Shown: piece after piece, positions 1-64,000 of the stretch
Position numbering within the stretch: the stretch's first letter is position 1
Layout of the letters: each line of letters starts with the position of its first letter
Assembly (NCBI GenBank): GCA_965112735.1
Contig: OZ218954.1
Location: 3,720,001-3,784,000 of the forward strand
Reading direction: 5' to 3'
Origin: Phaeosaccion multiseriatum
Taxonomy: Eukaryota; Protista; Ochrophyta, other classes
DNA: 64,000 bases
Made by a program: the position numbers and the translations under genes
Notes under the pieces: model-generated
Databases searched by the model: none
What the model was told of the DNA's origin: nothing
The model's input: the letters and a program-made list of their open reading frames with translations, nothing else

Positions 1-3000
1 TCTCGCTGCTCCTGTGTTAGCCTCACCTGTGTGTGAAGGGCGCGTCCTCCCCCCCGTCCTGCGGCGCTGTGTGATCTTCACTGTAGCCACGCCCCACAAA
101 CGTCATGCTGCGGACAGGCATATGGGCAGGGAGGAAGAGAGAGAGGCAGGCAGGGAGACAAGAGAAAGAGAGGGAGGGAAACAGAGTGGAGAGTGTGTGA
201 GAGAGAGAGGGAGGGAGGACACACAATGGGGGGGTGGACCTATGTCTACCTCGACTCTATCTCTGTGTCGCTGCCCCCCCGTCCCGCTGACTTACGCGAA
301 GCTGGCCCCCTCTAGCTGCTCTTGCGAGGGCCCCTCCTCGCTGAACACCCCATTGGAGAAGAGCCCCACGTGATTGAGCAGCAGAGAGCGGCCCCTTTCG
401 CTCTTGGCGAGCAGGGAGAAGACTGAGCCGAACAAGGCAACCTTCAGGGCTGCGGTGAAGCTCTGATGGCATCGGGCAGGCGTATGGGCAGGCGTATGTT
501 GTGCACGGGTATGGGCAGGCGTATGGGCAGGCGGTCAGCGCTTGCGATTGGGGCGAAAACGAAGGAAGGAAGGAAGGAAGGAAGGAAGGAAGGAAGGAAG
601 GAAGGAAGGAAGGAAGGAAGGAAAGACATAGGAGCAGTCCGTACTTGCCTAAGTTGCTTACTTACCGGTACAGTGAAGAAGGCTCCGTAGTAGGGACAGA
701 GGCGCTTGGCCTGGTGCTCTCCCAAGTGCTGCGTGAGACTCGCCTGACTGCTCCGCACCACAGCAGCGTCCGCACCCGGGAACTTGAACAAGTACGCGCC
801 TGGTACCTGATCCAGGGGGGGGGGAGGGAGGGAGGGAGGGAGGGAGGGAGGGAGGGAGGGAGGGAGGGAGGGAGGCTCCATTCAAGCACCATGCACCGAC
901 AGTCATCCCTCAACTACTCCTTTTTTCACTCCTCGCCCCTCACCTCCCATCCATCCAGCCATCCCAAACCGATCCCTCAACCCTCACCGCTGACCATCCA
1001 CTGCCATCCCTACCTTAACATCCACAGCTACAATGTATCCCTTCCCAATGCCATCCACTGCCATTCCCTACGTTTCCTTACCTGTGCGTCAGTCACCTTG
1101 GAGGGGCGGCTTGGAAAGTTTGGTCTGCGCAGAGGGGGAGGGGGCTTGGGCTTCAGCTGATTGGGCTTCAGGCGATACCCAACCAGACACACAACCAACA
1201 AGCGGACAATTCCCATGGGAGCACGGGGCTCTCTCGTCTCCCTCTCCCTCCTCCTTCTCCTTCCCTCTCCCTTACACACTCCTCTCCCTCCTTCTCCTTC
1301 CCTCTCCCTTACACACTCCTCTCCCTCCTCCTTCTCCTTCCCTCTCCCTTACACACTCCTCTCCCTCCTCCTTCTCCTTCCCTCTCTCTCTCCTCCTCTC
1401 TTCCTCCTTCTCCTTCTCCTTCCCTCTCTCTCTCTCTCTCTCTCCTCCTCTCCTTCTCCTTCTCCTTCTCTCTCTCCTCTCCTTCTCCTTCCCTCTCTCT
1501 CTCTCTCCTCCTCTCCTTCTCCTTCCCCCTCCTTCTCCTTCCCCCTCCCTCTCGGTGCGATGGTCCCCACGCACTCACTCACTTCGGGCCCGTCACTCAC
1601 TCACTGACTCACTCACTCACCTCGGCCCCGTTCTGGGGATGGCAGGTGCTTGAGGGTACTTTTCTCTGAGCTCCGCCCTCACTCGCTTAAGGTCTTTAAC
1701 CGCTCCGAACCCGTGCACAGCGGCCTACCCACACACATACATCCACGCACGTACACACATACACACGCACACACACGCACACACACATCCACGTACACAC
1801 ACACACGCACACACACACACGCACACACGCACATACACACGCACACACACATACCCAAACACACACACCCGCACACACATACACACATACCCCGACACAC
1901 ACATGCACACATACACACACCCACATGCACGCACGCAAGCAAGGGAGTGGGGCGGGGGTTTGGGGGGATTGGGGAAGAGTGGAGGGACCCCCGGGGCTTA
2001 CATACATTACATTACACTACACACACTCGCGGGGACACACACACGCAGGAAAAGCGCCAAAGGAAAGCCAAGCGGCCTAAGCAGCACAGCAATGTACAGC
2101 ACTGCGCACACGCAAATGGGCACATCCTATACTCGACTTTATGTAAGCGTATGTAAGCCGTACTGTATGCCATACCTGGAAGGTAGTGGCGTTGGCGACC
2201 AGACCGTGCGGGCCCACCTCAAAACTGAGGAAGCTCTCCACAGAGCTCACAATGCCGAGGGGGCCGAACTGCTGGCACAAGAACACCGTCCCTGACCAGC
2301 AGTTGGTGGTACAGTACAGCAGTTGGTGGTACAGTGCATGTAGTTGGTGATACTGCAGCAGCAGCTACGCCTCTCCCTCCCCTCCCCGCCCGCCCGCCCG
2401 CAACATGAACTCGGGAGATGGCACTAGGCGGAAGTGATATCCACGCACTCAAGCACTCAAGCCCTCACGCACTCACGCACACACGCACACACTCACTCAC
2501 CGAGGTCCGCGGGGACTGAGTCGAAGGCGCAGGCATGGATCACGAGCACGCCTGCGGCCTCTGCCTGCAGCGGGAAGACCCGAGACGCATATGGGCAGGG
2601 CAGGGGTGGTGAGGCAGAGAGAGGCATATGGGCACTGCACCCCCGCAGCAAGAGGGTGCCCTCTTAAGTCAGCAAGAGGGTGCCCTCCTAAGTCAGCAAC
2701 AGGGTGCCCTCCTAAGTCAGCAACAGGGTGCCCTCCTAAGTTAAGCACCTCTCAAGAGCCCCAGGAACAGCTCCATCGCCTCGCCTGGTTCCCTTCAACA
2801 ACCCCACACCGCTCACCTGGTCTCCGAGCTTGAGCTTGATTCTGTCCATGAACTCGGGCTCTCCGCACAGGTCCATGTAGTCCGTGCCGCTGTGTGTGCG
2901 CGCGCGTGTGTGTGCGTGTGTGTGCGTGTGTGTGTGCGAGTGAGTGTGTGTGCGTGAATGTGTGTGCGTATGCCTGGGTAAAATGAGACGAGTGCGTACC

Positions 3001-4020
3001 TGCCTGTACATGCTCTCCCTTCACTCTCTCTTCTCTTTCTCGTTCTCCCATCTTCTCCGTACTTTCCTCTCTCTCTCCTTCTGTCTCCCCTCTCTCTCTC
3101 TCTCCTCTCTCTTTCTCCCCCGGTGTGAGGGCGTACCTGTCTATACATGCGTGCACCACGGGTTCGCCGAGGAAGCGGTATGGGCCTGTACAGTTGAGCA
3201 GCAGGCGACACCGAGAGACCACCTTACACCAGGGGGAAAGGGAGAAGAGAGAAAGCGAGAGACAGAGAGGAAGAGCGAGAGAGGAAGAGAGAGGAGAGAA
3301 GATGAGGGGGAGAGAGAGGAAGAGAGAGGAGAGGAGAGGGACAGAGAGAGGTCAACAGAGATGGGGAGGAGGAGGGGGTAGAGGAGGAAGAGGAGGAAGA
3401 GAGAACGCCGAGTGGATGGCATGAGGAGGGTGCGAAGACGAGAGACCAGGAGGGATACACGCCACTTGCGCATCTCAGCATCTCGCGCCTGTGCACGAGG
3501 CCCGTCCCACTTACCTCCCTGAGCTGTGCGTCATCGAAGTTGTCCACCTCGAACACCATCTGCGGCTGCTGGAGGCCCTCCTCCCTCAGCCGGGAAAGCA
3601 GGAGACTCTCCATGCGGTCTCTTCGGCGGCCTGCAGGAGGGACGGGCCAGCGAGGGGCCAGGAGGGGTCAGCGAGGGAGGTCATGGCAGCAATAGAGGAA
3701 GAGGAAGGGGGGGGGGGAAAGCATTGGAGAAAAGGCACCGCTGTTAGAAGACATAGTCCCGCTCTGTGATGCCAGCACCCTCCTCTGCCTCCCCATCCAC
3801 CCTCCTCTTCTTCTTCCTCCTCCTCCTCCTCCTCCTCCTCCTCCTCCTCCTCCTTGTACTTTACTATTACTACTCTACTAATCCACGTACCTGCAATGCC
3901 CCAGCTGAGCTCCTCGCTGCCGCCCTTGCTGCTCTTTATCTGGCGGGCCAGGTGGAGACAGACTTGCACCCCAGTGAACCCGCTCGCTCCCAGGACGATG
4001 ACATCGAGCTCTCGCGCCAT
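1..4020 (-). CDS. SCCPDH: Saccharopine dehydrogenase-like oxidoreductase; at least 11 exons, 3' end runs off the window
   Basis: Exons joined at GT-AG sites give the Rossmann motif [17 protein letters not shown] (3891-4020), then [59 protein letters not shown] and [13 protein letters not shown], all typical of the family. Confidence 0.9.
2651..2740. repeat. Intronic minisatellite, ~4 x 24 bp (AAGAGGGTGCCCTCCTAAGTCAGC)
   Basis: Direct tandem copies visible in the sequence. Confidence 0.9.
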
Positions 4021-4315
4021 AACCCCAAGCACCATTAAAGGAAGAAGAAGAACGCGAAGGAGGAGCTAGAAGTTGGCCGAGTTGGTTCTCCACGCCAAAG
4101 AATCGTCGCCAAATCTTGATCATTTCCGCGGGCCCCACACCAACGGGCACGACGATCGATTCGACACAGGATCCTGGCTGGTATCAACTTTGTGCCGATG
4201 GGGAGAACTGACGACGGAGGGATACGACCTCGGGGGCGGGGCGGTGAGCCATTACTTTTAGACAATCATAGATGGCACTTAAGGGAAAGAAAGGGTCTTC
4301 CTGGTTCGCTAAATG

Positions 4316-6006
4316 CTAGGGGTCCTCCCTGCTTCGCTTCCTCGGCGGTTCCTTGTCCGCCTCCTTGCCCAGCTCGAAGCCGTACAGAGTCATGAGCGCC
4401 TTCACCTCCCTCGACATGGCCTCGATGCAGAAAAAGCCCGCTGCCTGCAGAGCTTCCTGCTTCGCTCTCACCTCGTCAAACAGCTGCTGCTACTACTGCT
4501 GCCGCTGGTGCCACCCCACTCTCCGTGCTCAGCCTGACACGGCGCCCTCGGGTAAGCAGGCTCTTGACGCTACCCGTCGTGACGAACTGCACCACAGCCG
4601 CAAAGCCCTCCTCCGTAAAGTCCACTCCGTCAAACGTCACCTCCACTTCGTCCTTGGCCTTGCCCTGGATGCCCATGAAGCCACACCCCACCGGGTCCAG
4701 TATGGTGGGGAGACTGCCTGCAGCCGTGTCATGCCTGTCCGAGCCGTCAGAGCTCCCTCCCTCTCCCTCAGTCTTGTTCATCAGCAGCTCCATCAGAGGT
4801 ATGCTCAGTGTGTACTGCGCCTCCTTGCTCTGCCCCGTTGTCCTGTCTACCAAGCGCACTCGCACCACACGGCCCTCCTTGGCGGCCTCAGAGTAGGCAG
4901 AGCCGGAAGAGACATGTCGAGCTATGCAAACACCATCAGAAGCAATGCTTGCCGCCCGTTCTTCGCGCAAGAATGCGGCCACGACATCCCCACAATCGCT
5001 CTCCCCAGCCAAGGCCATGACTGACTTGGTGACGGCAGCGCCCATCTCCAGCAGGAGTGCCGACACTTTTTCCCTTCCCTCCTTCGATCCCGCAGATATG
5101 TGGACCGAACCAGGGCTGAAACGTTGTTGCCCTGTGGATGAGGTACATGCACACCATAAGGGGCTGAAGTCCTTGGTGGTCAGTGCGTCGACCTCAGCCC
5201 CAGCCTCCAACAGGAGGTACGCAAGCCTCATGCTGCCCAACGCCGCTGCCATGTGAAGGGGTGCAACGCCGCGGCCTTTCTTGGTGTTCACGTTGACTCC
5301 GGCCTCGATTAGCTGGGCAGCAATGTCTTCCTTCCTCCACTTCAACCTCCATTGCAAAGCCCTGTGGAGCGGCGTGTTGTTTTTGGAATCAACAGCGTCG
5401 AAAGAGGCCCCGAGGCGGATGAGCGCCCCAACACAGGTGGACCTGTCGCTCACAGCAGCGAGGTGAAGAGGATATACCTTACCTTGATACCAGCTCGTCG
5501 CGTCCACCGCCAGCCCTCGGCGGGCGAGGTCGTCAACGAATTATGATGACCTGAACAAGCGGCATGGTGCAGCAGAGATAAGCCGTTTTCCGTTCTTCAC
5601 GTTCACATCCGCTCCTCCCTCCAACAGCAAGGCCAGAACCTGCAATTTACCTCTGATGCTGGCCTTGCCCGCCCTGATGCCCTGCCTTGCTCACCCAAAA
5701 ACAGCAGTACAGGGCTGGTGTGAAACTACCCATGCTTCAACAAGTACGGCACGATCATAGGGTTACTTCCCTACGACGTACGGTCCCAACCGTCCATACT
5801 AGCAGCGGCAGCAAACCATGCCCTTGTAGTTTGTTCACATCTGCGCCATCCTCTGCGAGACCTGCTGCACCAAAGCGGCTATGAGCGGAGTTTTCGTTTT
5901 CCCATTCCTTCCTTCGTATCAACTCCTCTTCATCAACCTCCTCTCCTCCTCGCCTCGCACCAATGTCCAGCCCGCAGTCCTTCAGCAGCTTCACGTTCCC
6001 CCTCAT
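4316..6006 (-). pseudogene. Ankyrin-repeat protein with a C-terminal BTB/POZ-like domain; frame-disrupted (pseudogene or assembly errors)
   Basis: Ankyrin motifs YPLHLAA, NTPLHRAL, APLHMAAALG and FSPLWCAC lie in ORF 4476-5507. BTB-like segments are VDFTEEGFAAVVQFVTTG and, in another frame, LQAAGFFCIEAM..., ending at a TAG at 4316-4318. An in-frame TAA near 5542 and frame switches occur upstream. Confidence 0.7.
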
Positions 6007-6253
6007 CTCAGCTACAAAGAATGCGGCCGGGGACGAGAGAAATCCCTGACTTATTGGTGAAACGCTTGGTCGAGTTGGCAGGCCACTACGCGAGCAAAAG
6101 AACTCTGATCTTCCTACCCACGTCGACACGGTACGACCTCAGAGCTTCGGGAAAGAGGCTGCGGCTATCTTCTTGGCTACTCGGACAGGTGGAAGCGGCG
6201 GGAGGAGGGAGGAGCAGCTGAAAAAGAGCGGAGGGGGGGGCTTGGAGAGGGAC

Positions 6254-7577
6254 ATGTCGAGCACACGATCCAAGCGGCAAGAGATTGCTCGCCAGGCGCG
6301 GGAAGAGGGCTGGTGCCAGAGGAGCATAGTCCAGGGAGGGCCAAGGAAGGAGTACAATGCGCTTTACGACCCAAACATGAGGGTAAGTCGCCGGTCAGAG
6401 CTGCTTGATCAGAAGCCGCGAGAGGGGTGCTTGCTCTCTCCTTTATCCCCCCCTTCTCACGCATTCGCCCATCCATCTCCTCGCCTGCCCAAGGGTTTTT
6501 GGTCTTAGGAGACATCTCTTGAATACAGTTTTCTTCCTTCTCACCTTATGCCCTCCTCTTTTCCTTCGTTAGGGAGCCCCCCCTACCCCCCCGCTCACGC
6601 CCAGATGCTCTGTGCCCGCCTAGAGCATCCCCCTCTCGTTCTGCTGACCTCAAAGCAAGCTCACCTCTCCCTCCTCCTCCCACCCCCTCTTCCTCCCTCA
6701 CCCTCCTCCGTTCCTCCGTTCCTCCCCCCTCGCCTCCCTCCCCAGCACTATTTTGAGCACCCCTCTATCCAGAAGCACTTGCTACGTACGGGGCAGGTGG
6801 ACGGCAACGGCCGCGTCATCAACCAGGAGAGGGCCCGCAGTAAGCTCAGTATCATCGAGAAGGAGTTCCAGAGTGCGGAGCGGGCGGAGTGGCTGCGTGT
6901 GCGCGAGGAGCGGGAGGTGCGTGGGCGCGTGCAGGCCAAGCGGCACGAGGCCCTGGAGCTGTCGAGGAGGGACGAGCAGGTGGGTGGCCCTGTTGGTAAC
7001 ACAGGGGGGGGGGGGGGGTAGGGAGCATGTGCGGTGTTCAGTTTGGGTATTGAAAACTCCCTTCTCCCCTTTTCCCACCTGGGGGGCAAGGGTGGAGCGC
7101 TTGACTGCAGAGCAGAGTCACAACGCAACGCCCCCCGGGAGGATGTGATGTGAATGAAGTGGCGTCCCCCTCCAACCGTGGCCGGGGAAGCAGCAGCAGC
7201 AGCTCAGCAGCAGCAGCAGCAGCAGCACAGCGGTCTTTGCTCTGCGGCCCGCCACGAGGCCATGAGGCGATGATGCCGTGATGACTGAAGGGTGTTAGAT
7301 CGAATGAAGGGTGTTAGATCATGTGGTGAGAGGCCTCTCTCAGAGCTCTGGAGGGATGGCAAGGATCGTTTAGTGATGCCTTTCTCTCTTTTACACACGC
7401 ACTCCAGGTGTACGGAGGCTTATGGGGAGGGTGTTGTGAGGTGGGCTGAGGTCTGATGGTCTTGTTTGGAGGTCTAATGGTCATGCGAGCCATTCTCGGA
7501 CCTCTTCTCCGCGCTGCTCAGATGCCCCCCCAGTCACGAGCGACTCTATACTCTCTCTCCCCTCTCTCTCTCTCTCT

Positions 7578-7620
<43 letters not shown>

Positions 7621-8057
7621 ACTCTCTCTCCTTCTCTCTCTCTTTCTCTCTCGTATATCTCGCAGCTAATGCCCAGAATGCTCTCTGCCTCCTTCCCCGT
7701 AATGCACCGCTCTGACCCCTCACCCTCCCACAGGCGCAGCGAGTGAAAGAGGACCGAGCGATCAGGGAGGCCCTTATCCACGCCAACACCACGCTGTTCA
7801 GAGCCTCCGTCACCTCCACAGGGGGCAAGGGGAAGGGGAAGGGGCAGCAACGCACACGGCGGCGCTCCAGGCACACGAGGCAGCAGCAGCAGGGGGGAGA
7901 GGGGGAGGAGGGGCGGGAGGGGGGCGAGGACGAGGAGGAGGCGGGCAGCTGGCGGGCATTAGGCGACCATCTCAGTCTCGGTAGCGCAGACGGGGGGGCG
8001 GGGGCGGTGGCCAACGGCTTCTCTCCTTCCCCGACGCCCGTGAGTCAACGCGGCTGA
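6254..8057 (+). CDS. ERICH3 N-terminal-domain-like protein (putatively ciliary); exons 6254-6382, 6746-6979, 7734-8057
   Basis: The spliced product reads EYNALYDPNMR|HYFEHPSIQKHLLRTGQVDGNGRVI. This resembles the ERICH3 N-terminal motif as I recall it (YNSLxDxHL.GYF....RRHLLRSG.I...GRI). Canonical splice sites keep the frame. Confidence 0.65.
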
Positions 8058-8933
8058 GAGGGGCCAAGGAGAAGCAAGGAGACAACAGATTTGGCTGCTC
8101 CAGCCAGGGCAAGCAAGACGAACAAGATACCGCTCCCCTGCTGGCAGGGCAAGAGGCTTGGGTTGGATTGAAGCTGGTCTGAGACGCGCGCCAGCCGCAA
8201 GAACATTAATAGCATATGCTTAGAATTAGTGAGAGGCTAGTGGTCACGCAGCCGTAGCACATCACACAGCCGTCGTATGGAGAACACAATAGCAAGAAAA
8301 GTGTATGTACGAGCTTCGGATAGTTCAGAAGGTTCGGGAGGCAAGGTGCCAGACACTTGCCGGGGGCTAGCAAGGGCTGCACAGCTAGGGCTGCACTTCA
8401 ACCTCTGTCGCCCCGCTTCTCTTCTCATTCTCTTAAAGAGGAAGGTGGGTGGGCAGCCCATGGGAAGGATGTGTGCGTATGTATATGTACGCATCGGTAC
8501 CTACATGGATGGAACGTGGGTGCGTGGGTATTTTTTTGGGATCTTTTCTTACTGCTCATTGTGAGAGACAACGGACGGCATAACCCAAAAACTGGAATAA
8601 TAGGGTAGGGTATCGACAATGGTACTAGCTAGTACGATTGGGAGTTCCCCTTGGTGTCGAGAGAGAGAGTTTTCTCCACGACTAGCTACCCTGGCTGCGG
8701 GGCAAAACTATTCGAACTCAGACGGATGGAGAGTATTGCTGCTATAGCTGAGGTCCCCCAACAGTTGATGAGTTGGAATTTCCGCTTTGTATGAACAGTT
8801 ATTCATTTACACGCACGCACGCGCACACATGACACACACACACACACACACACACACAACGCACAGACACTCACACACATCCTCGCCGACACACCTCACT
8901 GTGTGTGTGGCTGGTGGGCGGGTGTCAGGAGAG

Positions 8934-9117
8934 TCGACCCCTGACACGCTATCGCCCACTTTCTCGATAGCGCGCTATCGGCCGGCGGCCGATAGCGAAT
9001 AGCGCGCCGGCTGGCGCCGGCCGATAGCGGATAGCGTGCCAGCTGATGCCGGCGATAGCGGATAGCGCGCTGGCTGGCGCCGGGATAGCGGATAGCGGAT
9101 AGCGTGTCAGGGGTCGA
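8934..9117. mobile_element. MITE-like non-autonomous DNA transposon, 184 bp
   Basis: Perfect 20-bp TIRs (TCGACCCCTGACACGCTATC / GATAGCGTGTCAGGGGTCGA) are flanked by the 7-bp direct repeat AGGAGAG at 8927-8933 and 9118-9124. The interior carries GATAGCG sub-repeats. Confidence 0.85.
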
Positions 9118-9605
9118 AGGAGAGAAGGACAGAGGGGGGAAGGGGGGAGGGCAGGATTTTTTTTTGGCGCGGAATCAAATTATTACTGGCTCATTGTGAG
9201 AGACAAAGGCCATAATACCCCCAACATGATGACATTGGAAAATCAATGCGACGTCTCGGAGCAGAAATTCAGTCAAAATTGAAAAAGAGTCCAGTTTGTC
9301 GTGGGGAGTTTAATTGAACTAAAAGTATTTTTGGCCTTTCTTCTTTTCCTCATGTGGGTTGGGTTTGCTCAGCGTCCAGCAGACTCAAGCCCGCATCCTT
9401 ACACCGACAAGATGCGAGGAGAAGCAGTAGCAGAGGAAGCTATGAGAGGAACAGGAGCTACCTGAGGAAGGACGGGCGTGTTGAGGCTGGAGAAGAAGAA
9501 GTAGTTGCGGACCTCTGCAGTGGCATACGCATTCCATTCCATCAGTGACGAAGGCCGACTTGCCCTGCGGAACGGCCCCTCGCAAGGCCCGGGCATAACC
9601 CTCCG

Positions 9606-12600
9606 ATGCTAACGATGCGCTCAGGGGCAGGATGGGGAGTGCTCGGGGCCTGCTTGTGGGCCCTCGTGCTCGCTCCGCTGGCCTCAGTTTGGGCGGCCCC
9701 CGAGCTTTGTTCTGAAGGCGGAGTGTACTATTTTGGAGGCGAGGACCGCAACGAGGCGCTGCAGTGGGCTCTGGTCACCAAGGACTACTTCGACGGGGGT
9801 GCCAGGTGGTGAGTTAGGGGAGGGATGTAGATTGGCGAGAGGCTACATGGTAGGGTAGTGTAGAAAGGTAGAAACGTGGCGTTCTCAACGACGGTGGAAT
9901 GGAGGAGCGGGGCGACCGAGCCGTGTATGAAGGACCTCACGAGGGAAGGGGCTCCAGGAGGAGGCAGGGAGGTGCCTTGGACTGGACCTGCCACTGCTGC
10001 GGACAGACTCAGTATGTGTTGACTGATCGGGAGGGGTGGGAAAAATCTCTCTTTTCCGCTTCCTTCCTGCGCTCATTCATGCCCCTCCCTTCTCCTCGCA
10101 ATTGGCTCCTCCCCACGTGCACGCGTGCCTCCATTCAACACTCAGGTATGTCAAGCTGCAATTGGCCTACGGGGAAGAAACGTGGCAGAACAACCCTTAC
10201 ATTGACCAGGTGGGTGGGTAGGTGGGTGGATGGGTGGGTGGGTGGGTGGATGGGTGGGTGGGTGGATGGGTGGGTGCGCTGGTTTAGGATAGGTTGAGAG
10301 GGTATCGCAGCTAGTTCGGTGCGGTGATGTTAGCTGGATGCTGTTATTGCCCCTCCTCTTCCATGCCCCCCCCTCCCCCCTGGAGCTGCCAAAGTCTCTC
10401 CTGCGTTATACCGGCGGTCATACAATAACGATAGCAATGGCAGTCAATGGCAGCTGTCTCTACCTCGACCTCCCCCCTCTCCCCCTCTACTCTGCTCACA
10501 TGCCTCCCTCCCCTCTGTCTCCTCCCTTCTCTCCTCCGCGCCTCCGCCCTTCCACCCCGTGTCGTTACGCCTCCATCAGGTGTACATAGACATGCTGGAC
10601 CCCGCCACGGGAGAGTGGGAAGAGATGTTCAGCTGGATGGCGGACTACACCGCGTATACCAGAACAGAGCTCATGTAAGTTGTGCAGCCATACCCCCCCC
10701 TCGACGCATTCCTTCATCCACTACCATCCCCCAGTCGACACGCTCTGACATGTGCACCCCACCCACTGCCATCTCCATTCACTGCCATCCGTGGAGCAGG
10801 TTTGACGGGCGAACGGAGCCCAACGACGAGCGCTACGCCTCCATGGAGACCCTGACCTTTCGCGTGCGCTTCGTTGACGAGGACTCCACGGACTGCCCCA
10901 CAGGATACACCACGGTGAGTCAGGGGGGTGAGTCATGGGGGTGAGCTATCCGCGAGAGAGGACACAGGGCACCGACAAGACATGAGAAGAGCTCGAGAAG
11001 AGCGAGGTCACCGAGGTCATCCCCCCACCCACACAATTGACGAAGAGTATTAGAGCGAAGTTACCGACAAGATTCCATTTTTCTTGTTCCCCGCCTCCTC
11101 ACTCCCTCTCTCACCCCCTCTTCCCGTCTCCTCTTCCCCCGCTCAGCCCATCACCATGGGGCACTACACATTCGTGTGGGGAGGGGACAACTACTCCAAT
11201 GTCGCCAACCCTCTCCTTTCCGTACCACCAAGTGTCCCCCCCGGGTGGCTGTCCAGCGGCAGTCCTGACACCGATGAGTGTCTGGCAGGAGGGGCCTACA
11301 GCGAACTGAGAGACGCACCCCCCGAGGAGTGGCTTGAGGCAGTCATGGCCACGAAGCTCTGCGACTGTCGCTGGCAGGTAAGAAAGAAGGAAGGCCTTCT
11401 TTTCTCCATATGGCTTGCCTTGCCCATACGCTTGCCTGCATGATTGGATAGGGGCTGGTGCCGCAGGAAAGCCCCCCCCCCCACCCCAGCATATCATGTT
11501 CTCACTCCCCCTGCCCATCCACTGCCATCCCCACCCCCCAGATTGAGGTGTGGCTGCGGCCGGACAACATTTTGCTGCTCGACAACCCCTACTTGGACTT
11601 CTTTTCTTTCCGCCTGCCCAACCCGTCCGGCTACGGCCAGTACACTCGCCTCGCCATGCACTACATCGGCAGCGCCTACTCCACGGCCATCACCAGGCAG
11701 TACGACTGCGGCATGGAGGTGTTGCCCCTGGTAAGGAAGGAAGGAAGGAAGGATGGCACTGTATGGAGGGTTACAGAGATCGCGCGGCATGGAGGTCTTG
11801 TCCATTCTTGAGGAGGGTTAGGCAAGTATTCTGCGGTTAGGCAAGTATTCTGCGGTTAGGCAAGTATTCTGCGGTTAGACAAGTACTCTGCGGTTAGGCA
11901 AGTATTCTGCGGTCAGACCAGTATTCTGCGGTTAGGCAAGTATTCTGCGGTTAGACAAGTATTCTGCGGTTAGGCAAGTATTTTGCGGTTAGGCAAGTAT
12001 TTTGCGGTTAGGCAAGTATTCTTCGGTTAGGCAAGTATTCTTCGGTTAGGCAAGTACTCTGCGGCAGCGGTCTCTGGCTTTGTCTTTGTCCGACTCAACG
12101 TGGCCCAACTTGACTGTCTGAGCTCAGTTATATTTTCTCCTCCCCTCCCCTCCCCCGTATAACCAACAGGACCACCTGCTGTTCTTCGACGAGTTCGACT
12201 CCCGCGAGGGCTTCATCGACGCGACCACGTCGTGCACTGCCTTCCCTGTGCAGCAAGACAACTTCTGCCTCAGGGACGGGGTGCGCTACCAGGGGGCCAA
12301 CGACTTCACAGGTCAGTCACTTTGTTGGCTTAGTCTGTTTGTTAGCTAAAATATAATCAGTTTGTGGTTAGCTTTGTCAGTTTGTTAGCTTAGTCCGTGG
12401 ATCTGGCTGGGCTCCTCATTTTTTTCATCTCTCTCACTTTTCAATGACTGCCTGCTGGGTGGGCTTTTGAGTGGGGCTCCGTGAATGGAGCCTTCTATAC
12501 TGGAACTGAACAAGCTGAACATACCCACGCCATCACCAACACACCATCGCACTTTGTGTTTTTTCCTTTTCAGACACGGTACAGGCCGAGTGCAGCAGCG

Positions 12601-14752
12601 CGAGCGAAACGAACGTCTTTGGAGGGGGGGAATCGTGTGAGCCCCCCAGCGCGCCTCCCACGATGGCGCCGACTGTAGCACCAACAGCGGCACCAACAGC
12701 GGCACCAACAGTGGCACCAACAATGGCACCAACAGCGGCACCAACAATGGCACCAACAGCGGCACCAACAATGGCACCAACAATGGCACCAACGGCGGCA
12801 CCAACACTCGCAGCAACAGCAGCACCATCAACAGTCACATCAACAACACCAGCACCAGCCACAACAACACCTCCTCCCTCTTTCGCTCCGACAACGCCAC
12901 CCGTAGCCACCACAGACCCCCCCCTCGCTGAGCAAGAGGGTGGTGGTGGTGGTGGTGGTGGTACAGATGGTGATACAGATGGCAGCACAACAGATGGCAG
13001 CAGTGGTGATAGAGATGGTGATACAGATGGTGATACAGATGGTGATGGCGACTCCAATGAAGGCACCAACGGCGACGCTGACACCCGCTTGGAGGGAGAC
13101 GCCGAGGGCAATGATGTGGCGAACAGCGACACCAACGGAGGAGGCGGCTCGTAAGTACTTAGGGTTAGGGTTAGCTCCTACAGACGCACGAGTGCACACA
13201 CACAACACACGCACACGTACCTGACCCCCTCTCCCTTCCCCTCCCCTCCTGTCCATCCACTGCCATCCACTGCAATCCACTGCCCCCTCCCCTCCCATGG
13301 GTCCGTCTGCGCGTCTTGATCCCGTGCGTCATACCTCTCCCTCTTTCTCTCCCCCTCTGCCTGTACGCCCTCTGTGCCCTCTTCTCTTTTTTGCACGGGC
13401 TCTCTCTGTCTCTCAGGGACTGGCTCCGGATGGAAGTGATAGCGCTCGTCGTCGCGCTCCTCGTGGCCATCCCCTGCCTCGCGTGTATATATTGCTACAG
13501 GCCCAACAACGGCCGTACATCCATCAATGGCACCACTACAGCTGTCGACGACCCAGGGGAGGACACCAAGGCCGACAAGGCGGAGAAAGGGCCCGGCTTA
13601 GCATTGGACTTATCACTGCTGGACGAGAGCGACGAAAGTGTCCCCTCCTCGTTGCTGGATGTGGGCCTAGGGGCTGTGAGCCTACCCTTACCCTTGGGGA
13701 TGCCAGCGGCAGGCGGAGGGGCGGCGGCAACAGCGTCACAGCGTCAACTAGGGGCAGAAGATTCACAGCTGGTACAGGGGGCTGCGAAAGCAGAAGCCGC
13801 TCCTACCTGGGGCGCTGAGAGCTCAGTGGGGATGACCCTCTCCGGCTCCAACGACAGCTTGTGCAGCGGCAGGAGCAGCTTTAGCAGTGTGTCAGCCACT
13901 CCTGCGATGCTCACCCCCTCATCCTCCGAGCAGGGACATGGCTCACCTCAGCAGGAGGAGAGGAAGGAGGGGGAGGAGGAGGAGCAGAGGGAGGAGCAGG
14001 AAGACCACGCACAGCCCAGCCCCACGCAAGGTGGAGGAGGGGGGGCAATCGCGTCATTACAGGATGGCACTGAAGGGGAGCCCACCCTGCCTGTTGGTAG
14101 TACAGAGGCGTCTCCGCCTCTCGAGGAGGGGCATGCTCGGCAGGACGAGGCAGCGATGGCAGCTGACGGTGTGGCGGCTGCCACTGCTCGAGGAGAGGAA
14201 GGCACCGAAGGAGAGGATGGCACCAGAGGGACCATGACGGGCAGGGACGGGTCGGGGGAGGGGATGGCAGCAGAAGGGCCAGGGGGGGGGGAGGAAGACG
14301 GGCAAGGCGTGGACAGAGAAGCGCCCAGTTACACTGTGAGTGCGGCTGCCAGTGGGGGAGGGCCTTTGCTGAAGGGCGGGGTGCCAGTCGAAAAAGGGGA
14401 CACCTTGCGAAAGAGTGGGATGGCAGTGGATGGAGGGGACAGTGCCAGTGTGAAGGCGCTGAGGTTGTGGGCTGCCAAGGTTGGCACGGTTGGGGATGCG
14501 GCAGCCCCGGGGGGGGGGCAAGCTGTTCCATCGGACACGAGCCGACGCCTTCGGAGGCTGAGCCTGAGGAGCCGCAGCCTGAGGATGAAGGGCCTGTCCA
14601 TAGGGACCAGGGAGGACTGCTCCCCCGGGAGCGGCTGCACGCCACAGTACCTCGAGATGGAGGTGGAGGAGAAGGAGGAGCGGGAACAGGGGCGGAAAAA
14701 GGACGGCCACGCTGCTACAGGGGTAGGGGTGAACCCAGGCGGGACGGAGTAA
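9606..14752 (+). CDS. Type-I membrane/cell-surface protein (signal peptide, Cys/aromatic-rich ectodomain, PT(A/M)APT mucin stalk, TM helix, disordered tail); ~9 exons
   Basis: Signal-like WGVLGACLWALVLAPLASVWA. Exons near 9606, 10147, 10580, 10800, 11146, 11542, 12170, 12572 and 13418 with GT-AG ends. APT repeats at 12663-12810. TM VIALVVALLVAIPCLACIYCY. Confidence 0.7.
11815..12062. repeat. Intronic minisatellite, ~13 x 19 bp (GGTTAGGCAAGTATTCTGC)
   Basis: Contiguous tandem units with no spacers. Confidence 0.95.
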
Positions 14753-16443
14753 TGCACCAGTCTCTGCACCTGTGAAGTAGCATGGGGAGGGAGGGAGGGA
14801 GGGAGGGAGGAGCGGGCTGGGCCTGCAGTGGAGAGCACATTTTTGAAGTTTTTTTGTGTGTAAAATAGCAGGATGGGGGGGGGGGGGGGCGACGTAGAGG
14901 AAGAGGAGCATTCGGCGAGTGGAGTCACTCAATTTCAGTCAAGGGAGGCAAGCGACAGAAGAATGCACTAGTGAGCAGAGCAACGAGTGGAGCATAAGAA
15001 GGCGTGGCGAGGCCCCTTGGGGTCCGTTTCGCTTCTTGAAGTGAAGCCCGCAGAGGAGGAGGTAAGAGAATCGATCGCCCGAGTGGAGTGGAGTGGAGTG
15101 GAGTGGAGTACATCTAAGTCAACAAGAGAACGGAACATCGCGACCCCTTGGGGTTGGGTGTCGCTACACCAGCAGTAAGTATGTAGCTAGGCAGAGAGGA
15201 GAGTTTTGACCATGACACTAGCTACGCAGCCCTGTACACTGCCCTAACTTGTCATTGTATCAGTACGCCAACTTGGTCACTACTTCGTATTATATATATA
15301 TTGTATGTGGTACAGAACGCTATGTTGGCCACTGGCTGGTCTCTCCTATAACTTTATATCCGTAAAATTCAAATGTAGAAAGTCTTAGCTACATGGATAA
15401 GGAAAAGGGAGGACACTCACCTCCGAGACACCTCAAAGGCGACTGGCGTAGTGCAGTGCCACTAATGTTACCAAAGAATCTGAGGGTCTTGTTGCACTCC
15501 CCTTAGGTACCCACCCCTGCCTGGCTGGGACGTGTAACCAAAACTGCTCAACTCGGCGATAGGGGGGGGGGAGGGCCCTCTGGGCTGCAAGACACCCTTA
15601 CGTAAGACCCGCATGGCCCTTACGTCAGGAAGAGGATTTTCAGTTTGTTAGGCCTCCACACGCTGCAGGGCCATAGAACTGAACTTGATAGAGGTTGCAG
15701 GAGGCAACGATGCCGGCATTCGACTTTTCTCGACGAGGGCAACACTCTGCGCACGTCCAAACTCGCTAAAACAGTAGTTTGAGGTGGAAGGGCAAAGACG
15801 CGCATATATATTTGGATACCAGAGTCATGGAGGACGTAGACGCGCAGCAGCGTGCAGTACTCAGGGTCTTCTTCTTGGCCACAAACGGAGACGGGTGGAA
15901 TGAAAGCGGGGGAGGGATGTGACTGAGCTCTCTTACAAAAAAAACATATACCGGCTCACGCGAAGTTTGAGTTTGTGGGGCTTAGTCCGTCCGGAGTCCG
16001 AGAGGTGGAGAGAGTGGATGTAAACAGATGTCTATCTGCTTCATTCGAATAATTCGTCGTTTCCGTGTTTGCTGACTGTCAAAATACAGAGGGCAAGTCT
16101 CTGTCCCAACCTGTTGTTGGACAAGACTGTCTTCATAAACCCAACCCCCCCCCCTCCCCCCCCCTCTCTACTCTTTACACCTGTACATACGTAACCGCAT
16201 CCTGAGTAACCGTCCGTAACCGTCCGTAACCGTATCTTACCTTACCCACCGTTCTACTCTCTCTACACAACTCTCTCCCTCCTCTCCCACTGCTCAGTTA
16301 GGCGACCTTACGACCTTACTTTTAAAATTAAAATCAACATCGAGTCATAGAGGGGACCAAGGTCGTTTCCTCCTGTGCCTGCTCCAAGGAGTGACTTGTT
16401 CGACAGTGATGATCGAGGTCAATAAACTGAGACTGAAGCCCGC

Positions 16444-18083
16444 TCAATGCCCATTCACAGATGGCGGCGGCGGGCCGTATGTGTAGGTGGGGCAGGAGTC
16501 GTAGTGCCCCACCCAGGCGTGGAGAAAGCCATCGCTGTCGTACGTGGTGTCGGACAGGCTCATGAGGTGACCGAGCTCCACGCAGCTCGAGGGGGAGAAG
16601 CTCAGGCCGCACATCTGTGAGTGGGTGCATGTGTGTGTGTTTGTGGGTTCGCGGTTCAGAGAGACAGGTGCAATGAGTCAGGGCAGTGCAGGACGGCGGA
16701 GAGCTCTGAGGTGGTACTGTACAGTACAGAGACTCGGCAAGGAGAGCAAGGCAGGAAAGGAAGTTTGACTGCTCACTTCTCTCTTCGCCCCCTCCCTCTC
16801 TCTCTCTGGCCCTCCTCTCTTCCCTCCCGTCCCTTCCTCACCTGGTCAGGGGATGAGGTGGCGAATACGGGCATGAGTGCGTTGTCGTGGAAGGCCATCA
16901 CTCCGCCGGTCATGGTCACAGACGCGTCGTACGCGAGCATGGCCTGGAAAGAGGGCAGAAGGAGGACAGAGGAGGGGGGGAGGGTCATGAGGGAGGGGGG
17001 AGGGGGGGAAGGGTCGCGGATAGGCAGACAAAGCAAAACAAAAGAGAACAGGGCAGACGGACGGACAAGCAGGCCAGCCAGGCAGCTTCCTCCGAGGTGT
17101 AGTCGCCGCTACTGACCTCTGCGGTGTTGCCGCTAAAAATGACATCGTCCGTCAAGGCGAGGTAGGAGGGATCGCCGAGATGTCGGGACAAGTGGATCCC
17201 GCCCGCCTGCCGAGGAGGAGTGGCAATAGCGAGGGCAAAGGCGAGGGTAAGATGATGGTGTTGCCCCCCGGGGGGGAAGAGGCATTGGTGATGCATGGGG
17301 CGGGGTTGCGTGGGACCACGGAACAAAGAGGGCGCGGGGAGGGAAGACTTGGAATGAACTCCACCAGCCCACTCATGCACTCACGTTGTCTGCGATGAAG
17401 GTCCTGACGCGCACCTCCCCGTCTGCGCTAGCGAGGTGCAGAGCGAACACGGGGGCTTCTCGCAGAGTGAGGCTGCCCCTGCTGCGGCCCATAGCGCTGC
17501 TGCCGCCGTCCTTGGTGCTGTCTGCGGGCACGGGAGGCAGGGATTGACAGAGGAGTGAAGGCAAAAGATTTGAGAAGTCGACCCACGGTCCATGGCGAGG
17601 CGGAGACTCCCTTTGTCTGCCTTGACCAAAGGGCTCTTTCCACCCCTCACCTCTCACAATGAAGCGGGCCCGGTCACCGGCCTTGTCCCCCGTCCCTCCC
17701 ACGGCGAAGGCAACGCCCCTGAACTCGATATCGAAGCCATTCACGTCAATCACGAGCGTGTCGTGATTGGACACCGTCACGATGGCCTGTTGCGCTGACT
17801 GTCGCTCCGCCTGGTGCTCTGCCCCTTGAACTTGCTCCAAAAGCGTCCGCTCCGTCTGCGTCTGGTCCGACTCCCAATCTGCACCGAGGGAGAGGTCATC
17901 GGGGGGGGCGCAGGTGCAGCTCTTGACCACAGTCCACGTGGTGATCGTTGAGGTGATTCCTTGCTGCTCCTCTCGTTCAACACTTCTCGCGAGGCAGGGG
18001 CACGTGAAGGAGGCGAGCGGAAGCGCCTCGCTCTTTCCCGCAACCGCGCCCGCCAAGAGCAACAGCAGGCCGTACCCACGCAT
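16444..18083 (-). CDS. Hypothetical secreted protein, multi-exon
   Basis: Signal-like MRGYGLLLLLAGAVAG. Coding-like exons near 17650-18083, 17385-17522, 17115-17200, 16842-16943 and 16444-16613, the last ending ...GPPPPSVNGH*. Confidence 0.55.
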
Positions 18084-18568
18084 CTTGATGGAGCAAGCCC
18101 ACATAGATAAGGATAGAAGAATGTGGGGGGGGGGATGTAGAATCTATCTTGCAGAGCCAACTGAAAGAGAAGAGTTTCTGCGAGATGTACAGCTCCCTTC
18201 CTTCCCTTGGTTGCAGGAAGGCTGGTTGGTGTTACGCGATGCGCAGGGGGCGGGGGGAAGACGGTACGATGAGAGAGTTGAGACTGTAAACGTGAGCAGA
18301 TGTGGCAACGTAGAGATTATTGAAGCTGGGGGTGACGAAGAGAAAAAAAAAAAGTCGCGGAACGATCATGGATCATGATAGTACAATAAGTCAATGGACG
18401 TAACGGCTCGAGGGTGAGAGGGAAAGGGAAAGGCTGCTACCTGTAGAAGTCAACAAAGGAAGCACGGGGGCCCACCTCATCAGCGTCCAACAACAACATG
18501 ACGAGAAAGAGGTAGGCGTGAGAAGGAGGACGATGAGATGAGGAAGGGGGCGAAGCGTGGAGGCGAGT

Positions 18569-21257
18569 ATGACGACAGGGCAGCAGCTGGAGCAGGAGGA
18601 GGAGGGGGAGGAGGGGGAGGAGGAGGAGGAGGAGGAGGAGAAGGAGGAGATGGCCGCCATGCAGCAGCAGCAGGAGGAGGAGCTGCTGCACCTGCGAGGA
18701 CGGGTGGCCAAGCTGGAGTCCTTCTCTCTGGACGTGCTCGACTCGTACATGCGGGGCAAGAGCTGGGAGGGCGCGTTGGAGGCCTTCTTCCGAGCCAACT
18801 GCCCGAGGTTCCGGGCCTTCGACAGCAATGGCGACGACCACGGGCTGGGATTTGACATTGCCATGGAGGTGAGTGGCAGCTACGAGGCATGAGGTGTCTT
18901 TGAATGGTTACTCCTGGTGTATAGCGATAGGGCGATATCTGAACAGTCCACTGGTTGATTGCTTGTTTTACGATGTGACCGACTTGCTGCTGCTGCTGTT
19001 GCTGCCCTCCCCTGGCCTCTGCAGGATGTGCATCGCGAGTTCTTGAGCACCTGTGACGTGCTGCTGGAGGGGCGCATCTTGGATATGGTCAGTCACATGG
19101 GATAGGGGCAGAGTCGAGCAGAGGCGCCACTCCTCCTCTCTCTCTCCTGCCCTTGGCCTCATCGATCGCTCTGACCAGCAGGCCTCCCCTCCTCCCGTCG
19201 CCCCCTGCCCCATCCTTGCCTCTGCGTCCCTCAGGGCATGAGCAGCGATGCCGTGTTCGAGCTCATCATGGGGAACAAGGGGGGCGAGAGGGGGACAAGA
19301 GAGGCAAGAGGGGCGGGCCTCACCCTCACCGAGTCGTCTTTGCGCTTCGTGGAGGGGCTCCGCTCGACCACTGACTTTTTAGCCTTCGGCACCATGATGA
19401 GGCAGAAGTACCAAGAGATGGAGATGCATCTGGGGATGGGCAGGGGGGCGGACAGGGACACGCACGAGGAGAGCTTCTCCGCAGGGGGTGGATACGCCGC
19501 GCCGCCCCTGCTGCATCACCAACTTCCGCCGCTGGAAGGAGCGGCGGCCCCTCTTCTCTCAGCAGGGACGGGCCCCTCGGGCAAGCACGTGAGGGTGCTG
19601 TGGGACATTGAGAACATCGAGCCGCAGGTACGGCGGGCCTGCAGGGGGGGGGCGTTACAGAAAGAAGGCAGAGACTATCGAACAACCGCTGCTTTGAAGA
19701 TTCTTGTGACGTACAACCCTCTATCGTATCGAACAAAGCTCTGCCGACGAACCCCTGTTGCTACCCTGCCCTACCTTGTATTACCAACTGCCCTGCCCTG
19801 CCCTGCCCTGCCCAGGGAGATGCCTTCTCGTGCGTGCAGCGTCTCCGGGCCTTCCTCTCCTTGCGGGGCCTGTGTGGGGCGGGGGTGGCCACCTTCGAAG
19901 TCACGGCCTTCTACTGCCCCAGCAAGGGGCACATTGGGGGAAGGGCACGCCAGGCCCTCGACAGGTGGGTGTGCCATCACTGACATACAAAAGTAAAGTA
20001 GCTTTTCGTCCTTGGCTAGTCGACTTGCGAAAGTCGACTCATCCGCATCCATTCGTTCGAATCAAGACCGCAAACAAACCAGCCAGACGTTAAGAGACTT
20101 ATGTATCCATTGTCCTTCGATTAAGCAGGGCGGGCGTGGAGCAGGTCATGGCGGGGGACAAGCGCGAGGCCGCGGACCGAAAGCTCGTCCGGAGGCTCAA
20201 CAGGTTCGTAAGTACGTACGTAAGGCCCTGACATAAGGTGCTCATGTAGGGCACTCACGTCACGTCGCTTGATGTGTGATGGAGCGGCCGCTCCTGAGTA
20301 GCACATGCGTGCGCACCGCTACCGATAAGCATGGTTTACTTGTTTACTTGCTCTCAGCTGTCTCTGTGTCTCTGTCTCTGCCTCTGTCTGTGTCTCTCTG
20401 TCGCTGTCCCTGTCTGTGTCCCTCCCACCCCACCATCTGCTGCCATCTGCACACAGGGAGATGGACGTGCTGCCTCCCTCTCGCTCGTGCGTGGTGCTCA
20501 TCACAGCTGACAACGACTTCGCTGATGACCTTCGCCGCTTGCGGGAGAGGGGCTTCGACGTGCTGCTCATCAGCAGAGGGGGGGGTCAGTCTAGAGGGCA
20601 GGGGGGTCACGACGGGGGGGCGGAGCGCGCCCTGTTGGCAGAGCTGCCGGACGAGAGCCAGAGGGTACGATGGGTAGAGGTCATGGCCACAGCAGTTGGT
20701 GGTACAGCAGAGGGGCAAGAGGGGGCAGCCGAAGGGCAGGGGCAGCGAGGGCAAGGGACAGCGAGCGGCACCGGCAGCGCGGGGCGGCAGGAGGCGCATA
20801 CCAGCGGGGGTAGAACGAGTGGAAGGGGGAGGGGGAGGAGGAGGCAGCGGTCGGCCTCCCGTGACTCTGACGGAGTGACTGGGCAGTCAGATGGGCCGGG
20901 GCAGAGGTACGCGGGGAAGTGCGTGTTCTGGAACCCAGGGGCGGGCTGGGGAAAGATAGAGGTCCTGGGGATGGCAGTGGATGGGGCGGAAATGGCAGTG
21001 GATGGGGGTGCTTTAGTGGGGCCCGGCAGGAAGGTGTTTGTGCACCACACGGGGCTCTGTCCGCTGCACTGCGGTACGGGTGTGGCCTCTGTGCGCTGCC
21101 TGCAGAGGGGGGAGGAGCTCAGCTTCGAGGTGGTGGGCACGGAGAGAGGGCCCAAGGCGGTGCGAGTGAGTGGCGCCTCCGACGGCGGGAGGCTGCGGTG
21201 CGAGAAGAAGGAGAAGGAGGAGGAGGGCGGGGGAGGAGACGAGGAGGAAGAGAAGGA

Positions 21258-21291
<34 letters not shown>

Positions 21292-21366
21292 CAGGAGGAG
21301 GACCTAAAGGACCAGCCTCCTTCTCTGTGCAATGGCAGGATATCCGCGCTGCCCATCGGCGGCTGA
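18569..21366 (+). CDS. BART (ARL2BP/CFAP36-like) + NYN (PIN-like RNase) + cold-shock domain fusion; 6 exons
   Basis: Approximate exons 18569-18868, 19025-19087, 19235-19627, 19816-19964, 20129-20203 and 20457-21366 splice in frame. BART-like: LEAFFRANCPRF..VHREFLSTCDVLLE..TDFLAFGTMMRQK. NYN: VLWDIEN, KREAADRKL, VLITADNDFADDLRRLRERGFDVLLI. CSD: GKCVFWNPGAGWGKI, VFVHHTGL, LQRGEELSFEVVGTERGPKAVRVSG. Confidence 0.8.
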
Positions 21367-21803
21367 TTTACATATCAACGTCTCTTGTTCATTTCAATTT
21401 CAGTTCTTGAGTCCCTGACGACCCGCGCCGTCCGTCCCACGGTTGATGAAGAATGCTCCTGAGCGGTTGTTGCACTTGTTAGAAGCACGTTGTCGGTCTC
21501 TAGTGCCGTCGGTCTAGTGCGGTGGGGGGAATAAGAGTGGATAGCCACCTAAAACGGGGGGGCGGGCGGGAGGCAGGAAGCGCGAATTTTTTTTTCAGTT
21601 ACAGAAATCAAGAAATGTGAAGCACCAACTCCCACTCTTTCTTCGTGCCCGCGTGGGCGTGAGGCTTGCGTGAACAGCGGCAGCAGCCGCACCATGGACA
21701 GCGTGCAGGTGAATGTACTCGTCGAAGGGTGAGCCGGAGACCCAGACGGAGAGAGAGACACCCACACACACGCAGGGAGAGAGAGAGGGAAAAAAAAAAG
21801 GCA

Positions 21804-23039
21804 ATGTACATAGGGCCATGGCAAGAGTTTCGGTTAGCGGGGAGACTGAGCGCGGCAGAAGGGCGAAAGACAAACACGTCTTTGGAGGAGAAGCTCGCCT
21901 CTGTGCTCTCTGCGGACGAGGTGAAGCGCATTCAGGAAGTGCTTCAGTCCCACACAGACACAGGCACTGCTGTCCAAGCAGCTCCGGCAAAACAAGCAGC
22001 TCCTTCCCAAGCAGCACAAACACGCAGGAGGCCCCTAGCGTATGAAGACGGAGGGACGGGGCGGCGGAGGAGGCGCCGCGATGTGCCGCCACTGGCCCTG
22101 AGCGGGTGTCGTGGAGCGAACGGTGGGGGCTTCCTCCAGCGGGTGGGAAGACAGCAACAGCAACAGCAGGGAGGCTGGAGCGGGAGCGGGCGGCACAGCC
22201 AACCTCTGTCCCTCCCCGGCATGGGCGGCAGCGTCAGCAATAGGCATGGCAGCAATAGCGGCCCCTCGGGCTGTCTCTCGTCCAAGAGCGAGCCCACGAG
22301 GGGGGCTTCTCCCCTCTCTGTGGGAGGCTGTGGCCATTCGATAGGCGCGGCCGCAGGTCCAGGTTGCTCGGTGAGCCGGCCCAGCAGTAGGGGAAGCAGG
22401 GGTAGCAGCAGGAGCAGCGAGGCGGTGTCAGGAGGAGACACATTGACGCACGAGATGTTGTCGCAGACTCAGCAGCAGTTGGTGGTACAGCAGCAGGCCG
22501 CCGCGATGCGGGCGGGGAGAGATGGCGGCGGACGCAGGGACCCACATCATCAGTATTATCATCATCACCATCACTATCCAGGCAGTGGCAGTGTGAGTTG
22601 CAGTGCTGCTGACAGCAGCGTCGACGGCTCGAAGGCCGCCTTTATGCACCACATGATTCTGGCGCAGGAGCGGAGAGGCAACAGGCTCGGCCTCGCGCAC
22701 AGGAGGACCAAGGGTAGGAGCAGGGTACGGGAAGACATGGGCCTCTTCTGGGACTGGAGTGGCGAAGCGCAGCAGAGGCGGCAGTTGGTGGTACAGCAGC
22801 AGGGCGGGAGCGGGGGGGAGGCGCAGGAGAAGGTGGAGGAACTGCGGCGGATGAAGGAGCTGTACAAGCAAAAGAGGGAGGAGCAGCAGCAGTTGGTGAT
22901 GCAGGCAGGGGCTTGCGGGGAGGGGCACGGCCCCTGGTCGGACGGTACCGATCCACATGGCTCGAATGCCCAATCTTCTGCAGCTTTTCGCGATTCAGTA
23001 GCAGCAGACGCGGCAAGAGCAATAGCACGAGCAGAGGGG

Positions 23040-23093
<54 letters not shown>

Positions 23094-23463
23094 GTTGGTG
23101 AGACAGCAGCATCGCCGCCCTTCGTGCCGCCACCGGACATGGTGCTGACCTCCGCCCACGCCTTGGCAGTGCAGAGGTACTTCGGAGGGGGAGGGGAAGA
23201 GAGACACATACAGCAGAGACCACCAGAGCCCTCGTCTGACGCCGCTCAGCAGGAGCAGCAGCAGTTGGTGATTCAGCAGCAGGACTCGAAGACGCCGCCC
23301 TCCCCAGTGCTTCCCTCCTCGCCTTCAGCTGGAGACGGTGCACAGGTTTTCGAAGACGTGGACTCTTTGCTGATGTGGTCCAACCTGCTGGACGAGGAGA
23401 CCATTGGCCTCGACCCCTCGGGCTCTGGCTCTGGCTCTGACTCTGGCTCTGGCTCTGGCTCGG

Positions 23464-23518
<55 letters not shown>

Positions 23519-23627
23519 CTCGGGCTCGGGTTCAGGCCCCACGGGGGGGCAGGCTTGTCCCTCGTCTCCTTTCTCTCCTTCGTCTGCTTCGCATCTTTTG
23601 TCTCCCGGCGTGCCCCCGTCGTTCTGA
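21804..23627 (+). CDS. Hypothetical single-exon low-complexity protein (polyQ/A/H, (GS)n tail)
   Basis: Open frame of about 607 codons from ATG 21804. Non-repetitive islands [11 protein letters not shown] and [16 protein letters not shown] flank disordered tracts. Confidence 0.6.
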
Positions 23628-24972
23628 TCAGATTCTGAGGGCTGAGGCCTGAGAGCAAGTTGCGAGAGCGTCGAGAGGGAGAGAGGGGATAAAATGAGAG
23701 ATAGGGGGGTCAGAGAGGTAGAGAGAGTAGAGAGAGTCGGTAGTCCTGGACCTTGGAGGGAGCAGCAGTGATCAGTGTTTTGGAGGGAGCAGCAATGGCC
23801 AATCCTCCAAGAGAGGGAGGCAAGACCGAAACTGAGCTAGAGTTGCAGTATCACTTAAGCTTGCCCCAGCCTGAGAGAGCGCATACAGCCGATACGACAT
23901 GTTGGTAGTCCAAGGCCAGTCACGGCACTCTATGGCCATCCAGTCTTCCTTCCCGTCTATTGCCGTCCAGTCTTCCTTCCTTCCCGTCTATTGCCACCCA
24001 GTCTTCCTTCCTTCCCGCCGATTGCCATCCTGTCTTCCTTCCTTCCCGTCTTTTGCCGTCCCGTCTTCCTTCCTCCCCGTCTATTGCCATCGGCCTACGA
24101 ATGCCCTTCTCCTCGTCGTAACGGAGAGAGCAAGTAAGCAGCTTTCGTCACGGGAAGGAAGCTTGAGAGAGGAGAGTGTGAGAGCTTTGCCTTTGTTTGC
24201 CGCCCCCCCTGATGGCTGATGGCTGGATGACAACGGATGGCAATGGATGGCTGGATGGCTGGATGGCTGGATGGCTTCATGGCTTCATGGCTGATGACTT
24301 CCCGTACGCCTGTCGCTAGGTCACTGTCCTGCCCATATGCCTGTTATTCCCGTGCCCTCACCGCTACACTTCTTGTCGGGGGTGGGGGGGGCGATAGCTG
24401 GTAGCGCGCCGGATCCCGCCAGTGATAGCTCATAGTACGCTCATTACAAGCAAACTCATAGCATAGCAGCTCCTGCGGCAAAGGCTTCCAGTGATTCAAG
24501 GGTCGAGAGGTGCGCAGCCAGTTTCAGTTTCAGCTCCCTCAATATCGAGCACTTCGATTTTTCCTGGGCTGGCAGGAGCGACGAGGAGCGGCGGGGGTGA
24601 TATTTTAATATCAGGCGAAGGTGAGGAGTGAGGGGAAGATTGCGGCTCAGGGGTGCGCATGCCCTTTACCCCTGCTGTTGCTGTTGTGAAAGATGGGGGC
24701 GGTGGGCGGGAGAGAGGATCGGGAACAGGTGGAGCGGAGCCAAGGCAGGGGGAGGGAGGAGGAGAGGTGGAGTGGAAGGAGGAGAGGAAAAGTCCCATTC
24801 TTCATCACTTACATTCTTCTTCCCAGTCAGCCTCCCGCTCAGCCCCTGCTTAGGGTTAGGGTAGCTCACTCCCTACTTTGCTCACTCTCTCCCCGGTTCT
24901 CTTGTCCCGCCCTGCCCCGCCACCACAGCGAAAAAGCGATAGGATAGCGATAGCATAAGTGTGCGGGCAAAC

Positions 24973-27900
24973 ATGAATAGCGCTCGACAGAAGGTGATGA
25001 ACAAGATGCCCAAGGGCGGGCCCATCAACTCCGTCCTGAACGCCATCCTCGCGACGGGAGTGCTGGGCTGGGCGGGGTACAACTCGCTCTTCACGGTGGA
25101 GGGAGGACACAGGGCGGTGGTCTTCAGCAGACTTACCGGCCTCAAGGAGGAAGTGTACTCAGAGGGTAAGTGGATTGGAGGGATGGCCCTTCCTGTAAGG
25201 TATGAGTGGAGGGAAGGAGGAGGACAAGCGAAGGCGGTTCGCAGGGAGTGAAGGCGTACTTCTAAGGAAGGGGCTATACCTTAGCCTCGTTCGTAGCTGC
25301 GGGCCGTGCCATCCGTCATATTGATGGCGTGGGATAGGCCCCGCTCTTCCCCCTTGATTAGATGGATGGGGTTCGGAGGCTGCCCCTCTCGACCCCCTTG
25401 ATTATTCATCGCAGCCCCCCCCTCATGCACCCAATTTCCTAGCCAACGCGACTGCCCTACCCTGTCATGCCCACACACCTCCGCCCTGTCCATCCACTGC
25501 CACCCCCCACCCCCTACAGGTATGCACTTCGTGATTCCGTGGTTCGAGTGGCCCACCATCTACGACGTGCGCACCCGCCCCCGCAATATCCAGTCCCTCA
25601 CGGGCAGCAAGGATCTGCAGATGGTTAACATCACCCTCAGAGTGCTCAGCAAGCCAGACCCGGCCAAGCTGGTGAGTGAGTGAGTGAGTGAGTGAGTGAG
25701 TGAGTGGGGCAGTAAAGGGGTGGGGGCAAGTGCTGGTATTGATGATCACCTTGCGAATGCACAGCAGCCCGGAGCGCGGCCAAGCTGTTGAGTGCTGTGG
25801 TGTTCTGAGCGTTGAAAGGCTTGAGGGAGTATCTTTGATTAGTGGGCAGACAAGGGGTTATTGAGGCAGAGAGTGAGTGAAGGTGAGAGAGTGAGTGAAG
25901 GAGTGAGAGAGTGAGTCAGCGAGTGAGTGAGAGTGTGAGTTATTGAGGCAGAGAGTGAATGAAGGAGTGAGAGAGTGAGTCAGAGAGTGAGTGAAGGAGT
26001 GGGAGAGTGAGTGAAGGAGTGAGAGAGTGAGTGAAGGAGTGAGAGAGTGAGTGAAGGAGTGAGAGAGTGAGTGAAGGAGTCAGAGAGTGAGTGAAGGAGT
26101 GAGAGAGTGAGTGAGAGAGTGAGTGAAGGAGTGAGGTTGCGAGTGTCGTCCTCTTACGTGCTTTGAACCTGCTCCTTGCCCCCCCTCCCTTCCCCCTCTC
26201 GGGGTCCCTCCACTATCCGAACACCCTGTAACTGTAACACGGTGTAACTGTAACACAGCCTTTCATCTACCGCCGCTTGGGCATGGACTACGACGAGCGC
26301 GTGCTGCCCTCCATCGTCAACGAGGTGAGGGGTGAGGGATGATGTGTACGTGTTGGTAGTACGGCAATACGTTCGCACCCCCCCCTCATTCATAGTAGCG
26401 GGAGTGATGATGGGGCGACAAGCCTTACCCTTACCCTACCCTTGTCCTTTTGTTCCCAGTGTCTGCCAAGCGCTTTCATCCAGCCCCCCCCCCGCCCCTC
26501 GATGACTGACCCCCCTCCCTGCTTCCTCTCTCTGTGTCTCTGTCTCTCCCCTCCTACGGTGTGGTGTGCGATCCTGGGTTGTTTTAGGTCACCAAGTCTG
26601 TGGTGGCGAAGTACAACGCCTCGGAGCTGCTGACCATGCGTGAGCAGGTAAGAAGGAGGGGTGGAGAGAGGAGAGAGAGAGGGGGGGGGGCGAGAGAAAG
26701 AGAGAGAGGGAGAGGAGCTGCTGACCATGCATGAGCTCGCCAGCATGCATACATGCGTATGTGTGTTCCCCACTGACGAAAGGATACGCCCCTGCCACAC
26801 AAAATTGTGTGCACAGTCACTCACCCCCTCTCTGCCTGCCTGTCTGTTTGCCCAAATGACTGACTGACTGATTGATTGATTGATTGATTGATTGACAGGT
26901 ATCCAAGGCTGTGCGCGACCAGCTGACTGCCCGTGCAGACGACTTCGGCCTCATGCTTGACGACGTGGCCATCACGCACCTCAGCTTCAGTCAGGAGTAC
27001 ACCGCCGGTAAGAAAAGTAACGGTCACAAAAGTAACGGTCACGAGTAGTCAGTGTGTGGCAGGAGTACGCAAACGTAGGTAGTCGATGTGTGGTCTGTCT
27101 TGCTTCGACGGCCCACATGCCCATGCCCATAGCACCCTAGTCGTCGCTAACCGCTCTTACCCTCTCGCTTCCCATCCGCTGCCATCCCCCTACTATGCTA
27201 CGATGCACAGCGGTGGAGTCGAAGCAGGTGGCGCAACAGGAGAGCGAGCAGGCCAAGTACATGGTACAGAAGGCCATCCAGGTTAGGCGCTCACTGACTT
27301 ACTGGACTTACACTCAACAAGTGACTGACCCATACTCCTCCCTTTCAATTACTTACACTTACTCCCCCCTACTTAGTTAGGAGGCGATTCGACAATGAAT
27401 AGACTTTGCCACACTCACACTCCTTCCGCCCTCCCTTTCATTGGCTTGCGGCTCTCAGGAGAAGAAGAGCACTATCATCAAGGCCACGGGAGAGGCACAG
27501 TCCGCGACCCTCATCGGATGCTCCATCCAGAACAACCCAGGTGGATGGCAGTGGAGGGTAGTGGAGGGTCACGGTATGGTAGGGTAGTGAGTCACGGTTG
27601 AGTTAGCGGGTCAGTCGCGTCAAGTGTGTGTGTGTATCGTATCTCTCTCTCTCCACGCGGTCTGTCCCTCGTGGACTCATCTGAAGCATCGCCTCATCGC
27701 TGAGCTTGACTTTTCTCTCTTCGTCTCCATTCAGCTCGATCGTTGAACTGTCCCTCTAGGCCTAACCCCCCCCCTGCCCTCCCCCCTCTGTCCGTGTAAC
27801 CGTCTGTAACCGTCCGTGTGTGTGCGCGTCTGCGCAGCTTTCTTACAGCTGAGGCGCATCAACGCCGCCAAAGACATCGCCAATGTGGTACGTCTACATG

Positions 27901-28276
27901 TTCCATGTTCCTTCCTTCCCTCCTTCCTTACCCCGCTCGCTCTCTGCCTTTGAGCCAGCTCCACAACAGCTCCTCTGCCCATGCATGCTCTGCCGAAGCT
28001 GCTCTCTCTTCCAAATGATTCGCTATTTGTTTTACTCACAGCCCCTGCCCCTCTCCTCTTCCTCTCTTGCCCATCCATCCACTGCCATCCCATCCTTAGC
28101 TGGTAATGAGTCAGAACAAGCTGTATCTGTCTGCAGACGCGCTGCTGCTCAACATCATGGATCCCAACACGGCAGCTAACTACAAGAGCGTCATGGCCAA
28201 TGTGCAGGGGGGGGGAGGGGGAGGAGGGGGGGGGGGCGGCGAGGCGGCCAAGAACTCGCTCCAGAAGCTGCTCTAG
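24973..28276 (+). CDS. PHB2: Prohibitin-2 (SPFH domain); 9 exons
   Basis: Motifs [97 protein letters not shown] and [14 protein letters not shown] at 28274-28276. Confidence 0.93.
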
Positions 28277-30454
28277 TAAGTCAGTAAGCGCAGGGTTAGA
28301 TAGGGTTGGCCCCAAGAGAGGGGATGGCAGCGGATGGGGGGGGGCGGGCGATGGGAGGGGAGAGGAGATGGGAAGGTGTAACGCCTGAGGTGCAGGGGAA
28401 GAGGAGAGAAGGGGTGCCCTGGCAGAGAGAGGAGCAGCAGTACAAGCAGCAGGGTAGCCGCAAGCAGTTCGTGTTACAGGAGCGAAAGAAACGGAGGTGG
28501 TGTGGGGTCGGGTGCGTACACGAAACGAAAAGGGGCGGACCAAAGGGCGAGCGCTTGGGCATGCAGTGCGGATGTTTCAAGCCGGGAGGGTGTCGGTCAA
28601 TGAGTCAGTCAGTCGGACGGACGGACGGACGGACGCGCGCCCTTGACCCTCTGCCCTCCGCCCCTCCGCCGCTGGCAGGGCAATGTCAGAAGGTCCTCCA
28701 GATTGGGCGGGGCAGCAGTTGGTGATACTAGACAGGAGGAGGGGGGGGGAGGAGGGGGAGAGAGGAGGAGGAAGAGGAGGGTGGGAGCGGCTCAGGAGAC
28801 CCCCTTCTCTCTCTTTGGCCGATTGGGCGGCCTCCTCCTTGCCCCTGTGTATAACAAGAGTGAAGAGTGGCGAGAGGAGGATTGGCCATCGAGTGCCATC
28901 TTAGCGGAGAGGCGATCGAGAGGCAGAGAACTGCACGCGGTCGTAAGTCAGGCGCAGTACACAAGTGTAGAGCGGCCCGGAACTCCGAAATTCAAATTCT
29001 ATTAATTAGAATTAAAATGAAAAAGAGGAAGAAAGGTTCAGGGCATACTCCCCTCCAGCGTCAGCACCCTTCGACTTACCAAAGGTGGGGCCATTGCGAG
29101 CATCAGATCAGGTCCATTGCGGCCATCAGATGAGGTCCAGATTGAAGGTCAGGTAAGTCCGCGATGAGAGGAGGCGCTCTTGTGCGTCAGATATCCCTCA
29201 TCCCTCTCCCACCAGGGATATTACGTAATAACATCCCTCATCCCTCTCCCACCAGTCTTATTCCAGATTAACTCAATTTCATGACTTCATTTCAGAGTAC
29301 ACGCGAGACGAGAAAACCCGACTCTGACACGGGGAGCAATCGGATTGTGCCGCGGAGTCGCCGCCGACACGTACTCTAGAGCCTCGAGGTAGGCGCTGTG
29401 ATTGATGCGAGGCAGCTTCGGCGTGCCTGACCAGATTCTGTATCAGGCACGGAAAAGCTTCCTATTATCAACCACAGCCCCTACCTTGAGGCTCTAGACG
29501 AGTCTGTCGGCCGCGGAGTTCATTCTACCAAAGTACAACTCGGACTCTAAGGCTGTGCACTCACGTCGTTCTGTTCATTCTGTATCACGCACGGAGGAGC
29601 TGCCTCGTATCAATAACAGCGTCTACATTGAGGCTCTGGAGGAGTACGTGTCGTCAGCACGAGAGCATGCCTTCTTCCATACCAGCCCACCCACGCCACG
29701 ACTCAGGCCCTTCCACGCTTTGAGGGGGGCTCCTCATCAGCTTCGTGTCGACCCATCGTGTACAGCAGAGAAGACGGCACGCCACGCCACGAGTTGGACT
29801 CGGACAGAGGATGCTGTCACACGCGAGGCTTTCCGCTCCAGACCCTGCACGCCGCACGGTCTGAAGAAACAAAGGAGCACAACACGGGCATGTGACACAG
29901 GGTGTGCGGGCAGGTCAGGCCGGCACAGCATGGGAATTCAAGGCCGACATACAGGAAGAAAGCGCGGCAGAGACACCGAGCACATACAATGAGATGAGAG
30001 CCCAGATGGAGACGGACTGAAGGAGAGAGAGAGAAGAGGACAGACAGCAACAAGGGGAGAGAAATACCACACTCCCATCACCGACACCACCTATCCCAAA
30101 AGACGGTCAAACAAGCATTCAGACGGCGTGGGCAGATACAAAGTGCGGATTCAAGGCAGACAGGAACAGAGAGAGACGAAGACAGATACACACTCAGGGA
30201 GGAATACATAGACATCTCACCTACAAAACCCCCCAGCCAGGATTACGGCCACCACAATGCTGCTCTTACCATATCCGGCGGTGGCGTTGTAAATCGGCGG
30301 GCCGTCCTCCACCGCAGCGCTGAGGAGCAGCCATTGGGGAAGAACTTCGAAGTACGCATGTACCTGCCAAAACCCCAACCAGCATTTCTACCACCACAAT
30401 GCTGCTCTAACCCAGCTTCATGGTCGGAGATAGATTGACCCGCCGATGCACAAC

Positions 30455-30675
30455 TCCTTCCCTTTTCCCCGCTTCATGGTTCTGCTCAGCGCTTCTGATA
30501 AGGTGGAGAGTGAACCCCCAATGCCTAAACGCAACGCCACCGCCGGATGGCTGCCGATACACAACGCAATCAGCATCGGCAGCCATCCGGCGGTGGCCTT
30601 GCGCATCGGCGGGTCACTCTCCACCGCAGCGGAAGCGCTGAGCAGGAGACCAAGAAGGGGGAAGAGCGAGAAGGG
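30455..30675. other. Long imperfect inverted repeat/hairpin upstream of beta-adaptin
   Basis: Arms 30531-30558 and 30575-30602 pair at 27/28 positions around a 16-nt loop. Outer blocks also pair: 30502-30513 with 30614-30625, and 30482-30495 with 30632-30645. Confidence 0.85.
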
Positions 30676-30832
30676 CAGTGAATAAAGCGAAATCTGCCAG
30701 CCTGTGAGTTTGCGTAAGGTTACGTGCGGTTCTTCCTTCGTCTGCTGTTGGGCAGTCTCCGAAAAAAGCGAAAGCAGTGGTGTTGTCAAAGAGCTTTGCA
30801 GGATTTCGCTCGCAGGTACAGCAGAAGCAGCA

Positions 30833-30879
<47 letters not shown>

Positions 30880-30927
30880 GGAAGAGGGAGGGAAGGGGAG
30901 GAAGAGGAAGGCAAGAGCTTGTGACCC

Positions 30928-31424
30928 ATGTCGAAGGGAAGGGCGGGTGATGCCAAGTACTTCGGAGGAGGCTCGAAGAAAGGTGCGTGTGTGTTGTGCC
31001 GAGCGTCGGATGCCCTGGCAGCGCTCAGCACCGAGGGGATTGGCTTGGTGAAGCATCCATCGAGAGGGAAGGGAGAGAACAAAGGTCGGGGGTTGAGGTG
31101 CGGCGGCGTGAGCTGCTGATGGAGTGGGATGTGCTGCTCGTCTTCGTCTGGAAAGAAAGTGTGGGAGGTGGATGTCTAGCCGAGCGAGGAAGTGGGACGG
31201 CATACATCTGCAGAGAGGGGAGAAGGGTTGCTTTACCAGGGGGAGAAGACCCTTCTATTACGAGGACCAACAGCCGTGCAGTATACAGCTGATCCCTCCT
31301 GCGCCCCACACGGCTGCTGTATTTTTCTGTCGCCGCTGCCGCTGCTGCTACTGCTGCTGTTGCTACTGGTGGCCGGAGTGAAAGCCGGTAGCCACTGGAG
31401 AATGACTGAAGTGAAAGTGCGGAG

Positions 31425-31461
<37 letters not shown>

Positions 31462-31583
31462 GACAAAGGAAGAGAAACAGAGGACACAGGAAGAGAAGGC
31501 ACAGAGAGAGAGACAGGAAGAGAGGCGGAGGGAGAGGACAGAGGTTTCTGAGAGAGGGAAGATGGGAGAGAGGAGAGAGAGAA

Positions 31584-31633
<50 letters not shown>

Positions 31634-32094
31634 AAGAGAGAGAGGGGCCGGGGGGGTAAAGGCCAAGGAGCAGAGGACAGAGAACAGAGGAACTAGGGAG
31701 AGGAAAGAGGGCAGATGAGCGAGACCCCGAACGTGGCGATGTTTGGCTCTAGTGAAGAGTGAAGTGGCGGCCTCTCCCGCCTCCTTCTGACCAGTCGGTC
31801 TGTGTGTCTATCTGTCTGTCTATCTGACCAGTCGGCCTGTATGTTTATCTGTCTATCTATCTGACCAGTCGGCCTGTATGTCTATCTGTCTATCTATCTG
31901 ACCAGTCGGCCTGTATGTCTATATGTCTATCAGTCGGCCTGTATGTCTATCTGTCTATCTGACCAGTCGGCCTGTATGTCTATCTGTCTATCCATCTGAC
32001 CAGTCGCCCTGTATGTCTATCTGTCTATCTATCCGTCTATCTTTCCGTCTCTGTGTTGCGTGTGTACATGCGTGTCTGCCTGTCTCTGTGTGTA

Positions 32095-32150
<56 letters not shown>

Positions 32151-35100
32151 CAGGCGAGCAGCATGAGCTGCGGCTGGAGCTTCAGTCCCCCAACAGGGAG
32201 AAGAAGAAGGACGCTGTCAAGAAGGTAAGGGAGTGAGTGAGTGAGTGAGTGAGTGAGTGAGTGAGTGAGTGAGTGAGTGAGTGAGTGAGCAGCACAGTGA
32301 GTGAGCTGTCCTGTCCATGGGGAGAGAGGGAGAGGGACGAGGGGGCTTGGTACCTACCCGTTTCTCCTGCCGAATACTTTGACTGGCGGACCTGCACCTG
32401 CACCATCACTCTTGCTGACTAACTTCTTCTTCTATTACTGTACTGTAACTGCGACTATGACAGGTGATCGCCAACATGACTGTGGGCAAGAGTATGGACA
32501 TGCTCTTTACGGACGTCATCAATTGCATACAAGTGAGTATGGATGCCCCCCACCTCCCACCGCCGCCCCTGCCCCATGCAACGCCCTCAATCCTCTGCCA
32601 TCCGCTGCCATCCACTGCCATCTGCAGACGGACAACATCGAGCTGAAGAAGCTTGTGTACCTGTACCTTATCAACTACGCCAAGAGTCAGCCCGAGCAGA
32701 CGCTGCTTGTAGTCAACACATTCGTCAAGGACACCGCAGACCCGAACCCCCTCATACGGTGAGTGAGCAAGTCAGTGAATGAAATAAGTCAAGGGGAGGA
32801 CTGAAGGAGTTAAATGAGAGGAGGAAGAGAGGGGGAGGGAGGGGAGGGAAGGAGGGGAGGGAAGGAGTGAGGTAGTGAGTAAGTCAATGACAGGAGTGAG
32901 GTAGTGAGTAAGTCAATGACAGGAGTGAGGTCGTGAGTAAGTGGGACAGGTGCTGAGTCGCTGAGGAGGAGCGTGGGCCTTCGGGCCTTGGTGTGCCTAT
33001 CATGAGCTTTAGTGCAGTCACCTCACTCTTCGCTGTGTGTGTGTTGCATGTGACAGGGCCCTTGCTGTGCGGACCATGGGATGCATCCGCGTAGAGAAGA
33101 TCACGGTGAGTAAGCAGGCATACGGAGTAGGCAGGCATACGGGTTTGCAGGCATACAGGCATACGGGCATACGGGCACACAGGCATACAGGCATACGGGT
33201 TTGCAGGCATTTGGAATATTGAGGCTGAGCAGGAGCGATCGAGCACGAGCACAAGCACAAGCACAAGCACCAGCACAAGCACGAGCACAAGCACAAGCAC
33301 CAGCACAAGCACGAGCACAAGCACAAGCACAAGCACCAGTAGAGCAGCACCAGTAGAGCAGCACCAGTAGAGCAGCACCAGTAGAGCAGCACCAGTAGAG
33401 CAGCACCAGTAGAGCAGCACCACCCACCCGTCCGCTGCCGTCCTCCTGCCTTCTTCCTCGCCAACTGACGCTCTGCCTCCTGGCCGGACCCCTTAATCCC
33501 GCCCTACCCCTCCCCTTCCCCCCTCCCCCCCTCTCTCTCCCCCTCCCCCCTCCCTCCCCCTCTCTATGCCCAACACGTGAAGGAGTACCTCTGTGAGCCG
33601 CTCCGCAAAGCCCTTCGCGACGAGGACCCCTACGTACGCAAGACAGCGGTAAGTCAGTGAAGGAATACGTCAGTTAAGGAGTAGATCAAGAGTAGTCAAT
33701 TCATCCGCCAGTGACTTATGAGGGAGTTAACCTTCCTTTCCTGGCCTTACCTTACGTAATCCTATGTAACCGTACACATCACACCAGGCGGTGTGCGTGG
33801 CCAAGCTCTACGACGTGGCGCCTCAGCTCGTGGAGGACCAGGGCTTCCTGCAGGTATGGATGGCACTGGATGGTGTGGTGTGTGTGTGTGTGTGTGCGTG
33901 CGTGCGTGTGAGGACAAAGGCTTCCTGCAGGTATGGGTACAACCAACTGCGGGACATGCCGCCCCCCTCCCCCTCTGACGTCACCCCCCTGCCCCCTTCC
34001 CTCTGCTACCATCTGCAGGTGCTGCGGGACCTCATCTGCGACCCCAACCCAACGGTAAGTAAGGGCACGTACACGCACACGCAGACATATACGCGCATAC
34101 AAACACTTACTCACACACTCCCACTCACACTCGTAGTCACACATACACTCACTCACTCACTCACTCACTCACTCACTCACTCACTCACTCACACTCGTAC
34201 TCACACACACGCACACACACTCCCTTCCACACGCATACGACCCATACACACCCACCCACCCACCCATCCACACACACACACACGCACACACACACACGCA
34301 CACACACATGCCGCACTCCCTGCTGCATGATGTTATGATGCTCAAGGTGGTGGCGAATTCTGTGGCTGCCCTGAGCGACATTACGGACAGCGGAGGCGTG
34401 GACGTGATGCACATCTCCTCCTCAGTGCTGCAGAAGCTCCTCGCCGCCCTCAACGAGTGCACCGAGTGGGGGCAGGTGAGGGAGGAAGAGGAGTGTTGTG
34501 TGCGTTTCGGGGAGTTGTGCCTTGCCCATCCACTGCCTTCCCTCACACATCCACTGCCATCCCCTCTCCCTGTGATGTGACCAGGTGTACATTCTAGACT
34601 CGCTGTCCGCCTACACCCCTTCCTCCGAGAAGGAGGCGGAGGGCATTATCGAGCGCGTCTGCCCCCGCCTGCAGGTCCGTTTACGTGTTTGCAACAATGT
34701 GTTGTTGACATTCATTCATTACATCCGTAGCGGAGAGGATCTGTCCCCCCCCTGTAGGTGCATTAACGAGGTTCACATTCCTATGCTTTTAACGGTACTG
34801 TTAACGGTTGATTGCGTGCCATTGCGCTGACGCCCCCATCCAATGGCACCCCCCCCCTAACCCTAACCCTGCCCATATGCTTGCACTTGCCTCACAGCAC
34901 GCCAACAGCGCGGTGGTGCTCTCTGCAGTGAAGGTGATTCTCATCTATCTAGAGTTCTTGGAGGGTGAGTCCAGGGGGGGGGGGATGGCAGTGGAAGGGA
35001 AGGAAGGAGGGAGGGAGAAAGGAGGAGAAGAGAAGGGAAGGCGTTGATGCGAAGGTGTTGAGAGAGTAGAGAGAGTGGCTCCGCTCCCTCTGTCTCCTTG

Positions 35101-37239
35101 TCTCTCCATCTGTACCTTTCTCCCATCGTCTCTCGCTTCCTCCTCCCCTCTCCCTAACCCCACTCCCTCCCTCTCTCCCTCCCTCCCCTCCTTTCCTCCC
35201 TCCCTCCCTCCCTCCCTCCCTCCCTCTCTCTCTCTCTCTACCCCAACCCAGGCACGGAGGCTGTCCGCACCTACAGCCGCAAGCTCGCTCCCCCCATGGT
35301 CACTCTTCTCAACAGGTGGGCTCTATTCACTGCCTTATGACTGCGCTATTCACTGCCTTATGACTGCTCCAATCACTGCCTTATGATTACAGCGAGCCGG
35401 AGATGCAGTACGTGGCTTTACGTAACATCAACCTCATCGTGCAGAAGCGCCCCAAGATCCTCGAGCACGAGATCAAGGTACCGTAAGGCAATGAAAGGAT
35501 GGCGCTGGAAGGATGGCACCTGAAGGATGGCACTGGATGGAGGGGGTGGCAGCAGTAGGTGGGGGGGTGAGTAGTTGGCCTTTAGCCCTCCCCACACCGC
35601 ACACCCCACAAGTTGGTGATACACCCAACACCCCACACCGCACATTCGACACACCGCTTTTGCTCTCAGGCCTCAGTCGTTAGCCCTGCCTTGTGCCCTG
35701 CCATCATCCACCGCTAACCCCTTGACTTGCCCCATATACCCATATATCTACCGACCGTGACCCCGTTACCCCGTCACCCCATTCCATGAAGGTGTTCTTC
35801 TGCAAGTACAACGACCCCATCTACGTGAAGATGGAGAAGCTCGAGACCATCATCCGCCTCGTCAGCGACAGGAACATCGACCAGGTTAGAGGAATATCGA
35901 CCAGCTTCGAGGCTTACAGGCTTAGAGGCTGCTTCTGCGGGCGTAGCATTCACCTCTGACCGCCCCACCCCGTCGCTCCGTCCCTCCCTGCCCCTCACAT
36001 TGCCGGTCCTCCACTGCCTGTCTCACCATCTGTGACTCCCCGCTGGTGCATGACTGTTTGACCAACACGCCCACTTGTGGCTCACAGGTGCTGCTGGAGC
36101 TGAAGGAGTACGCGCAGGAGGTGGATGTGGAGTTCGTGCGCAAGGCCGTGAGGGCCATCGGCCGCTGCGCCATCAAGCTTGAGAAGGCCGCTGAGAGGTG
36201 AGCGAGATAGAGGCACACAGGCATACATGCATACAGGCATACAGGCATACAGGCAAACAGGCATACAGGCATACAGGCATACAGGCATACGGACATACGG
36301 GCATACAGGCATACGGGCATACGGGCATACAGGCATACATGCATACAGGCATACAGGCATACAGGCAGACGGGCATATGGGCATACAGGCATACGGGTTT
36401 GCAGGCATACGGGCATACAGGCATACATGCATACAGGCATACAGGCACATACAGGCATACAGGCATACGGGCATATGGGCATACAGGCATACGGGCATAC
36501 GGGCATAGAGGCAGGCCTATTCGAAGCGGTCGCAGCACAGCGCACTGAATGTCGATATGCCTCCATCTACAAAATGTCGATATGCCTCCATCTACACAAA
36601 TGTCGGTATGCCTCTATCTTCTAAGTGTCCATGTGCCTCTATCTGCCCCCTCCCCCCTCAGGTGCATCAACGTGCTGCTGGAGCTCATCGAGAACCACAA
36701 GGTGAGTCAGTGAGTCAGTGAGTCAGGACAACAAGGCAGTGAATAAGGACACTAAGTCAGTGAATCAGGACACAAAGGCAGTGAATCAGGACAACAACTG
36801 AAGGTAGTGAGAGGAGGATGACTCACCCCCGCCCTCCCCTTCTCTCTGTAGGTGGAGTACGTGCTGCAGGAGGCCGTGATCGTCATCAAGGACATCTTCC
36901 GCAAGTACCCTAACCGTTACGAGAGCGTCATAGCGGTGAGTCTCTGGCAGTCAGCACCTTCCTTCCAGGTGTCTGTTTCACTCCCTAACCTCCATGGATC
37001 TCCCATTGACTTCCGTTGACTTCCGTTAACGCTGCCAGGTGCTGTGCGACAACTTGGACGTTCTTGACGAGCCCGAGGCGAAGGCTAGCATCATATGGAT
37101 CATCGGGGAGTACGCAGGTGGGTTAGTAAGGCAATGAATCACAGGGGGTGGGGGTAAATTGTCATACGCAGGTATGGCAGTGGCTGTGAGTGAGTGTGTG
37201 AGTGAGTGTGAGTGTGAGTGTGTGTGTGTGTGTGTGAGG

Positions 37240-37277
<38 letters not shown>

Positions 37278-40200
37278 AGTGGACATCCGCTGCCGCTTGC
37301 TTTGCTTCACTGCTTCTCTCCCTTCCTTCTCACCTCCGCCCATCCACTGCCATCCCCCGGTTTAGAGCGCATCGACAACGCGGACGAGCAGCTGTGGGCC
37401 TTCCTTGAAACGTTCGAGGACGAGTCTAGCGAGGTGCAGCTGCAGCTCCTCACCGCCACTGTCAAGCTCTTCCTCAAACAGCCCGACGACACCCAGGACA
37501 TGGTCAAGAAGGTGAGGCGTATGGGCAAGCAGTACTAGGTGTCAGGCAGTCAGTCGGTCAGCTTCGCTTGTGTCAGTCAGTGCCTGGTGTCAGTCAGTGC
37601 CTGGTGTCAGTGAGTGCCTGGTGTCAGTCTCACGACGCACAGGAAACGATCGAGAAGGTAGTCAGGCATGTGGGCAAGCAGTACTTGGTGTCAGTCCGTT
37701 CAACCCTACAACCCTAACCTCTCCTCTTGGCCTCTGCCCTCTGCTGCCATCTCTCAGGTGCTCCAAATGGCGACGCAGGACTCGGACAACCCGGACCTCC
37801 GGGACAGGGGCTTCGTGTACTGGCGACTGTTGAGCACGAGGTAGGGGGGCTAGGGGGAAGGGAGTGTGGTTCCTCTCCAAGGGGGTGTGTTTCTCTCCAA
37901 GGGGGTGTGTTTCTCTCCAAGGGGGTGTGTTTATCTCCAAGGGGGTGTGTTTCCTCTCCAAGGGGGTATCCTATGAGTGGCCCAAGGGGGGTGGTCTCTC
38001 GAACGCACTCAAACTGACGTCACTTATTGTCGCCTCTCCATATGACCAACAGCCCCGAGGCGGCCAAGGCGGTGGTGCTTGGCGACAAACCGACCATCGC
38101 CGACGACACATCTCAGATGGAGCCCCAACTGCTCAACCGACTCATCGGACAGGTACGCACGTCGTAAGGTTTAAGCCCCTCAGCTCTTGGCAGCGGCGGA
38201 TGGCACTGGATGGTGCAGCTAGGGAGTAATTGTCTCTCCTCTGCCCCCCCCCCTGTGTGTGTTGGAGAGTGAGTGGGTGGGTGGGTGAGGGGTTGAGTGA
38301 GTGAATGTGATTTTGGCTCGGTAATTGAATGAGTGAATGAGTGAGTGAATGTCTAGATGAGTTGTGAGGCAGCGTCTTGATATAGTCCTCCCCCCTCCTC
38401 CTCGGACGCCTCCGAACTGACCTCTGACCCCAAAACTGCAACTGTAACTGCAACTGCAACTGCAACAGATCGCCACCCTGGCCAGTGTGTACCACAAGCC
38501 TCCAGAGGCCTTCGTCCTCAAGACCACTGCAAGGGACTCGCCTTACCCCGGCGGGGACGAGGAGGGGGACGAGTACGACGACGAGTCAGGGGACGAGGGG
38601 GGAGAGGGGGGCTTCGACGACGACGGTGAGGGGGCGGAGGCGCGGAGGGAGCGAGGGGGGCGGGGGGAGGGGGAGGGGGAGCAGGGGTGATGTGGGTTTG
38701 TCTCTCCCGACAGTCCGAAGTGGAGGCCATTCTCAGTGTGCCGTTTGTTTCATTCAAGTCTCATCGGAGCCCCACTCTGTCTCGTGTGTGTGTGCCTCTC
38801 TCTCTCTCACACTTTCTGTCATTCTCTTTCTCTCTCACGCACTCTCTGTCTCTTCGCTCTCTCTCTCTCACACTGTCTGTCATTCTCTTTCTCTCTCACT
38901 CACTCTCTGTCTCTTCGCTCTCTCTCTCTCCATTTCCCTGCTCTCCTCAGAGGGAGAGGGAGAGGGAATGACGTCATCTTCTACCCAGGGGGGTGGAGAA
39001 GTCGACCTCCTCGATATGGGCATGGGGGACCTCAGCGTGTCTCAAGGGGGTGGAGGAGCGCCTCCCCAGGGGGGCCTCCTTGGAGATCCCCTGGGGGGCT
39101 TCGGCAGCAGCCTGGGGGGGGGTGTGGCAGGGCCTCCCCAGGGGGGTGTGCCCAAGGTGTTGGTGTGTCCGGCGGAGCAGGGGCAGGGCGTTGCGTTGCA
39201 AGCAGCCGTCTATGTCAGCAATGGTGAGTGAGTGAGTGAGTGAGTAAGTGAGTGAGTAAGTCAGTGAGTGGGTGAATGAGTGAGTGAGTGAGTGAGTGAG
39301 TGAGTGGGTGAGTGAGTGAGTGAGTGAGTGAGTGAGTGGGTGGGTGAGTGAGTGAGTGGGTGAGTGAGAGAGTGAGTGAGTGAGAGAGTGAGTGAGTGGG
39401 TGAGTGAGTGAGTGAGTGAGTGAGTGAGTGAGTGAGTGAGTGAGTGGGTGAGTGAGTGAGTGGGTGAGTAAGTGAGTGAGTGGGTGAGTGGGTGGGTAAG
39501 TTAGTGAGTGAGTGAGTGGGTGGGTGAGCTAGTGAGTGGGTGAGTAAATGAGTGAGTGAGTGAATGAGTGAATGAGTGGGGTAGGGAGAGGCTGGATGGA
39601 GGGAGACGCTGGACTCGCGTTCCGGCCTCCCTCTCCCCTCCCCCCTCTCCCGCAACTGACCCCGCCATCCCCCCATCCACTGCCATCCACTGCCATACAC
39701 TGCCACCCCCACCAGACGCCCCCGGCTGCGGGCTCGTGCTGGACCTGTCTGTGTCCAACAGCGGCTGCGCTGCCCCCGTGACCGGCCTGGCCATGCAGTT
39801 CAACCGTAACCCCCTGGGCATCGTGCCCGCACAGCCCACCCTCTCCTTCGCCTCCCCCCTGGAGGTGGGGCAGAGCAGCATCCACACAATGCCTCTCGGC
39901 CTTGACCCAAGCATGCTCGTGCCCATCCCCCCGGGGCAGGCGCTTGCCCCCCCCCCGGGGCTCTGCATCCAGGCGGCCATGAAGAACGCCGCCACAGGGG
40001 GCGTGTCTTACTTTTCGGTGCCGCTCACCCCGGGGGGACTCGTGACCCGGGGGGGCGCGCCGCTCTCGCAGGAGGCCTTCATCGGCGTTTGGAAGGCCTC
40101 CGCACAGGAGGTGAGGGGGGGGATGGCAGCGGATGGGGGATGGGGGGGGGGTGGCAATGGGGGGTTTGCCTTTTTCTCTCTCTGTGTGCCTTTGTTCCAT

Positions 40201-40646
40201 CTCTCTCTCCCCCTCTCTCACTTTCTTCCCCCCTCTCTCCTCTCCTCCCCAGATGCACCGCGGCGTGGAGGGCCTCCCCCCCCTCACCATCCCTTCTGTA
40301 ACCGCCAAGCTCGCCGCCTCCGGAGTGTCCTTCGTGGCGGACCGCGCTGCCGAGGGGGGCGTGACTGTGGCGTACTACTCCTTCCGCCTGGCCGGCCTGC
40401 AGATGCTGCTGGAGCTGAGCTTCCCTGCCGCGGTGGGAGGGAGCATTTCTTCTGTGCAGCTTTGCCTCAAGACGGAGCAGGCCGCCTATGCACAGGTGTG
40501 TGTGTGTGTGTGTGTATGTGTGTATGTGGGTGGGTGGGTGGGTGTGGGTGGGTGTGGGTGTGTGTGGGTGTGGGTGTGTGTGTGTGGGTGTGTGGGTGTG
40601 TGGGTGTGTGGGTGTGTGGGTGTGTGTGTGGGTGGGTGTGTGTGTA

Positions 40647-40678
<32 letters not shown>

Positions 40679-40928
40679 GGTGGGTGTGTGTGTGGGTGTG
40701 TGGGTGTGTGGGTGTGTATGTGTGTATGTGTGTGTGTGTGGGTGTGTGTGTGTGGGTGTGTGGTTAGGCAACCGATAGTGGACCATTTTGCCGAGAAGTG
40801 GAGACTGAGCCTTATGTGACCCCCCTTACCCCCCCTGTATTACGTAACGCTTACGTACCTCCTTACCCCCCCGGTATTACGTAACGCAGGTGGCTCTGCA
40901 CGTGGTGGAGGGCATTCTAAGGCAGTGA
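30928..40928 (+). CDS. AP1B1/AP2B1: AP-1/AP-2 adaptor complex beta subunit (beta-adaptin); ~26 exons
   Basis: Motifs [12 protein letters not shown]|[116 protein letters not shown] and ear-domain [10 protein letters not shown]. Confidence 0.95.
36218..36510. repeat. Intronic 8-bp satellite (GGCATACA/G)n; a shorter copy lies at 33115-33210
   Basis: Tandem units visible in two introns of the same gene. Confidence 0.9.
39224..39580 (+). repeat. (GAGT)n microsatellite starting at a splice donor
   Basis: The GTGAGT donor continues as about 350 bp of GAGT/GGGT repeats. Confidence 0.9.
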
Positions 40929-41033
40929 GCAGCTTCAGAGCTGAGCATCAGAGCTGAGCATCAGAGCGGAGAGGGGCGAGGGGCAGTCATTGACAAATTC
41001 ATGGACAAGGGACAGCAGTTTTCTGTGTGGTGC

Positions 41034-41096
<63 letters not shown>

Positions 41097-41286
41097 GTGC
41101 TGCTTGACGCTCGGCGGTACCCTCTGGCTCACACACACACACAGACACACATGCGGCGTTATAAAGTGTATTTGTATTTGTGATTTACCCTTTGGCCCAT
41201 CGACAAATTGATGGCTTATGGGCAAGTTGCTGACTTATGGAAAGGCCCCTCAGAGGCTCTCTCTACCATCGCTCTCTGTCTCTGTC

Positions 41287-43727
41287 TCACTTCTGGAACA
41301 CGAGTAGGAAGTTGTTGGCGGGCATCTCTTCCTTCGCCACGAAGCGGAAACCCGCGGCAGCGGCCTTCTCCTGCACATCCTCCAGGTCACTGCACACAGT
41401 TGGAGTACAGTTTAGCAGTCACAATTGGCACACAGGAGGCACAGAGAGAAGCGGGAGGGAGGGGAGAGCTGCAATGGTCAAGGCCCTCTTTAGGGTTAGT
41501 CCTTCTTTAGGGTTAGTCCCTCTTAGGGTCACTTCCTCTGAGGGTTAGTCCCTCCGACATAGCAAGCTGAATCTGAGGTGTAGCTCACTCACTCACCCAC
41601 TCACTCACCCACTCGCTCACTCACTCACTCACTCACTCACTCACTCACTCATTCACTCACTCACTCACTCACTCACTCACCCACTCACTCACTCACTCAC
41701 TCACTCACTCACTCACTCACTCACTCACTCACTCACCGGATGCCGTAGCTTGTGTCTCTGTCCCTGAGGCTCCTGTCGAAGTCGGCGTTACTCTCTGTGG
41801 TGCACTTGCCGCCCACCTTGAAGGGCCCGTAGATGAACATCATGCCCCCCCCCCGTCCACTGCCATCCCCCGGCCCATCCTTGCACGCTTGCCCAGCCCC
41901 CTTTAGAAGGCCTTCCATCACATCGTAGGGCGCTGCAGCACAGGCATATGGGCAGCGGTAGGGAGATGGAGAGGGGGAGGATCGGTTGATTGCATTGCTT
42001 GCGTATTGCGTGGGTCAAGCCCCCCCCCGAGCAAAGGCAACACTAGGGACTGGGCAGGGCGGGGTAGGGCAAGGCCAAGGGCACGCACTACCTTCCTCTG
42101 CCTTCCACTGCCTTCCATTGCCTTCCTCTGCCTTCCACTGCCTTCCACTGCCTTCCATTGCCTTCCTCTGCCTTCTACTGCCTTCCACTGCCTTCCTCTG
42201 CCTTCCGCTGCCTTCCACTGCCTTCCACTGCCTTCCACTGCCTTCCACTGCCTTCCACTGCCTTCCCAGCCCCTCCCTCCCTCCCTCCCTCCCTCCTCAC
42301 CAATATGCACCATGTTGCAGCAGAGCAGCAAGTCGATGGACTTGGGCCCCACCCCCCACTCCGAGAAGGGCGTGGAGGCGTCGAGCGTGAGAGGCGCGTC
42401 TACGCAGGGCAGCGCTGATGTGTAAGCCTCAACACTGGCCCGGCACCTCTGTTGCCATCGCAAACATCGAGCATATCCACATCGAATATCGAGAGGGTTA
42501 AGGCGTGTAGAGCATGTCGATATCGTGCGTCGAACATGGAGTGAAGCGAGCGTCAGTGTGCTGAGGGGGGAGGTCTACACCAAGAGTCGGACACGCGTTG
42601 GTTGTGGCTGTGTTCGTGCATTCCAGCCCCTCCGTCACTCATTCAATTACTCATAGACTCCCTCACTCCCTCCCTCCCTCCCTCACTCCCCTCTCTCCCT
42701 CACTCACGGGATCGAAGTCGCTGGGAGTCCACTGCACATGAAGCTGCGGAGCCATAAAATGGGCATGCTGCCCGGTACCCTTCACAGCCGCAGACCGACA
42801 AGTTGGTGATACACGAGGAGGAGGAGGAGGAGGAGGAGGAGTGGGGAGAAATTGAGTGCGGGACACCACAGCAGCAAGGGCCTCAAGTGTTTCCCCATCG
42901 CGGGATGCCCGCGGCTCCTCCCCAGTCAGCAGGAAGAGGGCCTGACTGACTGCCCCGCCGCTTAGACACTTCCACACATAATACAAACGTACTTACCGAA
43001 GCGATCTCAAGGACCCTGACCAAGGCAATGCGTGCCATCCAGAGAGAGGGAGGGTCCATATAGAGAGAGGTGGAGGGAAGCATTGGGCAATACACGAGAA
43101 AGAGAGGTGGAGCGAAGTATTGGTGAATACACGAGAAAGAGAGGTGGAGGGAAGTATCGGTCAATACGCGAGGGTAGAGGGCAGTTTCAATACGCAAGGC
43201 CAGAGGCCTTGGTTGCCAAGCGCGTCGGTCAGTAGGGCATTACCGAGGGAAGGAGAAGAGCATGCAGACGACTTGGCGAGAATGGGAGTCGACAACCAGC
43301 CAACTCCCCACACTCCCTTCCTCTCTCCGCCCCTCACTCTCTATTCATCCTTACCACTCATCCACTCCCTCACTCCACTCGCTCACCTCAGCTATTCATC
43401 CCTACCACTCATCCATTCACTCATCCACTCGCTCACCTCAGCTTTGGGGCGCCTTGTGGGGGACTGACGGCCTCCGGGACGTACTTGCACAGCATCTCAA
43501 AGATGGGGTCCTGTGAGATGTGCATCCATCAGCAGTGAGGGTCTCAGTGTCTCTCTATCATGCGCAAGCACACCCTCGCACGGACCCAAGCCACACACAG
43601 AGGCACACACACACACACGCACCTTGTTCCTGTCGGTGGCGGGTGCGAATTTCTTATTGTCCGTCTCCTCCAGCAGCTTCTCCCAGCCCGTCTTGGGGGC
43701 AACGCCAGCAGCCGGCGCATCGCTCAT
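41287..43727 (-). CDS. METTL26: DUF938 family SAM-dependent methyltransferase (METTL26-like); ~7 exons
   Basis: Motifs APATDRNK|DPI, VLEIAS|GTGQHA, WTPSDFD, CCNMVHI, FIYGPFKVGG..TTESNADFDRSLR..YGIR|DLE and EMPANNFLLVFQK*. Confidence 0.9.
42095..42266. repeat. Intronic 10-bp satellite (CCTTCCACTG)n, ~17 copies
   Basis: Tandem units visible in the sequence. Confidence 0.9.
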
Positions 43728-44058
43728 CCCTTCGCCCTCCTTCCCACCTCTCGGCCTCAGTAGCCAGCCCCAGAAGCCGCCCTTCCTTTCTCTCTCCTCC
43801 TCTCCCTTTGTCCCTCTCGCTTGTCTTTCCGAGTGAGGCCGCTGTGAGAGCGGGGGAGCAAAGCACACGGCTGTACTGGGGAGATGGGAGGCCAGGAGTG
43901 CAACAGGCAGATGCAGCGTCGAAAGGCACACAGAGAGGGAGACGTACACGCTACACACACACACTCTCCTTTGCATGGAAGGAGGTTCGAGGTTCAAAGA
44001 GTGCCGACCCATAACGTGTCACGCCGATTCGTAAGGCATTAAGAACTTGCATGTCCAT

Positions 44059-44096
<38 letters not shown>

Positions 44097-44293
44097 GACC
44101 TTGCTCTTTCATCGGGTACCGTGGAACATCGCTGTCCCTCTATCTCCCCTCCCTGACTTACTTCTGCTCTCCGAGCCCCGTGATCATCGCGAAAGAGGAG
44201 GAACTAAAAGTGCTTCGTGAAGAACGTTCCGGCCCCCATGTAGAGGGGCGGGACGCCGTCGCGTACAATAGAGAGGGAGACGATGGAGGAGAA

Positions 44294-45148
44294 ATGATTC
44301 AGCGCTCTGATATTGAGGAAGAGAAGTGGCGGCGCCTCCTGCTAATACCCCCGATATGGCCCCTCTGCAGAAGGGAGGGGGGGGGGGCGCGGGAGGACGA
44401 GCCCTTGCTGCATCGCGGCGATGGGCAAGGGGCTGCAGCAGCCGTTATTGCCGCCCTTGCCGCTGCCGAGCGGGGGGGGAGGGAGCGCGTCGCGTCCTGC
44501 AAACGCTCGCTGTGCCGGGCCGAGAGACAGGCCGAGGCGCAGGAGGCCATCCTGCACGCAGCTTGGCCCGCCTACCAGATGCGGGCCGCGAGAGAGCACT
44601 TCTTCTACAGCCAGCGACTCCTTCACCAGCGGGGCAGGGGGGAGGAGAAGCGACGTATGAGGGCCGCTCTGGAGCGTGCCCTGAGTCTCGCCATGGCCAC
44701 GCAGCGGAGGGAGCGGTGCCTGCTCAGCATGGGCCAAAGGAAGGCGCTTGCTGCTGCTGCTGCTGCTGCTGCTGTTGCTGCTGCTGGTGGGGCATCATAC
44801 CTTGCAGCCGACGACGACGACGACGATGATGATGACGAGGGTGCCCGCTACAGCGCGAGTGGGGAGGACAGTGCCATGGGGAGCGCCACGGAAGCCAAGA
44901 CAGGAGGCGCCCGTCTCAGCAGACGCCGTGGCGAGAAGGCAGCATCCACGCGGGCTTGTGACTTTCCGCAGCGCCCCTCTCGCAAGCAGTGGCCCCTCGG
45001 CCTCCGCCTCCGCTTCAGCGCCTTCAAGGACACCGGCACGGGCCGGCGGGAGGGGCGGGAGGAGGCACACCTCAATGGGGGAGGGGCGGGGGGCGATTAC
45101 TACTCCGAAGGCGGCGAAGTGCCCCTCCTTTCGTCCTCCGGCCTCTGA
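44294..45148 (+). CDS. Hypothetical protein; start uncertain (frame is open from 44051)
   Basis: Open frame with a helical-looking core, polyA and polyD, divergent from METTL26. No recognised domain. Confidence 0.4.
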   Translation: MIQRSDIEEEKWRRLLLIPPIWPLCRREGGGAREDEPLLHRGDGQGAAAAVIAALAAAERGGRERVASCKRSLCRAERQAEAQEAILHAAWPAYQMRAAREHFFYSQRLLHQRGRGEEKRRMRAALERALSLAMATQRRERCLLSMGQRKALAAAAAAAAVAAAGGASYLAADDDDDDDDDEGARYSASGEDSAMGSATEAKTGGARLSRRRGEKAASTRACDFPQRPSRKQWPLGLRLRFSAFKDTGTGRREGREEAHLNGGGAGGDYYSEGGEVPLLSSSGL

Positions 45149-46537
45149 AAAGGCACGGAAGATGCAGTCATGCAGATGCAGTGCAGGTGCAGTCATGAAG
45201 ATGCAGTCATGCAGGTGCCGCTCGTGTGCCTCCCTAGGACTGGGCTTTGATTGATTCCTCCAAGTCCATCTCTCCCCCTTTGCACGGGACCGGCCTCTCC
45301 AGCACATACATGTACATTCTCTCATGAGAGGGAGGGGAGGGGGATGTGCTCGTATCAATGACGGGACTCACACAGCCGGACTTGGCTTGGAAACTTGGTC
45401 AGTCTCATATATCATGGACTTGGCTTGGACCTTTTTCAGTCTCATCATATCACTCTCACCTCCCCTCCTTTGTAAGTATGATACGTAAAAAGGGAAGGGA
45501 CAGAAAAATTAAAGGCGCGCACGGCCAAGGTGATAAGGTGGAGACGAAACGTTACTGAAAAAAAAAATCGTGAGAGTTGAGAGTTGGCACCGCACGCGCA
45601 CTTACATCAACGAGAGGTCTAGTTGGACGAGGCCGCAAAGGCAATTCAAACGAAGGCCGCAAAGGTAGTTCAAACGATGCCAGGCCAAGGGGGGCGTCGG
45701 CGCCACGCCCAAATGCAATAGCCAGAATAGCCAGCGAGCGGCAGGGCGTACTTATGTAACTTATGTGCGGATTGGGTGCCCCTGGGGATTGGGGGGTCCC
45801 AATTTGTTCCCTCGCCTCCCTCGCAGACGAGGATAATCGACGAGGCCCCCATTTTGTTTAGTTATTAGTAGTGTGGGGGAAATTAAGCCCTGCCAAGAGG
45901 GCTTGAAGAGGAGCGGCACAGAGAAGGTGAGCAGACAAGCGCGGCGCAACCATTGACGCGGACTCACGGCTGCTCTATTGCAAGAGATGAAGTCTCAATG
46001 ACTAGGCGTAAAGCAGGCGCCAGTGACACAAAGTGCGGAGGTTGAGGCAACCGCCTTACGCCCTGACCAACCAGACCCCCGCCTACCTTCCTTTTCTCCC
46101 TCCTTCCCATGCTTGCACGTCAGTCAGTGCTGCAGTGAATAGGGTTTTTGGGCTCCCCTCACCGTTTTGGTCCCTCGGCCGGCCCTCCGCTCTCTCGTCC
46201 CTCCTTCCCTTCTTCTCTGTCCCTCTCCCGTTCCTCTTAGAAGGCCAAGTCAACAATTCCATTCCGCCTGAGCCTGCGCTGCTCGACTCTGTGCTTGGCC
46301 GCCATGACGCAGTGGTAGCCAAGCGCATCGGTTGCGAGTGGCGAGTAGCCGAGCCTGGCTGGTGTCTCACCTCCCTCGAGTAGCCTAGCTGGTGTCTCAC
46401 CGGTGTGTCACCTCCCTCGTCGGCTACGGGGCGTGCGGCTGGCTTCGTGGCGGGAGGTCTCCTCTGGCGTTGGGTGGTGCCTGTCTTGCTCATCTGAGCT
46501 GCCTGGAAGGCTGGGCGAGTCGAGCGGGGGAGACAGC

Positions 46538-48070
46538 ATGGTGACGAAGAAGGAGCGTGCGAAGGACAAAAGAAAAAAGTTGGAGGGGTTTCAAAAAGCG
46601 ATGGGTGAGGACAGGGTCAACGATATACGCATAGCGGTGTCCAAGACCCCTGGCAGCAAGGATTTCAAGGATGGTGATGACGCCCACCAGCTTTGGTTTA
46701 AGCACTTCGACGCCTTACGGATGCGAGGCGTCAGAGCCGCGGAAAGAAAAAGCGAAGAAGAGGGACGCCTTCTTACCAACGAAGAGAGGGGCATCATTAT
46801 CGAGCAAGCCAGGGCCCTTATCCCCGAGGGGCCCACGAGTACGGAGCTGGCCGACTATCCGACCTTCAACCCTGGGTGGAACCCCCCGGTCGAAACTTTC
46901 GAGGACTGGTATGCCTTCAAGGCTGGCGTTGAGGGTCATGGCAACCAAGGATCCACTCAGCCCTCCAGCAGCAGTAGCAGTGGCGGCGGTGGCAGCGGTG
47001 GGGGCGGCGGCAGCGCGCCGTCCAAGAAGAAGAAAGGCCAAAAGAAAGGAGGGGCGAGAGCAGTCAAGGAAGAGAAGCCTGAGCCGTCCAAGAAGAAAGG
47101 CCAAAAGAAAGGAGGGGCGAGGGCAGTCAAGGAAGAGAAGCCTGAACCATGCAAGAAGAAGAAAGGCCAAAAGAAAGGAGGGGCGAGAGCAGTCAAGGAA
47201 GAGAAGCCTGAGAGCGCCAAGGGTGTGTCTGTGCCTGGACGAGTAGCGAAGCGAGGAAGAGGAGGAGCGTGTGACAGCCCCGCCCACCCTTGGAGGACCG
47301 ACAAGAAGCCCAAGCGCGAGCACACCAACACCATGGGCAACATGGACAAGATGGGCAAGATGGACATGAAGCACCCTGCCGCCGCGCTGACTCAGGAGGC
47401 TGACTTTGAGCAGTTTGAGCGCCTCGAGTGGGGAGGCACGCCCCTGCTGGACGAGAGCGTCTTGCTGGAGGACAGCGTCTGGCTGGACGAGAGCGTCTTG
47501 CTGGAGGACAGCGAGGCACAAAGCGAGACGCAGGAGGTGCCGTTCGTTCCCGCAGACTCCACCTTGGAGAGCTGGCTTCAAACCGCAGATCCTCAGCCCT
47601 TTCTGCGCGAGGGAGCACAGCTCAGCACGATTACGAGCCCGACAGAGCCGAGCCCGAGCCTCACGGACTTGCCCACCTTCTTCGGCCCCGAGGGTGAGGG
47701 GGAGGTCTGGGCCTCTTCCTCGCCCTCTCCGCCCTGCCCATCGACGTCTCCTCCTCCTACGACAGCGACGCTGCCCGTGGCTGACTCGGAGCTGGGAGGG
47801 GAGCATAGCGACTCGGAGCCCCTCCTCATGCCCCTCCACCTACCCCAGTCCGTCATGATGATGAGCTCGGAGAGGATCCTGGCGGCCCCGATGGGCGCCG
47901 TCGTGGTGGCACCGCACGAGCAGCAGTTGGTGATACAAGAGCAACAGCAGCAGCAGCAGCAGTCATACAGGCAGCAGCAGGTCTTCAAGGCCTGGACATT
48001 GGAGGCGCTGCCCCTCTCGATGGTGCTGGCATTTCTTGACGCGTGTGGTGATGATCGGCATGAGGCTTGA
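46538..48070 (+). CDS. Orphan family A, copy A1 (intronless; N-terminal globular region, Lys-rich NLS-like repeats, acidic/Pro region, polyQ)
   Basis: Intact ORF, paralogous to 50451-52154 and 56162-57964. The ATG in MVTK is shared by all three copies. Confidence 0.75.
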   Translation: MVTKKERAKDKRKKLEGFQKAMGEDRVNDIRIAVSKTPGSKDFKDGDDAHQLWFKHFDALRMRGVRAAERKSEEEGRLLTNEERGIIIEQARALIPEGPTSTELADYPTFNPGWNPPVETFEDWYAFKAGVEGHGNQGSTQPSSSSSSGGGGSGGGGGSAPSKKKKGQKKGGARAVKEEKPEPSKKKGQKKGGARAVKEEKPEPCKKKKGQKKGGARAVKEEKPESAKGVSVPGRVAKRGRGGACDSPAHPWRTDKKPKREHTNTMGNMDKMGKMDMKHPAAALTQEADFEQFERLEWGGTPLLDESVLLEDSVWLDESVLLEDSEAQSETQEVPFVPADSTLESWLQTADPQPFLREGAQLSTITSPTEPSPSLTDLPTFFGPEGEGEVWASSSPSPPCPSTSPPPTTATLPVADSELGGEHSDSEPLLMPLHLPQSVMMMSSERILAAPMGAVVVAPHEQQLVIQEQQQQQQQSYRQQQVFKAWTLEALPLSMVLAFLDACGDDRHEA

Positions 48071-48441
48071 CAGAGTCATGAGAGGCGCTAACGAGGAGGA
48101 AAGGCACTTCTTTCAAGAGTGACCAAGGCTTCACTTCACAGGAGCAAAGCCACGGGGCTACCAGTTCGTGCACCAGCCAGTACGTGCACCAGTACCAAGT
48201 GCATACATCAGGCCATCACGCCGTGGCCATCAAACCGTGGCGAGGGGAGCCGAAGGACCAAGGACACTTCAGGAGGATTGAGGTCACCTCAGGAGGATTG
48301 CGGCAGGGAGTGGTGGCCGGGGGGGGGGTTCGCAGAGGGCATAGAGTAATGCATAGAGCTCTTCTTTGGCAGCGGTTCGTTTTGTGACTGTGAGACTTGT
48401 GTTACAGTGGGGTACTTGTTGTAGTGGGGTAACGGTATTGT

Positions 48442-48592
48442 GAGTTTAATTTATGTCAAATAGTGGAATAGTGGGGCGGCGAGGAGCGGCGAGGAGCGTT
48501 CTGAGTTTAATTTATGTCAAATAGTGGAATAGAGGAGCGGCGAGGAGCGGTTTGAGTTTAATTTGTGTCAAATAGTGGAATAGAGGAGCGGC
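48442..48592. repeat. Three ~50-60 bp tandem repeats (GAGTTTAATTTATGTCAAATAGTGGAATAG...GAGGAGCG)
   Basis: Visible copies inside a ~600-bp segment found only in the inverted arm. Confidence 0.85.
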
Positions 48593-49047
48593 TGTGGCGA
48601 ATTTGAGTGGCGAGACACACGAGAGAGCCGAAGAGAAGGTAACAGGGTGTCTTGTGCCTGCGGGGGGCAGGGGGGGTTGAGGCGTGGGGTGAGGGTCATG
48701 TATGTGGGATCAAAAGAATCAAATCACATTTAAAATGATAAAGGGAGGCCGAGACTTTAGGAAGGTGGCAGGCCATGAGACCAGCCTGCTCATACCCGCC
48801 CCGCTGGGTCACTGGGGTCAACCGGTCGAGTGGGCAGTGGGCAGTGGGGCAGTGGCTGGGCCTGCTCTTCTTTGGCAGCACTCTGCCCCAGCAAACGGCC
48901 GCTCTTTTGTCCTCGAGGGAGCACTTTACATATATATCGTATCGTATGGTGTTGTCACAAAGAGCAGTCAATGAAATGAGTGCGTGGGGGCGTGCGTGAA
49001 ATCGACATCGATTCTTGGCAATTGGAGTTTGCGCTGAAAAGTGTACA

Positions 49048-49227
49048 GCCGTGCCAACAGTGCCCAGTGCGGGGATGGGCTTCTTCAGAGCCCTGCTGTG
49101 CCCCGAGGAGAGAGTGATGCTCGGCCCCGGGGGGGAAGTGCTGCCCCCCGGGGGTAGCTTGACCGCGCTGAGCGACAAGGATGTGCTGGAGATGCTCCCC
49201 TCCTTCGAGGAATTCATGCAGTTGTAG
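49048..49227 (+). pseudogene. Family B 3' fragment (B0), last ~59 codons only
   Basis: AVPTVPSAGMGFFRALLCPEE...SFEEFMQL* is near-identical to the B1 and B2 ends. It is truncated at the inversion junction. Confidence 0.85.
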
Positions 49228-49355
49228 GCATATGGGTGTATATAGGTAGACGACTTTGGAGGCTGGCGACTTGTTGACTGGCCCTAATAGGAATCAACCA
49301 AAGACTTAGGTGCACTGGCGACGGGTGGGGGGTGCACATATGGGGGCGACGCGGG

Positions 49356-49407
<52 letters not shown>

Positions 49408-49628
49408 TGTGTAGAGGGCCCGCTAGGAACCCGTTTAGAAGGGGCGGGGGGGAGGCCATCAGCGCAAACTCCAATTGCCAATAATCGATTTCACGCACGC
49501 CCCCACGTACTCACTGACTGCTCTTCGTAACAACACCATATATAAACTTACATAAACTTACTGCTCCCTCGAGGGCAGCAGAGCGGCCGTTTGCTTGGGC
49601 CAGACGGCTGCCGAACAAGAGCAGGCCC

Positions 49629-50223
49629 CACTGCCTCACTGCCTCACTGCCTCACTGCCTCACTATCTCACTACCTCACTGCCTCACTACCTCACTGCCT
49701 CACTGCCCCACTGCCTCACTGCCTCACTGCCTCACTGCCTTACTGCCTCACTGCCCCACTGCCTCACTGCCTCACTGCCTCACTGCCTCACTGCCTCACT
49801 GCCTCACTGCCTCACTGCCTTACTGCCTCACTGCCTCACTGCCTCACTGCCTCACTGCCTCACTGCCTCACTGCCTCACTGCCTCACTGCCTCACTGCAT
49901 CACTGCTCACTGCCTCACGCGCCTCACTGCCTCACTGCCTCACTGCCTCACTGCCTCACTGCCTCACTGCCTTACTGCCTCACTGCCTCACTGCCTCACT
50001 GCCTCACTGCCTCACTGCCTCACTGCCTCACTGCCTCACCGCCTCACTGCCTCACTACCGCACTGCCTCACTGCCTCACTGCCTCACTGCCTCACTACCT
50101 CTCTGCCTCACTGCCTCACTGCCTCACTGCCTCACTGCCTCACTGCCTCACTGCCTCACTGCCTCACTGCATCCCTGCCTCACTGCCTCACTGCCTTACT
50201 GCCTCACTGCCCCATTGCCCCAC
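49629..50223. repeat. (CACTGCCT)n satellite, ~74 units
   Basis: Tandem 8-mers. Confidence 0.97.
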
Positions 50224-50450
50224 TCGACCGCTCTCAACCCCACTAGCCTCCACTCGACCGCTTGACCCCAGTGACCCCAGTGGGACGTGCTTGACCCCAG
50301 TGACCCCAGTGGGACGTGCATGAGCAGGCTGGTCTGATGGTCTGCTGCCAGCATTCTAAACTCTCGACCTCCCTTTACTATTTCAAGTCGATCTATTGAT
50401 CCCACACGACCCTCCTGCCAGTAGCCTAGCTAGCGCCTCTCATGACTCTG

Positions 50451-50567
50451 TCAAGCCTCATGCCAAGCATCAAGACACGCGTCAAGACACGCCCGCGCCA
50501 TCGAGAGGGGCAGCGCCTCCAATGTCCGTATCTGCCGCTGCCTGTAAGACTGCTGCTGCCTGTATGA

Positions 50568-50631
<64 letters not shown>

Positions 50632-52154
50632 TCTTGTATCACCAACTGCTGCTCATGCGGTGCCACCACGACGGCGCCCATCTGGGCCGCCAGGATCCTC
50701 TCCGAGCTCATCATCATGACGGACTGGGGTAGGTGGAGGGGCATGAGGAGGGGCTCCGAGTCGCCATGCTCCCCTCCCAGCTCCGAGTCAGCCACGGGCA
50801 TCGTCGCTGTCGTAGGAGGAGGAGACGTCGATGGGCAGGGCGGAGAGGGCGAGGAAGAGGCCCAGACCTCCCCCTCACCCTCGGGGCCGAAGAAGGTGGG
50901 CAAGTCCGTGAGGCTCGGGCTCATGAGGAGCAGGAACTCCGAGTCGCCATGCTCCCCTCCCAGCTCCGAGTCAGCCATGGGCATCGTCGCTGTCGTAGGA
51001 GGAGGAGACGTCGATGGGCAGGGCGGCGAGGGCGAGGAAGAGGCCCAGACCTTCTCCTCACCCTCGGGGCCGAAGAGGATGGGCAAGTCCGTGAGGCTCG
51101 GGCTCGGCTCTGTCGGGCTCGTAATCGTGCTGAGCTGTGCTCCCTCGCGCAGAAAGGGCTGAGGATCTGCGGTTCGAAGCCAGCTCTCCAAGGTGGAGTC
51201 TGCGGGAACGAACGGCACCTCCTGCGTCTCGCTTTGTGCCTCGCTGTCCTCCAGCAAGACGCTCTCGTCCAGCCAGACGCTGTCCTCCAGCAAGACGCTC
51301 TCGTCCAGCAGGGGCGTGCCTCCCCACTCGAGGCGCTCAAACTGCTCAAAGTCAGCCTCCTGAGTCAGCGCGGCGGCAGGGTGCTTCATGTCCATCTTGT
51401 CCATCTTGCCCATCTTGCCCATCTTGCCCATCTTGCCCATCTTGCCCATCTTGCCCATGGTGTTGGTGTGCTCGCGCTTGGGCTTCTTGTCGGTCCTCCA
51501 AGGGTGGGCGGGGCTGCCACGCGCTCCTCCTCTTCCTCGCTTCGCCTCTCGTCCAGGCACAGACACACCCTTGGCGCTCTCAGGCTTCTCTTCCTTGACT
51601 GCTCTCGCCCCTCCTTTCTTTTGGCCTTTCCTCTTCTTGGACGGCGCGCTGCCACCGCCGCCCCCACCCCTGCCACCGCCGCCACTGCTGCTGCTGCTGC
51701 TGCTGCTGCTGCCACTAGAGGGCTGCCTGGATCCTTTCTTGGGCTTTTTGCCATGACCCTCAACGCCAGCCTTGAAGACATTCCAGTCCTCGACAGTTTC
51801 CACCGAGGGCGACCACCCAGGGTTGAAGGTCGGATAGTCGGCCAGCTCCGTACTCGTGGGCCCCCCGGGGATAAGGGCCCTGGCTTGCTCGATAATGATG
51901 CCCCTCTCTTGGTTGGTAAGAAGGCGTCCCTCTTCCTCGCTTTTTTTTCCCGCGGCTCTGACGCCTCGCATCCGTACGGATTCGAAGTGCCTAAACCAAA
52001 ACTGCTCGATCTCAGTACGTATCTTCCAACACCTGCTGCCAGGGCTCTGGGACACCGCTATGCGTACATCGTTGACCTTGTCCCGACCGTGCACTTCTTG
52101 AAGCCTCTCCAGCTCTGCTCTTTTGCTTGCCGCACCCTCCTCCTTCGTCACCAT
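50451..52154 (-). CDS. Orphan family A, copy A2 (567 aa)
   Basis: Intact ORF carrying two copies of a 61-aa internal repeat. Confidence 0.75.
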
Positions 52155-53283
52155 GCTGTCTGTCTCCCCCGCTCGACTCGCCCAGCCTTCCAGGCAGCGC
52201 GCTCAGATGAGCAAGGCAGGCACCAGCCAACGCCAGATGAGGCCTCCCGCCACGCAGCCAGCCACACCCCCCGAAGCCGACGAGGGAGCTGAGACAGATG
52301 CGCTTTGACTACCACCGCGTCAAGGCGGTGATGTGCAGAGCCGAGCAGGGCAGACTCAGCAGCAGCAGGAGCGAGGAATGGAATCGTTGCTTGACTTGTT
52401 GGCCTTCTTGTGCTTCTTGTTGTAGTACTAGGCCTTACAGCTGCGGACACATTTCCAGACGGGGCGAGTGGGGGGGTGGGGGTTGAGCGTGCTTGTCCTT
52501 GGCCATCATCAGATTTCCCGCCTTGCTTTTGACTTCTTGCTTCTTCTCGCTCGCAAAACTCAGACTTTCTTTGTCTAGGCAACTCACCTTCTTCTTCTCC
52601 CCCACTAGGCTGTTCCTCTTGTCTTTTCTCTACGTCCCTCGATCTCCCTGGCAGTATGGAAAAGAGGAACGGGAGAGGGACAGAGAAGAAGGGAAGGAGG
52701 GAGCGAGTCGACAGCGGCCGGCCGGCCGGCCGAGCGAGCGAGCACCAATACGGTGAGTCGAGGGGAGCCCAAAAAACCCTATCCACTGCAGCACTGACTG
52801 ACGTGCAAGCATGGGAAGGAAGGAGAATAGGAAGGTGGGCTGGGGCCTGGTTGGTCAGGAAGGCTTGCGTAATAAGGTCCGCACTTCGTGCTCTAGTACT
52901 GGCTGCTATAGACACAAATTTCTCTCTTTCTCTTTCCTTTCTTTTTCCGTGTGCCCGCGTCACTGCTTGCGCCGCGCGGGTCTGCTCACCTTCTCTGTGC
53001 CGCTCCTGTTGTAGCCCTCTTGGCAGGGCTTGGTGAGGCAGGGCTTGGTGTCCAAGAGGAGAGTACTTCAGCGTTGCAAAATCATTTGTGATTGTGATGA
53101 ATGTTTTCACCATGATCCGCAAATCTGTGAGGAGAAAAGTTTCGAGACCCCTAGAGGACCCCCAGGGGGGACGCCGTTCAGAAAAGGTAAAGCATTCCCC
53201 CCTATGCCACTGGCAGCTTGGCCTTCCCCCCTATGCGGTCCACTGGCAGCTTGCACTTGGCCTTCGAAGAAGCACCCTCAGGC

Positions 53284-54752
53284 ATGGCGAACAAGGCGGG
53301 GAACAAGTCGGGGAACAAGTCGGGCGGCAGCAGGAAGAGAACTAAGAAGGACAGAGGTAGCAGCAGCAGCAGCAGCAGCAGCAGGAAGAAGCCCAAGAAG
53401 GCTCTTCCACTGGGGTGTCAGTTCCGCCATCATTGCAGCAGTGCTCCTTTGCAGAACAGGTGCTGCCCATGGTCAAGGCCTTCGAGCAGGGCGTCAGATG
53501 CTTGGAGGCCAGATTCTGTGAGGTAGGAGGAGAAGAGCTGCCGCCCTTCAGCCCCACCACTGCTGGCACAACGACGGCGTTGACGGACACACCATTGGCA
53601 GCACTGCTCCACCAGTCCCAGCAACAAGCCCAACGCCAACACGAAGGCCAGCAAGAAGGCAGTGTAGAGGAAGCACTTCTCGACGCGTTCCAGCAATACG
53701 TGCGGCAGCTGCTGGAGAGGCCCCTGCTGCTGTGCACGGTGGAGGACGAGGTGGCGCTGCGAGGGGTGGGGCGGCGATGGGCTCCCTCCCCAAAGGAAAT
53801 GCTCTCTCAGGTGCAGGAGCTGAGGGCCGAGGGGGAGGGCCTCGGGGAAAAGCTCCAAGACGTCCTCCTTCGGTGGCAGGCGAGCACGAGTGCGAGGCCT
53901 ACTTCTTGCACTCCGGAGCAGCAGGGGGGGCTCCCCATGTACACGAAGAGAGGGAAGGAAGGGGAAGAGCACCAGTGCCAGCAGCAGGAGAGCAAGCTCA
54001 ACCACGAGACCAAGACCAAGGATGCCAACAAGAAGGAGAAGGCCGCCCCTCTTCTTGGCATCGAAGGGAAGGAGGTCGACGAGGCGGCTCTCCACCTCCT
54101 GCGCATCCCCCCCCCGCCTCCTCTCAGCAGGACGATGTCCATGCAGCTCCCGGAGAAGGAGAAGGAGAAGCCGTGTGAGAAAGAGGCACAGCAGGGGGAG
54201 GTGATCAGGGCCTCCTCCAGCAAGAAGGAGGGGGGGCAGTGGGAGGCGGAAGCGGCGGAGAAAGCGCCGCCTCCCAGTCTGGCGCCGGCCGAGGAGGAGC
54301 AGCAGGGCCAACAACTAGCAGCGGTGTAGCAACAACACGCTCAACAACAAGTGGTGGCCTCCACCTGTGCCGGTGCTGCCGCTGGTGACGGGGTAGACTC
54401 GGAGGCGGAGGAGCAGCAGCAAACAGAGCGGCAGCAAACAGGGCGGCAGCAAACACAGCAGCAGCAAGCAGAGCAGGCCACGCAGCAGGAGAAGGCAGCA
54501 GAGGGAGGGGCCTGCCGCAGCAGTACCGACCAAAGCTCCGGCCTGAGCTGGGGCACGGACCTGCCCCTCGAGGCCGTGCCAACAGTGCCCAGTGCGGGGA
54601 TGGGCTTCTTCAGAGCCCTGCTGTGCCCCGAGGAGAGAGTGATGCTGGGCCCCGGGGGGGAAGTGCTGCCCCCCGGGGGTAGCTTGACCGCGCTGAGCGA
54701 CAAGGATGTGCTGGAGATGCTCCCCTCCTTCGAGGAATTCATGCAGTTGTAG
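53284..54752 (+). pseudogene. Orphan family B, copy B1; frameshift and premature stop
   Basis: Relative to B2 there is a 4-bp deletion near 53395 (CCCAAGCAAGAAGG to CCCAAGAAGG) and GAG to TAG at 54327-54329. Confidence 0.8.
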
Positions 54753-55164
54753 GCATATGGGTGTATATAGGCAGACGACTTTGGAGGCTGGCGACTTGTT
54801 GACTGGCCCTAATAGGAATCAACCAGAGACTTAGGTGCACTGGCGGCCGGGTGGGGGGTGCACATATGGGGGCGAAGCGGGGACGCGCGCGTGTGTATGT
54901 GTGTGCGTGTGTGTGTGTGTGCGCGTGTTTGTGCGTGTGTACGTGTGTAGAGGACCCGCTAGGAACCCGTTTAGAAGGGGCGGGGGGGAGGCCATCAGCG
55001 CAAACTCCAATTGCCAATACTCGATTTCACGCACGTCCCCACGCACTCACTGACTGCTCTTCGTAACAACACCATATATAAACTTACATAAGCTTACTGC
55101 TTCCTCGAGGGCAGCAGAGCGGCCGTTTGCTTGGGCCAGACGGCTGCCGAAGAAGAGCAGGCCC

Positions 55165-55914
55165 CACTGCCTCACTGCCTCACTGCCTCACTGCCCCACT
55201 GCCTTACTGCCTCACTGCCTCACTGCCTCACTGCCTCACTGCCTCACTGCCCCACTGCCTCACTGCCTCACTGCCTTACTGCCTCACTGTCCCACTGCCT
55301 CACTGCCTCACTACCTCACTGCCTCACTGCCTCACTGCCTCACTGCCTCACTGCCTCACTGCCTCACTGCCTCACTGCCTCACTGCCTCACTGCCCCACT
55401 GCCTCACTGCCTCACTGCCTCACTGCCTCACTACCTCACTGCCTCACTGCCTCACTGCCTCACTACCTCACTGCCTCACTGCCTCACTGCCTCACTGCCT
55501 CACTGCCTCACTGCCTCACTGCTTCACTGCCTCACTGCCTCACTGCCTCACTGCCTCACTGCCTCACTGCCTCACTGCCTCACTGTCGAACTACCTCACT
55601 GCCTCACTGCCCCACTACCTCACTGCCTCACTACCTCACTGCCTCACTGCCCCACTGCCTCACTGCCTCACTGCCTCACTGCCTCACTGTCTCACTACCT
55701 CACTGCCTCACTACCTCACTGCCCCACTACCTTTCTGCCTCACTGCCTCACTGCCTCGCTGCCTCACTGCCTCACTGCCTCACTGCCCCACTTCCTCACT
55801 GCCTCACTATCTCACTGCCTCACTGTCTCACTACCTCACTGCCTCACTGCCTCACTGCCTCCCTGCCTCACTGCCTCCTCCCTGCCTCACTGCCTCACTG
55901 CCCCATTGCCCCAC
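55165..55914. repeat. (CACTGCCT)n satellite, ~94 units
   Basis: Tandem 8-mers at the same position in the unit as the 49629 array. Confidence 0.97.
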
Positions 55915-56161
55915 TCGACCCCTCTCAACCCCACTAGCCTCCACTCGACCGCTTGACCCCAGTGACCCCAGTGGGACGTGCTTGACCCCAGTGACCCCAG
56001 TGGGACGTGCTTGACCCCAGTGACCCCAGTGGGACGTGCATGAGCAGGCTGGTCTGATGGTCTGCTGCCACCATTCTAAACTCTCGACCTCCCTTTACTA
56101 TTTCAAGTCGATCTATTGATCCCACACGACCCTCCTGCCAGTAGCCTAGCTAGCGCCTCTG

Positions 56162-57964
56162 TCAAGCCTCATGCCAACCATCAAGACACGCGTCAAGACA
56201 CGCCCGCGACATCGAGAGGGGCAGCGCCTCCAATGTCCGTATCTGCCGCTGCCGGTAAGACTGCTGCTGCCTGTATGACTGCTGCTGCTGTTGCTCTTGT
56301 ATCACCAACTGCTGCTCGTGCGGTGCCACCACGACGGCGCCCATCGGGGCCGCCAGGATCCTCTCCGAGCTCATCATCATGACGGACTGGGGTAGGTGGA
56401 GGGGCATGAGGAGGGGCTCCGAGTCGCTATGCTCCCCTCCCAGCTCCGAGTCAGCCATGGGCATCGTCGCTGTCGTAGGAGGAGGAGACGTCGATGGGCA
56501 GGGCGGAGAGGGCGAGGAAGAGGCCCAGACCTCCCCCTCATCCTCGGGGCCGAAGAAGGTGGGCAAGTCCGTGAGGCTCGGGCTCATGAGGAGCAGGAAC
56601 TCCGAGTCGCCATGCTCCCCTCCCAGCTCCGAGTCAGCCATGGGCATCATCGCTGTCGTAGGAGGAGGAGACGTCGATGGGCAGGGCGGAGAGGGCGAGG
56701 AAGAGGTCAAGACCTCCCCCTCATCCTCGGGGCCGAAGAAGGTGGACAAGTCCGTGAGGCTCGGGCTCATGAGGAGCAGGAACTCCGAGTCGCCATGCTC
56801 CCCTCCCAGCTCCGAGTCAGCCATGGGCATCGTCGCTGTCGTAGGAGGAGGAGACGTCGATGGGCAGGGCGGAGAGGGCGAGGAAGAGGTCAAGACCTCC
56901 CCCTCATCCTCGGGGCCGAAGGGGGGGGGCGAGTCCGTGACGCTCGGGCTCGGCTCTGTCGGGCTCGTAATCGTGCTGAGCTGTGCTCCCTCGCGCAGAA
57001 AGGGCTGAGGATCTGCGGTTCGAAGCTGACGCTCCCAGGCGGAGGGCCAGCCCATGTTTACGAGGGCGAGTGGCGTCTCCTGCGTCTCGCTTTGGGCCTC
57101 GCTCTCCTCCTCCTCCTCCTCCTCCTCCTCCTCCTCCTCCTCGAGGTCAGCCGGAGTCAGCTCGGCGGCGGTGTGCTTCATGTCCATCTTGCCCATCTTG
57201 CCCATCTTGCCCATCTTGTCCATCTTGCCCATCTTGCCCATCTTGTCCATCTCGTCCATGTTGCCCATCTTGCCCATGGTGTTGGTGTGCTCGCGCTTGG
57301 GCTTCTTGTCGGCCCTCCAAGGGTGGGCGGGGCTGTCACGCGCTCCTCCTCCTGCTGCTGCTGCTCCTGCTCCCCCTCCTCTTCCTCGCTTCGCCTCTCG
57401 TCCAGGCACAGACACACCCTTGGCGCTCTCAGGCTTCTCTTCCTTGACTGCTCTCGCCGCCCCTCCTTTCTCTTGGCCTTTCTTCTTCTTGGACGGCGCG
57501 CTGCCGCCGCCCCCACCGCTGCCACCGCCGCCACTGCTACTGCTGCTGGAGGGCTGAGTGGATCCTTGGTTGCCATGGCCCTCAACGCCAGCCTTGAAGA
57601 CATTCCAGTCCTCGACAGTTTCAACCGAGGGCGACCACCCAGGGTTGAAGGTCGGGTAGTCGGCCAGCTCCGTACTCATGGCCCCCCGGGGGATAAGGGC
57701 CCTGGCTTGCTCGATAATGATGCGCTTCTCGTCGTCGCTCTTGATTTCCTTGCAGCCTCCGGCGGCTCTGACGCCTTGCATCCGTACGGATTCGAAGTGC
57801 CTAAACCAAAACTGCTCGATCTCAGTACCTGTCTTCCAACACCTGCTGCCAGGGCTCTGGGACACCGCTATGCGTACATCGTTGACCTTGTCCCGACCGT
57901 GCACTGCTTGAAGCCTCTCCAGCTCTACTCTTTTGCTTGCCGCACGCTCCTCCTTCGTCACCAT
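56162..57964 (-). CDS. Orphan family A, copy A3
   Basis: Intact ORF from the MVTK ATG at 57964, with three copies of the 61-aa repeat. Confidence 0.75.
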   Translation of the reverse strand: MVTKEERAASKRVELERLQAVHGRDKVNDVRIAVSQSPGSRCWKTGTEIEQFWFRHFESVRMQGVRAAGGCKEIKSDDEKRIIIEQARALIPRGAMSTELADYPTFNPGWSPSVETVEDWNVFKAGVEGHGNQGSTQPSSSSSSGGGGSGGGGGSAPSKKKKGQEKGGAARAVKEEKPESAKGVSVPGREAKRGRGGGAGAAAAGGGARDSPAHPWRADKKPKREHTNTMGKMGNMDEMDKMGKMGKMDKMGKMGKMGKMDMKHTAAELTPADLEEEEEEEEEEEEESEAQSETQETPLALVNMGWPSAWERQLRTADPQPFLREGAQLSTITSPTEPSPSVTDSPPPFGPEDEGEVLTSSSPSPPCPSTSPPPTTATMPMADSELGGEHGDSEFLLLMSPSLTDLSTFFGPEDEGEVLTSSSPSPPCPSTSPPPTTAMMPMADSELGGEHGDSEFLLLMSPSLTDLPTFFGPEDEGEVWASSSPSPPCPSTSPPPTTATMPMADSELGGEHSDSEPLLMPLHLPQSVMMMSSERILAAPMGAVVVAPHEQQLVIQEQQQQQSYRQQQSYRQRQIRTLEALPLSMSRACLDACLDGWHEA

Positions 57965-58895
57965 GCTGTCTCCCCCGCTCGACTCGCCAAGCCTTCCAGG
58001 CAGCTCAGATGAGCAAGGCAGGCACCAGCCAACACCAGAGGAGGCCTCCCGCCACGCAGCCAGCCACACCCCCCGAAGCCGACGAGGAAGCTGAGACACC
58101 AGCTACTCGACTTGCGCCACCGACGATGCGCTGTGACTACCACCGCGTCAAGGCGGTGATGTACAGAGCCGAGCAGGGCAGACTCAGCAGCAGGAGCGAG
58201 GAATGGAATCGTTGACTTGGCCTTCTTGTGCTTCTTGTTGTAGTACTAGGCCTCACAGCTGCGGACACATTTCCAGAAAGTTAGTGTAGGGGGGGGTTGG
58301 GCGTGCTTGTCCTTGGCCATCAGATACCCCCGCCTGTCTAGGCAACTCATCACCTTCTTCTTCTCCCCCACTAGGCTGTTCCTCTTGTCTTTTCTCTACC
58401 TCCCTCGATCTCCCTGGCAGTGTGGAAAAGAGGAACGGGAGAGGGACAGATCAGAAGAAGGGAAGGAGGGAGAAATTCGACAGCGGCGGCCGAGCGAGCA
58501 ATACGGTGAGGGGAGCCCAAAAAACCCTATCCACTGCAGCACTGACAGACGTGCAAGCATGGGAAGGAAGGAGAATAGGAAGGTGGGCTGGGGCCTGGTT
58601 GGTCAGGAAGGCTTGCTTAAAAGGTCCGCACTTTGTGCTCTAGTACTGCTATAGACACAAATTTCTCTCTTTCTCTTTCCTTTCTTTTTCCGTGTGCCCG
58701 CGTCACTGCTTGCGCCGCGCGGGTCTGCTCACCTTCTCTGTGCCGCTCCTGTTGTAGCCCTCTTGGCAGGGCTTGGTGAGCAGGGCTTGGTTTTGTGTTT
58801 TTGAGCACAACTCCCAGGGGGGACGACGGGTTTTAGGGTGAAGCACTGGTTAAGCATTTCCCCCCTGCTTTCATTTTTTGTTAAGCACCCTCAGC

Positions 58896-58958
58896 ATGGC
58901 GACCAAGGCGGGGAACAAGTCGGGCGGCAGCAGGAAGAGAACTAAGAAGGACAGAGGT

Positions 58959-59001
<43 letters not shown>

Positions 59002-60371
59002 AGAAGCCCAAGCAAGAAGGCTCTTCCACTGGGGTGCTAGTTCCGCCATCATTGCAGCAGCGCTCCTTTGCAGAACAGGTGCTGCCCATGGTCAAGGCCT
59101 TCGAGCAGGGCGTCAGATGCTTGGAGGCCAGATTCTGTGAGGTAGGAGGAGAAGAGCTGCCGCCCTTCAACCCCACCACTGGTGGCACAACGACGGCGTT
59201 GACGGACACAGCATTGGCAGCACTGCTCCACCAGTCCCAGCAACAAGCCCAACGCCAACACGAAGGCCAGCAAGAAGGCAGTGTAGAGGAAGCACTTCTC
59301 GACGCGTTCCAGCAATACGTGCGGCAGCTGCTGGAGAGGCCCCTGCTGCTGTGCACGGCGGAGGACAAGGTGGCGCTGCGAGGGGTGGGGCGGCGATGGG
59401 CTCCCTCCCCAAAGGAAATGCTCTCTCAGGCGCAGGAGCTGAGGGCCGAGGGGGAGGGCCTCGGGGAAAAGCTCCAAGACGTCCTCCTTCGGTGGCAGGC
59501 GAGCACGAGTGCGAGGCCTACTTCTTGCACTCCGGAGCAGCAGGGGGGGCTCCCCATGTACACGAAGAGAGGGAAGGAAGGGGAAGAGCACCAGTGGCAG
59601 CAGCAGGAGAGCAAGCTCAACCACGAGACCAAGACCAAGGATGCCAACAAGAAGGAGAAGGCCGCCCCTCTTCTTGGCATCGAAGGGAAGGAGGTCGACG
59701 AGGCGGCTCTCCACCTCCTGCGCATCCCCCCCCCGCCTCCTCTCAGCAGGACGATGTCCATGCAGCTCCCGGAGAAGGAGAAGGAGAAGCCGTGTGAGAA
59801 AGAGGCACAGCAGGGGGAGGTGATCAGGGCCTCCTCCAGCAAGAAGGAGGGGGGGCAGTGGGAGACGGAAGCGGCGGAGAAAGCGCCGCCCCGCAGTCTG
59901 GCGCCGGCCGAGGAGGAGCAGCAGGGCCAACAACTAGCAGCGGTGGAGCAACAACACGCTCAACAACAAGTGGTGGCCTCCACCTGTGACGTTGCTGCCG
60001 CTGGTGACGGGATAGACTCGGAGGCGGAGGAGCAGCAGCAAACAGAGCGGCAGCAAACAGGGCGGCAGCAAACACAGCAGCAGCAAACAGAGCAGGCCAC
60101 ACAGCAGGAGAAGGCAGCAGAGGGAGGGGCCTGCCGCAGCAGTACCGACCAAAGCTCCGGCCTGAGCTGGGGCACGGACCTGCCCCTCGAGGCCGTGCCA
60201 ACAGTGCCCAGTGCGGGGATGGGCTTCTTCAGAGCCCTGCTGTGCCCCGAGGAGAGAGTGATGCTCGGCCCCGGGGGGGAAGTGCTGCCCCCCGGGGGTA
60301 GCTTGGCCGCGCTGAGCGACAAGGAGGTGCTGGAGATGCTCCCCTCCTTCGAGGAATTCATGCAGTTGTAG
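58896..60371 (+). CDS. Orphan family B, copy B2 (intact, intronless; N-terminal NLS-like basic patches, helical core, Q/E-rich linker, hydrophobic C-terminal motif)
   Basis: Open ORF MATKAGNKSGGSRKRTKK...MLPSFEEFMQL*, head-to-head with A3. Confidence 0.72.
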
Positions 60372-60610
60372 GCATATGGGTTTATATAGGCAGACGACTT
60401 TGGAGGCTGGCGACTTGTTAGCTTGGCCCTAGTGTTGTAAGTCGATGCCAGTTGTGATCTGTCCCCGGTGGGCACACGAGCTGCTGACGCATGGCAGGAG
60501 CTCGAGGTCCTCTCTCAGAGCCTGGTTGTGTGAGGATAGAGCAGCCAGCAGGCTTGCTCTGAGGGCCCACACTTGTCTAGTAGTCTAATTGACTCTTTAC
60601 AGCCTGACTA

Positions 60611-60692
60611 GGAGGAGGAGGAGGAGGAGGAGGAGGAGGAGGAGGAGGAGGAGGAGGAGGAGGAGGAGGAGGAGGAGGAGGAGGAGGAGGAG
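60611..60692. repeat. (GAG)n trinucleotide tract, ~27 units
   Basis: Perfect run in the sequence. Confidence 0.95.
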
Positions 60693-61364
60693 GCCCGCCC
60701 TCATGTATACATAGAGAGATAGGCCCACTCATGTTCACTGTACTATTAGATACATACCCACTGTACTATCCGAGAGAGAGCCCACCCGTGAAGAGAGGGG
60801 CCCAACCCCCCCGACTGTGACTGTATATACACGGCTCACATTAAAAAATAAAATATACATGACAAAAATGTGCCGTGTAGATGTTTTGCTTCCATTGCGG
60901 AGGCTCTACCATCGCACGCACGCACACACGCCCCCCCCAAAGCCCGGAAGCGTGTGTGCAGCCCCCCCTCTCCTCCATCCACTGCCATCGCCCCCCCTCC
61001 CTGGTCTGTCCGCTTGTTGGCCGACAAATGGCCAAGAAGGAGAACCGACAAGGAAGGGAAAGAGAGAGGAAAGAGAGGGGCCACCATTGCCAGACAGAGG
61101 GCCACACACCATACACTACGATGCCCAACCAGAGCAAGCAAGAAAGAGGAGGAGCCCACCGCTCCTCCCGATCAAGACAGACTCCAGACATATCCACTGC
61201 CATCCAAGTGGCAGGTACATCTGCTGCCATCCAAGTGTGCCAGTAGCAGCACCGAGGGGTCGGTCGGCCTCGCTGCTCGCTGAAGACAAAATTCGTTACA
61301 AAACAAGGGAGGCCTCACATGACGGCACTGATTGCTGTGTCACGTCACTGATTGTAGTGTCACG

Positions 61365-64000
61365 TCACTGATTGTCGATGAGGAACACGTCTGTGCAGAA
61401 CTGAAAGTTGTCCGAGCCCATGCACTGCTGCAGGCCCCCGCTGGCCAGTCCCACCACCAAGTACAGCAGGGGCTTGCGCAGCGTCTCGAACAGCCCGAAG
61501 AAGGCAGCCGATGACAGGGCGGCGCTGCTGTAGCGACGGGCCCACTCCCCGGGGGTCCGCTTCAGCATCTCCGCGCGTTGTTCCTCTCCGCCGTAGCTGG
61601 TGGAGAATGAGGAGAGGGGGTGGGGGAGGGATGTGAGGGGGAGGGGAGGAGTGGGGGGAGGAGTGGGCAGATGGTGATGGCTTCGGTAGGCAGGCAAGTG
61701 CCGAGCACAGGAAGGAGGAGCAGGAGGAGCAGAAGAAGCCAACCGCACTCTCAGTCTCTCATTCACTCACTTCCTCATCACCCACCTCCCTCTGAGGTGA
61801 TTCCTATCAAGTCAAGACATACCCGCCACCTACCCTCCCCCTCCGAACTCACCCCGTGGTATAGAGCGTAATGTCCCTGTACACCTGGCTGGACAGGGCT
61901 GCCAGAGCGCCGAACCCCGCTGCGGTGGGCCCGTCAAGCATCTGCAGAGTGTCAGGACAGGAAGGGGGGGGGGGTCAGGACAGGGAGCAGGGGTGTCAGG
62001 ACAGGGGCAGGGACAGGCTGGCGAGTGCTGGGGAGTAAGGCCGCGTGCGTGATTGAGGACGAATCCGCCCCACCCCACCCAACCCCACCCTGCTTGCTGC
62101 CCGCTTGCTGTTGCTGGTCTATGCCCAAAACTCACTCCCTCCCTCCGTCCCTCCCTCCCTCCCTCCCTCCCTCCCTCCCTCCCTCCCTCCCTCCCTTCCT
62201 CTCTCACTCACCCTTGCGCCATGTGTGGAGGCAAAGTCTGAGGCAAGCACATCGTACTCGAGCCACTTGATGATGTCCGTCATCACATCAACATAGTCGA
62301 AGCCCGCCAGCCTGGCCAGCAGCCCCCCTCCTCCTCCTACCCCCCCCCTCTCTCCGCTGCCCCTGCCTCGCTTCATGAGCCCTGCTCGCACCGCCGCACC
62401 CCCCTGGACGGGCTTGAGCGCCATGGGGCGAGGCGGCACCATGTCCTTCTTTTTGGGCAACAAAGCACCCCACATGCTCGGCCTGCACGCACGCACGCAC
62501 GCACGCACGCACACACACACATGGTCAGTGGTCAGTGGTCAGTGACAGGAGGAGTGGGGGGAGCGAGGGAAGCGAGGGAGGGTGCGCCACCATCACCAGT
62601 ACCATCACCATCACCATCACCATCACCATCACCATCATCATCACCATCACCATTAAAAGCCATCACCATCACCATCACCATCACCATCACCATCACCATT
62701 AAAAGCCATCACCATCACCATCACCATCACCATTAAAAGCCATCACCATTAAAAGCCATCACCATCACCTTCACCATCACCATCACCATCACCATTAAAA
62801 GCCATCGCCATCGCCAGGCACAAGACACCCCCCCCCCCTGCGACTCACGCACGCACGCACCCACGCTCCTCTTTTCCCACAGGCCCACGACCGTGCCTTC
62901 AACACCACACAGGCACCCACACACGCACCCACACACAGGCACCCACACACGCACCCACACATACACGCACATACTCACCTATACATCTTCCCGCGCTGCT
63001 TGCCGTTGCCAGCCGCCCCATCCACTACCATCCCGCCGGTCCTTGAGCTCATCTTGGCATTGGCCTTGATGAGTTGGTAGGGGATTTGGGCAAGCAGCAG
63101 AGCGGCGCCACTCGACGCGCCACCGCCCAGGCCCAAATTCTGACGGACGGGAGGGAGGGAGGGAGGGAGGGAGGAAGGAAGGAAGGAAGGAAGGAAGGAT
63201 AGAGCGGGTGAGGGAGGGAGGGGGGAGGGATGAGGCTCCCCTCGAGCAGCGGGACACACACGCTATATATTCCTGCCTTTCATTGTACCGATAGAAGCGG
63301 CCCACTTGGCCTTCAAGAAGCGGCTTTGGCTTTGCCCTCCCCATCCACTGCCATCTCTCCTTCACCCTCCATCCACTGCCATCCCCCACTCACCCCGAGC
63401 ACGGCCTCCGTCGCTGTCCACGCGTAAATAAAGTCCGCCCTCGCCACGGCCTCGCTGAACTGAGACTGCCCTCCACTGCCATCCCCGTCCGCTGCCATCC
63501 CCCCTTCACTGTCATTGCTATCCGCCATCCATGGCATGGTGAGGGCCATCCATCGCTTTGCCCCCTCGGGACTGTAGCGCTGCACGAGCGCTGGAGTCAC
63601 ACTGAAGAGGTATACCAGGGCTGAGCTGATGAGGCCTAGGGGATGGCAGTGGATGGAGGGTAGGGGGGGCAAAGGGGGTTAGAGGGACGGGACGCGAGTG
63701 GTGACGAGTGGTGAGGCATTCATGGGAAGGCCGGGTGGGAGGTGCCAGGACAAAGACGAGACAGAGTGTCAGGACAGGGAGGGAGGTGTCAGGACAAGAC
63801 CGTTTCGTGCCTCACGGGACATGCGAAGGACGCGAAAGGGAGGGAGGGGACATCAGGCAGACCCTCCCTCCCGAATGCTTTCTTCCTCCAGGGTGAGGGG
63901 ACAGGATGCACACACAGCCCAGCACAGCAGTTGGTGATACAGCACAGCCAGGCAGCACAACCCTCTGGCCAGCCGTCGGGTGCCTTCTGATGTATCATAC
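61365..64000 (-). CDS. Hypothetical multi-exon, probably membrane, protein; 3' part only
   Basis: Coding-like exons bounded by GT-AG near 63393-63636, 62979-63140, 62210-62482 and 61365-61597. Hydrophobic segments include AALSSAAFFGLFETLRKPLLYLVVGLASGG. Ends CMGSDNFQFCTDVFLIDNQ*. Confidence 0.6.

Follow-up and report, generated by a model that had tools for sequence, protein, structure and literature searches.

Layout of the A/B locus

Within the window analysed here, a stretch of 64,000 nucleotides of the Phaeosaccion multiseriatum genome (contig OZ218954.1, positions 3,720,001 to 3,784,000), lies a locus built from copies of two neighbouring genes, A and B. Its core is a 5.6-kb tandem unit, ordered B tail, (GT)n, 8-bp satellite, A on the minus strand, ~1 kb of intergenic DNA and B on the plus strand, which has a copy number of ~2.04 over 49048-60431; the two units share 95% identity across 5356 aligned bases. 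An inverted partial unit carrying A1 on the plus strand occupies 45885-49040, with a fold-back-style junction at the B0 tail. These coordinates, together with the identity of the units, confirm the layout of the A and B copies given in the original prediction. Across the whole 67-Mb genome (22 contigs), A and B are confined to this locus, and neither occurs independently at another site. A subtelomeric position was ruled out, as the contig end is ~600 kb away.

All three copies of A are intact ORFs: A1 (46538-48070, plus strand, 510 codons; the inverted copy), A2 (50451-52154, minus strand, 567 codons) and A3 (56162-57964, minus strand, 600 codons). A1 has a 63-nt basic repeat in three copies and a 183-nt module in a single copy, and its first 63 codons diverge by 22% from both A2 and A3. 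A3 contains three modules of 183 nt, has a poly-Glu tract replacing the acidic-hydrophobic tract, and carries a divergent block of its own at codons 64-97.

The sole intact B is B2 (58896-60371, plus strand; 491 codons from its ATG), which encodes a protein with a basic N-terminus, a poly-Ser stretch, long helices, a tail rich in Gln/Glu and a 60-aa C-terminal motif. B1 (53284-54749, plus strand) had been listed as a copy, but it is broken, leaving intact A and B at 3:1: a 4-bp deletion after codon 36 (CAAG, B2 positions 59006-59009) shifts its frame, and a GAG>TAG change creates a nonsense codon at 54327-54329. Splicing between a GT and an AG at 53357-53421 would restore the frame. We gave this rescue no weight: the sequence around both sites makes poor splice signals, a GT..AG pair of this kind can be expected to arise by chance, and splicing would leave the TAG at 54327 in place. 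B0 (49048-49227, plus strand) consists of the last 59 codons and stop of a B copy, with 93% identity to B residues 437-497; it bounds the tandem array on the left, and the fold-back is centred on it.

The start codons of A2 and B1 lie 1130 nt apart on opposite strands (intergenic region 52155-53283, with coding potential in 0 frames) and those of A3 and B2 932 nt apart (57965-58895), in agreement with the divergent spacing of about 0.9-1.1 kb first described. The region upstream of A1 (promoter or 5' UTR; 45885-46537, plus strand) repeats part of this A-B intergenic region in inverted orientation; its homology to the tandem units stops at 45885, and 45885-46238 aligns to 58774-58428 at 80% (blastn). 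The unit 1 spacer (49359-50323) comprises (GT)27, segment S, (GCCTCACT)x75 and a 29-bp repeat, and the unit 2 spacer (54887-56043) a GT-rich repeat, segment S, (GCCTCACT)x94 and the 29-bp repeat. An inverted spacer copy (48795-49040, minus strand) retains traces of both the 29-bp repeat and the 8-bp satellite, together with a segment S', with a 78% match to the spacer over the minus strand of 48858-49037; with 49455-49615 it forms an inverted repeat flanking the B0 tail. Between this copy and the 3' end of A1 is an insert of ~700 bp with 51-bp repeats (48097-48790), of which the genome holds no further copies. The 8-bp satellite occurs genome-wide, and ORFs at 49591-50323 and 55127-56014 were rejected as genes because they are translated satellite. 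No Rfam family was matched in 43-64 kb of the window.

Coding signatures and relatives of A and B

The A and B ORFs have a GC3 of 0.73-0.78 and codon log-odds of +0.18 to +0.25 bits/codon (+0.217 for A1) in the sense frame only, scored against a reference of 30 host exons, and their six-frame pattern of codon scores is that of host genes. The periods of tandem repeats within the ORFs are all multiples of 3, and all 12 of the indels that separate A2 from A3 keep the frame, compared to 7 of 25 in non-coding DNA. Under neutral substitution, the joint probability of zero stops across the three A copies is 0.0013. Judged by these signatures, A and B are real coding sequences. It has to be considered that they might instead be frames left open by chance in DNA rich in GC and repeats, or pseudogenes that died recently, given the long antisense ORFs over both genes, the lack of homologues in the databases searched and an overall dN/dS of ~1 for A. 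We find this unlikely in view of the host-like codon use in the sense frame alone, the preserved frame of indels, the avoidance of stops and a conserved A motif under purifying selection (see below). Long antisense ORFs are a usual by-product of high GC3; here they are codon-aligned with the sense frame, and each stop in them would require TTA, CTA or TCA on the sense strand, codons that are rare.

The absence of introns from A and B had been set against intron-dense neighbours. Both genes are indeed intronless, but this is ordinary here, since at least 11 of the 30 best kinase domains are whole in one open frame. Intronless genes and tandem arrays are both common in this genome.

Pfam searches (E <= 1) with A1-A3, B1 and B2 and PHROG searches with all copies returned only low-complexity noise, for example a TFIIA poly-Q match of 21.9 bits that fell under the cut-off; neither database yielded transposable-element or viral domains, consistent with the earlier view that no known domain is recognisable. 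Protein homology searches using A residues 1-140, whole B and B residues 40-215 found no relatives, nor did searches of IMG/VR and JGI metagenomes or the feature-based search of the ESM Atlas, and nothing meaningful came from a PDB sequence search. An exhaustive HMMER search of 1.84 billion representatives with an A N-terminal profile gave three weak matches, all to unrelated tandem-repeat proteins scoring via 6-9 stretches. No contigs encoding A2 or B2 are on record, in a search that possibly excluded the organism's own genome by design. AF2 models of the A N-terminus (pLDDT 57, helical) and of B2 (pLDDT 47) are helical or disordered, and the former found no structural match in Foldseek (best E 2 in PDB; TM <= 0.41 in the Atlas). 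Membrane segments are predicted in neither protein. Combining a coding signature with homologues undetected in the databases searched, A and B would both be classed as orphan genes.

The NLS-like basic patches anticipated for both proteins are present, and the acidic, proline and polyQ tracts noted in A were found as long disordered acidic, Pro/Ser and Gln tracts. These motifs and this composition, the only basis for a functional reading, suggest that A could be a nuclear, largely disordered regulator or scaffold, in which the variable N-terminal helices would set partner specificity, the Lys-rich repeats may serve nuclear import and contact with nucleic acid or chromatin, and the acidic-hydrophobic and Gln-rich tails may act as effector or condensate-forming regions. 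B may be a separate nuclear protein, coiled-coil or disordered, with a linkage to A that would be positional only.

Divergence among copies and origin of the array

Since its overall dN/dS is close to 1, much of A may be nearly unconstrained. Two blocks depart from this average. Over codons 1-63, A1 versus A2/A3 gave a dN of 0.352 and a dS of 0.073 (omega 4.8, Fisher p 0.006), although an omega can be inflated by multi-nucleotide changes that fall in clusters and by silent sites constrained through codon bias. Over codons 101-137, A2 versus A3 gave an omega of 0.13 (p 0.02). The N-terminal block appears to carry a conflict-like excess of amino-acid changes, and to this extent the conflict-type evolution put forward at the outset stands, but the defining features of mating-type, toxin-antidote and allorecognition systems were not found. 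Selection probably holds all three A copies open, conserves a Pro/Trp-rich motif at residues ~100-135 and drives amino-acid change in codons 1-63, a stretch predicted to fold as a helical module. Upstream of A, the three copies share 94-97% identity over the 100 nt that precede the ATG and 77-78% over the next 200 nt, and mosaic blocks of identity back all three pairings of the A copies.

The account that we favour, and regard as reasonably probable as a whole, is that A and B are two adjacent, divergent orphan genes within a young local amplification. A1 would have arisen by fold-back inverted duplication, and A2/B1 and A3/B2 by unequal-crossover tandem duplication of the 5.6-kb unit. Gene conversion would later have reshuffled blocks between copies, while in-frame repeat modules grew and shrank; A would have been kept, with the extra copies of B in decay. 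The locus is probably a young, fast-evolving orphan gene family, whose proteins are disordered and probably nuclear.

Two other origins of the array were weighed. An assembly artefact, with haplotypes or collapsed reads strung together as a false tandem array, would fit copies that are 95-99% identical and short-read contigs that end at copy differences. We consider it very unlikely, as three distinct A sequences, with differing divergent blocks and module counts, cannot be two alleles of one gene, and as each copy sits in its own context (the unique insert, the B0 junction or the right flank). Moreover, B1-type and B2-type letters occur at similar depth in the DNA-like contigs of four short-read runs from one sample, the only public runs found to contain the locus (e.g., 105/202 at 59597 in run X1), and the assembly is contiguous, with 22 contigs for 67 Mb. 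That the A/B cassette is cargo or a coding part of a mobile element or integrated virus might be suggested by its intronless ORFs, the repeats in its flanks and the S'/S inverted repeat around the B0 tail, but this inverted repeat belongs to the fold-back duplication. Dispersed copies are lacking, with A, B, the spacer and the ~700-bp insert all at a single locus; there were no transposase, RT, integrase, capsid or PHROG matches and no relatives in IMG/VR, and the codon use of A and B is host-like, making such an origin extremely improbable.

Linkage of A and B and comparison with known systems

The original prediction put A and B forward as a candidate two-component system; on this reading they would be an interacting conflict pair (toxin-antidote or drive, allorecognition, or mating-type-like) amplified for joint function. 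This would accord with their head-to-head arrangement about a common intergenic region, the copy-number amplification and gene conversion at the locus, the strong replacement excess in the A N-terminal block and the NLS-like patches in both proteins. However, their joint duplication, which does hold for the 5.6-kb tandem unit, is a single segmental duplication, an event that copies any neighbouring genes together, and A1 was copied in inverted orientation without any B, so that intact A and B are not paired. The two parts of a toxin-antidote system would both be intact and always together, whereas here three intact A copies accompany one intact B, with B1 broken, B0 a tail and A1 unpaired. A and B yielded no match to a homeodomain, HMG, nuclease, kinase or any further effector domain. 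A predicted complex of A3 residues 1-140 with B2 gave an ipSAE of 0.01, a value that weighs on neither side. We conclude that support for a two-component conflict system is weak and that an interacting pair is improbable.

By analogy with fungal HD loci, A, with or without B, might be the specificity subunit of an undescribed algal system for self/non-self discrimination or mating compatibility, drawn from a protein family unrelated to theirs, in which hypervariable N-terminal helices discriminate partners and amplification with conversion yields new specificities; we hold this to be decidedly unlikely. Basidiomycete HD1/HD2 mating-type loci have divergent gene pairs, duplicated sub-loci and a homeodomain in both partners, and their non-self products heterodimerise via variable N-termini. 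The A/B locus appears similar in its divergent orientation and sub-locus duplication, and in hypervariable N-terminal helices that precede NLS-like and activation-like regions. It differs in that no homeodomain was detected (Pfam E <= 1; PDB sequence search), the host is an alga, the copies are paralogues of one haplotype rather than alleles, and one B is broken. The wtf genes of fission yeast, a poison-antidote drive family, encode transmembrane proteins through two transcripts of one gene. A and B resemble them as a fast-evolving, multicopy, lineage-specific family with in-frame variation in repeat number and non-allelic gene conversion, but are two separate genes with no predicted membrane segments.

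Young orphan families in segmental duplications, and ampliconic or palindromic arrays with gene conversion, are a known kind of locus. What is new here is two protein families without relatives; a new mechanism is not demonstrated. The A/B locus offers a clean, small case in which orphan amplification (fold-back and tandem), gene conversion and selective sorting would occur together, A persisting as three copies that bear a hypervariable module and B, next to it, decaying. If A is expressed and nuclear, its 63-codon hypervariable block, set beside a motif that is conserved, would qualify it as a tractable recognition or conflict candidate in a little-studied algal lineage. A and B match the known kind in lacking homologues outside their lineage, in their mostly disordered, low-complexity proteins, in having some copies kept and others decaying with raised replacement rates, and in highly identical inverted and tandem copies with conversion mosaics. 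They differ from it in that their array is small (three copies) and lies in an autosome-like context.

Architecture and duplication history of the locus

The A/B locus sits on a 4.38-Mb contig, ~600 kb inward from one end. Self-comparison of the region revealed a tandem period of ~5.6 kb, with unit copies at window positions 49048–54811 and 54573–60431 that share 95.2% identity across an alignment of 5356 bases (97–99% as a baseline, dipping locally in a few places). Each unit runs in the order B tail, (GT)n, unique spacer S, 75–94 copies of an 8-bp satellite (GCCTCACT), 29-bp repeat, A on the reverse strand, ~1 kb of intergenic DNA and B on the forward strand. ORF A is present in three copies (A1, 46538–48070, +; A2, 50451–52154, −; A3, 56162–57964, −), as are versions of ORF B: the intact B2 (58896–60371, +), the broken B1 (53284–54749, +) and B0, a 59-codon tail (49048–49227, +). 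These coordinates and strands reproduce the predicted order A1(+), B0(+), A2(−), B1(+), A3(−), B2(+). That A and B were duplicated together is true of the tandem unit but not of A1, which belongs to an inverted copy without a B partner.

This inverted partial unit (45885–49040), left of the tandem array, carries a portion of the intergenic sequence, A1, a ~700-bp unique insert, what is left of the 29-bp and 8-bp repeats, and S′, the inverted counterpart of S. Since the unit adjoins the B0 tail, S′ (48885–49040) and S (49455–49615) form an inverted repeat flanking that tail and (GT)n. The repeat pattern suggests that the array may have originated through a fold-back inverted duplication, before or after tandem duplication by unequal crossover. 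Within the 67-Mb, 22-contig genome, A, B, the spacer and the insert occur at this locus only, and the insert (which includes a 51-bp tandem repeat of 2.5 copies, 48481–48608) is confined to the inverted copy. The four public runs containing the locus derive from one sample and cover genes and intergenic DNA alike, and therefore look like DNA; their short-read contigs bear B1-type as well as B2-type letters, the two at comparable depth, which argues against a simple assembly artefact.

The satellite forms arrays of 75 copies at 49625–50224 and 94 copies at 55161–55915 and recurs on at least seven contigs of the genome, with ~990 32-mer matches. The "LPHCLTAS" ORFs of 220–295 aa are artefacts, being translations of this satellite in two frames. 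Downstream of B2, a (CACCAT)n array broken by TAAAAGC has a 46-bp higher-order period (62588–62816).

Coding status and protein features

Coding potential was scored against codon usage in 30 conserved host exons, taken from HSP70, tubulin and kinase genes and totaling 7121 codons (GC1/2/3 = 0.60/0.39/0.76). In their sense frames, A and B scored +0.18 to +0.25 bits per codon; their remaining five frames were negative, reproducing the six-frame pattern of the training genes. All frames were negative in the intergenic region, the spacer and a 324-aa intergenic ORF. Long ORFs antisense to A and B occupy the codon-aligned reverse frame and have negative codon-use scores. Tandem-repeat periods within the A and B ORFs are all multiples of three (3, 9, 12, 15, 18, 24, 36, 63 and 183), while those outside mostly are not (2, 8, 14, 16, 20, 29 and 38; exceptions include 51, 24 and 15). 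All 12 indels between A2 and A3 are multiples of three, compared to 7 of 25 in the non-coding parts of the two tandem units. When the substitutions private to each copy (73, 38 and 73) were scattered at random over the majority sequence of A, the joint probability of no stop in any of the three copies was 0.0013. Codon score, in-frame repeats and indels, and stop avoidance together indicate that A is under selection for an open reading frame, and B2 carries the same coding signature.

As originally predicted, neither protein has a known domain: searches of Pfam and PHROGs found no relative, nor did a word-indexed search of 5.8 billion proteins or searches of IMG/VR and JGI metagenomes, the ESM Atlas and PDB sequences. 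From 1.84 billion representatives, an exhaustive HMMER profile search retrieved three matches only, all spurious repeat proteins. "Orphan" here means lacking relatives outside this lineage, as the collections searched may not include this genome itself. Nor is A related to B.

By sequence reading, A comprises a helical N-terminal module, a conserved Pro/Trp motif, a Ser/Gly linker, one to three 21-aa Lys-rich repeats (PSKKKKGQKKGGARAVKEEKPE) with KRGRGG and KKPKRE, a (KMG)n tract, an acidic-hydrophobic tract, one to three 61-aa Pro/Ser modules, and poly-Gln with a short Cys-containing tail. In B, a basic N-terminus (RKRTKK, poly-Ser, RKKPK) is accompanied by helices, tracts rich in K/E and in Q, and a C-terminal motif of 60 aa; neither protein begins with a signal-like peptide. 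AF2 modeled the A N-terminus as a four-to-six-helix module at low confidence (pLDDT 57), for which a fold search returned no match, and B as mostly disordered with a few long helices (a weak model, pLDDT 47). The sequence composition of A and B would fit nuclear, disordered regulator or scaffold proteins.

Divergence of A and decay of extra B copies

Among A copies, dN/dS is ~1 over the whole gene, although this signal varies strongly along its length. Identity among all copies is 94–97% in the 100 nt preceding the ATG; in the next 200 nt (codons 1–63), A1 shares 77–78% identity with A2 and A3, which are 97% identical to each other. Codons 64–97 diverge in A3 only, which also has poly-Glu in place of the acidic tract, and the rest of the gene is 96–100% identical. 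All three pairings of copies are supported, each by different blocks, a pattern that implies gene conversion among the tandem and inverted copies.

Codons 1–63 differ between A1 and A2 by 42.3 replacement and 2.7 silent changes (23, 15 and 7 by codon position; dN 0.352, dS 0.073, omega 4.8, Fisher p = 0.006), whereas the motif STELADYPTFNPGW..VET.EDW..FKAGVEGHG (codons 101–137) has an omega of 0.13 between A2 and A3 (p = 0.02); these estimates draw on three sequences with clustered, multi-nucleotide changes, and codon bias may constrain silent sites. Because silent divergence in codons 1–63 resembles that of the rest of A, this block appears to be a fast-changing protein segment and not an ancient allele, apparently under diversifying selection.

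B1, previously taken as a gene copy, is broken: it lacks 4 bp (CAAG at 59006–59009 in B2) and carries GAG>TAG at 54327. It differs from B2 at ~1.6% of sites (9, 8 and 5 changes by codon position), a neutral mode of evolution that a dead B1 would be expected to show. A GT..AG pair at 53357–53421 spans 65 nt in B1 (84 nt at the corresponding place in B2); its splicing would put B1 back in frame, but it is probably a chance pair, and the later TAG persists.

The original prediction viewed A and B as a co-regulated nuclear pair and a candidate two-component conflict system. Duplication of one 5.6-kb segment holding two neighbors, with an inverted copy taking A alone, would account for their joint amplification without functional coupling. 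Moreover, A is kept in three copies, one of them (A1) without B, while the extra B copies have decayed, which argues against an obligate pair. We consider a two-component system improbable. A reasonably likely reading, and the one we prefer, is an orphan family, young and evolving fast, whose products are probably nuclear, disordered proteins and which lies in a fold-back plus tandem amplification. A is its notable member: a real orphan gene in which a conserved motif, an N-terminal block apparently under diversifying selection and copy-variable repeat modules occur together.

Genomic surroundings

The closest recognizable gene upstream of A1 is multi-exon and beta-adaptin-like (36085–40510, +). 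The A and B ORFs do lack introns, as first described, but this is not unusual: intronless genes are common in the host genome, where many kinase domains are contained entirely in open frames of several hundred to >2000 codons. Directly left of the inverted copy, a 301-codon stretch (44243–45145, +) has a weak positive codon score (27 bits in total), no Pfam match and no relationship to B.

Elsewhere in the assembly, a tandem array of protein-kinase genes with a 5.2-kb period (contig G000:C7, 266351–292150) includes at least five equal-scoring copies, with one TGA inside each match, and a sixth, differently scoring copy at its end. Identical bacterial/plastid-type dnaK ORFs (626-aa open frame) occur on two small contigs (G000:C18, 92678–94450; G000:C21, 26761–28533). 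These contigs could reflect a plastid genome assembled twice, an inverted-repeat copy or a contaminant, and a plastid-type dnaK on them is compatible with a red-lineage plastid.

Follow-up and report, generated by a model that had tools for sequence, protein, structure and literature searches.

Evidence for positive selection on an N-terminal patch in mosaic, lineage-specific paralogs, a candidate partner-recognition element

The closest described systems to the locus analysed here are the homeodomain mating-type pairs of basidiomycetes, the genes of the MHC and certain protist gene families. Homeodomain mating-type pairs (bE/bW of Ustilago, HD1/HD2 of Coprinopsis) are arranged head-to-head, with several paralogous copies per locus. 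Their products are intracellular, nuclear proteins in which roughly the first 60–110 residues are hypervariable and fix partner specificity, and the remainder is constant. In the MHC, the peptide-binding region is a recognition patch kept diverse under positive selection while gene conversion homogenises the rest of the gene. Protists, in turn, carry lineage-specific tandem families that evolve fast, such as ROP5 of Toxoplasma or the Toxoplasma families named A–E. Multigene families are already known to combine mosaic paralogs with a single patch under positive selection, and the mechanism is not new. Here, we describe three translated, intronless and lineage-specific paralogs that, in the reading we consider fairly probable, have been shaped by gene conversion together with positive selection on a patch, the N-terminal segment being a candidate partner-recognition element. 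If this is true, the locus is a clean natural case of gene conversion and positive selection side by side in one short gene, with the leader, the synonymous sites and the downstream codons serving as three internal neutral yardsticks.

The window, which is the whole stretch of 64,000 nucleotides that was analysed, has a GC content of 59%, is rich in microsatellites and is depleted in CpG (observed/expected 0.61). It carries ordinary eukaryotic genes with GT-AG introns (Table 1), and by these introns and the CpG depletion it is a nuclear eukaryotic locus. Long introns and short exons give its genome a non-fungal look, unlike the hosts of the fungal mating-type systems. Where matches of the ankyrin exon span a quarter of the query or more, they are to generic repeat proteins only, at no more than 36% identity. 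A search with the beta-adaptin appendage exon returned no match of a length that passed the search filter. A tRNA and Rfam search of the window returned no match, and neither a dinoflagellate spliced-leader relic nor a telomere-type repeat was found in it when both were looked for.

A local duplication cluster spans 45.9–60.4 kb and holds three copies of one intronless ORF, referred to as A1, A2 and A3. A2 and A3 each sit in a tandem unit about 5.6 kb long, together with an ORF (B) transcribed divergently from them and a (GCCTCACT)n array, such that A and B genes are arranged head-to-head. A1 is an inverted copy relative to the A2/A3 tandem. The B copies are 98–99% identical (1.4% divergence between B2 and B3) and have not diversified along with A; the B2 copy is broken. 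The long inverted repeats in the window are the paralogs themselves only, leaving the unit without terminal repeats, and transposase, reverse transcriptase (RT) and integrase Pfam domains were absent from A, B and 120 window ORFs outside the A/B cluster. A transposable-element ORF was rejected on these two grounds.

Table 1. Coordinates of the A-family genes, their segments and neighbouring genes in the window
Feature	Position	Strand	Remarks
Prohibitin-2-like gene	from 24973		
Beta-adaptin gene	about 32.6–40.1 kb		
DUF938 gene	41.7–42.9 kb		
Ankyrin exon	in window		
5′ leader of A1, conserved, non-coding	46404–46537	+	ATG-free; 7.5% diverged from A2
A1 CDS	46538–48070	+	510 aa, intronless; stop is TGA; 0 in-frame stops
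Hypervariable patch, A1 (codons 5–60)	46550–46717	+	30/31 changed codons non-synonymous vs A2
Rest of N-terminal module (codons 62–137)	46721–46948	+	invariant IIIEQARALIP and ELADYPTFNPGW stretches
63-nt Lys-rich repeat (21 residues)	47023–47211 in A1	+	units in A1/A2/A3 about 3/1/1
C-terminal about 35 codons, second A1-specific divergent stretch	47963–48070	+	omega about 1.8, not significant
A2 CDS	52154–50451	−	567 aa; convergent with A1
Patch, A2 (codons 5–60)	51975–52142	−	codon comparison
183-nt Pro/Ser/Thr-rich repeat (61 residues)	A3 56417–56951; A2 50754–51105	−	units in A1/A2/A3 1/2/3
A3 CDS	57964–56162	−	600 aa counted from conserved ATG; tandem with A2
Patch, A3 (codons 5–60)	57785–57952	−	5 non-synonymous, 0 synonymous vs A2
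A3-specific replaced segment (codons about 69–85)	57722–57757	−	12-nt deletion; omega 1.4–1.7, dS 0.21–0.28

Database searches place the A family among orphans. A Pfam-A search of A and B gave sub-threshold noise only and no domain, and a PDB profile search gave no match at E ≤ 10. No match came from a word-indexed scan across 5.8 billion proteins, from metagenome protein and DNA scans or from a prokaryote genome scan. An exhaustive phmmer search with the N-terminal module (the first 153 residues of A1) against 1.84 billion representative proteins found nothing at E ≤ 0.001. A look-up showed the exact A sequences to be absent from the protein collection, and five conserved peptide motifs, sought in the full text of the literature, gave no match. 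Because no database relative appeared at any threshold reached, we treat A as a new sequence family, which on these searches is orphan and lineage-specific.

Most of the A protein is low-complexity, comprising Gly/Ser runs, Lys-rich repeats, (Met-Gly-Lys)n, an acidic stretch, Pro/Ser/Thr repeats and polyGln. Only the first 135 residues and the last 60 or so are non-repetitive and well conserved. Four in-frame internal repeats, including the Lys-rich 63-nt repeat, vary in copy number between paralogs, and the polyGln tract measures 7, 21 and 5 in A1, A2 and A3, respectively. The protein may be largely disordered, and its N-terminal module of about 135 residues is probably helical. An AlphaFold2 model built from the 3-sequence alignment is unreliable (pLDDT 49); it places helices at residues 4–22, 24–36, 48–75 and 81–93, which at this pLDDT is only a hint, and in the same model (pLDDT 49) the densest variable stretch, residues 41–50, lies between predicted helices. 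Helical-face periodicity of the variable sites is not significant over residues 4–68 (P = 0.56), and reaches P = 0.016, uncorrected, in residues 4–23 only. By inspection, the first 60 residues contain no signal peptide or hydrophobic stretch, and they begin with the highly charged MVTK(K/E)E.... A secreted effector or surface antigen was rejected in the absence, by inspection, of an N-terminal signal peptide or membrane segment. The charged N-terminus, the NLS-like Lys-rich repeats and the acidic and polyGln regions suggest instead an intracellular, possibly nuclear protein.

According to the initial annotation, about half of the N-terminal residues differ between A1 and A2, with a single synonymous codon among the changes and near-identical stretches downstream. 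An ungapped codon comparison bears this out. Over codons 1–61, A1 and A2 share 30 identical codons and differ by 30 amino-acid replacements and one synonymous change (TTG/CTG at Leu15), with no indels and no stops, and further downstream they show no mismatches over 47363–47650. The divergent peptides and retained scaffold residues quoted in that annotation also match the copies as given. Over the same codons, A1 and A3 compare similarly (32 identical, 1 synonymous, 28 amino-acid changes), and A2 and A3 are far closer to each other (56 identical, 0 synonymous, 5 amino-acid changes). The 45 nucleotide differences between A1 and A2 in the patch are distributed 23/15/7 over codon positions 1/2/3. 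All five changes between A2 and A3 fall at sites that also vary relative to A1, against a chance expectation of about 0.03 in this set of three sequences only, and at sites 13, 20 and 45 A1, A2 and A3 all differ from one another. Five replacements at codons that were already variable hint weakly at ongoing or recurrent change in the patch.

The edges of the patch are sharp. A1 and A2 mismatch at 10 of 134 positions in the leader, 45 of 183 in the patch and 16 of 228 in codons 62–137 (Fisher p = 7e-5 and 7e-7 for the patch versus its flanks), and omega is about 1 in codons 62–137. The first ATG of A1 has an A(−3)/G(+4) context. The A2 leader contains two 4-nt insertions in the 60 nt preceding the conserved ATG, because of which the 5′ leader cannot be in frame.

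Counting, simulation and likelihood methods all yield more replacement than silent change in the patch. By the Nei–Gojobori method (NG86), A1 versus A2 gives a dN of 0.366 and a dS of 0.076 (omega 4.8, one-sided Fisher p = 0.005). We then simulated the same 45 substitutions, with the same spectrum, placed randomly on A1 with stops disallowed: 10.0 ± 2.3 synonymous differences were expected versus 2.67 observed (P = 0.0004), and the probabilities of at most one purely synonymous codon and of at most seven third-position changes were 0.015 and 0.0018, respectively. A pairwise codon-substitution likelihood model (F3x4, kappa free) in which the patch has its own synonymous rate returns an omega of 7.8 (likelihood-ratio test (LRT) versus omega = 1, p = 0.0015), and one in which the synonymous rate is shared with the rest of the gene returns a patch omega of 4.5 (p = 3e-8). 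In this model, the synonymous rates of the patch and of the rest of the gene are indistinguishable (p = 0.48), and their omega values differ (p = 1e-16). The likelihood results for A1 versus A3 agree with those for A1 versus A2. The neutral yardsticks also agree with each other, with the leader 7.5% diverged, a patch dS of 0.076 and a rest-of-gene dS of 0.08. At non-synonymous sites the patch has diverged more (42/146) than the leader (10/134, p = 5e-6) and more than the synonymous sites elsewhere in the gene (22/280, p = 4e-8).

The patch was chosen post hoc for its amino-acid divergence, and a Bonferroni correction for about 7 non-overlapping windows leaves the most conservative tests at p of about 0.003–0.01. 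Because there are only three paralogs and A2 resembles A3 in the patch, the data amount to essentially one long branch. Localised positive selection on codons 5–60 is well supported by these codon comparisons for one contrast, A1 versus A2/A3. Of the strong diversifying selection proposed in the initial annotation, the excess of dN over dS in codons 1–61 is supported by counting, simulation and LRT; a family-wide statement would go beyond three paralogs and essentially one branch. The replacements in the patch do not exceed random ones in how radical they are: 57% change class, versus 67% expected.

Several mutational routes to such a patch were considered and rejected. Hypermutation is not indicated by the spectrum, which is the same inside and outside the patch (Ts:Tv 23:22 versus 36:36 elsewhere), with CpG transitions making up 3 of the 45 patch differences. 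Compensated frameshifts were discarded because the patch is without indels. A diversity-generating retroelement target was likewise dismissed: the changes are not adenine-specific (17 of the 45 differences coincide with an adenine in A1 and 10 with one in A2), and no RT domain was found among 120 window ORFs outside the A/B cluster (44–61 kb) or in the A and B ORFs.

The direction of these tests depends on the reading frame. Because the in-register antisense frame turns the data into purifying selection, the coding frame was tested by independent means. Were the antisense ORF the real coding frame, the sense non-synonymous excess would reflect purifying selection on the antisense protein in a patch that is old and has escaped conversion; most changes fall at sense codon position 1, which is where the antisense frame has its wobble position, and read this way the same 45 differences give a dS of 0.71, a dN of 0.19 and an omega of 0.27. 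The antisense ORFs (A1 region 46490–46705 and 46715–47839 on the minus strand; 50733–52292 and 56396–58012 on the plus strand) are long, reaching 519 aa in A2 and 538 aa in A3, but such in-register antisense ORFs are expected opposite GC3-rich genes that avoid TTA, CTA and TCA. The sense frame has no stops in A1, A2 or A3, whereas the antisense frame has 2–3 per copy; in A1, the patch is split from the remainder by a TAA (sense TTA at codon 60), and the A1 remnant is without an ATG. Sense GC at codon positions 1/2/3 is 0.61/0.47–0.52/0.73–0.76, compared with 0.62/0.50/0.68 in the ankyrin exon. When position-specific base composition is modelled from four conserved exons in the window, the sense frame ranks first of six in every copy, also for codons 1–61 alone, and the antisense frame fits the exons worse in every copy and segment. 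The two 4-nt insertions in A2 shift the frame of the antisense ORF at its 3′ end and are harmless to the sense gene. The antisense frame further needs a dS of 0.7 in the patch between flanks only 5–8% diverged, and it would have changed more often at its position 2 (15 changes) than at its position 1 (7), an unusual pattern for purifying selection. We consider this frame decidedly improbable as the coding one. A start at the conserved Met62, with codons 1–61 as a fast-evolving 5′ untranslated region, draws on the retention of Met62 in all three copies and on the lack of homologues for the segment upstream of it. Against such a start, the patch has no indels in 183 nt at 25% divergence, where the leader just upstream has two 4-nt insertions; its frame is open in all three copies, its composition score prefers frame +0, and its substitutions are periodic by codon position (23/15/7, P = 0.0018). 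The first ATG moreover has its A(−3)/G(+4) context after an ATG-free leader, and codons 1–4 are identical. A Met62 start is highly unlikely. Very little probability also attaches to the A family being no functional protein gene at all, that is, decaying duplicates or repeat DNA patterned by an unrecognised mutational process. An omega of about 1 across most of the gene, the lack of database homologues and the broken adjoining B2 copy all fit such decay, but three ORFs of 510–600 codons, sharing their ATG and their stop, remain open in between at 5–10% divergence, and the mutation spectrum of the patch is unremarkable. About a dozen indels separate the paralogs at this divergence, all in frame, and random substitutions at the observed density left the ORF open in <1% of trials (P(no stop) < 0.01). 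Internal repeat periods within the genes are all multiples of 3 nt (9, 18, 63 and 183), whereas those outside genes are mostly such as 4, 8, 10, 29, 37 and 38. Background omega outside the patch is 0.53, 0.66 and 1.02 for the three pairs, with similar values in the antisense frame. Because omega in the rest of the gene ranges from 0.5 to 1.4, with no frame-specific sign of purifying selection, the case for translation is built on ORF integrity and base composition rather than on conservation. The claim that the ORF is translated is upheld in this form, the sense frame being the best coding frame by stops, base composition and indel pattern, and coding in the sense direction is well supported by these sequence properties.

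The paralogs are clearly mosaic, and the closest pair changes along the gene: A2 is nearest to A3 both within the patch and at the C-terminus, A1 is identical to A3 over 46916–47008, and A1 matches A2 throughout the downstream tract free of mismatches. As judged from these alignments, gene conversion between copies holds most of the gene and the 5′ leader at 92–100% identity. The mosaicism also speaks for an alternative in which the N-terminal patch is old or imported, either as a conversion tract from a divergent outside paralog or as a segment that escaped homogenisation; there would then be no positive selection, and the skew would stem from chance or from constrained synonymous sites close to the start codon. 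Other divergent patches behave as replaced or old segments should, since A3 codons 69–85, the acidic middle of A3 and the C-terminus of A1 have a raised dS of 0.12–0.29 with an omega of 1.3–1.8. In the N-terminal patch, by contrast, dS (0.076) equals the value found in the leader and in the other codons of the gene, and because it matches these yardsticks the patch is not simply older DNA. Omega = 1 is rejected there even with a patch-specific synonymous rate (p = 0.0015; simulation P = 0.0004), and because third-position divergence (7/61) matches the flanks, special synonymous constraint is not needed. No donor copy for any patch, including A3 codons 69–85, is present in the window. An old or imported N-terminal patch is accordingly an unlikely account. 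The further replacement in A3 that the initial annotation had added to the same signal is present, with its 12-nt deletion, and is a separate event with a raised dS (0.21–0.28) and an omega of about 1.4–1.7; it looks like a segment replacement, distinct from the N-terminal selection signal.

In the reading we favour, positive selection and gene conversion would have acted on the same gene. A1, A2 and A3 would be translated paralogs, one copy inverted and two in tandem, and gene conversion homogenises most of the gene and the 5′ leader. In codons 5–60, replacement substitutions have been fixed about 5–8 times faster than silent ones, with silent divergence staying at the neutral level. Positive selection would have separated the first two or three predicted helices of A1, together with loop residues 41–50, from those of A2/A3, and selection would have opposed homogenisation of the patch between A1 and A2/A3. 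The N-terminal segment would then be a putative partner-recognition element conferring different binding specificities among the paralogs, and a specificity surface, as the initial annotation proposed, would be a reasonable but tentative interpretation of the patch. If this is true, the first 60 residues mark the functional end of a family that no database annotates, and offer a handle on what the family does. It is conceivable, although we rate it as very unlikely, that the whole head-to-head A/B cassette is a recognition system of the self/non-self or driver/suppressor type. In such a cassette, the N-terminal helices of A would choose the partner, be it the B protein, another A paralog, a selfish element or a pathogen factor; positive selection would create new specificities, and gene conversion would keep the rest of the cassette uniform.

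Compared with known systems, the locus resembles homeodomain mating-type pairs in its head-to-head A/B arrangement, in the multiple copies at one locus, in the variable N-terminus and in the suggested intracellular, possibly nuclear location of its product. It differs from them in that A and B have no homeodomain (no Homeobox match at E ≤ 10) or other Pfam domain, and a homeodomain mating-type pair (HD1/HD2) was rejected for lack of a homeodomain in either protein. Further differences are that the near-identical B copies, one of them broken, are not co-diversified with A, and that the variation in A is found between paralogs of one genome and not between alleles. As in MHC-type families, the A paralogs are mosaic with near-identical tracts, and dN exceeds dS in one short segment where dS is not higher. 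Unlike MHC genes, A is represented here by three copies only, and it has no sequence or fold relationship to them and no sign of secretion or membrane location. Unlike protist tandem families, A lacks a signal peptide by inspection, and "family A" is used here as a label only, distinct from Toxoplasma family A. Like those families, the A copies are tandem and inverted local duplicates with no outside relatives and a high dN/dS.

The closest pair among A1, A2 and A3, three intronless orphan paralogs of which A2 and A3 lie in tandem and A1 is an inverted copy, shifts along the length of the gene. A2 is nearest to A3 at both gene ends, A1 equals A3 in the tract 46916-47008 and A1 equals A2 without a single mismatch over about 290 nt at 47363-47650 (both in A1 coordinates). 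This switching is direct evidence for gene conversion between the inverted and tandem A copies.

The A genes also carry four in-frame internal repeats (63-nt Lys-rich, 9-nt Met-Gly-Lys, 183-nt Pro/Ser/Thr and polyGln), and the copy number of these varies among the paralogs, so that the A1, A2 and A3 proteins differ in length (510, 567 and 600 aa, respectively). A short motif, Gln-Gln-Leu-Val-(Ile/Val/Met)-Gln, occurs once near the C terminus of each A protein (about 47900-47960 in A1), and an unrelated ORF of 653 codons at 21666-23627 (+) contains it four times.

A second orphan ORF, ORF B, stands head-to-head with A2 and A3. A Pfam search with the protein of B3, the copy beside A3, returned no hits. 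Two lesions split the reading frame of B2, the copy beside A2: an indel of 4 nt close to 53393 and a TAG codon occupying 54327-54329. B2 and B3 diverge by only 1.4%, far below the divergence between A2 and A3 in the patch (codons 5-60, the amino-acid-variable N-terminal stretch). Arrays of the 8-mer GCCTCACT, each followed by 29-nt repeats at both A2 and A3, belong to the tandem unit of ~5.6 kb.

Features of the A/B locus and neighbouring genes
Feature	Position	Strand	Remark
B3	58896-60371	+	intact, about 491 aa
B2	53218-54752	+	same gene as B3, split
B 3′-end fragment	49048-49227	+	adjoins A1
A-gene internal repeats	47023-47211, 50550-50632, 50754-51105, 51392-51458, 56417-56951, 57184-57277		
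GCCTCACT array	49625-50224		75 copies, just 3′ of A2
GCCTCACT array	55161-55915		94 copies, just 3′ of A3
Prohibitin-2-like gene	24973-27500	+	
Beta-adaptin gene	32600-40100	+	
DUF938 methyltransferase-like gene	41700-42900	-	
Ankyrin-repeat exon and NYN/cold-shock-matching ORFs	4476-5507, 19238-21366	-, +	positions given for the group

Among the neighbouring ORFs, the matches to NYN and cold-shock domains are weak and sub-threshold. Genes in the window have exons of about 50 codons and GT-AG introns of about 350-700 nt, frequently filled by microsatellites. Across the whole window GC content is 59%, and a CpG observed/expected ratio of 0.61 together with an excess of TG/CA suggests that the source genome is cytosine-methylated.
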